This document shows, one piece after another, positions 1 to 56,670 of a stretch of 56,670 nt of DNA. Within the stretch, counting starts at the first letter, position 1. The number at the start of each line of letters is the position of its first letter. The notes under the pieces are model-generated. The model saw nothing but the letters and a program-made list of their open reading frames with translations, had not been told where the DNA came from and made no database searches. The position numbers and the translations under genes are program-made. The stretch is taken from contig CAZKLT010000007.1 in NCBI GenBank assembly GCA_964553825.1, positions 1 to 56,670 on the forward strand. The letters run 5' to 3'. This DNA is from an uncultured Gammaproteobacteria bacterium. Lineage in GTDB: Bacteria; Patescibacteriota; Microgenomatia; UBA10105; UBA927.

Positions 1-533
1 GAGGTCACAGACCCGGCGGCGTTGCTAACTTTGACACTGTACTGTCCGGCGTCGCCGAGTGCGGCGTGCGGGATGGTATAGGTCGCGGTGTTGGCGCCAG
101 AGATGGGGTTACCGTTCTTCCGCCACTCGTACGTCAAGGGCGCAGTGCCGGTCGCGACGACCGTAAAGGTCGCGCTATCGTTTTCGTTCTTGGTCAGGTT
201 GGTCGGCTGGGTCGTAATGGTGGGTGCGACAGGGGCGGGCGGAGGCGGTGTTATCGGGCGAGGGGCGACGTTAACCGTGAGAGTGGCTTCATTTGAAAAG
301 ACCTCTCCCTTGGAGTTGCGTGCCTTTGCTTTGATAACTGCTCCGTCGTCCGTGTCTGAAACCGAGTTGAGGGTGTAGCTCAAGCCGGTCGCACCAGGGA
401 TTGCGCGTCCATCGCGGTACCAGGTAACGCGGGGCGCAGGGTTGCCAGCCACAGCAACTGAGACTGTGGCATTGTCGCCGACGTTTCTCACGTTATTGCG
501 GGGGTGGCGGGTAAATTTGGGCATGGTAGCCAT
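1..533 (-). CDS. Tandem immunoglobulin (I-set-like) domain protein, truncated by the window edge (not in ORF track)
   Basis: Hand translation from ATG 533: MATMPKFTRHPRN...VAGNPAPRVTWYRDG...DDGAVIKAKARNSKG...PTITTQPTNLT...GTAPLTYEWRKNG...DAGQYSVKVSNAAGSVTS; open to base 1; AGAGG SD upstream. Confidence 0.85.
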   Translation of the reverse strand, partial: MATMPKFTRHPRNNVRNVGDNATVSVAVAGNPAPRVTWYRDGRAIPGATGLSYTLNSVSDTDDGAVIKAKARNSKGEVFSNEATLTVNVAPRPITPPPPAPVAPTITTQPTNLTKNENDSATFTVVATGTAPLTYEWRKNGNPISGANTATYTIPHAALGDAGQYSVKVSNAAGSVT

Positions 534-1040
534 TTTTTGTGTCCTCTTTCTATAGGTAGATATGAATAGGATGGTTGTTGATCCTTCTCTGCGAATGCAG
601 ACAAGGCGACGTTGTACACCGCAATTTCTCGAATTGGGAGTCTGGGTGGCTAATGAAACCACTTTACTCATCGCAGAAATTTTTGGCGTCGAACAGTACT
701 CCCTTCGTTGGTTGGGCACATCACGACGTGACGTGTGTATACTGTTCTGCATCCCCCAAACTCTTGCTCAATCTCGTTGCGCTTCCCAATGTTGCTACAA
801 ACAATAACTGGATTGGGATATCCAGGAATTTCCGATCCGCTGCTGCGGAGCAGAAAATCCTGGACACCGTTCCAGCTATTCCCAAAATTACGCAAATCCC
901 TTTCCATTACGGAAAGTAAAATTATCCAACAAACTAAAATTTGAATGTGCTTGGGAACCAGATAATGACATGCTTTCTGTCGAGTTGCCTCGGCATTGGA
1001 CATATCACATCCAGAACCCGATTTCGACGGCACACCTGTC

Positions 1041-1127
1041 AGAGCGCAATGCTCTTCCCGTGTACCGGGCGAAAGTCCGACCGTGAGGTCGGGAGAAAGC
1101 GTTGTGTCAGACAGCGCTTCCTTCCGA
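1041..1127 (+). ncRNA. Candidate structured RNA (GNRA-capped hairpins), family unknown
   Basis: GGGC-GAAA-GTCC, CCGACC-GTGA-GGTCGG, AGAGC-GCAAT-GCTCT and a long stem 1091-1125, followed by a terminator. Confidence 0.35.
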
Positions 1128-1163
1128 TCTCAACCCTTCTTCCGTCAATCGTAATGTGCAAAC

Positions 1164-1189
1164 AAAAACCGGCATCTCTGCCGGTTTTT
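1164..1189. terminator. Bidirectional intrinsic terminator
   Basis: AAAAACCGGCA-TCTC-TGCCGGTTTTT perfect inverted repeat. Confidence 0.8.
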
Positions 1190-1241
1190 GAACATTACTA
1201 TTGCGATTCGTATGGTTCCTCGGCAGAGGAGTATTTATTGT

Positions 1242-1320
1242 TGTCATCCCGGACCCCGATCCGGGATCCGTTACATGTGCAATGCGAACGCATGGATTCC
1301 GGGTCATGCCCGGAATGACA
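1242..1320. repeat. GTCAT...ATGAC (CGTC-type) REP-like double-hairpin element
   Basis: TGTCATCCCGGACCCCGATCCGGGATCC...GGATTCCGGGTCATGCCCGGAATGACA, abutting the stop of the adjacent CDS. Confidence 0.75.
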
Positions 1321-1983
1321 TTACGAACGCTTCTTCAAAAGAGCTGCTCCGCCAAGTCCTACACCCAAGAAGGGGAGGATAAGGGCAAAGTCGTTAAATC
1401 CAGCAACCGGCAGGTTGGTCACGACTTCACCGTTTTTCAAACAAATCTGTGCACTGTCTGAGTCGAAACGATTCTCCGCGCGAACCTCAGCGACGTTGGT
1501 GACACAAAACAGGCTCTTGCCAGCAGGGAAGCGACTTGCGTCAACGACCTTGGCAATGATTTCCACTGTTCGCTCTTCTTTCCCGAAATTATCGAGTGTG
1601 AAGGTAAGCGCTCGTGTAGAAGCATCGTATGAGCCGGGTCCGGATACGAACTCCAGGTAAGGAGGAAGCGTATCTTTCACCGTTACTGTCTTAAAGGTTA
1701 CGTCAGATGTATTTTTGATAACCAATCGGTACAAGACTTCAGCTCCGGCCTGGAAGGTCGGATCAGTAGTCGTCAGGTTATCGACATAGACGACAGAAAC
1801 GCCGCCCTTAGAATCACCCTCTACCGGCTTGGCGACTTGCTTGTTAATGGTAAGGTCTGAAGGAACACAGGTAACCGTTCCGCCATACTGTGTGGTACAC
1901 ATGTCCGCAGAAACTGACGGCGCAAAGGTGGCCATCGCGGCGAGAACTACAGAAGAGATCAAAGCTTTATGGTTTGTTTTCAT
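1321..1983 (-). CDS. Secreted DUF11-like (conserved repeat) surface protein with C-terminal LPxAG sorting signal
   Basis: Signal peptide (PSVSA-D), LTINKQV/YRLVIKNT/VTVKDTLPPYLEFVSG/VTNVAEV DUF11-like pattern, tail LPVAG + hydrophobic stretch + KKRS. Confidence 0.8.
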   Translation of the reverse strand: MKTNHKALISSVVLAAMATFAPSVSADMCTTQYGGTVTCVPSDLTINKQVAKPVEGDSKGGVSVVYVDNLTTTDPTFQAGAEVLYRLVIKNTSDVTFKTVTVKDTLPPYLEFVSGPGSYDASTRALTFTLDNFGKEERTVEIIAKVVDASRFPAGKSLFCVTNVAEVRAENRFDSDSAQICLKNGEVVTNLPVAGFNDFALILPFLGVGLGGAALLKKRS

Positions 1984-2008
1984 AAGTGTCCTTTCGTACT
2001 AGATTGAT

Positions 2009-2037
2009 ACTATAACACACATGTAACCCTTTGTCAA
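2009..2037 (-). promoter_or_regulatory. Sigma70-type promoter
   Basis: TTGACA-17-TATAGT on minus strand upstream of ATG 1983. Confidence 0.75.
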
Positions 2038-2192
2038 GTATTATGGGCTATGTGCTGATTTTCTCACCGGTTAACGTTTGTTCACACGTAGGGAAATCAG
2101 GCGTCCTGGCGGTGAGAATAAGGTATATTCGCACGGGTGTGCTAGGACGTTGATTATGGCGAGATTGCATGGGTGCACGATGGCGCGGTACG

Positions 2193-2447
2193 TTATCGTT
2201 TGGTTTTCCGTCGGCCGAAATTGGACATGTTTTTCATCCCCTGGCGGAAGTTCCACCACTGTAACGCGGACAGAACAATCCACCAAAATCCGCCGATGCA
2301 GATGAAGTTGAGCGCGAGGGCGCCCAGCGTCTTGGGGATGATGGGCCATCGGATAAAGATGGTGATAACGATGGCGGCGGCAAGAACAACGTAGTACACC
2401 GTGTTGTTGTTCGGGCGTTTGGGTTGCGGGTTGTGCTGGTCTAACAT
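2193..2447 (-). CDS. Small two-TM membrane protein (84 aa)
   Basis: GGAG SD then MLDQHNPQPKRPNNNTVYYVVLAAAIV...; start trimmed from ORF 2193..2708. Confidence 0.65.
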   Translation of the reverse strand: MLDQHNPQPKRPNNNTVYYVVLAAAIVITIFIRWPIIPKTLGALALNFICIGGFWWIVLSALQWWNFRQGMKNMSNFGRRKTKR

Positions 2448-2632
2448 GGGTAAATTCTCCTGGGTTCTAAAAGTCGCCGGATGGCGCTCGTCTCGTGTCT
2501 CTGTTTCACACGCATACGGAGGCGCTGGCGTCTCAATATTCGCGTGAAACAATCCAATACAATCTGTTAAAGAGCAAGGTTCATACCTATCAAACGCATA
2601 TGTTTGTGGTACGAAATAGATCAAAAACGAGG

Positions 2633-3430
2633 CTAAATTGCCTGTTTTTGCTCTTCGATAAGATCGGCAAAGATGAGCAATCGTTGCGTGGTTGACCCTG
2701 GAGGCCAACAGGTCTGGAGGATAAGGTTGCGGGTTCCCACATTCGGATAGAGATACCCGCTGGATTTGGGAGATACCACTTTCTTGTCCGTAATTTTATA
2801 GGTGTATCGTTTGCCTTTGTACATAATGACGACCAGGTCATCGTTCTCCAGATTTTTGAGCAGGTAGAAAATAGCGTTGAGATCCTGTACAAACCAGTCG
2901 TAGTTTGTCGAATGGGAGAAGAGATAGACCGTGCCATCTTCATCCGGGAAAAACGACGTGGATGCGTGGGCAATACCCGTTTCAAGTGCAGCCTGGTATT
3001 CGTCCGGATTGGCCGGGTCGACATTGGCAACTACAGCAGCGTTGATGCCGACTTTGGGAACGATGAGTGCAAATTCTTCGTTCACCGGATCTATCGTGGC
3101 TCCGTCAGGCGTGGTAAGCGGCTCAAAGACGACGGGAACAGAAGCAGGGAGTACCGGCTCAGCGTTGGCCTGATCCTGGACGCGGGATTTGACCTGGGCA
3201 GTGTAATATCCGGCTTCAAGGCGAAGGGTAGGCAACAGAGGCCCAAGCATACCACCAAAGCCAAGGGCAAGGAATGCCATTCCGGCAAGCTGTCGCAGGC
3301 TCACTGCGTGAGCGGAGCTTAACGCGTTGAGGATAGGATTAGCCCGTCGGGGAGCCACGCGATACGTTCCGTGCATGGTGCAGTCTGCGTGGTCTTTGCA
3401 GTATTCGTAGATGATGCCCCATTCGTTCAT
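2633..3430 (-). CDS. Sortase
   Basis: N-terminal TM, LIVPKVGINAAV, FSHS (His), LILQTCWP (Cys), TQRL (Arg). Confidence 0.9.
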   Translation of the reverse strand: MNEWGIIYEYCKDHADCTMHGTYRVAPRRANPILNALSSAHAVSLRQLAGMAFLALGFGGMLGPLLPTLRLEAGYYTAQVKSRVQDQANAEPVLPASVPVVFEPLTTPDGATIDPVNEEFALIVPKVGINAAVVANVDPANPDEYQAALETGIAHASTSFFPDEDGTVYLFSHSTNYDWFVQDLNAIFYLLKNLENDDLVVIMYKGKRYTYKITDKKVVSPKSSGYLYPNVGTRNLILQTCWPPGSTTQRLLIFADLIEEQKQAI

Positions 3431-3438
3431 ATATGTTT

Positions 3439-3520
3439 TGTCATTCCGGCCTGCGAGCCGGAATCCATCGTATTGAGCATGGTTATGCTCAAATGAGCCT
3501 CCTGATCTAAGCCAGGATAG
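3439..3520. repeat. GTCAT-type REP-like element, second half degenerate
   Basis: TGTCATTCCGGCCTGCGAGCCGGAATCC, then inner hairpin TTGAGCAT-GGTT-ATGCTCAA. Confidence 0.6.
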
Positions 3521-3527
3521 TTGCGGA

Positions 3528-3556
3528 AGTATACACTATAGGACAGTATTTGTCAA
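3528..3556 (-). promoter_or_regulatory. Sigma70-type promoter of sortase
   Basis: TTGACA-17-TATACT with CCTATAGT in the spacer. Confidence 0.7.
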
Positions 3557-3638
3557 GGTATGCAGGGCTCCGGGGAGAGAGGGAAAGGGGAGACGATTGT
3601 CTCTCTTTTCCATCTCCCCGGAGATGCACCGAACCGTT

Positions 3639-4217
3639 TCAGGATGAATTTGCAATTTCGCTCTGCCACGCATCGTACTGGTTTATCCCAACAAGCAGAA
3701 TGATGACTGCATCGACGATGAGCCGTGCCGTGTCATTCTTGATCAGCGCGTTTGCGATGCAAACAAAGAGTCCGCCCAGCACGATCATAATGACGAGGTG
3801 CTTGAGAGCGCGTACAGCCCACGGGATGTATATGCCACCGACTTTGTCCACCAGGAATCGAACCAGATCGTGGTTGAACCGGTAATGATTCGCCGGGTTC
3901 CACCAGACGAGCAGTCCGGTCCCAAAGGCAAGCGCGGTCAGCCAGAGACTGATGACGAAAGCACCCAGGCCAAGTGCGCCCAGCGAGCAGACGATGAGCG
4001 TCAGCCATTGGGGTCCGGTCGGCCGGAGCGACAAATGACGTACGGCAATCCAGATGGTTCCTAAAACATAGACCAGGAAAACAAATATGCCTAACATGAG
4101 CGTTTCAAACCAGTCTTCAGCGACTCGGCTTGCAGCCCATAGGAGCATCATCCATACGGCAAAATCGGACAAGCCGTATAGGTCGAGATACGTGATTGGC
4201 TTTTGTTGGTTCTCCAT
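3639..4217 (-). CDS. Multi-pass membrane protein, unknown function (192 aa)
   Basis: AGGAG SD before MENQQKP; about six hydrophobic segments. Confidence 0.75.
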   Translation of the reverse strand: MENQQKPITYLDLYGLSDFAVWMMLLWAASRVAEDWFETLMLGIFVFLVYVLGTIWIAVRHLSLRPTGPQWLTLIVCSLGALGLGAFVISLWLTALAFGTGLLVWWNPANHYRFNHDLVRFLVDKVGGIYIPWAVRALKHLVIMIVLGGLFVCIANALIKNDTARLIVDAVIILLVGINQYDAWQSEIANSS

Positions 4218-4395
4218 GTGCACTCCTTGATGATTTTTTACCCCAGTTGATGGCTGGGAAACGACAACCTGCCGACATGCTATCGGTACGTTGCCGTTTC
4301 CCAAGATGGAGAACCATCCTGAATTGGTAAGGTGCGCAAAAAACGCAAAATCAGACGACAGCGGGCAAATCCGTTGCGTCCGGTTTAGCCGAACG

Positions 4396-4424
4396 AATAT
4401 ATACTATAGGGTAAAAAGAGTCAA
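4396..4424 (-). promoter_or_regulatory. Sigma70-type promoter
   Basis: TTGACT-17-TATATT with CCTATAGT in the spacer. Confidence 0.65.
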
Positions 4425-4430
4425 GCTGAG

Positions 4431-5135
4431 TTAGTGCTGTTGGATGATGCGTTGGGAGAGTTCATGCATGGCTTCCGTGGTGGAGAGATCACCCCAGTTC
4501 GGCGACATCGTTGTTGGCCAGACTTGAAACAGTTTGATCAACCGCGCTTCATCCAGAAGCCGGAGTGCCGCCTGGGAAATGGTATTATCCGGCCAATTCG
4601 GGAGTTCCGGAAGTATTGTCCCTTTATGGTCCAGTTGCACGTCTCGCACGATGCCCAATGGGGAAAATGTGTCATGCGTGACGATGAACAGTCGGTCAGT
4701 CGGAAAATAAGAAAGGCCCATATGGGTATGTAGATAGCCATCTTCACCGAAAACCTGCATCAGGAAGGCAAAACAGTCTTTGGTATCCGAAATTCCCAGC
4801 GGGATTGATCGATTCAGTGTAACGGAAATAAGGTTTTGGTCCTGCGGATAGATGAGCGCCTGCAGTTGAACGAATTTACGCTGTGCGGTTGTATGCAGCG
4901 TATCTACGCCGGCAAGAACCGTCGGTCCAAAATCGCTGGCCTGATACCGGACCACATACCACATATTGGGTTCCACCACTTCCAGTTTCGTGACATCAGA
5001 GGGCTGTGGCGTGAACGTGTCCGGCAGGTACCCGGCCTTCTGAAATTCACGCGTTGCGGATACCGCAGCGACGCGATGTGAGCTGTCCACAAAGAGATCA
5101 GTATGGTTGAGCGGGCCGTTCTGGTCGGGGGTCAT
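4431..5135 (-). CDS. Hypothetical protein (234 aa)
   Basis: Long ORF with globular composition and a promoter immediately upstream. Confidence 0.7.
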   Translation of the reverse strand: MTPDQNGPLNHTDLFVDSSHRVAAVSATREFQKAGYLPDTFTPQPSDVTKLEVVEPNMWYVVRYQASDFGPTVLAGVDTLHTTAQRKFVQLQALIYPQDQNLISVTLNRSIPLGISDTKDCFAFLMQVFGEDGYLHTHMGLSYFPTDRLFIVTHDTFSPLGIVRDVQLDHKGTILPELPNWPDNTISQAALRLLDEARLIKLFQVWPTTMSPNWGDLSTTEAMHELSQRIIQQH

Positions 5136-5146
5136 AATAGCGGGAA

Positions 5147-5175
5147 ATAATAAACTATAGGACGAGAAGAGTCAA
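5147..5175 (-). promoter_or_regulatory. Sigma70-type promoter
   Basis: TTGACT-17-TATTAT with CCTATAGT in the spacer. Confidence 0.6.
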
Positions 5176-5285
5176 GAGGATGCGCGGCTCCAGGGCGAAG
5201 TGAGAATGTAAAAAGAATAAGGTATTCTGACTTCACCCTGGAACGGATGCACCAACAGTGAATGCGTCGATGAAGGTGGGCCAAG

Positions 5286-5630
5286 CTAGGGCGTCCAAAA
5301 CCAGTTGTCTGCGCCGGTCAGTGCGATGTAGCCCAGTTCGAGCGAAATGAGAATGAGAAGCAGGAGCTCGAATCTGTACCATCGCAAGTCCGTTTCGTTT
5401 GCCCCCTTGAGGCTGGCAAATCCGGTCATAGCCTGGCCGAGAAGAAAGATTACTGCGGCAACGCCGACACCGACAAAGCCGATGTAGCCGCTCACAGCTA
5501 GACACCCCCCGATGACGATCAGCGTCACCATGAGGACGATGTTGGTCGTCCGGTAGCGACGGATGATCCGCAACTGCGTTGTGACCGCCTGGATCACTCT
5601 TTGCGATACGTCGAGCGTGTTGTCCGTCAT
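5286..5630 (-). CDS. Small membrane protein (114 aa)
   Basis: AAGGAG SD; three hydrophobic segments. Confidence 0.75.
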   Translation of the reverse strand: MTDNTLDVSQRVIQAVTTQLRIIRRYRTTNIVLMVTLIVIGGCLAVSGYIGFVGVGVAAVIFLLGQAMTGFASLKGANETDLRWYRFELLLLILISLELGYIALTGADNWFWTP

Positions 5631-5867
5631 TGCTGTCTCCTTTCTCGAATTCTGAAAGACAACGACAGACCGATGAGCGAATCATCTGCATATCGCTGTC
5701 TTTCAGTGGCACAGCATTCACGATGAGAAGGTGCGAAATAAGTTCAGCGCTATACGGTGGGCATATCCACGATACGCGATGGAACGTGCGGGAAGTGTAT
5801 CACTATACCGCGCGATGGGTCAATGGAAAAAGGCAAGAATTGTTCCTTTTTGCCTTAGATTGATGCG

Positions 5868-6260
5868 TTATGAGCGGTTATTTGTTGCGCTAAATATCGT
5901 GGTGGAAACGGGTGTTTGTGTGGATTCTTTCAAAAACCAGTTGAAAAGATTGATGCGGATTATTGAGAGAGCCACGTCTGCATCGCGGGGATCTTTTACG
6001 AGTTTCCCGTTTTTTTCCTGGATATAGGCAAACCTGCCGCGAAATTCCTGTGCCGCTTCCGGCGTATTCAAAAGACCGGCAATGATGGCAACCCCATGAG
6101 CGGGGTACTGCGAAAATTCAACGTTGAACATATCACGGGCCGTTTCCCAGTTTCCCTGGGCATCTTCAAGGATTTCGCTTACCCGATTCACCCACGGCCG
6201 CCATGGTTCACCAAGGGATGGGTCATCATCAGGATATGTTGTCTGGATTGCTTCTAACAT
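5868..6260 (-). CDS. Hypothetical protein (130 aa)
   Basis: Probable start MLEAIQTT within ORF 5868..6380. Confidence 0.6.
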   Translation of the reverse strand: MLEAIQTTYPDDDPSLGEPWRPWVNRVSEILEDAQGNWETARDMFNVEFSQYPAHGVAIIAGLLNTPEAAQEFRGRFAYIQEKNGKLVKDPRDADVALSIIRINLFNWFLKESTQTPVSTTIFSATNNRS

Positions 6261-6346
6261 AAAAATCCCCACAAAGGGAAAACATATTATACAACGACCG
6301 TGGGACAGATTACAGTTTGGAGCGGTAAAATAGTGAGAATGAGCGA

Positions 6347-6727
6347 TTATTCCGAGGTGTTTTTCCCGCTGCCCGTCCACACGAGATCGACATCCCGGGC
6401 AGATGCTTTTTTGGCTAGCGTTGCCGCTGCGTCATATTGGCCTTGCTGGATAAGATTGCGCACATTTTCGAGTGCCTGACTTGTGACGTTTTTCTCATAA
6501 TCACGCACGTGCGGAAGGACTATTGGGGCCAGTTCTGGCATGGTGTCATCAAGTGTGGGGATAGCGCGGTAGAGTTCTTCAAACGACATACCCACGCGTA
6601 GGACGTCCAGCGCGCGTTGTGCGATGGCTTTGGCGCGGGCCTCGTTGATTTCTCCGGATTCCATCTTCGTTTGGAGAAATTCCACGACTTCCAGCTCTAT
6701 TTGTTCTCGCAGTTCATCGGGGGTCAT
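6347..6727 (-). CDS. Hypothetical helical protein (126 aa), probably leaderless
   Basis: MTPDELREQIELEVVEFL...; TATACT lies 6 nt before ATG 6727. Confidence 0.75.
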   Translation of the reverse strand: MTPDELREQIELEVVEFLQTKMESGEINEARAKAIAQRALDVLRVGMSFEELYRAIPTLDDTMPELAPIVLPHVRDYEKNVTSQALENVRNLIQQGQYDAAATLAKKASARDVDLVWTGSGKNTSE

Positions 6728-6931
6728 AGAATCAGTATACATGAGATTGCGTGGAGAAAAAATAATGACAACCGGAGCGAGCAACAGAACAAAAAAATGG
6801 TATGAAGCGCGGTGCTTCAGGTTTTTTTGAACATGTGCCCACCCCTCACTGTGGCCCGAGGATTCTTCCCATGAAGAAGGTCACACGTGCGTGAGGGGGT
6901 TGGAAATCAGATCATGTTGGATTAAGCGTGG

Positions 6932-7147
6932 CTATAGTTCCACGTCTTGTCGTCCGCGTTGGAGCAGGTAGCCAATCAGATTGACTAACTGGAGCGTGAC
7001 GACAATCACGATCGCGACGATTGCAATCGTAACCTGCCCTACGCTCAGCCCGATGCCGACAATGATCCAAATGACCACGAGGGGGAGGGCGAGTATGAGT
7101 GCGCCTTTTGCTCCCTTCCTCAGGTTCAGTTTGACCCTGATTTTCAT
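6932..7147 (-). CDS. Small two-TM membrane protein (71 aa)
   Basis: AAGGAGG SD; basic N-terminus, then a hydrophobic hairpin. Confidence 0.75.
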   Translation of the reverse strand: MKIRVKLNLRKGAKGALILALPLVVIWIIVGIGLSVGQVTIAIVAIVIVVTLQLVNLIGYLLQRGRQDVEL

Positions 7148-7292
7148 GAGATGCCTCCTTTCCTTTATGAATGGATATCCTCTGTGTTCCTGTAGGAGTC
7201 AGGCGATAGTAATGTATCGACTCGCTGCTACAGGAATGAGGATGGAGGGCTCCGGTTGTCAAAGAGCTATCGGAAGTCCGATAGAGAGTTGG

Positions 7293-7365
7293 AGTATAAA
7301 GCGTTCACTATAGGTTGTCAATAAAGGCCTATAGCCTTGACAAACATGCCTATATATGGTAGTCT
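7293..7365. promoter_or_regulatory. Back-to-back divergent sigma70 promoters
   Basis: Minus: TTGACA(7321-7316)-17-TATACT; plus: TTGACA(7337-7342)-17-TAGTCT with TG extension. Confidence 0.7.
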
Positions 7366-7735
7366 AGTGCCCTTGCCCAACTGCCGTGGGGAGTGTTTGC
7401 ACGTTAATAAATCCGTGTCCTATGGATTCTGGAGGAGATGAATACTCCCATTGCGGGACCGTTTCGTCTCTTGCACATCCATAGTAATACGGCATAGGAA
7501 ATCAACATAATGTGTTCATGAATGCACTTCGCGGTAGAGAAGATGAGGCTAAACTCGTCTTTTGTAGCGCGAAGTGTACGTTTTTCGCGAAACGCGTTTC
7601 CCGAAGAATTTTATCAATCCACCCAACCAAGGAGGCACCGAAAAAAAGCAATTAAGGCACGACCCAGTTCGACAAGGTACGAAAAATCAACCTCAAAATC
7701 CTCGCAAGAGGCGCGTAAGGAGCGCGAAAAACATC

Positions 7736-8587
7736 ATGAAACACATTAAACGTTTGTTTGGTAAGTTAGCAATGCTCGTCATCGTCGCCGCCCTGTTGCT
7801 CGCCGGAGTTTTCGGCGGCTATCATGGCGTGAAAGCCGCGTCCGGCACTGTGGACCTCGTCGCCGTCGGCACGGGGCATCAGACGATGTACTACATCGGT
7901 CAGCCCGGCAACGGTTCCTGCACGTCGGTTCGTATCCCGCTCGTGGACACGCTCAGCGACACCGCCACGTTCACCCTGCGCCCGCACACCATGGTCACCC
8001 TGATTGAGACCAACTGGGGCGATTACTGGAAGGTCGTCAACGGCGCGGCGGTCGCAAGCGCGGATGTGGTCGTGACCGGTCTGAACGCGGACTTTACCGC
8101 CAGCGGCGCCGTCACTGTGACGTTGCCCGCAGGTATGTCCCGCGACGTGAAGGTGTGCTACAAGCACCTTGGCACTTCCGCGACGGATACCACATGGCGC
8201 GCGTATGGTCTCGGCTCGGCTCCGGCGGCAAATGTCGTGAAACTCCCGTTTAAGGACCATGTGGTGTACAACCACACCGTGGACCTGAATGCGGACGAAC
8301 ACAACTTCCCCGGCGGCTTTGTCGCGTACAATGTCCCGACCGATGCGACGAGCATCACCTTCACGACCTACGACCAGACTGAAGTGTCCGCCGTCGTCTT
8401 CGGCAAAGACATCACGGTGCCCATGACCATGGACTGCACCGCGAATGTCTGCACGGCGACCTTCCCTGAAGGCACCACGCGCGCCGACTGGTCGGCCCCC
8501 CAGGTCTTCTATGACTGGGATGGCACCGGAACGGAACCCGCCACGACTGGCATCAATGTCACCGCGACCAATGCCATGACGCCATAG
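7736..8587 (+). CDS. Secreted beta-rich surface protein, unknown function (283 aa)
   Basis: AAGGAG SD; signal peptide MKHIKRLFGKLAMLVIVAALLLAG...VKA; Thr/Val/Gly-rich. Confidence 0.8.
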   Translation: MKHIKRLFGKLAMLVIVAALLLAGVFGGYHGVKAASGTVDLVAVGTGHQTMYYIGQPGNGSCTSVRIPLVDTLSDTATFTLRPHTMVTLIETNWGDYWKVVNGAAVASADVVVTGLNADFTASGAVTVTLPAGMSRDVKVCYKHLGTSATDTTWRAYGLGSAPAANVVKLPFKDHVVYNHTVDLNADEHNFPGGFVAYNVPTDATSITFTTYDQTEVSAVVFGKDITVPMTMDCTANVCTATFPEGTTRADWSAPQVFYDWDGTGTEPATTGINVTATNAMTP

Positions 8588-8606
8588 GCAACAGACCATC
8601 TGGATA

Positions 8607-8643
8607 AAAATGATTGCCCGGCCCTGGTTCGGGCAATCATTTC
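8607..8643. terminator. Intrinsic terminator
   Basis: AAAATGATTGCCCG-9nt-CGGGCAATCATTTT. Confidence 0.8.
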
Positions 8644-8779
8644 TCCCAGAACACAGCGGGATTTACGTTTACTCTCACGAGTTTACTTAAATCACATAGA
8701 TTTCCTATGCCGCTGTTCCCAGTCTCGATATTTATCGGGGCTGAGAACAGCGCAAAACACTATTTGTTATACTTACCCC

Positions 8780-9952
8780 ATGGTAGAAGAGGTTGCCCTC
8801 GACACTCCTGATATGCGCGTATCGCAGGATCGCCCGCGCCTTTTGTGGGAACTTGATTGGGAAGACGAACACGTGAAAGCAAAAATTGCCGAATCTGTGG
8901 AGAGTGCGTATTCAAACAGCCCAGCAAAGCCGGATATCACCCCGCTTATGCTCTATGCGCATCGGCTTGCAGCCATAGACAAAGGAACCTTCCAAAAATC
9001 CCTTCCGTCCGTGTATCGGGAAATCTACCTTGAAGATGGTGCATCAAACAAAAAACGCGTAGATCGGCTGCTTGATACCGCAGGTCTGGCGTCATTCATG
9101 CTTGGTAGTTCTTCGCCGCTTCCGGACATTCCTGTCCGCGAGGGAGATCCGCTTTCCTGGTATGTACACATTGAGCGAAGCATGTTTGAAGGTGCTCTTG
9201 AGCTGCGGTTTATGGGAAAGCGTCCGGATATATTTACCCGCGGCCTGTATACAACGAGGGATGATAAAGGAAAAGCATTGGGTGATCTTGTAGATGTGGA
9301 TGTGCCGTTATGGACGGTTCGGTTTACGCCCGATGACCGGATGCATCCACAGATTCTCATCGGCGCCAGTCAGCGCGTTATCGCTCTTGAATCGTACCCC
9401 ATGCGCAATAACCGTGCATGGTTTGAGAAGCAGTTCGACTGGAAAACTGCCCCGAAAAATATCACATTTGAGGAGCGGATGGCCGATGCGTTTAAGCGAT
9501 ACATCGCGCTGGCCACCCGTGAAGCCAATGGCGGGCCGGTTGTCTTTGACGACGCATCGCCCGGCGTTCGATATATGCTGAAGTACTTTCCCAGCGAATA
9601 TTTGGTTCAAAAAATCGAATCAGGCTTCGGCATGCCATTGTCCGAACTTTCGCTCTATGCCGCGATACAGTCGTTTCAGGCCTTGGGATACCGTTCATTT
9701 GCTGCGGTCGATAACGGATCACAGCCGTCTGTCGTAAGTCATGCTGCACGCGGGGATGTGAAGATGCCGGTCGATTATGATGCATTATTTGCACCGGTAT
9801 TTGAAAAAAGCGGGAAGGGGCCGTTCCCGTTCCGGTTGGAAACCAATGCCGTAGAGTTCAATTTGCCTGATCGTGCACGGAAAAATCTGCCCCCTGCATA
9901 TGTTCCCTTCGGCATGGCGTTTGCACGCAATGTCGATACATTGCTGGAATAA
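8780..9952 (+). CDS. Hypothetical protein with possible VirK/YbjX (DUF535)-like domain
   Basis: ILIGASQR, YAAIQSFQALGYRSFAAVDN and DYDALF resemble DUF535 motifs; TATACT 6 nt before ATG. Confidence 0.55.
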   Translation: MVEEVALDTPDMRVSQDRPRLLWELDWEDEHVKAKIAESVESAYSNSPAKPDITPLMLYAHRLAAIDKGTFQKSLPSVYREIYLEDGASNKKRVDRLLDTAGLASFMLGSSSPLPDIPVREGDPLSWYVHIERSMFEGALELRFMGKRPDIFTRGLYTTRDDKGKALGDLVDVDVPLWTVRFTPDDRMHPQILIGASQRVIALESYPMRNNRAWFEKQFDWKTAPKNITFEERMADAFKRYIALATREANGGPVVFDDASPGVRYMLKYFPSEYLVQKIESGFGMPLSELSLYAAIQSFQALGYRSFAAVDNGSQPSVVSHAARGDVKMPVDYDALFAPVFEKSGKGPFPFRLETNAVEFNLPDRARKNLPPAYVPFGMAFARNVDTLLE

Positions 9953-10007
9953 GGAAAAAACTGGGGCTAGCGTCGCGTGTAGTGGTTTGGTAGGATGAAA
10001 TCCTTCT

Positions 10008-11279
10008 ATGAAGGCATACGATAAAACAAAATTTCCCAATGGCGTTCGACTCATTCTTATCCCCATGGAGGGCGTGGGCAGCGTCGCTACATCCGTCATG
10101 GTGGCCGTCGGCAGCAGGTACGAGACACCAGCAAATAATGGCATATCGCACTTTCTTGAGCATATGGTCTTTAAGGGTACTGAAAAATATCCGACGACCG
10201 ATGACGTAAATGTGATTGAACGGGCGGGAGGACTTCAAAACGCGTATACCGACATCGATATCACCAATTACCACAACAAAGTGCTTGCAGACGACTGGCA
10301 CCTGGCGCTTGAAGTAAATAAAGAACTGGTGTTGGCGCCGAGGTTGGAAGAAACGCATGTTGAAAAAGAGCGCGATGTCATCCTTGAGGAGATGAAGCGC
10401 TCCGATGACGAGCCGGCAAGCAAGGCAGGAGAGACATTCCACAGCATGATGTATCCGGGCGCCCGATTGGGAATGCGGATTATTGGTGAAGTAGCTTCGC
10501 TGAAGGCGACAAACGCCGACACGCTCCGGGGCTACCATGATGCCTGGTATAGACCGGGGCAGATGGTGGTAACACTGGCAGGAAACGTGGGAGGCAAGGA
10601 AAACGCCATAAAGGAAGCCGTGGCAGCATGGTTCGAGCCGCTCACAGGCGAGCCGGTAGGAGCGCTTGAGCGCGTCAGTACATCCACCCAAACGGCACCG
10701 AATGTAGAAGTGGTTACCAAGCCGGATGCGCAGCAAGCGCATCTGGTGATGGGAGTTCATACCTTTGCCCGGGGGAGCGAGGACCGGTTCGGATGGAATC
10801 TGTTTAACCTCATTATGGGGGTTTCGTTTACGTCACGCCTCTTTAAGGAAATTCGTGAGAAGCGGGGCCTTTGTTATCACATCCGCAGCAGCTCAGACAA
10901 CTGGACCGACACCGGATACTGGTCGATCTATGCCGGCGTGGCAACGACAAAGGTAGAAGAAGCTGTGGGAGCCATCCGCCATGAGATGGAAAAAGCAGTC
11001 AGCGGCGGCGTGACGGATAATGAAGTGATGGTAGCCAAAAAACGGTTAAAAACGCTGCTTGCGTTTCGCATGGAAGACCCCGAATTTATGGGGGAGTGGT
11101 ACGGCAGGCAGGAATTGTTCGGAGAATCAAAGCTCACGCTTGAACAATACATACAGAAGATCGAAGCCGTCACCCGTGAAGAGATAAACGCGCTTACCAA
11201 AAAGTATCTTGATACCCGCGGCTGGAACATGGCGATAGTCTGGAATAAGAAAAAAGATAAGAACTTTCGTCCCTTCTGA
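10008..11279 (+). CDS. M16 family zinc peptidase (insulinase/pitrilysin-like)
   Basis: GSRYE...GISHFLEHMVFKGT (HxxEH), VILEEMK, SRLFKEIREKRGLCY. Confidence 0.95.
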   Translation: MKAYDKTKFPNGVRLILIPMEGVGSVATSVMVAVGSRYETPANNGISHFLEHMVFKGTEKYPTTDDVNVIERAGGLQNAYTDIDITNYHNKVLADDWHLALEVNKELVLAPRLEETHVEKERDVILEEMKRSDDEPASKAGETFHSMMYPGARLGMRIIGEVASLKATNADTLRGYHDAWYRPGQMVVTLAGNVGGKENAIKEAVAAWFEPLTGEPVGALERVSTSTQTAPNVEVVTKPDAQQAHLVMGVHTFARGSEDRFGWNLFNLIMGVSFTSRLFKEIREKRGLCYHIRSSSDNWTDTGYWSIYAGVATTKVEEAVGAIRHEMEKAVSGGVTDNEVMVAKKRLKTLLAFRMEDPEFMGEWYGRQELFGESKLTLEQYIQKIEAVTREEINALTKKYLDTRGWNMAIVWNKKKDKNFRPF

Positions 11280-11477
11280 GCGGTTAATTTAGCTTCAAAA
11301 TAAGACCTATAGTCTTGACTTTTCCTTGTAGATTTCGTATCATACGCTCCCTGTCTTTTCAGGGATTTGCTCTTTGAAATAGGGGAATCTGGTTTGGCTG
11401 TGGGCATGGAGATATCAAACACTCGCGTTTGATACATGCTCTCCCGCAGTCAAAATCTATTAGTAGGAAGGTGAAAC

Positions 11478-11888
11478 ATGTTAGCGATAGTGAAATGGAT
11501 TCCCCCCCGACGACTGAAACCCAATGTTCTGCGCGCAATTCTGGGCATCGTGGGACTGCTCATCATTGCCTTTGCCTTGTACCGGCTTGGTGCGGCAACG
11601 CCTGATGTGTTGTTCCGGTTTGTCCGTTCGTGGCAAACGATGCTGATGATGGTCATGCTGGTGATCTACATGGTCGCCATGATTGCCGCGTTTAGCACAG
11701 ACCTGATGTTTGTCCTGGTTGCGCTGGCTTTCATTAATTTCGCCGCGAGCAAAGCCGTTTTCATTGTGTGGGCCGGACAGCCGGTGCCGCAATGGGGTCC
11801 CATTGGTTTTCTTGTCGTCATGCTCGTTCTGATGGCGGTTGATCACGCGATCATCCGCATCTACAAGCTCCGCTGGGAGTTTGTCTGA
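11478..11888 (+). CDS. Four-TM membrane protein (136 aa)
   Basis: AGGAAGGTG SD; upstream TTGACT-17-TATCAT; hydrophobic. Confidence 0.75.
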   Translation: MLAIVKWIPPRRLKPNVLRAILGIVGLLIIAFALYRLGAATPDVLFRFVRSWQTMLMMVMLVIYMVAMIAAFSTDLMFVLVALAFINFAASKAVFIVWAGQPVPQWGPIGFLVVMLVLMAVDHAIIRIYKLRWEFV

Positions 11889-11977
11889 CGAGCAACACCC
11901 CCGACCGAAATCGCGGTAGTGGCACATATGTGTCGTTGTATTGCTGTGGTTTCCTAGGGGGTTTGTTTTTGGGAAAA

Positions 11978-14900
11978 TTACGCCGTGTGGAGCTCTATTT
12001 TGGTGATGTCAGGCTGCCCATTGTTATCAACAGGGATAGAAAGAATTGCTTCACTGGTACGACGATCCACATATGTTTCACCCGCGTTTATATTGATGCT
12101 ATCGGGGTTTACCTGCCGCCTGGCGGGCTGCTTCGTACGCTTCTCAAAGACCGCGAGAAAGTCCCGATTACTGGAGAGCGCCCGTGCAAATGACCGCCAG
12201 TCTGGATCGCCCGGATCAATCGGCGCATCGGTCTTTATGATGAAGGGTTTTGCAAATGTTTCCCCGCTGACAAACTGCGGTTCACGAACGAAATGAAATT
12301 TGTATGTACGCTTCTCGGGCGGGAACCGGAAATTTTCCAGTGTTCCACCGACGGCAATTTGGAGCCAGCTTTCAAGGTCAAGTGAAGAGGGGAGTCGCGC
12401 CGGAACGCCGTCATCGCTGAAAGATCCGTTGGGTGCCGGCTGGGAGTATAACCGGTCCGATCCCAGGTCGACGAGGTTTTTGCCGGGACGAAGGCGCCGC
12501 CAGAACGGGGACTTCGGCAGTAGTGTCTGCGCAGAAACTATCTTTCGCAGATTCCGGATCAGTGACCGGTCTGCCGGAATATCCGGTGCGCCATTCGCCT
12601 CTTGACGCGTTATGCGGATATCATTGGCGACGCGTTTGGCAAATTCCTCTGTCCGCGGCACGGTAAGGAATGCGGCGGCGGTATTTTCCGGGATAATCTC
12701 AAAGAATGATGCATCGATATTATCTGCCGACTGGAGGGGAATTTTCGCATTGGGACCGATGGAATAGATCTCCTCTCCGAAGACTTTCCGTGCGATCGTA
12801 CGAACTATTCCAACACGCGTGGTAGCGGAAATGAGTGTCGGAACCGGGAGTGTCGCTTCCCGGAAGGACTCAGCAAGCAGCTCACGTTTCGAGATGGGAA
12901 ACACAGTTTCTTCCCGGGCGCCGAATTGGGTAAACCCAACACGAAATGACCGCGTCGTTTGGGAAATAATCCGATACTGATCACCATCAAGGGATTCGAG
13001 TATTGTTCCCGAAACAAGGTACTCCCGGCGCAGCTGGCCCTTGAGATCATATAAATCCTCGCGTTCAACGGTCCGCTTGCTAAAAAGCTCGCTACTGAGG
13101 GTTTCCGGCGTCCGGTCCTGATAGCCGGTTGCAAAAATAACGCGGTCGACAATCCGTTGTTCCATCTCGCCGTTGGTTTTCCGCCATCGGACGACAATCT
13201 TCCCGTCATTTCTTTGGAGTATGTCGTATGCGCGGCCACCGTTCGGGTCGATGCGGGAGTAGGAATAATTCGACCTGGGCATGTCCAGGGAGATATCCAC
13301 ATATCGGGGACGAAGTTTTTTTAGGAGTTCTTTCTTATCCGTTGCTTCCTGTCCTACCCATGTAATATTCTGCGGCCAGTCCAGTTGAATGACGGAGTTG
13401 CCGCCGCCGGGTCCATACCCCAGAAGATCCTCAAGTACGGTGTATGCGCTGTCGCCGTCGCCAATGACCATGACGCTCCCCGTAAAATCCTTCCGGGGAA
13501 ATTCATTGGCGCCGTCGCCCGTCGTCTTCCAATACCAGGAAGAATGAAGCACTTTCGGCGTTATCTTTCGTGCCAAGTCCTGTTTCGCCTGGGCGATAAT
13601 CCTGGCGACGTCGGGATTGTCCGTGTCGATACCCGGGAACGCCTCTTCACCCAATCCGCCTGCATTAATAAGGCGATTGCAGTACATGGTGATCGTCCGG
13701 TCGCCGCGACCGTCCTGAATCCTGATGCCGACGCGGTATTTTGCGCCATACTGCTGTGCCTGTTGGGGGGAGAGTTTTTCAACCGTTTGCCCCGTCGCAT
13801 GTAATAGCGTCGGGGCGGAAAGCATGTCGTTGGTACGGATTGCGCGCGCCAGAACACGATTGTTGGTATAGGTGTCGGTGGTAATGTCCGGCACCTGAAG
13901 TACCGCATGCTCGCCAAGGGAGTTGAGATTTCCTTTTTGTCCCGGGATGGCCCGTTCGGCTGGATCCTGCGGGCGCGTACGGCTATTGGCGTTAAAGACC
14001 TCCCGTTCGCCGTCTGCAAACTGCCCGCCCAGCCGTTCACCTGCGTCGACCAGCAGAATTTCTGCATCCGGCATGAAATGCCGTAACTCACTGGCAAATA
14101 CGCTGCCATGCAGACCGGCGCCCAGCACCATGGTATCCACGACGTTATATCGGGTGCTTGCTAAGAGCTCTATACGTTGGCTTTCGCGCTCCGCTGCCCG
14201 ATCGATAGCCTTGTCCAACAGCCATCCAAAACGTTCAGACCGGTATATAGCCGCAAATAGCGGGCTTAAGATGCGATAGCTGTCATTTTTTAAGCGCGTG
14301 TTTCTTTGGAGTTCTTTTCGGCGGCTTAAAAACTTTTCGGTTTGATCTTTGAATTGCCGTATGTGTGATATGACGGTAAAGAACTCCTTGAGGAAGGGGA
14401 TACGCATTCTTGCGGTACGATACTCATGGCTTTTGATATCCCGGGGAGGATCTGCGGGATCATACTCTGCGCGGGGAGAGCGATTCGGTTTCTGAGCGAT
14501 ATCCAGCGTTGCTTTGGCAGCATCGACAATCCTCTCTGTCGTGCGCCTATCGTTGCGCTGGACGGTATCGGTGAGTTCTTTGAGCCGTCGGCCTTCCGGC
14601 GTGTCGGTATCAGGAAGACCGGTAACCGCTTGAACGACGCGGCGAATTGCCCGGACGCGATCCTGATCGAAATTCCCCCGCAATACCGCAGGATAACTCA
14701 CATTATATGGTCCGTATAGGAGTTGCGACTGGAAGCGTGGAAGTGCGCCACGCACGCCATCCTGAGGTGCGTTATTGAGCTTCAGAAGTGACTCCGTGGC
14801 GATCAGCGCTGCCAGTGTTTTTTCTTTGGCATTGAGCGGCCGCCGGACGATGGTATCCAGTCCGATTGCGGAAAAGACCCCGATATCATCGCTCCGTTCG

Positions 14901-15109
14901 GACTGCGCCGTGGACTGGATGATCGTTGCAAGGCCATCTCCCAAATCAGCCAGTGATGTAGCCAGCCGCTGCCGGTCGAAGCCGGATGCCACAATAGCTC
15001 CTTGTCCATCAAGCGGCGGCACGATAAGTTCAGTTAATTTGCGGAAATCCTCGTCCTTCGTCCATGCAGGCAACTCCCGCTGGGCTTCTTCTCTCACTCC
15101 TTCGGGCAT
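11978..15109 (-). CDS. Large FAD/NAD(P)-binding oxidoreductase-like protein (1043 aa)
   Basis: VLGAGLHG...LLVDAGERLGG (FAD), VIGDGDSA (NAD(P)), VIFATGY, IYSIG motifs. Confidence 0.7.
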   Translation of the reverse strand: MPEGVREEAQRELPAWTKDEDFRKLTELIVPPLDGQGAIVASGFDRQRLATSLADLGDGLATIIQSTAQSERSDDIGVFSAIGLDTIVRRPLNAKEKTLAALIATESLLKLNNAPQDGVRGALPRFQSQLLYGPYNVSYPAVLRGNFDQDRVRAIRRVVQAVTGLPDTDTPEGRRLKELTDTVQRNDRRTTERIVDAAKATLDIAQKPNRSPRAEYDPADPPRDIKSHEYRTARMRIPFLKEFFTVISHIRQFKDQTEKFLSRRKELQRNTRLKNDSYRILSPLFAAIYRSERFGWLLDKAIDRAAERESQRIELLASTRYNVVDTMVLGAGLHGSVFASELRHFMPDAEILLVDAGERLGGQFADGEREVFNANSRTRPQDPAERAIPGQKGNLNSLGEHAVLQVPDITTDTYTNNRVLARAIRTNDMLSAPTLLHATGQTVEKLSPQQAQQYGAKYRVGIRIQDGRGDRTITMYCNRLINAGGLGEEAFPGIDTDNPDVARIIAQAKQDLARKITPKVLHSSWYWKTTGDGANEFPRKDFTGSVMVIGDGDSAYTVLEDLLGYGPGGGNSVIQLDWPQNITWVGQEATDKKELLKKLRPRYVDISLDMPRSNYSYSRIDPNGGRAYDILQRNDGKIVVRWRKTNGEMEQRIVDRVIFATGYQDRTPETLSSELFSKRTVEREDLYDLKGQLRREYLVSGTILESLDGDQYRIISQTTRSFRVGFTQFGAREETVFPISKRELLAESFREATLPVPTLISATTRVGIVRTIARKVFGEEIYSIGPNAKIPLQSADNIDASFFEIIPENTAAAFLTVPRTEEFAKRVANDIRITRQEANGAPDIPADRSLIRNLRKIVSAQTLLPKSPFWRRLRPGKNLVDLGSDRLYSQPAPNGSFSDDGVPARLPSSLDLESWLQIAVGGTLENFRFPPEKRTYKFHFVREPQFVSGETFAKPFIIKTDAPIDPGDPDWRSFARALSSNRDFLAVFEKRTKQPARRQVNPDSININAGETYVDRRTSEAILSIPVDNNGQPDITKIELHTA

Positions 15110-15151
15110 ATACCATCAGTATCGCGATTTTTTTGTGGCCTGGCAAGAGTC

Positions 15152-16261
15152 TTAGCGGGGATCGGGAGGGAGTATGGCAAGGTCGCCTGTAAACATCTGC
15201 GAAAGATTCTGCCTTCGCTTCATCCGTGCGCGAAATTTGCGTTTCTTTCTTTTCTGGAGCGCTTCGGCGGTTTCCGAGACGCTGATGACGAGTCGTTGTA
15301 CCGGCGGGGCGCCTCCGGAGGCCGGAATCGAAATGACGCTATACAGGAGACGGGTAAATCGCGCTTTCTTTCCGGATGAAGCGGATTTTTTGTTTTCGTA
15401 CAGCGCATCAAAGGCTTCTTCAAGGTCTGCCGGAGTAACCTCCGGTGGCAGATCGTACCGGATCCAGTGGTCCGTGCGCGCTACATCCGGATCGTCCTGG
15501 GCAATCTCCTGCCAGAGTGCATCCGGCGCCAGCAGGTTGCGCAGGACGGCTTGTTTCATGGGGTGTTCTGCGTTCCGCGCCGTCTGCCCGTCCGGGTCAT
15601 GGACGATGAGGCCAAATTGGCAGGGAGAATCGGACAGCAGTGGGATGATGTCCGAGATTGCGCGGAACTGGTCTGTGTAGAGCGTAACGCGGAGGGTAAG
15701 CCGTTTATTGAGCGGAAGATGATACTCGCTGAAAGCAGTTGCGGGGTTCAGTACGACGCCCTGGTCTGCCAGAGTCGGCTCCGTATAGGCAAGGCTCCCA
15801 AATGCGTTGCTTGTTTTTTTCAGTGTTTTTATGATTGCCCGGGTGATGGCTTCGGGAGATGCGGGATCTTTTGTCCCTTTCGTATTGAAGGCAAACTGCA
15901 GGTCAGCATATCCGGCAGTAATGCCGCGCGAAAATCCGTTTATCTCGCGGCGGTACCGGGTGTTTGCCGGGGCAAACGGGGAGCGGTTTGTGGGGTGCAG
16001 GATATCGTACCGGGCAATGGCATCTGCGTTGATATATGCAATGGTAAAGGCTACTGAGGCAATTTTGTATGCATTTGTCTGTGTCTCTGCTGAATAGGCC
16101 GTACCTTCCCGCAGGAACGCAGCGAAGCGGGTTTTGTATTCATGCATGGCATCGCCGTACAAAAATGCGCTTGCCCATCGGGCCTCGGCATGAGCAAGCG
16201 CGTCGGCGAAAGCGGCGCCTTTTCCCCTCGTCTGGTAGTCCGGTGTTTCGTGTAGTGCCAT
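15152..16261 (-). CDS. Hypothetical protein (369 aa)
   Basis: Long ORF; TATAAT 8 nt upstream of ATG. Confidence 0.7.
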   Translation of the reverse strand: MALHETPDYQTRGKGAAFADALAHAEARWASAFLYGDAMHEYKTRFAAFLREGTAYSAETQTNAYKIASVAFTIAYINADAIARYDILHPTNRSPFAPANTRYRREINGFSRGITAGYADLQFAFNTKGTKDPASPEAITRAIIKTLKKTSNAFGSLAYTEPTLADQGVVLNPATAFSEYHLPLNKRLTLRVTLYTDQFRAISDIIPLLSDSPCQFGLIVHDPDGQTARNAEHPMKQAVLRNLLAPDALWQEIAQDDPDVARTDHWIRYDLPPEVTPADLEEAFDALYENKKSASSGKKARFTRLLYSVISIPASGGAPPVQRLVISVSETAEALQKRKKRKFRARMKRRQNLSQMFTGDLAILPPDPR

Positions 16262-16299
16262 GGCACGCCATTATACCGTCCCTGTGCGCTAAATCACAA

Positions 16300-16836
16300 T
16301 TAATCGTGGGAAGGTTTGGAGCGATGTGGCTCTTTTTTGGCACCGGAACGCAGGTGGCGTTGCATAAGGGAGAGTGCGTGGTCCGGCGTCATGCCTTCTA
16401 TGAAAAACAGGCTGATGTTGTGGGATTTTCCGTTTTTCCCGAGCGCGAGAATGATACTCGGCTGTCGCAATCTTGCCGCAGCCAGCTCAAACTGGTGTCG
16501 CAGCATCGGCTGGTCAATGTGGGATTGCGGCACGTGCGGATTTATTCCATTGGTAGGAATTGTTAGTGCGTCTATACGGTGACGAAGCGCTGCGACGGGA
16601 ACCGTGTCTTCGGATGCGGAAAGAATGCGTGTTTCATACCTCGCAATCCGGTTGTGTTTTCCTTCGGTAGGGTAGAGCGCGATGAAGGTGTCATAATCTT
16701 GCCGGGGCAATATGCAGCCTTGGAGAGCTATCTCCCTGATCACATGGGTATGCGTGGAAAATCCTTCATCTGCGGAGGTTCTTCCGATAAAAACACGCGC
16801 CCGGTCAAGGGGCGCTATTTCCATTTCTGCGTTCAT
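16300..16836 (-). CDS. Hypothetical protein (178 aa)
   Basis: ORF co-oriented with neighbours and fills the gap. Confidence 0.6.
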   Translation of the reverse strand: MNAEMEIAPLDRARVFIGRTSADEGFSTHTHVIREIALQGCILPRQDYDTFIALYPTEGKHNRIARYETRILSASEDTVPVAALRHRIDALTIPTNGINPHVPQSHIDQPMLRHQFELAAARLRQPSIILALGKNGKSHNISLFFIEGMTPDHALSLMQRHLRSGAKKEPHRSKPSHD

Positions 16837-17044
16837 ATGTCTTTCGGCGGTGAATACGCCTCATCAGTTGCGCTATCGGCGCAAGAGACGGGAAATTGCC
16901 ATAACTGCAGATTCATAAAATGAATGCGGTTTTACGCAATTTCCCCCAAAGAAACAAACAATTCCCGTCTCCCTGACATCAGTCAGGCAAAAGAGCATAC
17001 TGGCAGCCCAATGGCTACCAGTACTTGGACCTTCAGAGCGTGGG

Positions 17045-17812
17045 TTACGGATTTGCGGGACCAGTGCCGCAGTTCCAATGCCCTTCACCGGGTTTGTTGG
17101 GATGGGGCACCCAGGTACAGGTCTTGTTCTTGTTGGGATCCGGATCAGCCGTTTCCACAGGCTCAGCCGTTTCCACAGGCTCAGCCGTATCGGCAGGAGC
17201 CGGGGTGTTCGCGGGTTCGGGTGTCCCGGCCGGAACATCCGTGTTCTGCGGAATGGGCGTGGATTCAACGACAGGCGTGTTCCCGGTGGAGGCGGTCGCG
17301 GTGCCGGTAGGATGAGGCACAGCGGGGCCGGTTCCACAATTCCAGTGACCTTTCTTGTCATCACCAACCCACTTGCAGGGCTTGTTGGGATTCGGAGATG
17401 GCTTGTCGGGCGTGACCGTTGGCAGAGGGGTGCCGGCAGGGACATCGGTCGCAATTGCGGTGGCGGTTGGCGAATTTCCATCGGGTGTTGCCGTAGGCTT
17501 CACCTCTTCACACTTGGAATTTACGACCGCCTGGTACATATCAGGATCTGCATGCTTGAGTTCTTGCAGAGCGTCCCAAGCGACCTGATACATCTCGCCG
17601 CGCACAGCGTCTTCCTGTCCTGTCTTTTTGCCGGGATTCATCACCCATTTTACGGTCTTATCCTGCGAGCCCGCGAGCGTACAGCTGAACTGGACCTTGC
17701 CACCTTCCTCGGGCGTATGGGCTTCGACAGTGTTACTGTTGATGGACATCAAGCCAGCGACCAGCGCGAGCATGATCAAGTAGACGGTCCATCGCGTCTT
17801 TGGGTTGTTCAT
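17045..17812 (-). CDS. Secreted Pro/Thr-rich protein with two Cys-Trp repeats (255 aa)
   Basis: GGAGG SD; signal peptide ending VEA; KPCKW...GHWNCGTGPA occurs twice. Confidence 0.85.
   Translation of the reverse strand: MNNPKTRWTVYLIMLALVAGLMSINSNTVEAHTPEEGGKVQFSCTLAGSQDKTVKWVMNPGKKTGQEDAVRGEMYQVAWDALQELKHADPDMYQAVVNSKCEEVKPTATPDGNSPTATAIATDVPAGTPLPTVTPDKPSPNPNKPCKWVGDDKKGHWNCGTGPAVPHPTGTATASTGNTPVVESTPIPQNTDVPAGTPEPANTPAPADTAEPVETAEPVETADPDPNKNKTCTWVPHPNKPGEGHWNCGTGPANP
17145..17188. repeat. 18-bp tandem repeat (about 2.4 copies) encoding AEPVET
   Basis: TCAGCCGTTTCCACAGGC x2 + TCAGCCGT. Confidence 0.9.
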
Positions 17813-18216
17813 TGCAACCTCCATAACTATTGTTGAGTAAAACAGATAGCCGCCGGGTAAACTTGCCCAGGTCCCTATTTCAAGGAACTTCATACCTCCG
17901 TATTACTACGGAAGACTTTCTTGCCGATATCGGGACTCACGGTCTACTGTGAATCCGTCGTGGACAGTCCCACTGGTTACTTTGTTGAACCGCACCTCTC
18001 TTTTTCTTATCAGTACTTCCCCCTCATCATCCGGGCACCAGTTGTGATGTCAGTATGATGAGGGAGAGTATGATGTTGTTGTTTCTTTGGTTGTTAAAGA
18101 GCAATCGAATCCGTACCGATAGGCCTGCTGCAAAAGCAGAATATCGGTCGGTACCGATCAAAGTCGATGTCCCGAGTGTTCGGGGCAGCGATGATTGACC
18201 GCTACTCTATAAAGAC

Positions 18217-18259
18217 AAAAAAACCGGCACATCCTTCTTTTTCAAGAAGACTGGCCAGT
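18217..18259 (-). terminator. Intrinsic terminator inside a long 5' leader
   Basis: ACTGGC...CTTCTT-GAAA-AAGAAG...GCCGGT followed by a T run. Confidence 0.65.
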
Positions 18260-18321
18260 TGTAAATTCCTCTGCAATCCGTCTGGCTTGCGTCGGACAAG
18301 GCGGTGTTGTCTTGTATACGT

Positions 18322-18350
18322 AGTATACTGCACGATGCACGGGATGTCAA
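18322..18350 (-). promoter_or_regulatory. Sigma70 promoter
   Basis: TTGACA-17-TATACT. Confidence 0.75.
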
Positions 18351-18486
18351 GTGCTATAGGGTATTTCGTCACCTCAGAACAGAACGGATTCCGTGCTGGG
18401 GTAACGGCAGAAAATAACCAGGAAAAAGGGGCGATTGTCTGCCGAGACGACATGAAGAACGAAACAGCGACATAGGGTATCAGTGA

Positions 18487-18987
18487 TTATCCCACGTCTC
18501 CGGGAGCGGGTGGTGGGCTTGTCGGCACCGATGGCACGTCAGGCGTCAGGCTTGGCCTGATTTCGGGCGTGGGCTGGTGCGCAAGGGGATACAGCAGGCG
18601 ACCGTTGCAGATAAGGAGGTCATACTCGATATATAGGTATGTTTCCTCACCATCAATATACACCTGCCCCAAAAGGAATCGGATGCGATTGACACCGTCT
18701 TCAACGGCAATGTCTTCAATCTCGTGGACCTCTCCTGCGTACCCGTCGGCGGTAATCGTATTGACTCCGTCGAACGTGAGCGTGAACCCGATCTGCTGGG
18801 CGATGGTAACGTCCAGACTGTTTTCCGAATTGGCCACCCAGCCGGCGCGATTTTCACATGTGAGGCCGTCGCTGGCATTGTTGAATTCTATCGTTTGATA
18901 GATGACCCCAATCGCGGTGGGTTGCGGGGACGCGCAGGATACAACGAGAAACAGAAGCAAAAGGGATGCGAAGCTGCGTTTCATCAT
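18487..18987 (-). CDS. Putative lipoprotein with Pro-rich C-terminus
   Basis: MMKRSFASLLLLFLVVS-C lipobox-like signal. Confidence 0.75.
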   Translation of the reverse strand: MMKRSFASLLLLFLVVSCASPQPTAIGVIYQTIEFNNASDGLTCENRAGWVANSENSLDVTIAQQIGFTLTFDGVNTITADGYAGEVHEIEDIAVEDGVNRIRFLLGQVYIDGEETYLYIEYDLLICNGRLLYPLAHQPTPEIRPSLTPDVPSVPTSPPPAPGDVG

Positions 18988-19180
18988 GGGCTCTTTTCTG
19001 TAAGGTGATCCACTAGTCGTGTTTCTTCATGTCAAAGAACGTTTTTGTTTGTCGTGTGGTTTCCCGCTTGTAGGTTGCTACGACGGACAAAAAAGGCCCG
19101 AAGGCCTGATGCGATTGTATCACGGCTATGCAGATCGGGCATCCTGGGGTATACTGTGGTGATTATCGAAGGAGGATCGT

Positions 19181-19603
19181 ATGCGTGAACAAACTGTTGT
19201 TTTAGTAAAACCGGATGGATATGCGAAAAAAGTAGTCGGGCAGGTGATAGACCGTTTTGAGCGGGCAGGGCTTGACCTGGTAGCGCTGAAGATGGTGCGG
19301 CTTACCGAAGAAATTCTCAGGACATGGTATGCCCATCATGCCGATAAACCCTTTTTCCCTTCACTCGTTGCCGATATGATGGCGACTCCTGTGGTGGCGA
19401 TGGTGGTGGCAGGGGAGGGAGCAATCCAGAAAGTATTTGATATCTGCGGTCCCACAGATCCTGCAGAAGCTCAGCCTGGCACGATCCGTCGTGATTTCGG
19501 TGAATCCAAGCCCAAGAATGTCGTCCACAGAAGCGATTCAAAAGAGGCCGCAGCGAAAGAAATAGGGCTACTTTTCAGGCCGGAAGAGCTATTTCAAAGC
19601 TAA
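19181..19603 (+). CDS. ndk: Nucleoside diphosphate kinase
   Basis: VLVKPDG, HHADKPFF, GPTDPAEAQPGTIRRDFG, NVVHRSDS; GGAGG SD. Confidence 0.97.
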   Translation: MREQTVVLVKPDGYAKKVVGQVIDRFERAGLDLVALKMVRLTEEILRTWYAHHADKPFFPSLVADMMATPVVAMVVAGEGAIQKVFDICGPTDPAEAQPGTIRRDFGESKPKNVVHRSDSKEAAAKEIGLLFRPEELFQS

Positions 19604-19610
19604 GCTTTGA
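19594..19610. repeat. REP palindrome TCAAAGCTAAGCTTTGA (overlaps ndk stop)
   Basis: 8-bp arms around one central base; four copies in window. Confidence 0.85.
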
Positions 19611-19634
19611 TTTTATTTAGATTGTTCTGACGGG

Positions 19635-20270
19635 CTAGAGAAACAAGGTATCCTCAATTTTCCCATTGTCCGTCTGCTTGAGAATTTGGGCATATGCGAT
19701 CTGATCGATCGTGAATTGTTTGTAGTCCCATGCGGTGGCAAACGACGACAATATTGCCTTCGTGTTGCAGAGTGGACGCACTTCAATATCCACATAGTCA
19801 CGATATGATGACCATTTCCACTCTTCGGGCGACTGAGTTATGTGGGCGATGACGGGATTAAGATGTATATATCGAGAAACATGAAGGAGGAGTTCATCTG
19901 ATTCGATCAATTTTGCCTTGAATGTATATTCAAATAATCTCCCGCTTCTATGAAGGTTAAGATTGAAAAATTTCGTGTAGCTCGTGTTGAGTTTATGCAT
20001 GAATTCCGTAATACCATTGTCTGCCTTTTGTTTTATGAGGAAATGATAATGGTTCGGCATAAGGCAGTAGCATAAAACATCTATCTTCGTGTTCAAAGCT
20101 AAGCTTTGATTGTAGGAAAGGCGCGGTGTGGCGCTGCCTGTTTTGAGGATTGACCGGATTGTCGCAATGAAGCGAAGATAATGTCCGTAGCGTTGAAAAA
20201 TTATTCGTTTGTCAACGCCGCGGTTATAGATGTGATAATAGCCGTTGGTAAAAAACGGGGCGGGCCTCAT
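19635..20270 (-). mobile_element. REP-associated tyrosine transposase (RAYT / Y1 HUH, IS200-like fold), 211 aa
   Basis: YYHIYNRG, YCLMPNHYHFLI (HUH), SRYIHLNPV (Tyr), WKWSSY; flanked by REPs. Confidence 0.9.
20093..20109. repeat. REP palindrome inside the RAYT coding sequence
   Basis: TCAAAGCTAAGCTTTGA, read as QSLAL in the protein. Confidence 0.85.
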
Positions 20271-20300
20271 CCAGGAAGATTGTATCGCGGCGCTAGAAAA

Positions 20301-20321
20301 ATTCAAAGCTTAGCTTTGAAT
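20301..20321. repeat. REP palindrome upstream of RAYT
   Basis: ATTCAAAGCTTAGCTTTGAAT. Confidence 0.85.
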
Positions 20322-20335
20322 GTGGGCTTCAAGGG

Positions 20336-22759
20336 TCATACCTGCTCCGAGACCTTGCGACCCTGAATTTCATACAGGTAGTCGGCGATATGGTAGGCAA
20401 GTTCTCTATAGAGGGCGAGCGCATCGGGCGGTGTCGATTCCTGATGTTGAATCATCAGTTGCAGATGGTCTACCAGCCGTTGCGTTGCGGTACGCGCCTC
20501 TGTCCAATTTTTGTGGGGGAGCCGCAGGCTGTTTTCCATAACTTCCTGTGCAAATTCGCTCATGCCCATGGCGGACAGCGCATTCCTGTGGTGCATGACA
20601 TGCATCAGGTTGCGTTGTAACAGAACACCCATCGCCGTTTCCATGGGGAGTTTCTCCCCATTTTGGTATGGACGCGTATCGATAGGCAGGCCCGTCGATG
20701 TCAAAAAGGTATCGCTGATCGTCGTCGGGGCGTGGTCAATGACGGACATCAGGGCGTAGTAACGGGAGAAAATCGACGCAATTTTGGATACCGGTTTGGA
20801 ATCAAGAATTGTTTGAGCATCACCATTGGCAGAAAACCGTTCTTCGATGGCGGACTGAAGCGGAAATACTTCCTTGTGGGCGATAAACGTCCAACCGTTT
20901 TCCGCGAAAAATCTGCCGATCAGTTTGCGCAGTTTCATTCGGGCACGTTTCAGGTGCCATTCATGGGCCGGGTCCCGAACCGACAATACGCGTTCGAGAA
21001 GCGGGTGATACACCTCGATGGACGCGTTTTGCCTGAGTGCACGCTGGACTTCCATCAGATACGGGGTAGGCTTGCGTAGCATCCGTTGCACGGAAGATCC
21101 CGATAACCAGTCGGCAATAATCGTTTTATACAAATCGACATCTTTGGTTTGCAGCGTATGAATGATTTTCTGATGTTGCTCAAAAAGATAATGATCTTCT
21201 CCGGGTAGGGAGAATACCGGAATATCAAGGTCAAACAGCGCAACAAACTGTTTTTCCGGATTGAGAATAATATCAGACTGGGCGATGACGGCGGCGATAC
21301 GCCGCTGGGCGATAATTTTCTGGAGCACTGCGCGGTTGCCATTGACCAGGTCGCGCATGTCAGGGGCGCGATTGAGATCCCGGACACACTGGGCGACATA
21401 GAGCGGATCCAGATGCATCTGCGCCATATGGGCGGCAAGTTCATACAGATGCCGCGCGTTGGGTGTGAAGAATTTGTTGTGGGCGAGTTTCACCACGCCC
21501 GCGAGTTCTCCGGCGCGCATGGTGCTGTAGGGGATCAATTTGTTGGCACCCAGTTTCAGCAGGAATCCGCCCCAACCTCCGAGAAGCGGCACGGCACTGC
21601 GATCCTGTTTGGCGCCGCTGGTAACCGGCGTATTAAGGAGGTAAAAGATATCCAGCCGTTCATCAAGGGCGTAATCTTCGGCCAAAAGTTCCGGAAGGAA
21701 CGCGTCTTCGTCCAGGGCGATGGCAAAGGCAATTTCGCCACCCATAGAGTGGCCGTTAAGCATGAGATGCTGGATGTTCTGGTGGTCTTTGTCCTGTCGC
21801 GCGCGTTTGCGGTTCGTGATATAGGAAAGCAGTTCTCGGGTGGCATGCTTCACCTGGTTCTTCCCGTGTTCCTCCAGGTGATAGCCGTAGACGCCCCACA
21901 TGCGGTCGTTGACGCGGGTTTTTTCGCTGCCCATGATCGACAGAATCGCCTTCACCCGGTGGGAACTGGCGTCTTCATCTGTCCATTTGATCATGGTGTT
22001 GCGGGCCGTTTGTTCGATGGCAATCGCGCTGCCGCCGAACCCATGCCACTCAATATCCAGTCCGTTTGCCTGACGCATCTTCCGGTCGAGGATTTCCTGA
22101 GCTTCTTTGGCACGCATGGCTTGATCAAGGCGGTCAAATGAAGCGACGCCGTATTGGGGGAAAAGCACTTCGGGCGCATTCTTGCGGACGTTTGCTTCTG
22201 TGAGAAATTCGGTAACGCCTCTGAGACGGGCATCCAGATCTGTGGCTTCATTGCGGGTGAGGGAGAGGAGTATTTTCCCGGTCGTACCGCGTGCGCCGAA
22301 TGCATCGATATCGTCTTTGGTCTGATGGGCCATGCCGATGTCGACCGCGAGGATGGATGTCGTCATGTCAAGCTGCGCGTCGTAGGCTTCAAAACCCGAA
22401 TGTGATTGATTCCGGAGCATATCCTGGATCCACAGATGCCGCCGGCCGAATGCTTCTTTCATGGCTTCAGCGCTGTAATCCATGGGGGCAGACTCCCGGT
22501 CAAACCGGCGTGTGGTCGCGTCCATGGTTGCTGGTCGTTCTTCAGCTGCCATAATCTCAAATACCCCGCTTCGTGCGGGGGCCTCTGCTTTTGTATTGTA
22601 AATCCTCAGGCCCCAAATCGTTTTGGGAACTGGGGATTCAAAGGGAGACAGCAGGCGTTGTAAGAGAAATGATTCATCGTGAGATGAGATTTCTACAAAC
22701 AAATCCTGTTTGTCACGCGTCCAATGAATCTTCCATCTTACTCCCGGGGGAGCCGCCAC
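20336..22759 (-). CDS. Large protein with alpha/beta-hydrolase domain (807 aa)
   Basis: MLNGHSMGG nucleophile elbow (S338), AQSDIIL (D496), GEDHYLF (H523). Confidence 0.7.
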   Translation of the reverse strand: MAAPPGVRWKIHWTRDKQDLFVEISSHDESFLLQRLLSPFESPVPKTIWGLRIYNTKAEAPARSGVFEIMAAEERPATMDATTRRFDRESAPMDYSAEAMKEAFGRRHLWIQDMLRNQSHSGFEAYDAQLDMTTSILAVDIGMAHQTKDDIDAFGARGTTGKILLSLTRNEATDLDARLRGVTEFLTEANVRKNAPEVLFPQYGVASFDRLDQAMRAKEAQEILDRKMRQANGLDIEWHGFGGSAIAIEQTARNTMIKWTDEDASSHRVKAILSIMGSEKTRVNDRMWGVYGYHLEEHGKNQVKHATRELLSYITNRKRARQDKDHQNIQHLMLNGHSMGGEIAFAIALDEDAFLPELLAEDYALDERLDIFYLLNTPVTSGAKQDRSAVPLLGGWGGFLLKLGANKLIPYSTMRAGELAGVVKLAHNKFFTPNARHLYELAAHMAQMHLDPLYVAQCVRDLNRAPDMRDLVNGNRAVLQKIIAQRRIAAVIAQSDIILNPEKQFVALFDLDIPVFSLPGEDHYLFEQHQKIIHTLQTKDVDLYKTIIADWLSGSSVQRMLRKPTPYLMEVQRALRQNASIEVYHPLLERVLSVRDPAHEWHLKRARMKLRKLIGRFFAENGWTFIAHKEVFPLQSAIEERFSANGDAQTILDSKPVSKIASIFSRYYALMSVIDHAPTTISDTFLTSTGLPIDTRPYQNGEKLPMETAMGVLLQRNLMHVMHHRNALSAMGMSEFAQEVMENSLRLPHKNWTEARTATQRLVDHLQLMIQHQESTPPDALALYRELAYHIADYLYEIQGRKVSEQV

Positions 22760-22879
22760 ATACTCACCGTTTGGCTACAGGCCAAAAACGTGTATACGTC
22801 ATGAGTAATGACGACTCCCTTTGGGAGGAGAAGAGGGAACACCTTCAGTCGGGGGCCGCTACCCAACGTCGGGTGAATC

Positions 22880-23626
22880 CTACGGGATAGGTGTTTCGGT
22901 TGGGATGAGTCGAGGCAAGACCTGTATATGGACATACTTGTCCACACCGATGATCTCACCGTACTCGATCATGGGTTCGCCGTTGAAGCTTGTGAACGCG
23001 GAGCGCTGTGCAACAATGGCGAGTTCTTTCTTGATGACCTGAATTTTGAATTTCCAGACCGTTCCCATGATCCAGCCGTGGTCGTCCTCACCGCTTATCG
23101 TGCTCAATTCGTATTGGGCAATACCAGTGGCATTGCGAACTTCAATGGCGCAGTAGTTAGCGACAACTTCTGCGGTATTCGCATCCAGGAATCGGACGCG
23201 AATCTTGAGCATTGAGGGTTTGCGCGGGCAGTTGGCAGAAGTAAACGCCAGGAGCCGCGAGGTTTCCTCAGCAGACAGAGGAGAGGTCATGATTTGAGTT
23301 GCCGTGGGTTCCACTGTGTTCGTGGAGCTTGCGGCCATCGTTGCGGTCGGCGTTTGCGGCACGATCGTAACGGTTGCGTTATTCAGCGTCGGAACTGGTG
23401 TCCGGGTCGCTGTCACCTGCGGGCTGGTTGAAGCTACAGGCGATTCCGTCGCTGTCGTGCTGGGGGTCGCGGTGTCGGGGGCAAGAAGCTCATGAATGAG
23501 CGACAAATTGCCGCCGATGGTGCCGGTAACCACCAGGCAGAGCAGGATGCCGATGATCCATGGCCACACTTTGCGGCCGTGGAATAAACGGTGACGGATG
23601 GGGATGGTTTTTTGGGACAGATTCAT
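22880..23626 (-). CDS. Membrane-anchored protein with Thr/Pro-rich linker (248 aa)
   Basis: AGGAG SD before MNLSQK; TM WPWIIGILLCLVVTG; TATP repeats. Confidence 0.8.
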   Translation of the reverse strand: MNLSQKTIPIRHRLFHGRKVWPWIIGILLCLVVTGTIGGNLSLIHELLAPDTATPSTTATESPVASTSPQVTATRTPVPTLNNATVTIVPQTPTATMAASSTNTVEPTATQIMTSPLSAEETSRLLAFTSANCPRKPSMLKIRVRFLDANTAEVVANYCAIEVRNATGIAQYELSTISGEDDHGWIMGTVWKFKIQVIKKELAIVAQRSAFTSFNGEPMIEYGEIIGVDKYVHIQVLPRLIPTETPIP

Positions 23627-23842
23627 TAGGTTGCTCCTCTCCGTGGGGTTACCCCCTTGGAAAAATAAAATGGGTTTGAGTACAAAACGTGCACACAAGC
23701 AGGAATAGGATATTCCAGCCTCGGTGCACGCTTCGACTCAGCCAGATGGAGCTTTGCGTGATTGTCTCCCTTTGTTAAAGAGCATGCTCGTCTCCGGTAG
23801 GCCGGGCCGCAAATCGGGCACGGTACCAGAAACAAGGATCCC

Positions 23843-23871
23843 AGTATACTATAAGCCTATAGTTTTGTCAA
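23843..23871 (-). promoter_or_regulatory. Sigma70 promoter
   Basis: TTGACA-17-TATACT with CTATAG in the spacer. Confidence 0.7.
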
Positions 23872-23917
23872 GTCGGCCTACTATAGTACGAAGGACGTGG
23901 GAGCGTTGTGTGACAAA

Positions 23918-26503
23918 TTACACGGGAGCCTGTTGTTGGAGCGTTTCGCTTATTTCATCTGCTGCGGCAAGTGCTACATCAAGAAACCGTTGTTCCATCT
24001 CAAGCGCGCCTGCAACACAAAGAATTTTGATGCCTTCAAAGAGTTGACGATTGCGCAGAAGTGCTTCTGTGAGAATAAGGGCAGAGGATATGCCTGTGGT
24101 GCTTGTGGGGCGATAGAGATCACGCCGGGCGACGATGCAGGCATCAAGCGCCTCCTGGGCTATCAGACGGAGACGGGCTTCCTCGGTTTGACTGCCTTGT
24201 CCCAACTGACGAGCAACGGCTTCTATAGCTGGGTTCATGACATTGGGGTCATAGATGCGTAAATTGTCGATAAATTCAGGTGTTGCTTTGTCCCGCATAT
24301 CAACAGACATGCTTGTGCCGTCTTTCCGCTTGAGCAGATGGGTGGCGATGCCGCCGGCGAAGGTGATTTCGCGATGCCAGGTTTCGGCAGAGGTAAATCC
24401 TGCCATAACGGCAACTTGTTTTTCTTCCGGTTTTCCTGACTGTTTTTCGACCGTTTCCGTGACCTGCGATGACCCCAAATGTGAATTCTGGATGCGCACG
24501 AGTGAGTTTTCAAATAATACCTCGTCGTTGGCTTCCATGAACATTTTCCGGGCCATGGCGGCGGTATTTTCCGCGATACCGCGGAATTTTTGCGTGGACT
24601 CCTGCAGTACGGTAAGTACGGTAAAATCAAGCAACCAATCCAGTCCATATTCTGTGGTCATGAGGCGAAATGCATCCTGCAAGGAAGCAGTCAGGTCATC
24701 GGGAGATACGTAGCCCTTCTCATTTGGTCTCCCAAAGACCCGGGCATTGGCATTTGCCGATTTGCGAAATGCATACGTGTTCATAGCGTGAACGATGGGG
24801 TCGGCCATGTTGGGCATGAGCCCCAGTTCAAGGCGGCCGCGCGTATCGCGGGGCAGCATACACACAGCCATGGGGCCGAAAAATTGGCGGGTTACAAGAT
24901 CGATGAATTTATTGCTGTTCATCTTCACTGCTACCAGGCGATTGAGCAGTGCTTTTTCGGCTTTCTTGTGTAAGGGATCACGGGCGAGGATGCTTCTGAC
25001 TTTGGCTTCCGCTTTCGTATACCACCTTCCGTTTATTGCGTCGGCAGCCCGGTCCAGTCGGGCAACCTGTTTGGGTGATAGCTCCGTATGCACCGTCAGA
25101 TCGGAAATGCCCAGGGCGTAGACAAGTTCATTGAGCGCTTTATTCTCCAGATAGTCAAGCTTCTGCGGTTCGCTTTGAAGATTGCTCTGGATCTTGTTTT
25201 TCAGCAGCCAAAGCCTGAACGGGGAGGGTATTTCATTAAATTGAACGGGGGGAAACCACTCGATTTCCAGCTCACGCGGAGGCGGCGTTTTGGTAGCGCC
25301 GACGGCGCGGGCGAGAGCAAGCGTCATTGCCTTGCCGGGAACGCCGTCCACTGACGCATGGCTCCAGTACAGCTCCACGCGGTTTTTGTCCAGGTTGTAG
25401 TGCATGTGGACGATGGACTGGCCATCTCGTGCGTGCTCAAAGAGTGCTGAATCAGGGGTGGCGGTACGGCCGACCGACATACTCATGAGCGGAGCGTCCT
25501 CTTTCAGGAATTTTCGCTTGAGCTTGGGCTTCGTCGGGACGGTGTTCCATGTATACTCACCCCCAAACGCATTGTCTTCATGAGCCTGTATGAGCCCATT
25601 GAAGATTTCCGGCGGCAGCGCTTCCAGCTTGTCTAACGGGATATCGGCATACTGCAGGCTGTTGGTCTGAGGGTTTTCGCGGAAAATGCGCACCGGCATA
25701 GTGCGAAACGTGCCGAATTCACGATAATGCGTTTTGCCGTCTATGGTGCGGGTAAGTACGTCAATGGGAGCCGCTTGTTCAGCATACGAATGCCGGATTG
25801 TCCGCAGATGTTTCTGATCCCAGAGTTCGCCGTTTTGCGCTTGCCCAAGGTGTGTCCGCGCATCATCCTGGACGCTCTGGCGTCCGGTGGTGTCGGGTGG
25901 GGCAGGATGGTAAGGTATCTGCTCAGTGGCATGTTCCAGCGCGTTCTGGGCGAAGATAAGCGACCCCTGTGCCGCCAGTTGCTGAAGCTCCAGTGTGCCG
26001 CCGGTTTTCGTGGGGTGGTCGGGTACCAGCAGTGTGCGCCATGTGCCACCGCGACCGGCGAGCGTTTCCAGAATTCTCGTCGATTTTTCATCTTTTGCCT
26101 CTTTGCTTTGGCGTACGATGGAGCCGTTCCAGGAATACCGGGGATCGGCTTCATCGCCCAGGACATATTTCTCTATAACGACGATTGCTTCGCGGATGAA
26201 ATCATCTGAAATACCGGATTCATCGATATGGTTGATTTTGCAATATTGGGAGAACAAAATGCTGGCAACGTGGTTCTGGCGGTCTTCGTTTAACACCAGA
26301 TCATCGTTGAGGAGCACCATGCTCTGCTTGAGCATGGTGATATTGGAGAATGTCCCATCCGTATCGCCCTGCTGCAGTTCATCAGCGTGACGCATAAGCC
26401 AGCGGATGGCTGCCCGGTCCGTGGAAAGATCTTCGTAATACGGGTCTGTTTCCGGCGGCGCACTGGCCGTCGCTTCTATGATGACATCTTGTTCTGGGGG
26501 CAT
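23918..26503 (-). CDS. Large hypothetical protein with HxxxDG acyltransferase-like motif (861 aa)
   Basis: VELYWSHASVDGVPG (H382...D386G). Confidence 0.6.
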   Translation of the reverse strand: MPPEQDVIIEATASAPPETDPYYEDLSTDRAAIRWLMRHADELQQGDTDGTFSNITMLKQSMVLLNDDLVLNEDRQNHVASILFSQYCKINHIDESGISDDFIREAIVVIEKYVLGDEADPRYSWNGSIVRQSKEAKDEKSTRILETLAGRGGTWRTLLVPDHPTKTGGTLELQQLAAQGSLIFAQNALEHATEQIPYHPAPPDTTGRQSVQDDARTHLGQAQNGELWDQKHLRTIRHSYAEQAAPIDVLTRTIDGKTHYREFGTFRTMPVRIFRENPQTNSLQYADIPLDKLEALPPEIFNGLIQAHEDNAFGGEYTWNTVPTKPKLKRKFLKEDAPLMSMSVGRTATPDSALFEHARDGQSIVHMHYNLDKNRVELYWSHASVDGVPGKAMTLALARAVGATKTPPPRELEIEWFPPVQFNEIPSPFRLWLLKNKIQSNLQSEPQKLDYLENKALNELVYALGISDLTVHTELSPKQVARLDRAADAINGRWYTKAEAKVRSILARDPLHKKAEKALLNRLVAVKMNSNKFIDLVTRQFFGPMAVCMLPRDTRGRLELGLMPNMADPIVHAMNTYAFRKSANANARVFGRPNEKGYVSPDDLTASLQDAFRLMTTEYGLDWLLDFTVLTVLQESTQKFRGIAENTAAMARKMFMEANDEVLFENSLVRIQNSHLGSSQVTETVEKQSGKPEEKQVAVMAGFTSAETWHREITFAGGIATHLLKRKDGTSMSVDMRDKATPEFIDNLRIYDPNVMNPAIEAVARQLGQGSQTEEARLRLIAQEALDACIVARRDLYRPTSTTGISSALILTEALLRNRQLFEGIKILCVAGALEMEQRFLDVALAAADEISETLQQQAPV

Positions 26504-26553
26504 ACGAACTCTCTATGAGTATTGTACGCAAAAAACGGGACAATACCAACAGG

Positions 26554-29187
26554 CTATGCGTCATCCGCGGAAAGAGCCGCATCTTCCTCGGTCATGTTCC
26601 GCAACCAGTAATGCACTGCGAGGCGCAACCGTTTCCACCAGACGAGATTGAATTCCCTCTGCCGGTTTCGGCGGTCGTAGTATGCGTGCATGACATCGCC
26701 ATAGGTATCCTGCATGTCAAACAGGACCCGGATAAGCGGATATCGTCCGGGAGCGTGGTCAAACAGACGCTCCAGATGGAAGCGGTCATCGTCGATTTTT
26801 TTCTTCACGAGATCCTCGATGCTGGGGAAGTGCTGTATTTCCACCTGGAACATCGCTTCCGTATCATCATGCATTTCCATGACGTACTTGATCCACTCCC
26901 ATTTGGCGTCGGAGCTGGCGCTGCCTTTTTGCTGGTCTTCGATATACAGGAGATCATCCATCGTTGCTGATACCCGTCCTTTGTACAGGCGGAAATTGGT
27001 TTCATGCGGTGCGTTGTCCGCGTCCACCTGCATCATGATGGCATTGAGGACAAGTTGGGACGCCCATCGTTGCCACAGTCGCACAATTTCATTGACGGCA
27101 TAGGGAGGAGTAGAAGGATGGCGCTCAAGAAGTTCCTGTTCAAATTGGTGAACATCCAGCCCCATCATGAAGCCGAAAATATCGCTCATGTCCTCGTTGG
27201 GGTCCTCAAGGCCGCCGCGTTCAAGATCTTTGCGGTAGGACGAGTATTCGTCCTTTACCCGGACGGAAAAGGCAAGCGGGATGGCAAACGTTGAAAAATT
27301 TATGCCATGCGCAGTGGTATCCCGAATGGTGATGAGATTCTTGAACATGTTTATTTTCCCCACTGGGATCCGGTGATAATCAAACGTTCCTGCGGACGTT
27401 TTCAGCGTGCCGATGCGGGGACCAAGGATCGTATCCATCGCGCTTCGCAGCGGGCGGATATGGGTATTTGCCTTTGTGTTGACCTGCACGTCTACACGGT
27501 CTATACGGATCATCTCAAGCATCTTGCGCATGGCGGCGTTTCGTTCGGATATCGATATTTCTTCTCCGGAGTACTGATTCATGCCAAACATCCGCAGGAC
27601 AAGCTCGCCGATTTCCTGGGTTGTGGAGCCCAACGAGTCGTGCCGCATCGAGGTGAGAATCTCGGGATCGACTTTCCGTGATAACGGCATAAACTGCTGT
27701 TTGAGGAAATTTTCTACCCGTTCTGATAATTTTCCCAGTTTTCCCGGGTCGCCAATTCTGTGGACACCTGTTTCAGCGGCCGGATTGCAGAACAGGTGTT
27801 TTAACTGAGCGGAATTTTGTCTGTACAGACTGGGAGCAGTGCGTTCGCTTAAGCGAAACGTACGGAGGCGGTCCGTAATTTTTGCGTACCATCCCTCGTG
27901 CCGCGGGTTGACCCCAAATACCCGACAGACCGTATCCACGATATGTTTGAGCTCTGCACTGTGGCTGATCAATTCATAATCATGTTTGCCCCACCCTGGT
28001 TTTCTGGCCATCATGTTCGCCAAAAGAAGGGGAAACTGTGGACCTGTGTCTTTGTAGTATTCTACGGTAATATCTTCAGAAACCCACTTTGCGGCCAGAG
28101 AGATGTCTTGGATAAGCTTCATCCGCGCCTTGAGCCGGTGTTCTGAGACGCCTTTTTGTGAGAGTCTATGGAATATGCCTGGATCGACATATAAAATCGG
28201 GTGTTTCGTTTTGTCGGGATAGGAATGTTCTATGTCTTTCAACACCACACGGGCCCGGGCAAGCTGTTCGATGGCTTCATCTTTCGTCGTCGGCGCGGGA
28301 AGGCTTGCAAAACGGGCGATGTGTGATTTTCGCTGATCTTTGAGTTGGTTGTCCGGTACGCGCGGAAGATACGATATCACCCGTTTTAGCGTTTGTGCTT
28401 CATAGATGTATGCCTCTTTCTCTATCGCTTGCCGAAAGATATTGGCTTCTTCTGGTAGTCCTTCCACGCGGGCTGCACGGCGGCGCTCCGACTGAACAGA
28501 TAAGCTGTCGACAAGGGAGAATGCCTTTCCCGTTTCCGTCTCGATTGACTCCTGACTGAGTAATCGCGAAACGTGCGATGGTTTGAGCTGAAGGACGCTT
28601 TGCAGCTTGTCCTGCGGGTCGTAAAATTGGACCCGATCGTGCGGTGCTGCCCCGGCAGTAACGAGAAATGTGGTGTTCTTCAGCCTTCCCGGTTTGCGTT
28701 TGCCTTTGGCGTTAGGAACGCGGGGATGATCGAAGCTATACGTATAGGAAATTCCTTCAACTACGCGTGGCTGATGGGCAACGAGATGTACCTCTTCAAA
28801 TGCTTCTGCACGCGCAGCACGAATGATGTCTTTTGTGCTGATTGGGTTGGTGGGGTCATGTTTTCTTCCTCCACCGCCGACGAGAATGACTTGATTGGGG
28901 TTGACGACATTCCGGCCGCTTCCTTTTACCTCCCAGATCGTTGATGTAAGCTCGGGAAGCGGTGAGGATGCCTCCTGAAGCACGATCTGTTCCAGTTTGG
29001 CCCGGCTTAATTCGGGCTGTGTAGCAAGCAGCTGCTCCAATTCCGGCGTTGGGGGGAGCATCTGAGATGCGATGTCGGTGGGATCCATACGAAGAAGAAC
29101 CAGGCGGACCGTGTCCTGGTGGTATTCGTGTTCGCGGCGCTCGTTTCGAGGGTGCCGCTCAAAGAGAAATCGTTGTATTTCCGTCAT
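26554..29187 (-). CDS. Nudix-like + RelA/SpoT-like nucleotidyltransferase fusion (877 aa)
   Basis: LVGGGG...AARAEAFEEVHL (res 104-135); RVKDEYSSYRK (643), DIFG (669), VEIQ (783). Confidence 0.6.
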   Translation of the reverse strand: MTEIQRFLFERHPRNERREHEYHQDTVRLVLLRMDPTDIASQMLPPTPELEQLLATQPELSRAKLEQIVLQEASSPLPELTSTIWEVKGSGRNVVNPNQVILVGGGGRKHDPTNPISTKDIIRAARAEAFEEVHLVAHQPRVVEGISYTYSFDHPRVPNAKGKRKPGRLKNTTFLVTAGAAPHDRVQFYDPQDKLQSVLQLKPSHVSRLLSQESIETETGKAFSLVDSLSVQSERRRAARVEGLPEEANIFRQAIEKEAYIYEAQTLKRVISYLPRVPDNQLKDQRKSHIARFASLPAPTTKDEAIEQLARARVVLKDIEHSYPDKTKHPILYVDPGIFHRLSQKGVSEHRLKARMKLIQDISLAAKWVSEDITVEYYKDTGPQFPLLLANMMARKPGWGKHDYELISHSAELKHIVDTVCRVFGVNPRHEGWYAKITDRLRTFRLSERTAPSLYRQNSAQLKHLFCNPAAETGVHRIGDPGKLGKLSERVENFLKQQFMPLSRKVDPEILTSMRHDSLGSTTQEIGELVLRMFGMNQYSGEEISISERNAAMRKMLEMIRIDRVDVQVNTKANTHIRPLRSAMDTILGPRIGTLKTSAGTFDYHRIPVGKINMFKNLITIRDTTAHGINFSTFAIPLAFSVRVKDEYSSYRKDLERGGLEDPNEDMSDIFGFMMGLDVHQFEQELLERHPSTPPYAVNEIVRLWQRWASQLVLNAIMMQVDADNAPHETNFRLYKGRVSATMDDLLYIEDQQKGSASSDAKWEWIKYVMEMHDDTEAMFQVEIQHFPSIEDLVKKKIDDDRFHLERLFDHAPGRYPLIRVLFDMQDTYGDVMHAYYDRRNRQREFNLVWWKRLRLAVHYWLRNMTEEDAALSADDA

Positions 29188-29225
29188 AAAAATAAAAAAT
29201 CCCCCGGTCTGGTGGGGGATTTGGT
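29188..29225 (-). terminator. Leader terminator directly before the Nudix-RelA start codon
   Basis: AAATCCCCC-ACCAGACC-GGGGGATTT then TTTATTTTT then ATG. Confidence 0.75.
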
Positions 29226-29247
29226 ACTGTCGGTTTGAACCGTTTTT

Positions 29248-29328
29248 TTAGACCACATCCCCGCCGCCGACATCCGTAAGGAATCGGAGAGACGTATGGA
29301 CAGTAATCGGTAAACGGGCTTCCGTCAT
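29248..29328 (-). CDS. Putative leader peptide MTEARLPITVHTSLRFLTDVGGGDVV (26 aa)
   Basis: ATG 9 nt after TATAAT; the 3' end is complementary to the terminator 5' arm. Confidence 0.45.
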   Translation of the reverse strand: MTEARLPITVHTSLRFLTDVGGGDVV

Positions 29329-29337
29329 GGTGAGAGG

Positions 29338-29366
29338 ATTATACGACCGGTATGGCTTTTTGGCAA
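29338..29366 (-). promoter_or_regulatory. Sigma70 promoter
   Basis: TTGCCA-17-TATAAT. Confidence 0.75.
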
Positions 29367-29397
29367 CTATTGTGAGGAGTAGTACAAAAATCCGCAT

Positions 29398-29438
29398 AAA
29401 AAAATCCCCCCGCATTCCGCATGGTGGAACGGAGGGGA
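29398..29438 (-). terminator. Intrinsic terminator of the upstream membrane-protein pair
   Basis: TCCCCTCCGTTCC...GGAATGCGGGGGGA + T run. Confidence 0.65.
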
Positions 29439-29539
29439 CTCTATTATTTATATTCGGATATAAGGGGAGTAAGCCGGAACCAGAGGTGATCTGATACCGG
29501 TAAAACCCCCTTATGACCCTGAATTGCCGCGCATGCCGA

Positions 29540-29917
29540 CTACAGCAACTTTGTGTGCCAGTATGCCCAGATAAAGATGAAAAGCCCGACGAGAATAAGG
29601 CCATATCCTATCCAGGCGAACAATCCGACGCCCGCGATGGCAGTCGGCAGAAGGATGGTGAAGCCTGCCAGCGTGGGATACAACCCGGGCGGTGTAAATC
29701 GCGCTTTGTGCCAGTACACGACGTTTTGCCCGATGAGACACGAGATAAGCCCAAGGGTTCCCAGAATCGCGGTGAAACGCCAATCCTGTATGTCGTTGGT
29801 TGCCAGATGGTACAGACTCCACAAGAGGCAAAGCTGGCTTAGGATGAGGCCGCCCGCATAAAACTGCGACCAGCTATTTTCGCGGTCTGCCGCGGGCTTG
29901 AGTGTTGATTGCGTCAT
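29540..29917 (-). CDS. Four-TM membrane protein (125 aa)
   Basis: ATGA overlap with the upstream gene; hydrophobic. Confidence 0.75.
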   Translation of the reverse strand: MTQSTLKPAADRENSWSQFYAGGLILSQLCLLWSLYHLATNDIQDWRFTAILGTLGLISCLIGQNVVYWHKARFTPPGLYPTLAGFTILLPTAIAGVGLFAWIGYGLILVGLFIFIWAYWHTKLL

Positions 29918-30408
29918 AGTGCCGCCCTGGCAAATTTGCCGAATATGGCGCCCGCAATCGGTCCACCCATCATCCATGTTACCCACCAAACCCATGGGAA
30001 TGCATCCCGGGACATATTGACGAGCGCGCCCGCGGCAAATACGCCTGCGATGCTAAGAAACGCTGTCAGTCCACGGTCGGGGATGCTAGGCGCGCCGTAC
30101 ATGAGGTTCATCGTAAAGAACCCAGTGCCGATGGCGGCAAGCGCCCAGATGACCACCTGGAGAATCTGATTGTCCGTGATGAGCGGTGTCGCCACTGTCA
30201 ACACAGTGAGCGCGAGGGCCGTCCAACACCCCGGGTCAAGGGGCGGGCGGCTGGTGAGCATTGCCAGAAGAACGGCAAGTCCTCCTGCGATTGCCAGGGG
30301 CCACCCCCATGGACGCTCTTGAAACAATGCGGCGCCCGAAGACAGGGTGACAATCAGGGCAAACAGCAGGTGTGTGGGGTGATACCCACTATTCGGTTGT
30401 GTGTTCAT
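29914..30408 (-). CDS. Multi-TM membrane protein (164 aa)
   Basis: GGAGG SD before MNTQPNS; hydrophobic. Confidence 0.75.
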   Translation of the reverse strand: MNTQPNSGYHPTHLLFALIVTLSSGAALFQERPWGWPLAIAGGLAVLLAMLTSRPPLDPGCWTALALTVLTVATPLITDNQILQVVIWALAAIGTGFFTMNLMYGAPSIPDRGLTAFLSIAGVFAAGALVNMSRDAFPWVWWVTWMMGGPIAGAIFGKFARAAL

Positions 30409-30653
30409 GGTACCTCCAAATGTGTTGTGTCGTGCCTTGGTGAAACGGTATTGATTGTGTCTGCGCACCTCCATGTGTAGTTTTTTTGCGATGTCGTCGT
30501 TGATGAATCCGGTGCGGACACAAGGGTGTGCCCATGCCGGAATCATCAACTGCGCGGTATGGTAAAGAGCGATAGCCGAATCGTCGCGGCGATACGCGGG
30601 ATTCAGTACGGGGGAATTATATCAAATAATGAGACGCGCATGATGCGACCACC

Positions 30654-30678
30654 AAAAACCCCGCCACGGGGGCGGGGT
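30654..30678 (-). terminator. Intrinsic terminator
   Basis: ACCCCGCC / GGCGGGGT stem + T run on minus. Confidence 0.7.
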
Positions 30679-30885
30679 ATACTTCATTTTTTGCTGTGGT
30701 GTGGGAGAAATATCAGTGTCGTCGCGGGACGGTACTTATGAAACTCCCACACATGCAAATATTCACAGCGACGCAATAAGCGTCTATTCTCTGCAGGGCG
30801 CATGTCTGAAAGCTTCGTTGGGTCCCAACAAGATTCCTCTTCGGGCGAAGTTGAGGGGGATTGGGTTGGGTGAAGACAGAATAGA

Positions 30886-31113
30886 TCAGCTTTTGACTGG
30901 AGCAGGATCTGTCCAGGCGTGAAATATGCCGTTTAGTCCGAAAGTGATCATCAGCAGTCCGATCCCAGAAGATGCGGCAAGACCTGAGGTGAGTGACCAG
31001 ATCTTAATGAGCTCTGCGGCTGTCTGGTAAGCGATGTATGCTCCGACCAGGGCTATCAACGCCGCTACAATACTCATAATCCATCTGATGATGGGAGGTG
31101 TGTTTGTGGACAT
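30886..31113 (-). CDS. Small two-TM membrane protein (75 aa)
   Basis: AAGGAGG SD before MSTNTPP. Confidence 0.75.
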   Translation of the reverse strand: MSTNTPPIIRWIMSIVAALIALVGAYIAYQTAAELIKIWSLTSGLAASSGIGLLMITFGLNGIFHAWTDPAPVKS

Positions 31114-31165
31114 AAAGCCTCCTTTCCATAGGTTGTTCATGAGTCGCCCGCAGCCCGTGCTGCTC

Positions 31166-31264
31166 TTATGCCCATGAATTGAGGGTTGACCGCGTCCGGT
31201 GCTTCTGTTGCATGCGGTCAGAGGTGATCTGTTTTGAAAATAACGAACAGATCGTTGTTTTCAT
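31166..31264 (-). CDS. Possible 32-aa leader ORF MKTTICSLFSKQITSDRMQQKHRTRSTLNSWA
   Basis: GAGGAGG SD 6 nt before ATG; embedded in a hairpin. Confidence 0.35.
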   Translation of the reverse strand: MKTTICSLFSKQITSDRMQQKHRTRSTLNSWA

Positions 31265-31350
31265 CCAGACCTCCTCTGATGTGCAGGGGTGTCAAAGTGC
31301 GAAGTATTGGTCGAAAACGGAGCCGCTCAGGGCTTCGGTTCGATAGCGGG

Positions 31351-31379
31351 AATGTAACACTATAAGCCAATTTTGTCAA
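31351..31379 (-). promoter_or_regulatory. Sigma70 promoter
   Basis: TTGACA-17-TACATT with TATAGT in the spacer. Confidence 0.65.
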
Positions 31380-31414
31380 AATATCAGCTTCGTAAGGCCT
31401 GGCCATGCGAAGCC

Positions 31415-31458
31415 AAAAAAAATACCCCTTGGTTCCGGGCGTTCCGGAAGAAGGGGTA
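31415..31458 (-). terminator. Terminator downstream of the microprotein operon
   Basis: TACCCCTT...TTCCGG/CCGGAA...AAGGGGTA + T run. Confidence 0.7.
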
Positions 31459-31602
31459 GAATGCTTCATATTGACGGTACGGGAGAGATTTGTCATTCTG
31501 ACGGATCAGACGGACAAGAAACTCCCGTACACCATAGTCAATCTCATACAGCCGTGTGGCTGACGCATCTGTGGGACGGAGTTTCGACGTTAAATGGGGC
31601 AG

Positions 31603-31710
31603 TCAGCTGAAGACTATCGGAATGCTGGCTGCAATGGCGGCAAGAAGCGCGGCAAGCGCAAGCACCAGAAGCACAATGGCGGCGATGGTTATTTTCCCCA
31701 GCCTATCCAT
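31603..31710 (-). CDS. Membrane microprotein E, MDRLGKITIAAIVLLVLALAALLAAIAASIPIVFS (35 aa)
   Basis: AGGAGG SD; overlaps the stop of microprotein D. Confidence 0.7.
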   Translation of the reverse strand: MDRLGKITIAAIVLLVLALAALLAAIAASIPIVFS

Positions 31711-31819
31711 AGCGCCTCCTGTTGCGCAGATGCCTGCGGGCAAACCGGTATGCATGGTAGCCCAGAAACGCGAGCGCCGAAACGAAGAAGGGAATAGCCA
31801 GGATGATAAGCGGATGCAT
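31703..31819 (-). CDS. Membrane microprotein D, MHPLIILAIPFFVSALAFLGYHAYRFARRHLRNRRRYG (38 aa)
   Basis: GGAGG SD; TM + Arg-rich tail. Confidence 0.75.
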   Translation of the reverse strand: MHPLIILAIPFFVSALAFLGYHAYRFARRHLRNRRRYG

Positions 31820-31820
31820 G

Positions 31821-31961
31821 CTATTCCTCCGGCGGCAGGGCGCGCAGGCGCCGCAGAGTGTCGAATCCCCAATAGACTGCGACACCGGCGGCCACCACGA
31901 AACAAATCGTGAGCACCTGTCCCTGCCATGGGATGCTGATAAACCAGTGGACGATAAACAT
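31821..31961 (-). CDS. Membrane microprotein C, MFIVHWFISIPWQGQVLTICFVVAAGVAVYWGFDTLRRLRALPPEE (46 aa)
   Basis: GAGGT SD; hand-translated, absent from the ORF track. Confidence 0.7.
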   Translation of the reverse strand: MFIVHWFISIPWQGQVLTICFVVAAGVAVYWGFDTLRRLRALPPEE

Positions 31962-31965
31962 CCGA

Positions 31966-32085
31966 TTACCTCTTTTTTCTCCGGCTCAGGAAGCGGCCGG
32001 CAATGATGGGGACACTCAAAGCCAAGAGTGGTGTTCCCACAAGGACGAGGATGGTCTGGACGGCAGAGTTTGTGAGGAATTCCAT
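31966..32085 (-). CDS. Membrane microprotein B, MEFLTNSAVQTILVLVGTPLLALSVPIIAGRFLSRRKKR (39 aa)
   Basis: GAGGTG SD; TM + RRKKR tail; absent from the ORF track. Confidence 0.75.
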   Translation of the reverse strand: MEFLTNSAVQTILVLVGTPLLALSVPIIAGRFLSRRKKR

Positions 32086-32086
32086 C

Positions 32087-32203
32087 TCACACCTCGTATC
32101 CGAACCAGTCCAATGATTTCAACCTGCGATATGCGCGTGGCGCCAGTACAACCAGCGCGATGCAGGTGAGGGCCAGAAGCCCACGTTTCACTTTTGTGTT
32201 CAT
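32087..32203 (-). CDS. Membrane microprotein A, MNTKVKRGLLALTCIALVVLAPRAYRRLKSLDWFGYEV (38 aa)
   Basis: AGGAG SD; basic N-terminus + TM. Confidence 0.75.
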   Translation of the reverse strand: MNTKVKRGLLALTCIALVVLAPRAYRRLKSLDWFGYEV

Positions 32204-32326
32204 ACAAAAACTCCTTTGGTGATGTTCCGAATAAAAAGTTAATACCAAGGTGGCATTAACTGCTTCCGCCGGAACACCAATCATACGATGCGTTGAGATT
32301 GTCAATGTGCGATAGCAAACATGCAG

Positions 32327-32355
32327 ATTATAGCAGACGTCGAGAAATCAGTCAT
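32327..32355 (-). promoter_or_regulatory. Promoter of the microprotein operon
   Basis: ATGACT-17-TATAAT with TG extension. Confidence 0.65.
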
Positions 32356-32398
32356 GGAAAATTTCACATTGGCCATTTTTCTAGACTGTCCTGACGGG

Positions 32399-32428
32399 CT
32401 AAATAAAATCAAAGCTTAGCTTTGAAAT
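32399..32428. repeat. Solo REP with 30-bp identity (inverted) to 19591-19620
   Basis: CTAAATAAAATCAAAGCTTAGCTTTGAAAT. Confidence 0.85.
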
Positions 32429-32455
32429 TGGCGGCATGGGGTAGGATGCGACAGC

Positions 32456-33064
32456 CTATGCCACGTGATGTGTCTGTACAGTGGGGACGACGGGCGCATC
32501 GTGCTCGCGGGCCTGCGCGATTGTCTGATTCCAGGTGTGTAACCAATCCTGAATCCCTGAAGCATCGACGGTAAAGACACCGGCTCGGTTGGGATCAGTC
32601 GTGATGTATTTCTGGACAAAGTCAACACCAGAGGCGGTGATGGCAGTCTCCACTGGAGGAGACGTAGGCACCGTTTCCTGAAGCGTGTGAATATTGCATG
32701 AGATGATGTTGCCAATCGTGCGCAGACCAATAATTTCGTCGATCAATACACGCATATAGCGCGTACGGACGTTGGGAAAAAGTTTGAACATGGGGTGGAC
32801 GAACGTGTTGATTGCGGCATCTATGGTTGCCTGGGTATCCATTTGGCTGACGGCTCTGGCAACGACGCCCGTAAGGAGGAGTTCTTCTGATGGTTGTAGT
32901 ATAAGCGATGTGTATACCCCTGCTTTTTGGAGCTGGCGGTCTGCGTGAATCATGCGAATGCGCGCCCCATTTACGATAATGGGTTCATTCATGAGCGCAG
33001 GGTCGCCATTGCGCATCGCGCTCAAGAGGTCTTCAGGGATTGCGTTTGTCCATTCCTTACGCAT
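32456..33064 (-). CDS. Hypothetical protein (202 aa), probably leaderless
   Basis: TATAAT 6 nt before ATG. Confidence 0.7.
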   Translation of the reverse strand: MRKEWTNAIPEDLLSAMRNGDPALMNEPIIVNGARIRMIHADRQLQKAGVYTSLILQPSEELLLTGVVARAVSQMDTQATIDAAINTFVHPMFKLFPNVRTRYMRVLIDEIIGLRTIGNIISCNIHTLQETVPTSPPVETAITASGVDFVQKYITTDPNRAGVFTVDASGIQDWLHTWNQTIAQAREHDAPVVPTVQTHHVA

Positions 33065-33096
33065 GGAATGATTATATCAAAAGATATCTAAGTGGA

Positions 33097-33750
33097 TTAG
33101 AGGATAATCTTCAGCTGGCGCAGAACAGGGAGCACGACCTCAAACGGGAGGCCGATGACGTTGGTGTAGCTTCCGTCGATCTTCGTGACCAGATCCCACG
33201 GCGCTTCGTTGAGCGCGTATCCGCCGGCAAACCGGGTAAAGTCGAAACGGGTGATATAGCTTTCAATTTCCGCGGTGCTCATCTTGCGCAGCGTTACTTT
33301 CGTTGTGATTGTTTTTTCCCAGGTTTTCTTGATCTTTTCGTTTTGCACCAGAACGATATGGACTGCCGTAGTGAAGACATGGGTTTTGCCCATGAGTGCC
33401 TTCAGCATCTCGCGGGTGTTCTCGCGGTCAACCGACTTGCCGTAGACTTTCGCGCCCAGAATCGCCATAGAATCAGCGGCGATAATAAGGCTTTCCCGTT
33501 CCTCCGGGATGTTGTATACGCGGGGATGATTGGCAACCTCAAGCGCCTTGGCTGCTGCCCGTTTCTTAATGGTTATCTCCGGTTTTTTGTCGACGATGGT
33601 TTCTTCATCAACGCGGGCCACAGATACGCGGAAACGAACGCCCAATTTCTCCAACAGCATGCGCCTGCCGATAGACTGGGAAGCGAGAATAACGTCCGGT
33701 TTCGGTGGTTCGGGCGGGGGAGCATTTTTAGAGGCAAATGAGAGCTTCAT
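33097..33750 (-). CDS. maf: Maf family nucleoside triphosphate pyrophosphatase
   Basis: VILASQSIGRRMLL, IAADS, YGKS, LMGKTHVFTT, IDGSYTNVIGLP. Confidence 0.92.
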   Translation of the reverse strand: MKLSFASKNAPPPEPPKPDVILASQSIGRRMLLEKLGVRFRVSVARVDEETIVDKKPEITIKKRAAAKALEVANHPRVYNIPEERESLIIAADSMAILGAKVYGKSVDRENTREMLKALMGKTHVFTTAVHIVLVQNEKIKKTWEKTITTKVTLRKMSTAEIESYITRFDFTRFAGGYALNEAPWDLVTKIDGSYTNVIGLPFEVVLPVLRQLKIIL

Positions 33751-33841
33751 AAAGGGTATTTTAACAGATTTTCGCGGGGAACGCTAGCAGGAGTATTGAG
33801 GTAAAAGTATATTCTTTTATACGATTTGAGGTAAAAAGAGC

Positions 33842-33900
33842 AGGACCGTCGGGCTGGTGTATGGAGGAGGCATCTCCCACCAGGACGACGGTCCTTTTTT
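33842..33900. terminator. Long hairpin, probable terminator
   Basis: AGGACCGTC...CTGGTG...CACCAG...GACGGTCCT with T run. Confidence 0.6.
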
Positions 33901-33921
33901 GCCAAATGAATGACGGGTGCT

Positions 33922-34479
33922 CTAGGGGACAACTTGCATGGGTTTGGCAGTCACCTGCACGGGCAGACCGACGTCCGCTCCCAGAAACAGCATCGAGTAG
34001 CTGTCCTCAGAGATGGGCGTCCCGAACTGGGCGACACCTGTCTCATACGTGGCGTAGTCCTGACCTGCCGCGCGTGCGATGTATCCGTAGGCAATCGCCA
34101 GTGCTCGCGTAATGGTATCGGCATCGGGAAACGCGCCGGTTCCATCAGCAAGACAGGCAGCTACCGTGCCCAAATTGACATCAAAGTCCGTGGTGCCGCG
34201 GATGCGATAGCCGTCCAGTGTATACACCAGTGGGTTTTCCTGAAGCGAAACGACTTTTGCCTCAATCGTACAGTCGTTTATGCCCATGAACGTGGTCATC
34301 GCAAGCCATTGCGTCTGGCTGATGGTGACCTCGACGTTGGCGCCTTCCTCGACGGTAATCGTGGGGGTTTGGACCATGTTCACCTCGGGGATGGGATTGC
34401 CGCTGTCGGACGGGGCGCCGACACTGACGTTGCATGCAGTCAGCAGAAGCGCCAGAAACAAGAGAACTGACTTTTTCAT
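33922..34479 (-). CDS. Putative lipoprotein (185 aa)
   Basis: AGGAG SD; MKKSVLLFLALLLTA-C lipobox. Confidence 0.8.
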   Translation of the reverse strand: MKKSVLLFLALLLTACNVSVGAPSDSGNPIPEVNMVQTPTITVEEGANVEVTISQTQWLAMTTFMGINDCTIEAKVVSLQENPLVYTLDGYRIRGTTDFDVNLGTVAACLADGTGAFPDADTITRALAIAYGYIARAAGQDYATYETGVAQFGTPISEDSYSMLFLGADVGLPVQVTAKPMQVVP

Positions 34480-34899
34480 CGAACACTCTCCTCTGGAGAA
34501 AATAAGATAGCCACGCCTCAAAGAACACGAGTCGTGTGCTTCATTGGCGCGGCTATGTCCGTTCATTCATCTGGAAAAGAGCAAAACAGGATTTGCCATA
34601 CAATCCCGCGTTGTGAGATAGATGACAAATCAAGGCCCATAGTATATACTGATTTCGTGGATTCGGCAAGTACACGCGGTGCTATACTGGTATCCATGAA
34701 TGAGTAAATTCATTCAATAGGTATCGTTCTGTATCATGCTTTCGTTTGCGAAGGCATGTATGCGGCGAGGCACCTTAAAACGAGACGGATACGGACACTG
34801 ATCCCCGCCGGTCACAGAGCGAGAATGCGTTCTCTTTCTGTGGACTGCGGGGAACAAAATTTTGTGTAACGAGCAAGTTCGATGAAATGTGAGGTGAAC

Positions 34900-35403
34900 A
34901 TGTTTATCCGTATCCCCCTAATACTCCTCCTCTCGCTGGCTCTTATAGCCTGTGGTGGTGGAGCCGTAGCGGCCCCCGATACCGCTATGGATACAAGTGC
35001 AGACCTGGCGGCGCCTGTGCCGACCATGGAACCGGTCGAAGAAACGTCTACCACTCAGAGCGAGCCGACGACTGATACATCATCAGTTGAGGTCTCTCCT
35101 CAAGGCGTGCGGGCGGAAGGCGCTATTTCGTATTATAATGGTGCGAGCTACCTCAACGTCGTTATCATTGACAACGAGACCGGCACATTCCTGCGTCAAA
35201 CGTGGCTCAAGGTTCGCGCCAATGGCGTCCTGGCTTATGACGACTGGGTCAGTGGTACCGTGCAGGTAAATCTTGCTGGTACGGCATTCACGCAACTTGA
35301 CCTTGAGGTGTACGACAAATGCACCATATCGTTCGTCAATTCGCAGTCAACACTGCTGATTCCGCCGGACGGCATCAAAGTGAAAGCGTCCTGCACGTAT
35401 TAA
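34900..35403 (+). CDS. Putative lipoprotein (167 aa)
   Basis: GAGGTG SD; MFIRIPLILLLSLALIA-C lipobox, Thr/Pro linker. Confidence 0.8.
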   Translation: MFIRIPLILLLSLALIACGGGAVAAPDTAMDTSADLAAPVPTMEPVEETSTTQSEPTTDTSSVEVSPQGVRAEGAISYYNGASYLNVVIIDNETGTFLRQTWLKVRANGVLAYDDWVSGTVQVNLAGTAFTQLDLEVYDKCTISFVNSQSTLLIPPDGIKVKASCTY

Positions 35404-35469
35404 ATTATCGGGAAACGCCCGGATAGCTTGTAGTTTCAAAGCCGTCCGGGTTTTTTCGTGGGGAAATGT

Positions 35470-35545
35470 TGGTCGGAATGGCGGGACTTGAACCCACGAC
35501 CTCGCGGTCCCGAACCGCGCGCTCTACCAACTGAGCTACATTCCG
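35470..35545 (-). tRNA. tRNA-Pro(CGG), CCA encoded
   Basis: CGGAATGTAGCTCAGTTGGTAGAGCGCGCGGTTCGGGACCGCGAGGTCGTGGGTTCAAGTCCCGCCATTCCGACCA cloverleaf. Confidence 0.97.
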
Positions 35546-35641
35546 ATTCTGGGACGAAACCTACGGTTTCTTCCCAACAGATTTGTTTCTGTTAACGTTG
35601 GTATTGTACCATAGTTTTCGCTACAATACGGGTGGTTATAC

Positions 35642-35713
35642 GCCCCTATAGCTCAACGGATAGAGCAGACCCGTCCTAAGGGTAAGATGAGGGTTCAATT
35701 CCTTCTAGGGGTG
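35642..35713 (+). tRNA. tRNA-Arg(CCT), CCA not encoded
   Basis: GCCCCTA/TAGGGGT acceptor stem, GCTC/GAGC D-stem, loop GTCCTAA, GGTTCAATT T-loop. Confidence 0.9.
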
Positions 35714-35860
35714 CTTTGATGTAGGTTTACCGTGACGCTTTCTCGGTATTCCGAGATTAGCGCACGGGGATTCCCTTGTGGGACAATTCTTACCGGGGAT
35801 ACTTAGTTATTATTTGATATACTTTGATGTTTTTTGAGCGTGGGTATATAATGCGTGCCC

Positions 35861-36541
35861 ATGGCAATTCAAGACACGGATGAATATCTTCAGAAAGCGC
35901 AGGAATTCCTCGCCCGCCAGACGCGTGAAACTGCTGACCAGGTGGAAATAGCCCTCCAGGGTTGGGCATACGCGCAGTCCCTCTATGAACAGGGCAAATT
36001 CATCGTCAAGGTCGGCCGGACACAAGGATCGTCCCTGTGGGGCGTGGTCGATGTTGAAGTGAGCGGTGTACGTGAGAGCATCAAGCCTCATATCGGTATA
36101 CGAATTCCATTGTTTGAAGGGAATCGGGAGTATCGATATTACGAGAAAGGTATTCCGTGGATGGCCAGATCAAACCGTATAAAACTGGTAGGTACTGCTA
36201 GTTCACTCTCGGCTGACACGCTGGATGCGGTACAGGCATATAAAGCAATGGGCATGGAATTTGGGGGGAAATATGGACCGTTTCATGCGTCGTCTTCCGG
36301 GGGTGGGCAGGGCGATTTTTGTCTGCATATTTCCGAGGCCACGTGGAGCGTGTTTCCGCCGAGTTTTACGAAGGCATTTCAGGCCGTTCAGGGGCCTCAT
36401 CACCAGTTGGAAGAACTCAATCTCCATATAGCCTCGGCATTGTTTGGAAAAACGGCGATGGAGCAGTATGTGCCGCTTGTTTTCGCCCCGTCAGACCGCC
36501 GTCTTCTGATCATGGAGACCCCTCCTGCTGAAGTGGTATAA
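35861..36541 (+). CDS. Hypothetical protein (226 aa)
   Basis: ORF with TATAAT just upstream. Confidence 0.7.
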   Translation: MAIQDTDEYLQKAQEFLARQTRETADQVEIALQGWAYAQSLYEQGKFIVKVGRTQGSSLWGVVDVEVSGVRESIKPHIGIRIPLFEGNREYRYYEKGIPWMARSNRIKLVGTASSLSADTLDAVQAYKAMGMEFGGKYGPFHASSSGGGQGDFCLHISEATWSVFPPSFTKAFQAVQGPHHQLEELNLHIASALFGKTAMEQYVPLVFAPSDRRLLIMETPPAEVV

Positions 36542-36552
36542 CCGTAAACCTC

Positions 36553-37842
36553 TTATCGTAGGTTGACGGAATAGAGATTAGGGAAGCTGGAGACCCCGGG
36601 ATTGAGGTTCGTCATGATGATAATGCGTGATCCATTGCTCCACGGAGCCACAAAGCCGTCAGAAAGCGGACCGGCATAGACCGTGACCCAGTTCGTTCGA
36701 TCGTATTCCATAATGTCAATTTTACCCGGGAGCGTCAGCAGGATATGCCTGCTGGTCGGAAACCAGTGGATGAAGGGTGATTGCTGTGTGGTGATGTCCG
36801 GGATGGGGACGCTTTTGGCCGGCGCCGCCGTGGGTCTGCGTGTGGGTGCGGGGGACGTCTTGGATGCGGGAAGCTCCTTTTTGTCCAGAATAAAGAAGTT
36901 CTTGTCTTCGTTGATGTCGTAGACATAGAGGGCGCCCGGGGTTATGGTGCGGGTTTCTTCTGTGGCATTTGTACCGATAAGCGGTGGATTGATGACTATT
37001 GGTATAGTTGCGGCTGCCGTTGCTTCATAGAGCAGCTTCGTTTCATCAGGGGAGAGTGAGATAATTCTGGCACTCGAGCTGGCGATATCGATAATGGGCT
37101 GAGGAAACGCGGCAAGTCGCTGGCGGTCCTTCGTGATACGCTCTTCTTCCCATTCGGCAAGGAGCGATTGGTATGTAGCAGTCACCTGCGTCATAGTGCC
37201 AGGTCGGTTTAAGGGATAGAGGCGTGCGCCATATCCCTTCACGAAGGCGAGAATTTCCGTGGAATCAGGAGACCAGGTGAGCGTGCCTGTACTGATATCA
37301 AATGACTCATCCAGTGTCGCAAGCTGGAGAGGATCGCGGTTTCGTCCAAGGGGACCATCAGACAGTTCATACGCCCACAGGCCGGCTTTTTTCGACAGGC
37401 CGTTCTCCAGATGCCCACGGGGAATGATGTAGGCGATTTTGCTGCCGTCAGGCGAGAGGATGGGATTCTGAATGCCCAGCGTGGTCAAGGGAGAGAGACT
37501 CGGATTGGTCGGAAAAAGGAAAGCGTCAGCCCGAGCGACGATCTCGCCCTGAATTCGGAGTTTTTTCTGCCAGGGGATAAACCCTTCCTTGGAAACAGTA
37601 ACATTGTACCAGCCCGGATCTATAGCAAACGAGTTGTTTGTGGCGCTTTTTAGCTCACCTTCAACAAATACCTGAGCGCCCACGGGATCGCTGGTTGCGG
37701 AAATAAGTCCAGTGGGACGAAGGCTGTTTTTTTTGATATCCAGGCGGTACCCCCGGCCGTATGCGATCACGGCACCCGAGACGCCAAGAATGCAACATAA
37801 AGTAACAAAAGATATCAGAATGGGTCTAATTTTGGCGGTCAT
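36553..37842 (-). CDS. PEGA-domain membrane protein with TolB/PD40-like propeller repeats
   Basis: N-terminal TM; GLISATSDPVGAQVFVEG...PGWYNVTVSKEGFIPW (PEGA); SPDGSKIAY, WSPDSTEIL, SPDETKLLY. Confidence 0.88.
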   Translation of the reverse strand: MTAKIRPILISFVTLCCILGVSGAVIAYGRGYRLDIKKNSLRPTGLISATSDPVGAQVFVEGELKSATNNSFAIDPGWYNVTVSKEGFIPWQKKLRIQGEIVARADAFLFPTNPSLSPLTTLGIQNPILSPDGSKIAYIIPRGHLENGLSKKAGLWAYELSDGPLGRNRDPLQLATLDESFDISTGTLTWSPDSTEILAFVKGYGARLYPLNRPGTMTQVTATYQSLLAEWEEERITKDRQRLAAFPQPIIDIASSSARIISLSPDETKLLYEATAAATIPIVINPPLIGTNATEETRTITPGALYVYDINEDKNFFILDKKELPASKTSPAPTRRPTAAPAKSVPIPDITTQQSPFIHWFPTSRHILLTLPGKIDIMEYDRTNWVTVYAGPLSDGFVAPWSNGSRIIIMTNLNPGVSSFPNLYSVNLR

Positions 37843-37894
37843 GACTCCATTATTATATCTCAGAATATGCTAGAATACCAACACAAATATTCGT

Positions 37895-38929
37895 ATGTTC
37901 GGGCAGTTTTCAAAACGTATCGGTATTGACTTAGGCACGGCGAATTCCCTGGTGTGGCTGGCAGGCGAGGGCGTGGTGATGAATGAGCCGACCGTCGTTG
38001 CCGTAACCGTGGATGATAATCGGGTCGTCGCCGTGGGGAATGAAGCCAAAGAAATGCTGGGCCGTACACCCGGGAACATCATGGCAACCCGGCCAATGCG
38101 AGACGGGGTTATCGCCGATTATCGCATCACAGAGGCCCTTTTGTCGTATTTCATCGACCGGGTGGCGGGCCGAAACCGCTTCTTTAAACCCGAAGTCATG
38201 ATTTGTGTGCCCAGCGGTGTGACACAAGTGGAGCGCCGTGCCGTGCTTGATGCAACGCTTTCTGCGGGAGCACGGGTTGCGTACCTTATCGAAGAGCCCC
38301 TCGCAGCAGCCATAGGCGCAAAAATTCCGATTGCCCAAGCCTCGGGCCACATGATCGTCGACATCGGCGGCGGATCCACTGAAGCGGCCGTTGTATCCTT
38401 GGGCGGCGTCGTGGTCCACAAGAGCGCCCGTGTGGCCGGAAACAAGATCGACGAAGCCATCGCCCTATTCATTAAGAAAAAATACAATCTCATAATTGGC
38501 GAACGGATGGCTGAGACGATCAAAATAACGATCGGTGACGCGATGGGTGATGATCCGCAGACCCGCATAGAAGGCAGCGCAGTCAGCATGGAAGTGCGTG
38601 GGCGGGACGCGGTAAGCGGGCTGCCGCGCATGATTGAGCTTACCCGCGCGGAGATGACCGAGGCTATCGCGCCGGTCCTCCATCAGATAATTTCCGCCGT
38701 GAAAGCCGTCTTGGAAGATACGCCTCCGGAGCTTGCTGCCGATATAATCGATAAAGGCATTGTTATGGCCGGCGGTACCAGCCAGCTGACGAATCTCGAC
38801 CGTCTTATGACCAAGGAAACGGGTGTCGTGTGTCATGTGGCCGACGAACCGCTGCTGTGCGTCGTGCGCGGGACAGGGGTTGCCATCGAAAATATTGAGC
38901 TGTACAAGCGCAGCATTAATCGGAAATAG
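37895..38929 (+). CDS. mreB: Rod shape-determining actin-like protein MreB/Mbl
   Basis: IGIDLGTANS, RPMRDGVIAD, IEEPLAAAIG, VDIGGGSTE, MAGGTSQL. Confidence 0.97.
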   Translation: MFGQFSKRIGIDLGTANSLVWLAGEGVVMNEPTVVAVTVDDNRVVAVGNEAKEMLGRTPGNIMATRPMRDGVIADYRITEALLSYFIDRVAGRNRFFKPEVMICVPSGVTQVERRAVLDATLSAGARVAYLIEEPLAAAIGAKIPIAQASGHMIVDIGGGSTEAAVVSLGGVVVHKSARVAGNKIDEAIALFIKKKYNLIIGERMAETIKITIGDAMGDDPQTRIEGSAVSMEVRGRDAVSGLPRMIELTRAEMTEAIAPVLHQIISAVKAVLEDTPPELAADIIDKGIVMAGGTSQLTNLDRLMTKETGVVCHVADEPLLCVVRGTGVAIENIELYKRSINRK

Positions 38930-39062
38930 GATATATCCTATAAAGGAAATAAATCGACAAAGACATGTCAAGAAAATCTGTTTGTCGAGAGTAAATAATT
39001 ATACCCTAGAGTATGATAAATCTAATTCAGAATAGAAAAACGCAAATCATATTTAATTTACT

Positions 39063-39956
39063 ATGAGACTTTCTGCGGTAAAAATACTGGGAATAAACGT
39101 AACAAATTCTCCTAAAAAAGAAATCCTAGAAGAAATAAAAAAGGGGCTGTTTTTGGACGGGAAAAAGAGTTCGGTGGGACAGGAAAACCGCTCTGCTGTG
39201 ATAACGATGGTTACCCCAAACCCGGAACAAATAGTTCTGTCGAAGCGTGATTTGGCATATCGGGAAATACTTAATCGGGCCGATGTGGCGCTCCCAGATG
39301 GAAGTGGTGTGGTGTGGGCGGCACAGAAGAATGTCCGGACAAGAGGGGGGCAAAAAGTACGGCCTATAGCCGAGGTGATACCCGGGGTGGAGTTTATGGA
39401 AAACCTTGTGGGACTGGCTCAGGAAAAGCGCGTCAGAATAACACTTATCGGGGGTTACGGCGATGTAGCAGTCAAGACGCTTGAGTGCTTAAAGGGGAGG
39501 TATCCAGGCATGGATGGCCTATCTATACCCGTGTCCGGGGTACAGGTGCGTGATGGTCATTTAGAAATAGAAGGTCAGAATAAGCCGGATGGGTATTTCC
39601 ACGAGATAGCCCGTAGGATCGTCTCTGACGGCGCGAAAATGGTCTTCATTGCCCTGGGGGCACCCAAACAGGAGTATTTTATGGACGCGCTTGCCGCATC
39701 GCTCAGACGGATGGCGAAGGAACCGGTGCTTCTGATGGTGGTCGGCGGGTCATTTGATATCATCGCGGGCGTTATCCCTCGAGCACCGGTGCTGTTTCGC
39801 CGTGTGCGTATACCGTTTTTCGGCGGCGCGGTCGGCGGAGAGTGGCTGTGGAGACTCATCAGGGAGCCATGGCGGGTCCGACGCCAGATTGCTTTGATAT
39901 ATTTTGTGTGGCTTGTATGGGGTGAAGCGGCCAGATCCAAGACACAGAGCCCGTAA
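39063..39956 (+). CDS. WecB/TagA/CpsF family glycosyltransferase
   Basis: TPNPEQIV, LPDGSGVVWA, VFIALGAPKQE, MVVGGSFD, EWLWRLIREPWR. Confidence 0.93.
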   Translation: MRLSAVKILGINVTNSPKKEILEEIKKGLFLDGKKSSVGQENRSAVITMVTPNPEQIVLSKRDLAYREILNRADVALPDGSGVVWAAQKNVRTRGGQKVRPIAEVIPGVEFMENLVGLAQEKRVRITLIGGYGDVAVKTLECLKGRYPGMDGLSIPVSGVQVRDGHLEIEGQNKPDGYFHEIARRIVSDGAKMVFIALGAPKQEYFMDALAASLRRMAKEPVLLMVVGGSFDIIAGVIPRAPVLFRRVRIPFFGGAVGGEWLWRLIREPWRVRRQIALIYFVWLVWGEAARSKTQSP

Positions 39957-40026
39957 CAACGCCAGTATCCGGAAACATTCCTTACGGCAAAATGATGCCT
40001 ATATTTATCTTTTGATAGAGAAACGA

Positions 40027-40287
40027 TTATTCGTGCTCTGGAGATCTGTGAGAGAAGGGAACCTCCATGACCTGGCGTGCGTCACTTTGCTCGATGAGCA
40101 TTTCGTGGGTTTCCCGGATATCGGCAATTACATCCGGCGGGAAAATGGTGCCCTCGGTGGTCGGCATGTCTCCGGGTACGGGTGCGGTAGCGTTCATCGA
40201 CAAGAGTATACACGAGACGGCAATTCCTGTCACGTCGAATTGATCTAAATTGATATGATTAGATAGTAATTGACTGAGTTTGTTCAT
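40027..40287 (-). CDS. Small hypothetical protein (86 aa)
   Basis: ORF co-oriented with the small-gene cluster; no SD seen. Confidence 0.45.
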   Translation of the reverse strand: MNKLSQLLSNHINLDQFDVTGIAVSCILLSMNATAPVPGDMPTTEGTIFPPDVIADIRETHEMLIEQSDARQVMEVPFSHRSPEHE

Positions 40288-40416
40288 AAAAAAGGGAATG
40301 ATGCTCGATAACTATAACAAAATGATACAAAAAGAGCGCCGGATGGAGGGGTGTGTACACAGGATAAACCTGGACTCCAAAGAACGGCGCTCTTCTTGCT
40401 CGTGTGAATTGTGCGG

Positions 40417-40692
40417 TTAGATGTCTCGGTCGGCTCTCCATTCATGAATGGGTTGCGGCAGTTTGAAGCGATTTGCTCGAGCCTCGAGGTGATTGGATCG
40501 GGCGTTGATTTCGTCAAGGACGCGCTTTGCGTTATCAGCGCCCTGGATCGGTCCAATCATTGCTTGACCGATGCGATACTCCGGCGCGTACCGCTGGATG
40601 AAATCCGAGAGTTCTTCCGCAGCGGTTTGGTCCCACTCATTCGTGTGTAAGACGATGAGGGTGCCTTCATCTTTTGGTTCGCTGTGAGGCAT
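40417..40692 (-). CDS. Small hypothetical protein (91 aa)
   Basis: Starts 2 nt after the stop of the upstream gene; followed by a terminator-like hairpin at about 40332-40395. Confidence 0.65.
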   Translation of the reverse strand: MPHSEPKDEGTLIVLHTNEWDQTAAEELSDFIQRYAPEYRIGQAMIGPIQGADNAKRVLDEINARSNHLEARANRFKLPQPIHEWRADRDI

Positions 40693-40694
40693 GC

Positions 40695-40958
40695 TTAGTC
40701 ATCCTCCTCATCAGCAGGAAGGTCTCCCGAGAAGCCGCTGTGGTTGGCATGTTCGCCGATTTCATCTGCCGACAGGACATGCACCTCCTGACCGTAGTAG
40801 TCTTCGAGGTAGATGAAACGGTCAGATGCTTCATGTGGACAAACAAGACTTGCCGTGCGTTCTTCGGAATCCACCTTCCAGACGCTTGCCTGGTCTCCCT
40901 CTTCAAACGAAAAATGTTGCCCCTCTTCCATTTCTTCAACGTACATGAGATGTGCCAT
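40695..40958 (-). CDS. Small highly acidic protein (87 aa)
   Basis: AGGAG SD; 24 D/E versus 3 K/R. Confidence 0.7.
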   Translation of the reverse strand: MAHLMYVEEMEEGQHFSFEEGDQASVWKVDSEERTASLVCPHEASDRFIYLEDYYGQEVHVLSADEIGEHANHSGFSGDLPADEEDD

Positions 40959-41041
40959 GATACTTAGTCTCCTAAAAAATTTCTTCGTCCGTTGGTGTGG
41001 TAGGATGCCCGTTACGTCATCCGGGACGAAGGTTACGGGGA

Positions 41042-41242
41042 TTACAGCGTCCAGACGACACGACGGTCGTCGACGCCGAAGGAGCGAATCGAATCGTCGT
41101 CTAACGTGACCGTGAGGCTATATTCGCAGGTGACTTCGTTGACGAGTTGCACATCATCGAAGGATTTCACCGTTGCGCCGCTTTCGGTTACGTGGTTACG
41201 GACGAGTTCTTCCGCATCCTGCTGGGTGAGGGTTTCATCCAT
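41042..41242 (-). CDS. Small acidic protein (66 aa)
   Basis: AGGAG SD; 15 D/E versus 5 K/R. Confidence 0.7.
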   Translation of the reverse strand: MDETLTQQDAEELVRNHVTESGATVKSFDDVQLVNEVTCEYSLTVTLDDDSIRSFGVDDRRVVWTL

Positions 41243-41656
41243 TTGCCTGTCTCCTTTCTGTACTATTCCGATACGATTGAAACCAACCAGCCGGATTTAC
41301 CAGGGTAAACCCGATTGTATGGCTTCAATGTCAGCCGGAATAGTCCGCACAGTGTTAACGAGCAAGAATAAAACATGCGAATGCCAGAGGGTTTGCGCAG
41401 TGCAAAACGCTGAAATTCGCAATAGCCTATAATATCAATTTTCCGAAAAAATCGCAAGCGCAGATTGATACTATAAGATATTTTTGTTATACTTTGTGCT
41501 CTGAAAGTGGCGTTTGGCTGCCATCATTTCGGAATTTTTCGCTCTTTTCCATACTGCATACGACTGTTTCCGTTTTGTGGGGAGAACCATATATTCTCCG
41601 AGAGAATCCGTAGACTCCCCACAAATTTTTTCAACAAAATGAGAAAGAAGGAAACT

Positions 41657-42283
41657 ATGACCAAACAATATTATGTTCACCGCAACCGCCTGTCCGCCCC
41701 TATCATTCTTGTGGCGGGCGCCGCCCTGTACATGGTTGGCGAAATTCTGGATTACCGAAGCGGCATGCCCAGCTACATCCTGCAGGCTTTGGGGATGGTT
41801 TTGACCTATTGGGCAGTGCACTGGATTTGGCAGAATGAAAACCTGTCCGGGTCGCCCGCAATCGGCATGAAGGAAGTGGTATGGACGCTGGCTGGTGCAA
41901 TCGTCATGGGCGCCGTGGCGGAACTCAATGCTCTCTGGGACCAGCCGCTTGTTATGGTGCTGGCACAGGGCTTTGCCATGTTGGCACTCGTCCACCTGTT
42001 CGTCGCATTGGGCTACCTGCTCGTCATCGGGAAAGACCGCCACTGGTGGTACGATGAGCGCGGATACATGACCTGGGCATCCGTTCTGATGACCATCGTG
42101 CTATGGTTTGTCGTCGCTGGTGTGGGTACGCTTCTGGCTTCAAGTCATGTCTGGCTGTTCCAGAGCATTGGCAAGCTTATCGAGCTTGTCCGCTGGTGGC
42201 TTTTTCTTGCCATCCCCCTGATGCTTATCGTTCGATGGGTAAACCACAAGATGGTGTACAAGAAGTACGCCGGACTGAAATAA
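41657..42283 (+). CDS. Multi-TM membrane protein (208 aa)
   Basis: AAGGA SD before MTKQYYV; about six TM segments. Confidence 0.75.
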   Translation: MTKQYYVHRNRLSAPIILVAGAALYMVGEILDYRSGMPSYILQALGMVLTYWAVHWIWQNENLSGSPAIGMKEVVWTLAGAIVMGAVAELNALWDQPLVMVLAQGFAMLALVHLFVALGYLLVIGKDRHWWYDERGYMTWASVLMTIVLWFVVAGVGTLLASSHVWLFQSIGKLIELVRWWLFLAIPLMLIVRWVNHKMVYKKYAGLK

Positions 42284-42475
42284 GAAAAGAACAAATCCTT
42301 GCTGTGCGCGTGCACAGTCAACAGATAACCAGTTTTCGATGGGAGTCGGATTGGGAAAAGGGTACCCGGGCCCGCTGTGCACTCGTTGGAGTGGTCACGT
42401 ATGCAGTATGGATTTTGTTTTTTCTCCGTCGGTACCGTATAATTCATCTAAAGGCGCACGAGGGGCGTACTACCA

Positions 42476-43711
42476 ATGAAAATCATGTTCCTCTATATGT
42501 TCCCCTTGTGGGGCAATGGGTCAGGCGCCTGGCTTCGTGCTCTTGCAGCTGAAATGGTGAAGGACGGCAATGAAGTGGCCATCGTGTCACCGGAACACAG
42601 AACGCTCCCCGGAATCAAACATTATCTCGTTACACCGCCGCAGATGGGGGTCTTTGTCGGGAATCCGGAATTGCCGGAAATCAAGAAATATGAGGACATG
42701 AGCGGTGTCGAGCTGGGGAAGATCTATACCTCATATATCAATGCGACGCTGGCAGCGGTCAAAGATTATCAGCCGGAAATTATCCACGCGTTTCATACGG
42801 CGTTTCTCCCGCCGGTTGCCCGTATCGCAAAGATTATGTATGGAACACGGTTTGTCGTGACGACTCACGGAAGCGATCTTCATTACCTGAACCGTGATCG
42901 AAGGCTCATCGGACTTATCCGTGATGCGCTGGATGTCTCTGTCATTATCACGGCCAATAGTGCCTTTACCCGGCGATGGTTTCTCAAAATGTTCGGACGC
43001 CAGTTTGATCGCAAAACGCGCACGATTCCCGGTGGCGTCTACCTGGAGGAATACAAGGAATCCAAAGAGCGCCTGCGGATTCTGGATGAAACGTATGACC
43101 TGAAAGGCAAAAAAGTGGTACTGTTTACGGGACGTCTGACGCCGCAGAAGGGCGTCGATTACCTTATCAGAGCAGCCAAGAATATCAAAGGGGAAGTTCT
43201 CATCCTGGGAGACGGGCCGGAACGGCCGCGCCTGGAGAAGCTTATCGTCGACCTGAAGCTTACCAACTGCCGTATCCTGGGGTATATGAAACCGGGAGAA
43301 CAAGTGGGATTTAAGTCCTTTTATAGCCGTGCCGACGTATACGTAGCTCCATCGACCTGGAAGGAACCCCTGGGTCTCGTCATCCTTGAGGCGATGGCCG
43401 CCAAAACACCCGTCGTCTCCACGCGCGCAGGCGGCGTGATGTCCCTGATCAAAGATGGATACAATGGCTATCTTGTCCACGTAAAGCGGAGTGATGAGAT
43501 CGCTGAGCGGGTAAATACTCTGTTATCAAACGAGATTCTTTGTAAAAAAATGGCTGAACGGTCGTACGAGCTTATTGTGAAACGATATACGTGGGGGAGG
43601 ATTGCGGAGCAGTTTGAGGCAATCTACAAGAAACATGCCTCAAATACGAAAGAGTACCTTCGGTTCGTGAAAGCAGGGATACAAAAGGCCAATGAACAGA
43701 AACTGACGTAA
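42476..43711 (+). CDS. GT4 family glycosyltransferase
   Basis: VLFTGRLTPQKGVDYL, PSTWKEPLGLVILEAMAAKTPVV. Confidence 0.93.
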   Translation: MKIMFLYMFPLWGNGSGAWLRALAAEMVKDGNEVAIVSPEHRTLPGIKHYLVTPPQMGVFVGNPELPEIKKYEDMSGVELGKIYTSYINATLAAVKDYQPEIIHAFHTAFLPPVARIAKIMYGTRFVVTTHGSDLHYLNRDRRLIGLIRDALDVSVIITANSAFTRRWFLKMFGRQFDRKTRTIPGGVYLEEYKESKERLRILDETYDLKGKKVVLFTGRLTPQKGVDYLIRAAKNIKGEVLILGDGPERPRLEKLIVDLKLTNCRILGYMKPGEQVGFKSFYSRADVYVAPSTWKEPLGLVILEAMAAKTPVVSTRAGGVMSLIKDGYNGYLVHVKRSDEIAERVNTLLSNEILCKKMAERSYELIVKRYTWGRIAEQFEAIYKKHASNTKEYLRFVKAGIQKANEQKLT

Positions 43712-43755
43712 TGTTGCCCTGATTTTCACTTCCTCTTGTGTGATACGATGAGGAC

Positions 43756-44748
43756 ATGGTTGGTGTTTCTGTCATTGTTCCCACGTTTCAACGCATTGAG
43801 CAGACTGTTCACACAGCTGAGCTTCTTCTGAGCTCGACCGGCAAGGGGTCTGCCTTTGAGCTGGAACTTATCATTGCCGACAGTACGGCTGATTTCTCCC
43901 TGCGCGATGCGCTTTTCACGAAATTTAACCAGCAAATTACCTATATACGACCGGAAAAAACGGGGATTGCCGCCAACAAAAATGCTGGCGCAAAGGCCGC
44001 CAAACACCCGATTCTTATCTTTTGCGATTCTGACATAGAGACTGATCCCGGGACGATACTCCATACGATCGATTCGCTTCGTGCCCACGAGACGGCGGGC
44101 GCCGTAGGAAGTATCGTGCTGTGGCGCGGCGGGGCACATGACGGGGAATATGACCGTCCCCGTCCGGAAGACCGGATGAAGGTGGTGAAGCTGGCTACGT
44201 ACACCGAGGCGATCTATTCCCGGTATATGGCGACCTATAAAGACATTTTCTGGGCGGTCGGCGGGTATGACGATGTGGTGTTTAATATGCGGGGAGAGGG
44301 ATCGGATTTGTCTGCGCGGTATTGGCGGATGGGGTACCCGCTTATTTACGATAGCGATATCGTCGTTCATCATATGTATGAGGCACCTGATTCGGCGGCG
44401 CTGCGGGTTGCGCATCCTGAGTGGGATATTGCCAAGGATTTCCTGCTTCTGGCGTACAAATACAATATGTTTGACCGTGATTATCCCGCATTTGCCGCCA
44501 CCGTGGCCATGAATTTCGTACCGTTTGGTAACAGAAGTTCGTACCGGTTTATGCAGGGGATCGGGAAGCATGCGGAGCTTTTGGTTGCCGCCAAACCGAT
44601 TTTGGATGCGTACCGGGCGGGCGACAAACCGCTTTTTGACTTTAAATTCTTAGAAGTATTCTCGCAGCCGAAGCTGTTTGAAGCATGCATCAGTTCCGCC
44701 CCGCAGCGCCTCGCGGCTGCACGCGCGCATGCGTTTCCCACCGTATAG
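43756..44748 (+). CDS. GT2 family glycosyltransferase
   Basis: VSVIVPT, IIADS, KNAGAKAAKHPILIFCDSD (DxD), VGGYDD, GEGSDLSAR. Confidence 0.9.
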   Translation: MVGVSVIVPTFQRIEQTVHTAELLLSSTGKGSAFELELIIADSTADFSLRDALFTKFNQQITYIRPEKTGIAANKNAGAKAAKHPILIFCDSDIETDPGTILHTIDSLRAHETAGAVGSIVLWRGGAHDGEYDRPRPEDRMKVVKLATYTEAIYSRYMATYKDIFWAVGGYDDVVFNMRGEGSDLSARYWRMGYPLIYDSDIVVHHMYEAPDSAALRVAHPEWDIAKDFLLLAYKYNMFDRDYPAFAATVAMNFVPFGNRSSYRFMQGIGKHAELLVAAKPILDAYRAGDKPLFDFKFLEVFSQPKLFEACISSAPQRLAAARAHAFPTV

Positions 44749-44810
44749 CTGCATTGAAGCTAGAAAATAGCCTATAGCGTGCGTTTTGTGGTATAATAAT
44801 AGGTCAACCT

Positions 44811-47800
44811 ATGGTTCTGTCTGAAGCAAAAGACCAATCAGACCCCCGTGTTCGTGAAACCGCTGCGCGCCTGGAGCGGCGTATGGTTCCCGTGGATATG
44901 CATGTGGGCCGCTGGCTTGACCGGAAGTTTGTCTCCCAGCAGTACGAAGACGTAATCGGCGCGCTGGAAACGCATGGGCAGGTAGCAGAGAAGCTTCGGG
45001 ATAAGCGCCCCACCTCATCGGACTATGAACATGTGGTGTCGCAGTGGCGCGGCGCGTGCACGATCTATGCGCCCGAGCGTGTCACGCTTGCATCGGAAAA
45101 GGATAATCCGCTTCTGGATGCACTGGTTTATGTATTTTCTGCGCTGCAGGATTATGAAGGAGCTGCGGCGTTTCCCGGCGGGCCGTTTCTTCGTGCGCAG
45201 AAGACCCGCGGCGTGTCGATTAACCCCATTACCGACGAGGAACCATGGAATCCAAATCAGGATGTCTCCCGAAGTGAGTGGAAGCGGCTAAAACCTCGTC
45301 AGTCTGTCATCCTTGCAAATGACGCGAAGACCGTGGTTCGTGCGGTCAAAGGCGCTGAGAAGGTTCCTGAAGCCGTCATGCGCACACTTACGCTCCTGTC
45401 CGTTGCCGCAGAAGAAGATCCGAGTTTGCTTACACAAGCGTTTAATTGGTTTAAATTCCGTGTTGCCCATGTTCCCAACGGGGTGGCTCCCGCGTTGGGC
45501 GTGCTTGAGATAGCTGATCGTTTGGGCCAAAAGAATAATCCGGCATTTGCCCCACTTCTGCAGTTTCTCCCGTGGTATGTGCGGGAGCATGCAGGCAATT
45601 CAGATAAAGTTATCGGGCGGTATAAGTATGTAAGTAATCCGCCTCAAACGGGATTGCTGTATCGCACTGAGGGCAAACCGCTCTCCTTTGCGCTGCCTGA
45701 CGCCAAGCGGATACGGGATCTGGGTATGCGCCTGGAGTCCATGGAGGACCGGATGCGGCAGATGCGCGGCTCCCAGAATCTCGTCCTTGCGGCAATCGGC
45801 GTGAAAGATCTTTCGCGACTTGGTCAACTGCGGGAACAGATAGCCGCGGCGAAGTCCGAGCAGAAGCGTCTGACGGCGCAGTATTTCTCCCAATGGAACC
45901 GCATGATTGATGGCGTCGCCCAGTCGGTGCACGTTTCGGACATCATCATGAAGCAAGATCCGGACTCCGAAAATACGCAGCAGGTCGAAGAACTGCTGGA
46001 TGCATTATTTGGGGGAACGCCGTTTGTTCCGTCCAAAGCAACATCTGAGAATGAGACGTATAGCGGACACGTAGCCACGACGCGATGGGCCGCGAACAAT
46101 CCGCTCGTCCGGTTGCGGTACCTCATGGATAATCCGACGTTTGAAGTCGCCATGGCCCCCCTTCTGAAGGGGCAACCGCAGGCGGTATTTGAGCTAATGA
46201 AGCAGACGTATGCAAATATGCTTCGGGAGAAATATCTGGTCCGGTCGGACAAAGTAGACCGATTTTTGCGGCTAACGACGCGTGAAACGGTAGAGGATTT
46301 TGAGGAAGCCATGACGGCGCTTGTGGACAGTTATCCCGGTCATTATCTGGGCAGGATGCTCAGTGAGCGGCATGCATATATCCTTGCGCGATACCGTGAC
46401 CGTGTGAATGGGAAGATCCTTTCCCGTGTGCTGGATATGCGGGCAATACGGCGCGCCTGGAAGTACAAAGACGCCAAGAAAGCCTATGTTTGGAATTACC
46501 GGCGGGATCTTATGTACCTGACGCTTATAGCCACGACGATGATGATCGCATGGAATGCCGATGTATACCTGGGATTGATGCGAAAGGCCGATGAGTTAAG
46601 CCAGAAATGGGGATTGTCCCTGGATTCCATAACCTGGAAGCTTCCTGATGCCATAGAGGATTGGGCGCAGGGAAAGCGCGACGGAAATGATGATAGCGGC
46701 TTGCCACTAGGCCAAAACAACACACACAATACGCCGCAGCCGCTATCGACACCCATGGCAGGCGGGACGCCGCAGGGAGAATCGACCCAAACCGTTCAGG
46801 CTGTGCAAACGCAGATGGCCCAGGGAACACCGCAGGAAGACCCGTCCGCGACAGAGCCGGCAGGAGCGCCTTCGGCATCCGCAGCGCAGCCGGAAAAAAA
46901 GCAGCCGGAAGTGCTCTTTGAGCCGCCGGATTGGAGCGAGAAAGAGAATGAGTCATCAGGGGAGTCCGGTGAGCAAATACTGATCCGCTACGCCAAAATC
47001 ATCCAGCAGCCGGATGTTCCGGTTGAGCAGTGGTACATGGCTATGGAGCCTGGGGTCCAGGAAAACGGGACGATAGTGCCCGCAGATAAGGTGCAGCGTG
47101 TTTTGTTTTTCTTGGGCATGCAGTATCCCGAGGATACGCTGGTTTTGGAAGCGACGAATACGCGCTATTTCTATGCACCGCCGGGATGGGAGATCGTCGA
47201 CGTGTTTACGATGAGCGATGCGCAGGTTATGCAGACGCGGGAAGGAGCAGTTCAGTTTTTGACGGATCCCGGACGGGTACTGGTCGTATATCGCCAGCTT
47301 CCCAGTTCGCTGGGCGTGTTTCAGGCGGAAACGGTCGACCCGTACGATCGCGCTGTGAATGACGAGGCGTTCGGACGGCTTAATAGTCAGCTGGTTGCCG
47401 ACCCGGTGCTTCAGGGGTTGCATAGCGACTTTCTGCATGATCTTGAAGCGGCACAAACGAAACATGAAGAATCCGAGGTGGTGTTACGCTACGTCCGACT
47501 GATTCGTGAGCATATTTCCCGGACACGGCAGTACTCAAATACGACGCCGGGCCTGGACCAGAACAGCGACGGCATTGTATGGGTAGCAAACCATGCCGAT
47601 GAAGGATTTGAGTGTGAAGTAGCCCACCGGATGGTCAGTGAATTTCTCAATTCTGCCGGTGTTCTGACACAGGGAAATCCCGGAGAGCCCACTGTGCGGT
47701 TTGGCAACGGGCTGTGGGGCGATACTGTCGTGCATCTCAATACACGGGTTATCCTGCCGGACGGGCGAATCGTTATCGTCGATCTGACGCCGCTGCCGGG

Positions 47801-48635
47801 TATAGGCATTTCCTCCAGTGAGGAGGCAGCAGTCCCGCCGCCGGTGGCGCCGGACTTTTTTTCCATCTATCGTGATGAAATCCTGAGTCTTGCGGTGGGC
47901 GCAGGGTTGACCATCGGGGCCGCAGCTGCGCTTATCGGGCTTAGCCGTAGTATCGGCAAGCGCCGGCGGGATCGTCGCACTATGGTGCGTGGTGTAGCCA
48001 AGGTATTGGAGAACGGCGCGCCTATCCAGGAACTCCCCACAATGGATGCTTCCGAGACGGAGTTGGTTTTGGCGATGGCTCTGCATATAACGACGCTGCC
48101 GCAAGAGGACAATACGGATACAGAGATCGGTCGTACCATTCGCGCATTATCGCAGTATAGACCGCGCGTCGGGGTTCACGGGAGAGCGTCATATATCGTT
48201 GATGTTGCTGCCAACGACGAGACGGCTATGTCATTTTTGACCGCTTCACCGGAAACGGTCATGCGACAACTTGCCCAGCAGTACGGTTCGCGGAAAATTC
48301 ACGCATCAACACCGGAAGCTCTAACCGAGGAAATAGCCCGGTATGAAAGAGGGAAAACCGCCGTTTCTGCGATGTTTATCGACTATGTGCGACTGGTGAA
48401 GGCGATGTGGGGAGCGATGAGCGGTTTTGCCGAGCTTCGCGCGTCGGTCGTGGGCAGACTTATGCCCCAAGACGTCGATCTCCATGCGCGTATTGAGCAG
48501 GCCAGAGCGCTGATAAAGCAGCATTTCAAAGAGACATCTATAACCAGTGAAAATAAGTATGCAGTATCGATGCTTTGGGCCCTGGATGCGGTGCTTAAGG
48601 TTACTGCGCCAAAGCCAAAGGGGGATACGGAATAG
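44811..48635 (+). CDS. Giant two-TM protein with a transglutaminase-like domain (1274 aa)
   Basis: TMs at about res 567 and 1024; GFECEVAH (C935), VHLNTRV (H975), IVDLTP (D991). Confidence 0.7.
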   Translation: MVLSEAKDQSDPRVRETAARLERRMVPVDMHVGRWLDRKFVSQQYEDVIGALETHGQVAEKLRDKRPTSSDYEHVVSQWRGACTIYAPERVTLASEKDNPLLDALVYVFSALQDYEGAAAFPGGPFLRAQKTRGVSINPITDEEPWNPNQDVSRSEWKRLKPRQSVILANDAKTVVRAVKGAEKVPEAVMRTLTLLSVAAEEDPSLLTQAFNWFKFRVAHVPNGVAPALGVLEIADRLGQKNNPAFAPLLQFLPWYVREHAGNSDKVIGRYKYVSNPPQTGLLYRTEGKPLSFALPDAKRIRDLGMRLESMEDRMRQMRGSQNLVLAAIGVKDLSRLGQLREQIAAAKSEQKRLTAQYFSQWNRMIDGVAQSVHVSDIIMKQDPDSENTQQVEELLDALFGGTPFVPSKATSENETYSGHVATTRWAANNPLVRLRYLMDNPTFEVAMAPLLKGQPQAVFELMKQTYANMLREKYLVRSDKVDRFLRLTTRETVEDFEEAMTALVDSYPGHYLGRMLSERHAYILARYRDRVNGKILSRVLDMRAIRRAWKYKDAKKAYVWNYRRDLMYLTLIATTMMIAWNADVYLGLMRKADELSQKWGLSLDSITWKLPDAIEDWAQGKRDGNDDSGLPLGQNNTHNTPQPLSTPMAGGTPQGESTQTVQAVQTQMAQGTPQEDPSATEPAGAPSASAAQPEKKQPEVLFEPPDWSEKENESSGESGEQILIRYAKIIQQPDVPVEQWYMAMEPGVQENGTIVPADKVQRVLFFLGMQYPEDTLVLEATNTRYFYAPPGWEIVDVFTMSDAQVMQTREGAVQFLTDPGRVLVVYRQLPSSLGVFQAETVDPYDRAVNDEAFGRLNSQLVADPVLQGLHSDFLHDLEAAQTKHEESEVVLRYVRLIREHISRTRQYSNTTPGLDQNSDGIVWVANHADEGFECEVAHRMVSEFLNSAGVLTQGNPGEPTVRFGNGLWGDTVVHLNTRVILPDGRIVIVDLTPLPGIGISSSEEAAVPPPVAPDFFSIYRDEILSLAVGAGLTIGAAAALIGLSRSIGKRRRDRRTMVRGVAKVLENGAPIQELPTMDASETELVLAMALHITTLPQEDNTDTEIGRTIRALSQYRPRVGVHGRASYIVDVAANDETAMSFLTASPETVMRQLAQQYGSRKIHASTPEALTEEIARYERGKTAVSAMFIDYVRLVKAMWGAMSGFAELRASVVGRLMPQDVDLHARIEQARALIKQHFKETSITSENKYAVSMLWALDAVLKVTAPKPKGDTE

Positions 48636-48697
48636 TCATGGCCGTTTCCCTCCGGTGATACCTTTCCTGCCCATCTGACATCTGATACTCTAGAAGA

Positions 48698-49765
48698 GTG
48701 AAACCTCTGCGGATTGCCCAGCTTGTCCTCCCATGGATCCCCTTGCCGCCTCCCGGGTATGCCGGAACCGAGCGCGTCGTGTATCACCTGACGGAGGAGC
48801 TGGTGAGGCGCGGCCATGATGTGACGCTGTTTGCCTCCGGGGACTCGCATACGTCAGCGAAACTGGAAGCAGTCCTTCCGCGTGCGCTTGGCCTGCAAGA
48901 CGACGTGAAGGCGGCTCAGGCGGGCTCGTTTTATCCACTCATGCACGTTGCTCATTGTTTCCAGCTGGCTGACCAGTTTGACATCATCCACTCTCATGCA
49001 CAGTTTTTGGGGCTTCCGTTTGCGGCAGCTTCCAAAACGCCGTCGGTGCACACCTTCCACCGGGTGTATGCGTTCGCCAATCCGGACGAGCAGGACTTAG
49101 TGATGCAGTATGGCAAGCTCAATTACACATCCATCAGTAACGCGCAGCGGGTGCCCGGGGTACACTATGTTGCAACCGTCTATAACGGCGTGGACACGTC
49201 GGTGTATAGACCGGGTGAGAAGCCGACGCGTGATTATCTTTTTTGGGCGGGGCGAATGATAGACAAGAAAGGCCCGCTTGAGGCAATTCTTGTGGCAAAG
49301 AAGCTCGGACTCAGTCTCGTCATGGCGGGAGAAGTGACGGAGCCGGCATACTTTGAGCGCGTCATTAAGCCGCATATCGATGGCGTGCATATACAGCTGG
49401 CACAGCACGAAACGCGCGAAAGTCTCATTATCCTGTATCAGAATGCGAAGATGACGATCGTTCCCACGAAATGGAATGAACCGTTTGGACTCGTACCCGT
49501 CGAGTCGCTCGCCTGCGGGACTCCCGCTCTTTCGTATGCCAATGGCGGGGTGGTGGAGACGATTGCGCAGGGAACCGGATTTCTGGTTGACGAAAAATTA
49601 GGGGTGGATGGGCTTGCAGCAAAAGTGAAGGAAGTGATGGATATGGATGGACCGTCGTATCAATCCATGTGTGAGAGAGGACGACAACATGTGCTCAAGA
49701 ACTTTTCTGTCGAAAGCATGGCGGACGGGTACGAATCGGTGTATACGAAGATTCTTGGCTTGTAG
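48698..49765 (+). CDS. GT4 family glycosyltransferase (AviGT4-like)
   Basis: PPPGYAGTERVV, LFASGDS, WNEPFGLVPVESLACGTP. Confidence 0.92.
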   Translation: MKPLRIAQLVLPWIPLPPPGYAGTERVVYHLTEELVRRGHDVTLFASGDSHTSAKLEAVLPRALGLQDDVKAAQAGSFYPLMHVAHCFQLADQFDIIHSHAQFLGLPFAAASKTPSVHTFHRVYAFANPDEQDLVMQYGKLNYTSISNAQRVPGVHYVATVYNGVDTSVYRPGEKPTRDYLFWAGRMIDKKGPLEAILVAKKLGLSLVMAGEVTEPAYFERVIKPHIDGVHIQLAQHETRESLIILYQNAKMTIVPTKWNEPFGLVPVESLACGTPALSYANGGVVETIAQGTGFLVDEKLGVDGLAAKVKEVMDMDGPSYQSMCERGRQHVLKNFSVESMADGYESVYTKILGL

Positions 49766-49768
49766 AAT

Positions 49769-49840
49769 TGTATTCACGATGCCAACCCTGAGTCTATTTT
49801 TGAACAGAAAGATGAATTGCGGGTCAAGTCCGGAATGACA
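49769..49840. repeat. Degenerate GTCAT-type REP-like element
   Basis: Ends TGAATTGCGGGTCAAGTCCGGAATGACA, similar to 1294-1320. Confidence 0.55.
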
Positions 49841-49850
49841 AAACATACCT

Positions 49851-50930
49851 ATGAAAATCCTGCTCATTGCCCCCAGTATCTACATGTCGGAGCGTTTTGC
49901 GGACATGATTTACGCGCCGAAAGATTTGGCCGTCGATCTTGCTGACGGATTAGTGAGTGCAGGACATGCCGTAACCTTTGCAGCGGCTCCCGATATAAAA
50001 ACCAAAGCAACACTACTGGCAGGGGAGCAGTCGTATATCGACGCCTACGTAGAGCAACGATCCGATACAGAGCGGCTCCTTATTAAGCGAACCTATGAAC
50101 TTGATTTGCTGTCGCGTGCCTTTGCAGCGGCTCAACCCGAAGCGTTTGATATCGTCCACGTGTTTGCCATCACGGCTGCCCACTATCTGGAGCGATTTAC
50201 CCGGGTGCCGGTGGTATACACCATCCACGATCCGCTTCCGGCCAAGGGCACGCTTTCGCGGATTATTTTCGAGCAATTTGCCGGTCACCGGTTTATTTCC
50301 ATAAGCAATAGTCAGCGCCGAGGCGAGCTCTCTCTCCGGTTCGAGGCTACGGTGTATCATGCGGTTGATGTGCAGCGGTATCCGTTTGTGGAAGCCCCTG
50401 CCGCTCGCTGGGTCTTTATGGGGCGTATGGTGCCTGAAAAGGGCCTTGACGATGCCCTAAAGGCCGCCGTCGTGATGCATGCGCCTCTTGTTGCCGCATC
50501 AGACTGGGAAACAGCCGATGCGCAAAATCCGTTTATCCAATCGCTTACGCCGCTTCTTGATAATCCGATGATTAAAAAAGTAGGGGTGGTGGACCGGGAT
50601 AAACGCGCAGCGTTGTTGGGAAGTGCACGAGGGCTTCTTTTCCCTATAAAGTGGGAAGAGCCGTTCGGGATGGTGATGATTGAGGCAATGGCTTGTGGTA
50701 CGCCGGTAGTAGCCTACGATCACGGGTCGGTGTCGGAAGTGGTGAAGGATGGTGTGACGGGATACATCGTGCGTCCCCAAGACGGCGTTGCGGGGCTTGT
50801 GGCGGCCATGCGTGCCATTGACCGCATCGACCGGCGTGCCTGCCGTGCGCGGGTGGAGAAGCTGTTTTCCGTATCCACAATGGTACGCGGGCATGAATCA
50901 GTGTATAAAAAGATACTTTCAGCCTCTTGA
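49851..50930 (+). CDS. GT4 family glycosyltransferase (AviGT4-like)
   Basis: FMGRMVPEKG, WEEPFGMVMIEAMACGTPVV. Confidence 0.92.
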   Translation: MKILLIAPSIYMSERFADMIYAPKDLAVDLADGLVSAGHAVTFAAAPDIKTKATLLAGEQSYIDAYVEQRSDTERLLIKRTYELDLLSRAFAAAQPEAFDIVHVFAITAAHYLERFTRVPVVYTIHDPLPAKGTLSRIIFEQFAGHRFISISNSQRRGELSLRFEATVYHAVDVQRYPFVEAPAARWVFMGRMVPEKGLDDALKAAVVMHAPLVAASDWETADAQNPFIQSLTPLLDNPMIKKVGVVDRDKRAALLGSARGLLFPIKWEEPFGMVMIEAMACGTPVVAYDHGSVSEVVKDGVTGYIVRPQDGVAGLVAAMRAIDRIDRRACRARVEKLFSVSTMVRGHESVYKKILSAS

Positions 50931-50971
50931 CAAGGCCGTATCATTTCGACAAAATGAACTTGGAGATAAAA

Positions 50972-51535
50972 ATGTCGGACATTCAATTACCCAGCGAAGA
51001 AACCATCATTGCGACAGCGAAATACCTCATGGAGAAGGCGCCTGTCGAAGCCACAAAATACGCACCTGTGCGTCAGCTTTTGTGCCGCGTGGTCGCAGGC
51101 GACAGTGTGGCCGCAAAGGATTTGCCATCGTACAATCCGTTTTATATCGAGCGCAGCCTTGCGCGCATGGTGAATCAGGGCTTTGTGGAGAAAACAAAGG
51201 ACGGCTACGAGGCTACCATGGAAGGCAAGCGCTGGATGCTTAAATATGCACTTGAGGATCTTTCCGTCCCTACACCCAAGAAATGGGATGGCCGGTGGCG
51301 CATGGTTATTTATGATGTAGCCAGGCACAAAGCGTCCCTTCGGAACCTGTTCCGTAACACCCTCAAGCGGCTCGGGTTTTATAACCTTCAGGAGTCAACA
51401 TGGATTTATCCGTATCCCTGTGAGAAGGAAATTCACTTCATCCGTGATTACTGCGGCATGGGGAGCGATGTCATCTATATTATCGCCCACAAAATAGAGA
51501 ATGACGCGCCCTATCGGGCTAATTTCGGCCTCTAG
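50972..51535 (+). CDS. PaaX-like regulator with Cas2-like C-terminal domain
   Basis: wHTH-like N-terminus; KWDGRWRMVIYDV...LKRLGFYNLQESTWIYPYPC; GGAG SD. Confidence 0.8.
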   Translation: MSDIQLPSEETIIATAKYLMEKAPVEATKYAPVRQLLCRVVAGDSVAAKDLPSYNPFYIERSLARMVNQGFVEKTKDGYEATMEGKRWMLKYALEDLSVPTPKKWDGRWRMVIYDVARHKASLRNLFRNTLKRLGFYNLQESTWIYPYPCEKEIHFIRDYCGMGSDVIYIIAHKIENDAPYRANFGL

Positions 51536-51646
51536 GTACTTGTAAAAACTGTGGAATCTGCTTGTAAAGATTGGTAAAAACCTGCAAAAATCTGCCTCAG
51601 ACTTTCTCCTGCGCTGTACACATCTCCGGTCTGGTATTATAGAATT

Positions 51647-53077
51647 GTGAGGATCTTATTTGTTACGAGTGAGGTAGCGGGGCTCTACAAACTGGGTGGA
51701 TTGGCAGATGTGAGCTATTCGCTGCCAGTGGCGTTGGCTTCGCGTGGAGTTGATGTCTCGGTCGTGATGCCGTATTACGAGAAAATACGACTGTCGGATG
51801 TCGTTTGTGTCGGGCAGATGGCACTCGATTTTGACCGCCGGCGCGAGCTTTTGTTTATTTTTCGGACGTATCTTGCAGGAAGCCGTCTCCCGGTATATCT
51901 CATCCGGCACCCCCGGCTGCATGTCTATGAAGGAAAGGACATGGCTGGCCGGTTTGCCTTCTTTTCCAAAGCAGTTGCGCAGCTCTATCTCTACTCCCAG
52001 GAAACACTTGGCGGACCGTATGATGTGGTGCACTGTAATGACTGGCATACGGCACTGGTGCCCATGCTGGTTGGCGAAATATCGCATATCGCATACCGGG
52101 AGCGAACAACGATACAATCACAGCGGGCCAAAACCGTGCTGACGGTACACAATCTCATGTATCAGGGGGAAACAGGTCAAGCGGTAACATTGAAGCTCGG
52201 ATTGCCCAAAAGTGCGTTCCATTCGTTTATGACCCCTCTGGGGCGTGCCGTGCGGTTCCTTCAGGAAGGGTTTGAATACGCCGATAGGGTAACCACCGTA
52301 TCACCGACCTATGCCAAGGAAATTGCCCGTGGCTACCATGGGAAACGGGTGAAAGAAACATTCGTTCGCCGGGGAGACCGCATCCTGGGCATCCTCAATG
52401 GCATAGACACGACGGTGTGGGATCCGCGTCTCGATCCGTCTATCCCGGTGCATTACACCATCAGAAACGTGGAAACAGCAAAAAGGAAAATTAAAGACCG
52501 TTTGCGCGCGAGCCTGCGTCTGGCTCAGAAGGACGTTCCGTTATTCGGATTTGTCGGGCGGTTTGAGCCAAATCAGAAAGGCCTTGACCTCATCGCGCAT
52601 ATGATAAAAACGCTTCCTTCCGATAGTTTTCAGGTGGCGCTCCTGGGTACCGGCGAAAAATCACTGGTCACCCAATTTGTGAACCTCGCCAAGAAGTATG
52701 AGAATGTTGCATTCACCCACACGTTTGACGAGAGGCTCGCGCGGCGGATGTATGCCGGCAGTGATGTGATGCTCGTACCGTCCAAATTTGAACCGTGCGG
52801 ATTGACCCAAATGATTGCCATGCGGTACGGAACGTTGCCGCTCGTACGGAAAACCGGGGGATTGGCTGATACGGTACGTGATGGTTCTACTGGTTTTGTA
52901 TTTAATCGATATACTCGAGATGCACTCGCTCAGCGAGCGAAGGAAGTGATTCGTTTTTATCATGCGAAGCCTGATGTCTGGCAGACGATGATACGGCGGG
53001 CGATGCGGGTTGATTTTTCCTGGAAAAAACAAGCCGCGAAGTATACGAAACTGTACCAACAGCTCATTGACGGTTAG
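51647..53077 (+). CDS. glgA: Glycogen/starch synthase (GT5)
   Basis: SEV...KLGGLADV, HCNDWHT, GILNGID, PSKFEPCGLTQMIAMRYGTLPLVRKTGGLADTV. Confidence 0.95.
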   Translation: MRILFVTSEVAGLYKLGGLADVSYSLPVALASRGVDVSVVMPYYEKIRLSDVVCVGQMALDFDRRRELLFIFRTYLAGSRLPVYLIRHPRLHVYEGKDMAGRFAFFSKAVAQLYLYSQETLGGPYDVVHCNDWHTALVPMLVGEISHIAYRERTTIQSQRAKTVLTVHNLMYQGETGQAVTLKLGLPKSAFHSFMTPLGRAVRFLQEGFEYADRVTTVSPTYAKEIARGYHGKRVKETFVRRGDRILGILNGIDTTVWDPRLDPSIPVHYTIRNVETAKRKIKDRLRASLRLAQKDVPLFGFVGRFEPNQKGLDLIAHMIKTLPSDSFQVALLGTGEKSLVTQFVNLAKKYENVAFTHTFDERLARRMYAGSDVMLVPSKFEPCGLTQMIAMRYGTLPLVRKTGGLADTVRDGSTGFVFNRYTRDALAQRAKEVIRFYHAKPDVWQTMIRRAMRVDFSWKKQAAKYTKLYQQLIDG

Positions 53078-54009
53078 ATGCGCGTATAGGAGACTGCGCG
53101 TCCTTTTCCGTGAGGCACAAAGATCCCAAGGGCGGTGAGTTTTGCCAGATCGCGTGAGGCGGTGATCTGGGATATCCGGAAGCGCTTCTGAATCGTTTTG
53201 TTCGTGAGGGAAGCCTGAGGATTATCAAGAAGATGAATGATTGCGCGTTGTCGATCATTCAGAAGCGCTATTTTTGACGGAGTGAGCTTTGAGGGCTGGG
53301 CCATTTGGGCGGCGAGTTTTTCGTAGTGTGTGCATAGGGATTGGGCAAAATAGAGGAGCCAGATGTTGAGATTTCCTTCCCTCGAAATGCTTTCGAGCGC
53401 AGTACGGTATACACCAGGCTCCAGCGACCACTGATATTCCGGGGCAGCGAGCCCTCGGAGTAAATAGCCTTCGTTTGACAGGTACAGTGTCGCCATAAGA
53501 TGAGCGAGCGGTTCTGCGTGGCGCTGCCCAAGAATAGACGCCGTGAGGATCCCTGAGGCAATCCCCGCCCGCACGACTGCATGCTCCTGATTTTCCAGAT
53601 ACTGGAACAGTTGCTTCATGGATCTCTGATCAGACGCAAAGGCCCGTTTGTATGACGCAAATGGGCCGATATATACCAAGTCTCTCAATTCAGCCAACGT
53701 GTCTGCGGTAACTGATTTTGGGTTGGCGATCCAGGTATCTTCGATGTATGTCATGGCATTGTTGTACCCGGTAACGATAGGCGCGCCGTGCTTGTGTCCA
53801 TCCGCGAGCGTTTGTTCGATCTCATTTTTGGTGACCTTAATGCCAGCCAGCGCAAGCGATCCGCCAATTCTGTTTATACGGGCTTGCCAGCGAATCATAT
53901 GCTCAACGGCAGTGGAGAGAGGGAGTGTGAGGATCGGGATCCGCAAAAGGTCGATTTGGCGGAGATTTTCACGGAGATCGGAAGTGATGGTATAGGCAAA
54001 TGGAAGCAT
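53074..54009 (-). CDS. Fic-family protein with degenerate active site and C-terminal wHTH (311 aa)
   Basis: GSLALAG...VTKNEI; HPFxDGNGR replaced; LNDRQ...ISQITASRDLAKL...GKGRAVSY. Confidence 0.75.
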   Translation of the reverse strand: MLPFAYTITSDLRENLRQIDLLRIPILTLPLSTAVEHMIRWQARINRIGGSLALAGIKVTKNEIEQTLADGHKHGAPIVTGYNNAMTYIEDTWIANPKSVTADTLAELRDLVYIGPFASYKRAFASDQRSMKQLFQYLENQEHAVVRAGIASGILTASILGQRHAEPLAHLMATLYLSNEGYLLRGLAAPEYQWSLEPGVYRTALESISREGNLNIWLLYFAQSLCTHYEKLAAQMAQPSKLTPSKIALLNDRQRAIIHLLDNPQASLTNKTIQKRFRISQITASRDLAKLTALGIFVPHGKGRAVSYTRI

Positions 54010-54249
54010 GCTGATTTTTCTTATCTCAATTATATCAATTCTGTCAAAAAAGCATCGAGTAGTTTCCGGATTGTTCATGCGGGAAAAATGAAAGAGTATG
54101 AAATGATTACGATAAGATAAAGCTCGCCTCTTGACATTGCGTGAAAACTTGCGCAATACTGGATATAGATTTCACATTATTAGTAATAACTGTGAAAATC
54201 ATTGGGAATAACTTGTACAAACTGGGAAAAACGAAGCTAATTTCTGCCT

Positions 54250-56208
54250 ATGCCACGCACATATACTGTTAAACAGGTTGCTGATATTCTGGGGTACAGC
54301 ACCAATAGCATCTATACCTTCCTGAAGGAGAAGCGTATAAAGGGCGTCCGGGTTGGCAAAGGGCGATTTCGTATACCGGAAGAGGAGTTGCAGCGAATAC
54401 TCCACTTGTCGCGCAAGCCCACCGGCACAGCTATGGCAGTGTCCCCAGCAGGCATAGGTGAATTGGGCATCCAAGGACGAACTGATCGCGTAGATCGCGT
54501 AGATCGTGTGGGAGATGCATCTGTCGTCATAGCGTCCGATGCGTTGATACAAGAAAACGACCTGTCACCTATTGCAGCACCGAATATTTTTGACTGGTTT
54601 GTGGGTTCTGCCGCCATCGTCTCCGGGGCAGCACTTTTCTTGTTTAACTCAGTATTCAGCACAGAGCAAACGCAGAATTTCGCCCGGTTTCTCCCTGCGA
54701 TACGCATCATGCTCATCGCCAGTGGTCTAGGCGTGCTTATCAGTGGCATTTTCCGTGAAGGAAAATATTGGCACAAAATTTTTCACGGATTATTGAGTTT
54801 GTTGGGATTCGTAAACGCCTACGGGTTAGTGCGGGTCGGGGACTTTGACGGAGCCGTCATCTACGGGGGATTTGCTTTTGTCATCGGATTAACGAGTTTT
54901 GTCCCGCTGGGCGGCGTTGTTTCGATTCTCATCTATGCGACAATTCTCGCCGCGCTTATACCCTTTGTGATGTTTGTTTTTCCCGGTGATCCACATGTTC
55001 GTGCTTTGGCTGCACTGATCGGGTTACCGTCGACGACGGTGGCCATTCTTTCTGCAGTTGTAGCCAGCACGGTGATGGTGTTTTTTTGGGTTGGCTATAG
55101 CCAGAGCCGGGTGCTGTTTCTTATCTCTGCATGGGTAGCGGCGCTCATTGACGTATTGGCTGCCGTGTGGTTTGCGCAGACGCAATACTGGAGCCGTGCC
55201 TTTTTTATGATCGTTGTTGCGTATTTCACGGGGTTTATGCCGTATTGGTGGCCGTTACAGCAATACGGGTTGAAGCGGCATAAATTGATGCTGCATGGGC
55301 TGTTTTTTGCCGTGGGGTGCGTGCTTCTCATGGCAGTCGCCCTGGTGGGGTTGCTGCAGCAGAGTGCGTGGCATGCCAGAGAGCAGGAGTTTACCAGTAA
55401 ATTGGCAGTTGCAGAAACGACGCTCACCAATACCTTTGAGTCGGTAAAAAGCGCATTGGTGGTAGCGGCGGCCAATCAACAGTTCGTCGAGGTTATTAAG
55501 GACAACGATATTGCTCAATTAAGCGTTTTCGCCAAAATTTTGTATGAAAGCAATCCGAACATACGAAGACTGGTTTTTCTTGACAAAGAGGGCGACGGCA
55601 TCGCCTTGTATCCGTATGGCACATTCGTCGACCCGAATTTTGCGTATAGAGACTACTTCCAAAAGGCAAAAACAACCAATGAGCCATTTGTTTCCAATCT
55701 CTTTCAGGTCCGTTCAGATCAGTCAGCCAGGTATGTGGTCGTAGTCGCCATCGCACTCAGAGATGCACAGGGATCATTTGCCGGTGTGATGACCGCTTCG
55801 GTCGATATCGATGGTTTGGGCCTGAAATTGCGCCAGATAGCCAACGAAAGTAACGGAGAGTTGTTTCTGATCACCGATGGAAATGGAACGGTGTTGAGTT
55901 ACCCAAAGCAAGAGTTTGTCGGCACGAAAGCTCCGGAAGGACATGTCGCATACCGGGCAATTTCTGGGGAAACTGGTATAGGACGTGGATTAATGCTGGG
56001 AGGCGCGTACGGTATGATGGCCCACCGTCCGGTGAAGGGTCTGGGTTGGGCTTTGTGTCTCACGGCTCCTGATGTGAGCGTATTTGATGCAACATCGCCG
56101 GCAGTTTGGTCAATCTTTGGGGTGATAGGCCTTCTTATGCTCGTTAGCTTACGCATTTTTACCTTCATACAGCCCCGGACAATCCCTGCGAAGGAGGGTA
56201 GTCCATGA
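54250..56208 (+). CDS. Excisionase/MerR-like HTH + multi-TM + Cache (dCache-like) sensor (652 aa)
   Basis: YTVKQVADILGYSTNSIY...GKGRFRIPEEE; NFAYRDYFQKAK, PFVSNLF, FLITDGNGTVLSYP, GWALCL. Confidence 0.85.
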   Translation: MPRTYTVKQVADILGYSTNSIYTFLKEKRIKGVRVGKGRFRIPEEELQRILHLSRKPTGTAMAVSPAGIGELGIQGRTDRVDRVDRVGDASVVIASDALIQENDLSPIAAPNIFDWFVGSAAIVSGAALFLFNSVFSTEQTQNFARFLPAIRIMLIASGLGVLISGIFREGKYWHKIFHGLLSLLGFVNAYGLVRVGDFDGAVIYGGFAFVIGLTSFVPLGGVVSILIYATILAALIPFVMFVFPGDPHVRALAALIGLPSTTVAILSAVVASTVMVFFWVGYSQSRVLFLISAWVAALIDVLAAVWFAQTQYWSRAFFMIVVAYFTGFMPYWWPLQQYGLKRHKLMLHGLFFAVGCVLLMAVALVGLLQQSAWHAREQEFTSKLAVAETTLTNTFESVKSALVVAAANQQFVEVIKDNDIAQLSVFAKILYESNPNIRRLVFLDKEGDGIALYPYGTFVDPNFAYRDYFQKAKTTNEPFVSNLFQVRSDQSARYVVVVAIALRDAQGSFAGVMTASVDIDGLGLKLRQIANESNGELFLITDGNGTVLSYPKQEFVGTKAPEGHVAYRAISGETGIGRGLMLGGAYGMMAHRPVKGLGWALCLTAPDVSVFDATSPAVWSIFGVIGLLMLVSLRIFTFIQPRTIPAKEGSP

Positions 56209-56670
56209 TCTTTGCTAAAGGGCTCTTTGATAGTCACGATCCGAAATCCGCACGAGGCGGATTTCTCGGTGAAAGAGGAGGGCCGCGAAACGAGCTTTTT
56301 TATGGCCAACGCGGTGGTGCAATTCTTGCGGTTTTGTTTGGTGTGGTGGTTGCCGGCATGATATTTTCCATTGTTCAGGTTGTGGGACCTATCCAGCAAA
56401 CACAGGAAGATGTACGTGAGACATCGGAACCGATCGGTAAGCTCAGTGAAAAAGTCTTATCGGCAAGCACCTGGGATGGACCGTATGTTGTAGTTGTACA
56501 ACGTGCGGATAGCTCCTTCACATACGCTTATGTGGAGGATGCCAACATGAAAAACGGAGCGTATTTAGGTGATGTCACCGTGCAGTATGCCAACGGAGAG
56601 AGGGGAATAGTGCGGGAAGAAGATGGTATATTTCGGTTTTTTCTGACGAAAACAGGCTTGCAAGAGCCTG
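56205..56670 (+). CDS. Membrane-anchored protein with pilin-like cleavage region, truncated (not in ORF track)
   Basis: ATGA overlap with the previous gene; ...YGQRGGAILAVLFGVVVAGMIFSIV...; open to the window end. Confidence 0.7.
   Translation, partial: MIFAKGLFDSHDPKSARGGFLGERGGPRNELFYGQRGGAILAVLFGVVVAGMIFSIVQVVGPIQQTQEDVRETSEPIGKLSEKVLSASTWDGPYVVVVQRADSSFTYAYVEDANMKNGAYLGDVTVQYANGERGIVREEDGIFRFFLTKTGLQEP

Follow-up and report, generated by a model that had tools for sequence, protein, structure and literature searches.

Predicted fusion of a variant Nudix domain to a very divergent RelA/SpoT-type synthetase fold in an 877-residue protein

Introduction

RelA/SpoT-homologue (RSH) enzymes and their alarmones govern growth and survival under stress, tolerance of antibiotics, killing between bacteria and defence against phages. 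The long bifunctional enzymes, Rel and SpoT, combine an HD hydrolase, a synthetase and regulatory domains. Alarmones are also acted upon by Nudix hydrolases, among them NahA of B. subtilis, which converts (p)ppGpp to pGpp, Ndx8 of T. thermophilus and MutT/NudG of E. coli. In the relA-mazEF-mazG arrangement of E. coli, mazG adjoins relA. There are also toxic enzymes of the RSH fold with altered acceptors: Tas1 and Apk1 are (p)ppApp synthetases, and FaRel2 and CapRel are tRNA pyrophosphokinases. To our knowledge, every divergent RSH clade found to date has brought to light a previously unseen product or target, (p)ppApp and the tRNA 3′ end being examples. Exported alarmone synthetases form a further toxic group with this fold (PMC12691689), and Ndx8 is cited as an alarmone-acting Nudix enzyme in PMC3153485.

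Here we describe a gene from the window, the whole 56,670-nucleotide stretch of DNA that was analysed, whose product is predicted to join a Nudix fold to an RSH-like synthetase fold. Full-text literature searches for a Nudix–RSH fusion found none, and the combination is undescribed.

Results

Gene and protein family

26554..29187, minus strand: coding sequence of the 877-residue Nudix / helical / RSH-like protein (P0001), an uninterrupted open reading frame with an ATG start and full-length homologues.

Seven full-length homologues, with identities of 39–72%, start and end at the same positions as the 877-residue open reading frame, which is therefore a real gene. The family is rare, with about 66 clusters, nearly all of 700–950 residues, and the counts given below refer to the 65–66 or so members that cover the alignment column in question (up to 68 for K796). 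Its members derive from environmental metagenomes, for instance Everglades soil (L018), and are labelled ‘hypothetical’ or ‘MutT’ by their sources. Repeating the homologue search with a 72-sequence profile returned the same eight proteins and added none. A search of metagenome contigs with another alignment (A5) gave one additional 6-kb locus.

Single-sequence searches of the protein against Pfam, NCBIfam and the PDB (phmmer) gave no genuine match, the sole return being a spurious one to ribosomal L20 at residues 832–858. Having no Pfam or NCBIfam match of its own, the protein is missed by standard annotation. In 20,000 shuffles of the protein the ordered chain of RSH motifs arose twice and the Nudix-like pattern 86 times; the two never arose together.

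The C-terminal domain

26638..27420, minus strand: RSH synthetase-like domain, residues 590–850, delimited from the AF2 model, Foldseek, profile against PDB and hhalign.
27172..27261, minus strand: Syn1–Syn2-like motifs, R643xK645xxxS649xxR652K653xxxR657 ... D669xxG672, from residue-by-residue alignment to Syn1/Syn2 of RelA/Rel.
26827..26925, minus strand: G755-S-A-S-S759 loop, W763xW765xK767 strand and Syn4-like E783xQ785, from conservation, strand order in the model and a weak E-x-Q alignment.

The AF2 model of the C-terminal domain (pLDDT 89.3) has the strand and helix order of the RSH synthetases, whose fold is a mixed sheet of five strands flanked by helices. When it was compared with the PDB using Foldseek, the top 15 matches were to B. 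subtilis SAS1 and S. aureus Rel with probabilities of up to 0.99 (E ~0.01, TM 0.3–0.4, rmsd ~14 Å). The viral structures matched with the best probability are labelled ‘GTP pyrophosphokinase YjbM’ and ‘RelA/SpoT’. The profile of the domain gave eight matches in the PDB, six of which were to Rel or RelA with Syn1 and Syn2 aligned (E 0.005–0.07). Using hhalign in local mode against 11 RSH synthetase domains, the Syn1–Syn2 half aligned with a probability of 95.7% (E 9.5e-9) and the whole domain with 78–84%; the global mode misaligned through a helix insertion and gave 14%. The Syn3/Syn4 half on its own aligned its E-x-Q segment to EIQIRT with an E of 0.026, which is not independent proof. Pfam RelA_SpoT (PF04607) was matched by one of the 65 relatives (E 0.009); the window protein gave no match, being below the gathering threshold. 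In absolute terms all of these matches to RSH, by sequence as well as by structure, are weak. Judged from profiles and model together, the C-terminal part is a very divergent member of the RSH synthetase fold, as the first-pass annotation of this DNA had suggested.

The motifs listed in that annotation were all found at the residues and in the order given, with D669 and E783 exactly numbered. Syn1 (RxKxxxSxxxK) is represented by R643-V-K645-D-E-Y-S649-S-Y-R652-K653, in which R643, K645, S649 and K653 occupy the defining positions. K645 is present in 66/66 members and K653 in 65/66. The Syn2-like sequence is D669-I-F-G672, where the aspartate is invariant (65/65) and the glycine is present in 41 of 65; the arginine expected two residues after the glycine in DxxGxR is absent, the window protein having M674, and many relatives have an arginine one residue after the glycine. 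The Syn4-like sequence is V782-E783-I-Q785. Here E783 is again found in all 65 members and Q785 in 55, with F-P in place of the R-T of ExQxRT. The Syn3 pattern GYxSxH, which in RSH enzymes binds the guanine of the acceptor, is not seen. On the equivalent strand there is a WxWxK sequence (W763-x-W765-x-K767, with K767 in 65/65) preceded by the GSxAS loop, and from its place in the model this strand is probably the positional counterpart of Syn3. Syn5, HxxxYK, is likewise not seen, the next helix bearing K796-x-x-D799-D800-x-x-Y/F803-x-x-x-R807, in which K796 is found in 67 of 68 members. The caveat attached to the original proposal, that the Syn2 arginine and the YxxxH of Syn3 are missing, is therefore correct, and the conservation among homologues that it named as a check is borne out, K645, D669, K767 and E783 being invariant in all 65–66 covering members.

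Taken together, the RSH-like catalytic set (K645, K653, D669, K767, E783 and K796) is complete in 63 of the 65 members, which argues for an enzymatically active C-terminal domain. As Syn3, Syn5 and the Syn2 arginine are not RSH-like, the predicted synthetase probably takes an acceptor other than the canonical GDP/GTP and hence forms a different product.

The N-terminal domain

28453..29130, minus strand: Nudix-fold domain, approximately residues 20–245, from AF2 secondary structure, Foldseek, the family profile against the PDB and Pfam NUDIX in relatives.
28783..28878, minus strand: variant Nudix box, residues 104–135, from alignment columns and the family consensus aligned to the MutT box.

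The first-pass annotation also proposed a Nudix domain at the N-terminus, and fold and family comparisons agree. Foldseek with the full-length AF2 model matched many Nudix hydrolases at probabilities of 0.98–1.0, but with E values of only 0.02–0.04; 3DUP, for example, gave an rmsd of 4.5 Å over 191 columns. The family profile matched MutT in the PDB with an E of 2.6e-6, its consensus GG...(A)RExxEExH(L) aligning to the MutT box. Pfam NUDIX (PF00293) is matched by 24/65 family members, the best at 3.1e-12; the window protein falls below the gathering threshold and gives nothing even at E ≤ 1. From these comparisons the N-terminal part is assigned to the α/β/α Nudix fold, its box being a variant one.

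The box of the window protein runs G104-G107 ... A125-R-A-E128-A-F-E131-E132-V-H134-L135, or GGGG-x3-D111-x16-E128-x2-E131-E132-x-H134-L135. In comparison with the canonical GX5EX7REUXEEXGU it retains G104/G105, E128, E131, E132 and L135, but has A127 for the arginine, H134 for the glycine and D111 for the first glutamate, with a loop insertion of approximately 5–9 residues. E128 and E132 are invariant across the clade of the window protein. Throughout the family the catalytic quartet R-E..E/D-E is complete in 37 of the 65 members and both of the main metal-binding glutamates are kept in 48, while K88, Y150, F152, D193 and D227, which lie outside the box, are better conserved than the box itself. 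The pLDDT of the model is mixed in this domain and drops below 50 at residues 131–136, exactly at the box. The replacement of the arginine by A127, the loop insertion and the poor model at the box place catalysis by the Nudix domain of the window protein in doubt, and it may be non-catalytic.

The central region

27421..28452, minus strand: all-helical region of 345 residues, residues 246–589, from the AF2 model.

This region has no match in Pfam or the PDB. A 428-column alignment to Rel (6S2T) raised the possibility of a decayed HD domain, which was rejected as hhalign against the N-terminal halves of Rel, RelA and SpoT gave a probability of 0.5%. The suggestion that a Nudix domain stands in place of HD fits the order of the domains, and the 345 residues in the centre show no sequence relation to HD.

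Genomic context

Within its clade the gene lies between Maf and NDK as a single chromosomal copy amid housekeeping genes, and this position is conserved and vertically inherited. Inspection of the window and of nine related loci showed no antitoxin, immunity, secretion or defence genes near it, and the 877-residue protein has no signal peptide. An acidic C-terminal tail is present in the four closest homologues and is not conserved below 50% identity. It had been suggested that the enzyme might act on a host; the features just described leave this unsupported.

PADLOC gave no match for the window gene, its weak match to the Nudix-like PDC-S07 model in three distant relatives being the only indication of membership in a defence system, which was rejected. 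The 861-residue open reading frame downstream was considered as a paralogue or obligatory partner and likewise rejected, since it shows no similarity and is absent from the P0008, P0010 and P0012 loci. Several large neighbouring open reading frames have no known domains.

The upstream leader

29338..29366, minus strand: sigma-70-like promoter 5′ of the leader, TTGCCA-17-TATAAT, 11/12 matches.
29248..29328, minus strand: 26-codon upstream open reading frame (MTEARLPITVHTSLRFLTDVGGGDVV, then stop), with a 25/26-codon frame in the same place in 6/6 orthologous loci.
29188..29222, minus strand: intrinsic-terminator-like hairpin and U-run, immediately abutting the 877-residue gene at its start codon (z = -3.1).

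All six orthologous loci have a leader just 5′ of the gene, made up of promoter, 25/26-codon upstream open reading frame and intrinsic terminator. L001, L002 and L004 have the -10 box in common, with analogous promoters in L019, L022 and L023, and an equivalent hairpin and U-run is found in L001, L004, L019, L022 and L023. Distant orthologues show poor conservation of the upstream peptide sequence. The idea that the upstream frame contains a conserved RNA hairpin was rejected, as the hairpin recurs in the three close sequences but is not kept in L019 and shows almost no covariation. Searching the leader against Rfam gave no family; the best, the PyrG leader, scored 23.8 bits where the gathering score is 65. 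The terminator abuts the start codon, and the gene would be expressed only upon read-through.

Discussion

The reading that we favour, with a probability of about 0.5, is of a cytoplasmic nucleotide-metabolising enzyme in three parts, in which a pyrophosphate-transferring RSH-like domain and a Nudix domain are produced under the control of the leader. The residues which in RSH enzymes grip the phosphates of ATP (R643, K645, S649 and K653) and those of the Mg2+/catalytic pair (D669 with E783-x-Q785) are kept throughout the family. The C-terminal domain would bind ATP and move its β,γ-pyrophosphate onto the 3′-OH of an acceptor to give a (p)ppNpp-like nucleotide. Pyrophosphate transfer is extrapolated here from Syn1, the Syn2 aspartate and the Syn4 glutamate, since the protein departs from the RSH pattern in three of its five synthetase motifs. 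The acceptor site would have been rebuilt, with the GSxAS loop and WxWxK for GYxSxH, KKxDDxxY for HxxxYK and no Syn2 arginine.

The Nudix domain would cleave a diphosphate bond either of the product of the synthetase or of a substrate. It might degrade the product, in a make-and-break manner like HD in the long RSHs, or trim it, as NahA does with (p)ppGpp. Where the box has decayed in members of the family, its part may be confined to nucleotide binding and regulation. The 345-residue helical region may be a link between the two outer domains or a regulator of them. Transcription would be gated by the conserved leader, that is, by the promoter, the 25/26-codon frame, an A-rich spacer and the terminator at the start codon. 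The protein may be a make-and-break enzyme of alarmones with two activities, a reading that is weakened by the Nudix residues being intact in 37/65 members against 63/65 for the synthetase-like set.

This same imbalance would suit a rather unlikely alternative, in which the Nudix domain senses a ligand without catalysis, comparably to the Nudix-like effector domain of NrtR, and controls the C-terminal pyrophosphokinase allosterically, breaking nothing. The lack of the arginine and the expanded loop in the window box, together with the better conservation of the five residues outside it, also fit a sensor. On the other hand, the invariance of E128 and E132 in the clade, the presence of E131 and the retention of both main metal-binding glutamates in 48 of 65 members are more in keeping with catalysis. 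An enzyme of the toxSAS type is improbable. The replaced nucleotide-acceptor motif Syn3 and the presence of RppH and other RNA-directed Nudix enzymes among the fold matches would be compatible with it, as would a terminator-gated leader for an enzyme that inhibits growth; no antitoxin or immunity gene adjoins the gene in the loci examined, however, its context is one of housekeeping, PADLOC shows no defence match beyond the weak Nudix-like model in distant relatives, and the structural matches are to SAS1 and Rel with no tRNA-modifying toxSAS in the Foldseek top 50.

The C-terminal domain could also be an enzyme of the nucleotidyltransferase fold with another chemistry (nucleotidyl transfer, AMPylation or tRNA extension of the MenT kind, for example) and merely resemble RSH. 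Although the Foldseek TM-scores are low, the MenT3/TglT toxins appear lower in the list and Syn3, Syn5 and the Syn2 arginine are missing, this is distinctly improbable given that the RSH-specific RxKxxxSxxxK helix aligns with high probability, that there is a single aspartate on strand 2 and a glutamate on strand 5 as in RSH, that the polymerase-beta-type pattern hG[GS]...DxD is absent from the sequence and that the MenT matches have probabilities of 0.11 or below. We regard as highly improbable a secreted effector that alters the nucleotides of a host or target cell, whether eukaryotic or bacterial. The domain-less large frames nearby and the acidic tail of the closest homologues might hint at one, but the protein has no signal peptide, its tail is not conserved below 50% identity, the window and related loci have no secretion-system genes, the place between Maf and NDK is vertically inherited, and the relatives are of environmental origin.

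As the ATP and catalytic half is kept over some 66 clusters while the acceptor half is replaced and a Nudix domain is permanently fused, the family could yield a new nucleotide messenger, and it could represent a second, independent coupling of synthesis and hydrolysis in one protein besides HD-SYN. The conserved upstream frame and terminator give a testable path to the inducing signal. A bolder and doubtful proposal would be a new architectural class of ‘long’ alarmone enzyme in a deep-branching uncultured lineage, with Nudix, helical and RSH-like domains on one chain. It would both make and process a pyrophosphorylated messenger, non-canonical because of the acceptor site rebuilt around GSxAS and WxWxK, and its synthesis would be turned on by way of the conserved leader, acting as a leader-peptide/terminator attenuator responsive to translation or to the supply of nucleotides.

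The closest folds to the C-terminal domain are those of the small alarmone synthetases, B. subtilis SAS1/RelQ (PDB 5DEC/5DED) and S. aureus Rel (7OIW), with which it shares the order of five strands with their flanking helices, the RxKxxxSxxxK of Syn1, the Asp-x-x-Gly of Syn2 and the Glu-x-Gln of Syn4. It differs from them in the replacement of the Syn2 arginine, GYxSxH, the R-T of Syn4 and HxxxYK, in a helix insertion of ~30 residues between strands 2 and 3 and an additional N-terminal β-hairpin, and in its fusion to Nudix and helical domains. With Tas1/Apk1, FaRel2/CapRel and the exported synthetases it has in common a divergent RSH fold in which the ATP site is kept and the acceptor changed, but whereas those toxic enzymes come with genes for immunity or antitoxins, with signals for secretion or in a setting of phage defence, the window gene has none of these.

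NahA, Ndx8, MutT/NudG and MazG are precedents for a pyrophosphohydrolase other than HD working alongside an alarmone synthetase, though as separate proteins. In the window protein the two share one chain, and A127, H134 and the loop insertion make the box atypical. In comparison with the long RSHs, the hydrolase has a Nudix rather than an HD fold, 345 helical residues lie between the two domains, and no match to the C-terminal regulatory region of Rel/RelA (TGS/ZFD/ACT) was found in the Pfam or PDB searches. Like Rel and SpoT, however, the protein places a hydrolase-type domain N-terminal to a synthetase-type domain on one polypeptide, and the matches to its full-length fold include the N-terminal regions of Rel from T. 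thermophilus, B. subtilis and M. tuberculosis.

The gene and its family

The target gene (26554..29187, minus strand) is a single unbroken ORF of 877 codons and a genuine member of a rare gene family. Seven homologues (39–72% identity) match its product, P0001, in length and at both ends, and searching 1.84 billion representative proteins with a profile gave 66 clusters, nearly all of 700–950 aa. Relatives are named at source ‘hypothetical protein’ or ‘MutT (NUDIX family)’. The first-pass annotation had claimed a Nudix box and motifs resembling those of RelA/SpoT homologue (RSH) synthetases (Syn1, Syn2 and Syn4) within one ORF, and its motif positions are all exact:

G104-G107 ... R126-A-E128-A-F-E131-E132-V-H134-L135, Nudix-like box
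R643-V-K645-x3-S649-x2-R652-K653, Syn1-like
D669-I-F-G672, Syn2-like
V782-E783-I-Q785, Syn4-like

Of 20,000 shuffled versions of the protein, two contained the ordered RSH chain, 86 the Nudix-like pattern and none both. The claimed co-occurrence is confirmed.

Domain architecture

As a single sequence the protein received no domain call from Pfam, NCBIfam or phmmer against the PDB; the domains become detectable once family sequences are used instead. Pfam NUDIX was matched by 24 of 65 relatives (best 3.1e-12), and a 72-member profile searched against the PDB found MutT (2.6e-6) and dozens of further Nudix enzymes, with the family consensus ‘lpGGk...aaRElleEthl’ aligned to the Nudix box. Foldseek likewise matched the full-length AF2 model (pLDDT 73) to Nudix hydrolases with probability 0.98–1.0, bearing out the proposed Nudix domain. 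The quartet R-E..E/D-E is complete in 37/65 members, and E128 and E132 are both present in 48/65. In the window protein the box has A127 in the Arg position, H134 in the Gly position and an expanded loop, with all three glutamates retained. Residues 246–589 are all-helical and matched nothing; a decayed HD domain was sought there, with a negative result.

A PDB profile search with residues 588–850, built from 37 members, returned eight sequences, six of them Rel/RelA GTP pyrophosphokinases (E 0.005–0.8), all of which align the RxKxxxSxxRK...DxfG of the family to Syn1/Syn2. Aligned by hhalign to 11 bona fide RSH synthetase domains taken from E. coli and plasmid records, the Syn1–Syn2 half scored 95.7% probability (E 9.5e-9) and the whole domain 78–84%, while the Syn3/Syn4 half on its own aligned weakly and only through E-x-Q (E 0.026). 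The AF2 model from a 37-sequence alignment (pLDDT 89.3, pTM 0.85) arranges its five strands and the helices beside them as in RSH enzymes. In a PDB fold search B. subtilis SAS1/RelQ and S. aureus Rel take the first 15 places, with probability reaching 0.99, and the viral matches with the best probability are annotated YjbM and RelA/SpoT; in absolute terms the RSH matches are weak (TM 0.3–0.4, Foldseek E ~0.01). The divergent RelA/SpoT-like domain of the first-pass annotation is upheld by the profile, hhalign and fold matches, and since these are weak and Syn3/Syn4 aligns only through E-x-Q, we place it as a distant, unconventional RSH relative beyond the Pfam RelA_SpoT boundary. We hold both domain identities with high confidence.

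A basic C-terminal helix (P0001 residues 832–858, window 26614..26694; YDRRNRQREFNLVWWKRLRLAV) repeatedly gave a weak match with ribosomal protein bL20 (E 0.03–0.3) that is probably compositional; the helix could be an RNA binder.

Conserved and replaced catalytic residues

In RSH enzymes, as seen in Rel and RelQ structures, basic Syn1 residues bind the ATP phosphates, and the Syn2 Asp and Syn4 Glu serve Mg2+ binding and catalysis. The family retains every one of these. K645 (66/66), K653 (65/66) and R652 (61/66) are conserved in Syn1, followed by D669, K767 and E783 (each 65/65) and Q785 (55/65), and past Syn4 by K796 (67/68), D800 (61/65) and R807 (64/65). The six-residue catalytic set K645, K653, D669, K767, E783 and K796 is complete in 63/65 members; across the alignment the Nudix box is less constrained.

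The Syn3 GYxSxH is replaced by [W/F/Y]763-x-W765-x-K767, preceded by a conserved loop G755-S-x-A-S759; in the model the replacement would share the Syn3 periodicity (i, i+2, i+4) on an equivalent strand. Syn5 HxxxYK has become KKxDDxxY and the Syn2 Arg is absent. The acceptor-side RSH motifs are not retained, as had been noted for the Syn2 Arg and Syn3 YxxxH. The proposed Foldseek and profile checks matched both folds, and K645, D669 and E783 of the claimed motifs are invariant in homologues.

A conserved leader upstream of the gene

The gene is preceded by the following elements:

29366..29338, minus, strong sigma-70-like promoter (11/12 positions matched)
29328..29248, minus, 26-codon upstream ORF, 3' of the promoter
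between upstream ORF and hairpin, minus, A-rich spacer of ~25 nt
29222..29188, minus, GC-rich hairpin and U-run, intrinsic-terminator-like, ending directly at the ATG

No space is left for a second promoter or a Shine-Dalgarno sequence, and the U-run also abuts the start codon at L022. All six orthologous loci (6/6) have a promoter, a 25/26-codon ORF, a purine-rich spacer and a hairpin with U-run, even where protein identity is only 30–43%. Equivalent leaders with promoter, upstream ORF, spacer and hairpin lie at L001 ~9745–9870, L004 ~9800–9960, L019 9760–9932, L022 6895–7075 and L023 1598–1770. Close relatives conserve the leader DNA better than they do the gene. The upstream-ORF peptide shows no conservation between distant orthologues, an Rfam search of the leader matched no family and covariation analysis was uninformative. 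By its layout the leader looks like a leader-peptide attenuator; its signal could be a stalled ribosome or a polymerase that pauses, depending on nucleotides, in the A-rich spacer.

Genomic neighbourhood

The window is bacterial chromosome, encoding MreB, a PEGA-domain protein, Maf, NDK, an M16 peptidase, two tRNAs, glycosyltransferases and a sortase. Around the target gene lie:

33097..33750, minus, Maf (nucleotide pyrophosphatase family)
23918..26503, minus, 861-aa ORF, no Pfam match
22880..23698, minus, 272-aa ORF, no Pfam match
20336..22759, minus, 807-aa ORF, no Pfam match
19635..20306, minus, IS200-like Y1 transposase, co-oriented with these three ORFs
19181..19603, plus, NDK (nucleoside diphosphate kinase)

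Maf and NDK flank the gene throughout the clade, and in orthologues down to 30% identity it stays between Maf and a convergent NDK, which could reflect coincidence or a functional link. NDK is immediately adjacent in L022 and L023. In the window lineage the four-ORF block (19635..26503) separates gene and NDK; it is found in the close relatives L001–L004 and missing at the loci of the orthologues P0008, P0010 and P0012, and so appears to be a lineage-specific insertion. The 861-aa ORF, considered as a relative of the target, has no similarity to it and is also missing from the loci of remoter orthologues. Distant family members adjoin ribosomal-protein, EF-P, pyruvate kinase, pentose-phosphate or miaA/folD genes.

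No antitoxin-like partner, secretion system or defence island was seen at any examined locus, a PADLOC defence-system search was negative and the protein lacks a signal peptide. These results favour an endogenous physiological enzyme over a toxin or host-directed effector, and leave the earlier suggestion that it acts on a host, as a secreted effector would, unsupported.

Related metagenome-assembled genomes (CAYUKU01, CAYGFH01) are labelled ‘uncultured Gammaproteobacteria’. Identity of the window MreB (37895..38929, plus) to its gammaproteobacterial counterparts is only ~50%, against ~55% to those of Firmicutes, which makes the label doubtful; the lineage probably branches deeply.

Elsewhere, 11978..16261 (minus) holds a 369-aa ORF without domains and one of 1043 aa whose sole match is a short NAD_binding_8 Rossmann segment (residues 328–369); by size and order alone these resemble the 365–371-aa and 1048-aa ORFs directly downstream of the Nudix-RSH gene at the 39%-identity locus L019/L020. 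A sortase-domain protein (2633..3430) adjoins a DUF11-repeat protein (1321..1983), both minus, a possible sortase-substrate pair; the P0012 contig (L023) has a sortase gene too. A glycosyltransferase run (42476..53077, plus; GT4, GT2 and starch/glycogen-synthase-like GT5) includes a 1274-aa ORF without Pfam match (44811..48635, plus). Two tRNA genes (35473..35545, minus; 35642..35713, plus) are divergent, ~100 nt apart.

Proposed function and comparison with known systems

Nudix-fold and RSH-fold domains are joined in one polypeptide in which the RSH ATP-binding and catalytic residues are invariant. The C-terminal domain is a predicted ATP-dependent pyrophosphokinase whose rebuilt acceptor pocket would admit either a different acceptor from GDP/GTP or a wider range. 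The Nudix domain would hydrolyse its product or a substrate, either degrading the product, as HD does in Rel/SpoT, or trimming it in parallel to NahA, which makes pGpp; where the box has decayed it may merely bind nucleotide. Expression would be gated by terminator read-through. To this mechanism, taken whole, we give a probability of about 0.5; a strict ‘make-and-break’ cycle seems unlikely, and the alarmone-type function first proposed is plausible.

The Nudix domain might instead be a sensor only, a reading that the looser constraint on its box favours and the two glutamates kept in 48/65 members speak against. For the C-terminal domain the rivals are pyrophosphorylation of tRNA or RNA and a different nucleotidyl-transfer chemistry; the altered acceptor side would fit either, and the Syn1 alignment to RSH enzymes speaks against the latter.

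As a single sequence the protein falls outside both Pfam NUDIX and RelA_SpoT and departs from three of the five RSH synthetase motifs, and is therefore classed as a novel variant at the superfamily level, outside RelA_SpoT. No account of a Nudix-RSH fusion came up in full-text literature searches; in the 2011 RSH survey (PMC3153485) Nudix is named only as a DUF429 domain partner and, as a free-standing enzyme, in Thermus Ndx8. What emerges is a domain architecture that is rare and lacks annotation, preceded by a conserved regulatory leader, and it merits biochemical follow-up. In function the protein would come closest to a small alarmone synthetase paired with a Nudix hydrolase of alarmones; its domain order recalls that of a long bifunctional RSH, with Nudix standing where HD would be.

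What the first reader, a model, noticed from the sequence alone, without database searches (positions are those of the whole stretch)
31603..32203. Operon of five tandem single-helix membrane microproteins (35-46 aa)
Seen: five back-to-back ORFs on minus (38, 39, 46, 38, 35 aa) with gaps of 1, 4 and 1 nt and an 8-nt overlap. Each has a strong SD, often inside the previous gene, and one hydrophobic helix; four also carry basic flanks (RRKKR, RRHLRNRRR, KVKR, RRLR). The run is bracketed by a promoter (32327-32355) and a terminator (31415-31458), and most members fall below standard gene-calling thresholds. Inference: a hetero-oligomeric membrane microcomplex, an array of type-I-toxin-like peptides, or host-membrane-active peptides. 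The first ORF's KRG-LLAL resembles a class III signal peptide.
Basis: partly seen in the sequence, partly recalled or inferred. Interest (0 to 1): 0.8.

Follow-up and report, generated by a model that had tools for sequence, protein, structure and literature searches.

The report
Conserved membrane microprotein operon, self-pairing mRNA
Five tiny back-to-back genes in an uncultivated Gottesmanbacteria (CPR) genome are real, conserved genes for single-helix membrane peptides, and their mRNA looks built to fold its two ends together and hide the first ribosome-binding site, as the mRNAs of small bacterial membrane toxins do.

Summary
Five SD-preceded minus-strand ORFs (38/39/46/38/35 aa; gaps 1, 4 and 1 nt, one 8-nt overlap) lie between a TGnTATAAT promoter and an intrinsic terminator.

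They are genuine genes. Orthologous arrays occur in four other Ca. Gottesmanbacteria lineages. Starts, SDs and overlaps are kept although the proteins are only about 24-76% identical. Substitutions pile up at third codon positions (58/32/98, p=2e-8; dN/dS 0.10-0.35). No such ORF chain arises by chance in ~0.58 Mb of related DNA. Each product is one hydrophobic helix, mostly with a basic C-tail, and matches no known family.

Gene content is modular: 2-5 cistrons, with an m1 or a1 form of the first gene. That argues against a fixed hetero-oligomer.

New: the 5' leader and 3' UTR are nearly as conserved as maf. They are mutually complementary with compensatory changes, and are predicted to close the mRNA into a 5'-3' panhandle. 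In this window the panhandle buries the first SD, the design of hok/aapA type I toxin mRNAs. No antisense RNA was found. A hairpin without an Rfam match (GGGAGUUUC...AUYUCUCCC) marks the 3' end of this unit and the next.

Function is inferred: most likely dosage-gated membrane-active peptides, otherwise benign membrane microproteins.

The parts
32327..32355 (-). Promoter P1: ATGACT-17 nt-TATAAT with an extended -10 (TGnTATAAT)
   Evidence: Promoter scan. The TGnTATAAT element is conserved in L033, L002, L038 and L043.
32204..32320 (-). 5' leader, about 117 nt. It contains the conserved box GTTTGCTATCGCACATTGACAATCTCAACGCATC, whose segments are complementary to the 3' UTR: H1 32320-32309, H2 32306-32301, H3 32301-32294, H4 32293-32287. 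SD AGGAG lies at 32215-32211.
   Evidence: 61-75% nucleotide identity across four lineages, against 75-81% for maf. Cofold with the 3' UTR gives ddG -18.4 kcal/mol, with 0 of 150 shuffled leaders as good. The first 45 nt pair with the 3' UTR with mean probability 0.66 in the full-length mRNA.
32224..32275 (-). Leader hairpin (outer stem GTTCCG...CGGAAC). It encloses a terminator-like inner hairpin (32261-32237) followed by a U-run, immediately upstream of the SD.
   Evidence: Terminator-like site in the scan. The outer stem is kept in L033 and L002 and changed compensatorily to GTTTCG...CGAAAC in L038.
32087..32203 (-). m1, 38 aa: MNTKVKRGLLALTCIALVVLAPRAYRRLKSLDWFGYEV. Basic N-terminus, short hydrophobic core, basic/aromatic tail.
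   Evidence: Orthologue in L038 is 76% identical, dN/dS 0.22, differences by codon position 10/3/12. Distant homologue in L043. L033 and L002 carry the a1 form of the first gene, which has no detectable similarity to m1.
31966..32085 (-). m2, 39 aa: MEFLTNSAVQTILVLVGTPLLALSVPIIAGRFLSRRKKR. N-out / C-in single pass with a +6 C-tail.
   Evidence: Homologues in L033, L038 and L043 share the motif T.L...G...G..LSR. dN/dS against L033 is 0.35.
31821..31961 (-). m3, 46 aa: MFIVHWFISIPWQGQVLTICFVVAAGVAVYWGFDTLRRLRALPPEE. Conserved WF..PWQG motif and PPEE C-terminus; the C-terminus overlaps the SD of m4.
   Evidence: 70% identical to L033 (P0121), dN/dS 0.26, differences by codon position 13/5/16; homologue also in L002.
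31703..31819 (-). m4, 38 aa: MHPLIILAIPFFVSALAFLGYHAYRFARRHLRNRRRYG. Single pass with a +7 C-tail ending in the conserved RRRYG.
   Evidence: Homologues in L033 and L002, dN/dS about 0.3. The tail is fused to m2 in L038.
31603..31710 (-). m5, 35 aa: MDRLGKITIAAIVLLVLALAALLAAIAASIPIVFS. Its start overlaps the end of m4 by 8 nt (ATGGATAG).
   Evidence: The same 8-nt overlap is kept in L033 and L002. L033 against L002 gives dN/dS 0.10, differences by codon position 5/2/15.
31459..31602 (-). Structured 3' UTR, read 5' to 3' on the mRNA: anti-SD-like GAAACUCC (31585-31578); H4' GATGCGT (31569-31563); small hairpin (31562-31549); H3' TGAGATTG (31546-31539); long hairpin motif GGGAGUUUC...AUCUCUCCC (31530-31477); H2' GTCAAT (31475-31470); H1' (31469-31459).
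   Evidence: 70-76% nucleotide identity across lineages. RNAalifold: 52 pairs, 12 with compensatory changes. Fold z-score -4.81. Retained in L038 although m3-m5 are lost there. No Rfam match.
31415..31456 (-). Intrinsic terminator (CCCCTTCTTCCGG...CCGGAACCAAGGGG followed by a U-run)
   Evidence: The stem covaries in L033, L002 and L038.

Best explanation
The locus is a genuine transcription unit found, so far, only in a few related Ca. Gottesmanbacteria lineages. One promoter, a ~117-nt structured leader, five translationally coupled cistrons, a ~145-nt structured 3' UTR and a terminator make up the unit.

Shown:
- The five ORFs evolve as protein-coding sequence under purifying selection.
- Each ORF keeps its SD, its start codon and its coupling junction in the relatives.

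Strongly inferred from sequence:
- Each product is a single-pass membrane peptide.
- m2, m3 and m4 have basic residues C-terminal of the helix (net +6 and +7 for m2 and m4), so they should insert N-out / C-in.
- m5 has a charged N-terminus, so it should insert N-in.

Inferred from folding, shuffles and compensatory changes:
- The leader and the 3' UTR pair with each other in a co-linear, interrupted duplex (H1-H4 plus SD:anti-SD), which closes the full-length mRNA into a panhandle.
- In the window and in L038 this buries the SD/AUG of the first cistron under a CU-rich anti-SD (AACUCC) that lies just after the last stop codon.
- The downstream SDs lie inside the upstream ORFs, so blocking entry at m1 should also damp the coupled cistrons.
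- Expression would then need 3' trimming, unfolding or co-transcriptional translation.

Inference only:
- This is the regulatory logic of hok and aapA type I toxin mRNAs.
- Together with the rapid gain, loss, divergence and fusion of cistrons, it suggests that the peptides are membrane-active and harmful in excess (toxin- or holin-like), and that their dose is gated at the mRNA level.
- It suggests they are not fixed subunits of a housekeeping complex.

Confidence by layer: real coding operon about 0.9; membrane insertion about 0.8; 5'-3' panhandle about 0.6; toxin-like function about 0.35. The figure given (0.45) is for the chain as a whole.
For: Coding:
- Orthologous arrays exist in L033/L034, L002, L038/L039 and L043.
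- dN/dS is 0.10-0.35. Third-position excess, pooled, is 58/32/98, chi-square p=2e-8.
- Junctions are conserved: the ATGGATAG overlap, ATGA overlaps, and SDs inside the upstream ORFs.
- No chance arrays appear in ~0.58 Mb, both strands.

Membrane helices and charge asymmetry. AF2 predicts helices, at low confidence.

Panhandle:
- Cofold ddG is -18.4 / -11.6 / -16.4 / -19.8 kcal/mol, with 0/150, 4/150, 3/150 and 2/150 shuffled leaders as good.
- The same co-linear helix order appears in all four lineages.
- Cognate leader/UTR pairs are the most favourable for L033, L002 and L038.
- Compensatory changes: ATTGAC:GTCAAT (window) against ATTGAT:ATCAAT (L038); GTCATC:GGTGAC (L033) against GCTGTC:GGCAGC (L002); and a 14-bp helix of different sequence in L038.
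- P(first 45 nt paired to the 3' UTR) is 0.56-0.69 in the full-length mRNAs.
- SD paired to the 3' UTR: 0.82 in the window, 0.60 in L038. In the window the SD is unpaired with probability 0.18 in the full-length mRNA, 0.41 without the 3' UTR and 0.67 in the nascent leader.
- UTRs are nearly as conserved as maf and mostly more conserved than the CDS.

Precedent: 5'-3' long-distance interaction with a 3' anti-SD and activation by 3' truncation in aapA3 and hok (PMC6733600).

Modular content.
Against: - No transcript, ribosome or protein data exist. The TSS is assumed from the -10 element.
- All RNA evidence is thermodynamic prediction on four related sequences.
- A plain RNAduplex test was not significant for the window or L033 (z -0.7 and -1.1).
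- In L033 and L002 the SD is not predicted to pair with the 3' UTR (P 0.05 and 0.11).
- No conserved antisense promoter was found.
- There is no similarity to Hok, Ldr, Fst, TisB, Ibs or any other Pfam/NCBIfam family.
- Five different coupled cistrons are unlike the known type I toxin loci I am aware of, which have one ORF or at most two.
- Purifying selection, conserved order and coupling fit a benign membrane complex equally well.
- A closed 5'-3' structure could simply stabilise the mRNA.
Confidence: 0.45

Rival explanations
1. Benign hetero-oligomeric membrane microcomplex, or small accessory or regulatory subunits of a larger membrane machine. Coupled translation would deliver the helices in fixed ratios, and the UTR pairing would only stabilise the mRNA.
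For: - Translational coupling and conserved gene order.
- The peptides are not detectably similar to one another, so they are not obvious duplicated copies of one peptide.
- Purifying selection on every member.
- In L043 the m1-m2 pair is coupled to a 168-aa 4-TM protein.
Against: - Only an m2-like helix recurs in four of the five lineages. The cistron sets are 5, 5, 4 and 2, plus 2 with a coupled 168-aa protein.
- The first gene comes in an m1 form or an a1 form, and m3-m5 are deleted in L038 with an m2/m4 fusion.
- No conserved partner gene lies nearby. The 877-aa family also occurs without the array in L040, L041 and L042.
- No homology to any known small-subunit family.
Confidence: 0.3
2. 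Exported or host-directed membrane-active peptides (bacteriocin- or PSM-like) that the episymbiont uses against its host or its competitors.
For: - Several cationic peptides are encoded in tandem without signal peptides, an organisation recalled from the S. aureus psm-alpha operon and aureocin A70 (from memory, not tested here).
- The locus is clade-specific and evolves fast.
Against: - The cores are 19 or more uncharged hydrophobic residues flanked by basic tails, which is typical of membrane anchors rather than amphipathic secreted helices.
- The peptides show no detectable similarity to each other.
- No ABC exporter, immunity gene or processing gene was recognised among the flanking ORFs.
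Confidence: 0.08
3. The ORFs are not five independent genes. They are either the frameshifted remains (or split pieces) of one polytopic membrane protein, or chance ORFs inside a long structured non-coding RNA.
For: - Back-to-back ORFs in different frames, each with one helix, are what a frameshifted multi-pass gene would look like.
- The flanks are strongly structured RNA.
Against: - Each ORF keeps its own SD and ATG in lineages whose synonymous sites are saturated.
- Third-position excess and dN/dS of 0.1-0.35.
- The concatenated product finds no longer protein in 5.8 billion and 1.84 billion sequence libraries.
- m2, m3 and m4 all have basic residues C-terminal of the helix, which is incompatible with alternating loops of one polytopic chain.
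Confidence: 0.03
4. m1 is a class III (prepilin-type) signal-peptide protein, and the array encodes pilin-like subunits.
For: KRG followed by a hydrophobic stretch in m1, kept in L038.
Against: - Position +5 after the Gly is Thr in both m1 and its L038 orthologue, not Glu.
- The mature peptide would be only 30 aa.
- The L043 homologue has no Gly at that place.
- L033 and L002 carry the strongly divergent a1 form (MKKMFPF...), which has no such motif.
Confidence: 0.02

Closest known systems
Type I toxin mRNAs controlled by a 5'-3' long-distance interaction (hok/sok of plasmid R1; aapA/IsoA of Helicobacter pylori; PMC6733600)
   Same: - Small hydrophobic single-helix peptide(s).
- A long structured leader.
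- A CU-rich anti-SD near the 3' end that pairs with the SD in the full-length mRNA (window and L038).
- 5' and 3' ends that covary.
- A leader hairpin next to the SD that could act co-transcriptionally.
   Different: - Polycistronic here (2-5 different coupled cistrons) instead of one toxin ORF.
- No antisense RNA promoter detected.
- No sequence similarity to any toxin family.
- SD occlusion by the 3' UTR is predicted in only two of four lineages.
- Toxicity is untested.
yonT-yoyJ/SR6 of Bacillus subtilis prophage SPbeta (polycistronic type I toxin locus; PMC5848175, abstract seen)
   Same: More than one small toxic peptide is encoded on one polycistronic mRNA.
   Different: Only two ORFs; controlled by a 100-nt antisense RNA; prophage-borne. 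Here there is no antisense RNA and no phage context (PHROGs negative).
psbEFLJ / petG-L-N type operons of single-helix subunits (recalled from memory)
   Same: Tandem genes for ~30-45-aa single-span membrane peptides that are made together.
   Different: Those sets are fixed, ancient and attached to a known complex. Here the set changes between close relatives and no partner complex is evident.
S. aureus psm-alpha operon and multi-peptide leaderless bacteriocins such as aureocin A70 and garvicin KS (recalled from memory)
   Same: Several tiny peptides without signal sequences, each with its own SD, in one transcript.
   Different: Those peptides are amphipathic paralogues exported by dedicated ABC transporters. 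Here the peptides are unrelated to each other, have fully hydrophobic cores, and no transporter is adjacent.

Membership tests
Type I toxin-antitoxin system | Small (<60 aa) hydrophobic, single-helix peptide | tested here: met
   All five are 35-46 aa with one hydrophobic 19-mer (mean Kyte-Doolittle 1.6-3.1).
Type I toxin-antitoxin system | Antisense or trans RNA antitoxin with its own promoter, complementary to the toxin mRNA | tested here: inconclusive
   No conserved antisense sigma-70-like promoter in the window, L033, L002 or L038. The scan is crude and CPR promoters may differ. A 3'-UTR-derived RNA acting in trans cannot be excluded.
Type I toxin-antitoxin system | mRNA folding that keeps the full-length transcript untranslated (SD occlusion, 5'-3' interaction) | tested here: inconclusive
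   The 5'-3' panhandle is predicted in four lineages. SD:anti-SD pairing is predicted in the window (P 0.82) and L038 (0.60) but not in L033 or L002. This is prediction only.
Type I toxin-antitoxin system | Sequence membership in a known toxin family (Hok/Gef, Ldr, Fst, TisB, Ibs, ShoB and others) | tested here: not met
   No Pfam or NCBIfam hit reaches its threshold; the best are sub-threshold hydrophobic matches.
Type I toxin-antitoxin system | Toxicity of the peptide on expression | not testable with these tools
   Needs expression assays.
Class III signal peptide / type IV pilin-like (m1) | Gly at -1, hydrophobic segment with Glu at +5, conserved among homologues | tested here: not met
   m1 and the L038 orthologue have Thr at +5. 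The L043 homologue lacks the Gly. L033 and L002 carry the divergent a1 form without the motif.
Multi-peptide leaderless bacteriocins / PSM-like peptides | Tandem peptides are paralogues with amphipathic cationic helices | tested here: not met
   Within-genome all-against-all local alignment z is at most 3.0. The cores are uncharged and hydrophobic.
Multi-peptide leaderless bacteriocins / PSM-like peptides | Adjacent dedicated ABC exporter or immunity genes | tested here: not met
   Flanking ORFs have no ABC-transporter or other relevant Pfam domain.
Fixed hetero-oligomeric small-subunit set (psbEFLJ-like) | The same set of subunits is co-conserved wherever the system occurs | tested here: not met
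   Cistron sets differ: window m1-m5; L033 a1, m2-m5; L002 a1, m3-m5; L038 m1 plus an m2/m4 fusion; L043 m1-like, m2-like plus a 168-aa protein.
Frameshifted or split polytopic membrane protein | Full-length homologues exist; loop charges alternate; selection is relaxed | tested here: not met
   No longer homologue was found. m2, m3 and m4 all have basic residues C-terminal of the helix. dN/dS is 0.1-0.35.
Any Rfam RNA family (for the leader, 3' UTR and hairpin motif) | Covariance-model match | tested here: not met
   No match at the gathering threshold, nor at E<=10 apart from one chance snoRNA hit.

The most novel reading that the evidence does not exclude
The operon, and the similarly built unit next to it, could represent a new kind of expression cassette in CPR bacteria. 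A conserved RNA frame would gate the synthesis of interchangeable, fast-evolving membrane-active peptides without any antisense RNA. The frame consists of an extended -10 promoter, a leader box, a 3' anti-SD, a GGGAGUUUC...AUYUCUCCC hairpin and 5'-3' mRNA closure. In effect this would be a polycistronic, antitoxin-less relative of type I toxin modules, possibly used in the episymbiont's dealings with its host or with phages.
Probability: 0.2. Interest if true: 0.8.

Novelty: new variant of a known kind. Interest (0 to 1): 0.6.

Why it matters
- Small membrane proteins are largely missed by annotation, and this locus shows it. Public gene calls miss or mis-start most of the five ORFs, or call antisense ORFs in their place.
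- The operon is a clean, evolution-validated case of five microproteins in a CPR genome whose biology is otherwise opaque.
- If the predicted 5'-3' closure is real, the hok/aapA style of mRNA gating extends to a polycistronic operon, in a phylum where no such regulation is reported to my knowledge (not searched).
- The locus also supplies a new conserved RNA hairpin motif to test.
- It yields concrete experiments that need no cultivation of the organism: reporter fusions with compensatory mutations, and toxicity assays in a surrogate host.

Tried and rejected
- Protein search of the concatenated m1-m4 in the 5.8-billion-sequence index found nothing. That index seems to lack such short proteins, so the negative result is weak.
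- DNA-level scans with the concatenated peptides found nothing in GTDB genomes. In JGI metagenomes they gave one spurious hit, L001, which looks eukaryotic and has no ORF array.
- Exact look-ups of window proteins failed, because the contig is not indexed by that tool.
- The relatives were reached instead through Maf and through the 877-aa neighbour.
- Pfam, NCBIfam, PADLOC, PHROGs and PDB sequence searches of the peptides and their neighbours gave no significant hit.
- The L043 168-aa protein was tested as a possible fused ancestor of m3-m5 and rejected (BLASTP E=35).
- A plain RNAduplex test of leader against UTR was not significant for the window or L033. The claim rests on cofold, cross-compatibility and compensatory changes.
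- A 15-mer of the hairpin motif hit 18 IMG/VR contigs, but none carries the full motif, so these are chance matches.
- AF2 on the concatenated peptides gave helices at low confidence (pLDDT 61). I use it only as weak support for helicity.
- A literature search for Gottesmanbacteria small proteins returned nothing.
Full report
**Observation.** The minus strand of the window carries five consecutive ATG-initiated ORFs at exactly the coordinates given.

| ORF | Coordinates | Length |
|---|---|---|
| m1 | 32203-32087 | 38 aa |
| m2 | 32085-31966 | 39 aa |
| m3 | 31961-31821 | 46 aa |
| m4 | 31819-31703 | 38 aa |
| m5 | 31710-31603 | 35 aa |

They are separated by 1, 4 and 1 nt, and m4/m5 share an 8-nt overlap (ATGGATAG). 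Each is preceded by a strong SD, and four of the SDs lie inside the upstream ORF. A sigma-70-like promoter with an extended -10 lies at 32355-32327. A G+C-rich composite hairpin plus a U-run lies at 31456-31415. Each peptide has one hydrophobic segment. m2 and m4 carry +6 and +7 C-terminal tails, m3 has an RRLR cluster after the helix, and m1 is basic on both sides.

I scanned for chains of at least three SD-preceded, hydrophobic 25-70-aa ORFs. Over the window and 37 related loci (~0.58 Mb, both strands) the scan returned only this array and its orthologues. The pattern is therefore not a chance product of composition.

**Where it comes from.** Neighbouring genes encode Maf, MreB, a PEGA-domain protein, WecG and GT4 glycosyltransferases, an M16 peptidase and an IS200-type transposase. 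The closest Maf relatives are MAGs labelled Candidatus Gottesmanbacteria / Patescibacteria.

**Are the ORFs genes?** Relatives were reached through Maf and through the clade-specific 877-aa neighbour. Orthologous arrays exist in four further lineages.

| Lineage | Maf identity | Array content |
|---|---|---|
| L033/L034 | 88% | five ORFs of 44/40/46/39/35 aa (a1, m2-m5) |
| L002 | 86% | four ORFs; no m2 (a1, m3-m5) |
| L038/L039 | not computed (nt identity to the window's maf 78%) | two ORFs: m1 at 76% identity, and an m2 helix fused to the m4 tail; m3-m5 deleted |
| L043 | 81% | m1-like 41 aa and m2-like 40 aa, coupled to a 168-aa 4-TM protein |

- Protein identities are only about 24-76%, and synonymous sites are near saturation.
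- Even so, starts, SDs, stop/start overlaps and frames are kept.
- Nei-Gojobori dN/dS is 0.10 (m5), 0.15 (a1), 0.22 (m1), 0.26 (m3), about 0.3 (m4) and 0.35 (m2).
- Pooled differences by codon position are 58/32/98 (chi-square p=2e-8).
- The competing long ORFs (108 aa on the same strand, 118 aa antisense) are not preserved in the relatives.
- Public gene calls are inconsistent. For this contig, m1 and m5 exist only as N-extended calls of 65 and 50 aa, and m2 and m4 are absent. In L033 and L038, antisense ORFs were called instead.

I conclude with high confidence that all five ORFs are translated genes.

**What the proteins are.**
- None matches a Pfam or NCBIfam family.
- The concatenated products find no longer protein in either large library.
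- The peptides are not detectably related to each other (z at most 3).
- m2, m3 and m4 all have basic residues on the C-terminal side of the helix. That fits three independent N-out / C-in anchors and not consecutive helices of one polytopic chain.
- These points reject the frameshifted or split-gene rival.
- The class III signal peptide idea for m1 fails. Position +5 is Thr, the L043 homologue lacks the Gly, and L033 and L002 carry the strongly divergent a1 form of the first gene.

**Modularity.** The m2-like helix is the most widespread component, present in four of the five lineages; no other member is that widespread. The cistron set is 5, 5, 4 and 2, plus 2 with a coupled 168-aa protein. 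The first gene comes in two forms (m1 or a1), and L043's version looks intermediate between them. L038 carries an in-frame m2/m4 fusion. The 877-aa family also occurs without the array in L040-L042. This is hard to reconcile with an obligate hetero-oligomer of fixed composition.

**The unexpected part: the RNA.**
- The non-coding flanks are nearly as conserved as maf and mostly more conserved than the coding region. Leader identity is 61-75%, 3' UTR 70-76%, maf 75-81%, m3-m5 CDS 62-68%, m2 49-56%.
- The 3' UTR is highly structured (z -4.8; 12 of 52 alifold pairs are compensatory).
- It is kept in L038 even though m3-m5 are gone.
- Leader and 3' UTR are complementary in a co-linear, antiparallel order. 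The extreme 5' end (GTTTGCTATCGC) pairs just upstream of the terminator. ATTGAC pairs with GTCAAT. CAATCTCA and ACGCATC pair with TGAGATTG and GATGCGT on either side of a small hairpin. The SD/AUG region pairs with GAAACUCC just after the m5 stop codon.
- Cofolding gives ddG of -18.4, -11.6, -16.4 and -19.8 kcal/mol in the four lineages. Of 150 shuffled leaders, 0, 4, 3 and 2 did as well.
- Cognate leader/UTR pairs are the best combination for L033, L002 and L038.
- Several changes are compensatory: ATTGAC:GTCAAT against ATTGAT:ATCAAT; GTCATC:GGTGAC against GCTGTC:GGCAGC; and a 14-bp helix of entirely different sequence in L038.
- In partition-function folds of the whole mRNAs, the first 45 nt pair with the 3' UTR with mean probability 0.56-0.69.
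- The SD is paired to the 3' anti-SD with probability 0.82 in the window and 0.60 in L038, but only 0.05 and 0.11 in L033 and L002.
- Caveats: the TSS is assumed, everything is prediction, and a plain RNAduplex test was not significant for the window.

**Mechanism proposed.** A 5'-3' long-distance interaction in which a 3' anti-SD masks the SD, with activation by 3' truncation, is documented for the type I toxin mRNAs aapA3 and hok (PMC6733600). The present operon has the same ingredients: small hydrophobic peptides, a structured leader, a leader hairpin next to the SD, a 3' CU-rich anti-SD and covarying ends.

It differs in several ways. It is polycistronic with coupled cistrons. It has no detectable antisense promoter. 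It belongs to no toxin family.

My best reading (confidence about 0.45 for the whole chain) is that the peptides are membrane-active, and that their dose is gated by mRNA closure. The main rival (0.3) is a benign set of membrane microproteins whose mRNA is merely stabilised by end pairing.

**Surroundings.**
- The next unit downstream runs from promoter 31379-31351 through a ~200-nt leader, an 84-aa 2-TM ORF, a hairpin and a terminator.
- That unit is built the same way as the operon. Its leader is 76-77% identical in L002, L033 and L038. It shares the box GCAC(A/T)TTGAC. Its 3' end carries a second copy of the hairpin motif.
- The membrane protein that unit encodes nevertheless differs between lineages.
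- Its leader-UTR cofold signal is only marginal (z -1.6 and -1.8).
- The hairpin motif NNYGGGAGUUUC-[variable stem]-AUYUCUCCCRNN occurs exactly twice in each of four lineages. Eight of its 17 pairs covary, and it has no Rfam match.
- The large neighbours (877, 861, 272 and 807 aa) were found only in the closest array-bearing relatives among the loci examined, plus a few further Gottesmanbacteria contigs for the 877-aa family. They match nothing significant in Pfam, PADLOC, PHROGs or PDB sequences.
- An AF2 model of the 877-aa protein (pLDDT 73) has an N-terminal Nudix-like domain by Foldseek, at weak E-values.
- None of this links the large proteins functionally to the peptides.

**Verdict.** It is a new family set of membrane microproteins with a predicted, covarying self-pairing mRNA. 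I class it as a new variant of a known kind: small membrane peptide genes with hok/aapA-like mRNA gating. Function remains inferred.

Noticed in passing
window 31529-31478 and 30751-30700 (minus); L002 11510-11558 and 12509-12559; L033 3910-3959 and 4835-4885; L038 6805-6855 and 7553-7604: A conserved RNA hairpin motif, NNYGGGAGUUUC-[variable distal stem]-AUYUCUCCCRNN. It occurs exactly twice per lineage, always at the 3' end of a unit that encodes small membrane proteins. Eight of its 17 pairs show compensatory changes. It has no Rfam match.
   Followed up: partly
window 31379-30640 (minus): promoter 31379-31351, leader 31344-31141, 84-aa 2-TM ORF 31140-30886, hairpin 30751-30700, terminator about 30670-30640: The neighbouring transcription unit has the same build as the microprotein operon. 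Its leader is 76-77% identical in L002, L033 and L038, yet the encoded membrane protein differs between lineages (84, 144, 136 and 77 aa). This looks like a conserved RNA frame with variable cargo. The leader-UTR cofold signal is only marginal (z -1.6 and -1.8).
   Followed up: partly
window 32314-32301 and 31304-31291 (minus); L038 6313-6323 and 6994-7004: A shared box (T/C)CGCAC(A/T)TTGAC occurs in the leaders of both units. It contains a perfect TTGACA. It could be a second promoter -35 element, an operator, or part of the 5'-3' pairing.
   Followed up: partly
window 26554-29187 (minus), plus 23918-26503, 22880-23698 and 20336-22759: A block of large clade-specific proteins (877, 861, 272 and 807 aa) with no significant family hits. 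The 877-aa family has only 8 members in 5.8 billion proteins. Its AF2 model (pLDDT 73) shows an N-terminal Nudix-like domain by Foldseek, at weak E-values of 0.02-0.3.
   Followed up: partly
window 32425-32409 and 31414-31387 (minus): Two short palindromes, TCAAAGCTAAGCTTTGA and GGCTTCGCATGGCCAGGCCTTACGAAGC, recur at other places in related genomes (L002, L004, L007, L011, L025). They behave like REP- or terminator-type repeats.
   Followed up: no
L041 1-7600: About 18 tandem genes of 102-120 aa on one strand, with no Pfam hits, lie upstream of the 877-aa homologue in a related contig. They may be a paralogue array.
   Followed up: no
window 32456-33064 (minus): A 202-aa ORF without any family hit sits between Maf and the operon. 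It is present in L033 at only 33% identity and absent in L002 and L038, so this spot is a variable insertion point.
   Followed up: no
window 19635-20306 (minus): An IS200/Y1-type transposase borders the clade-specific block. Homologues sit at the same end of the block in L038 and L039.
   Followed up: no
L033 3586-3813 (minus); L038 6007-6318 (minus); window proteins P0122 and P0123: Public gene calls in these loci are unreliable. Antisense ORFs of 75 and 103 aa were called over or beside the arrays. In the window, m1 and m5 were called with spurious N-terminal extensions (65 and 50 aa).
   Followed up: yes
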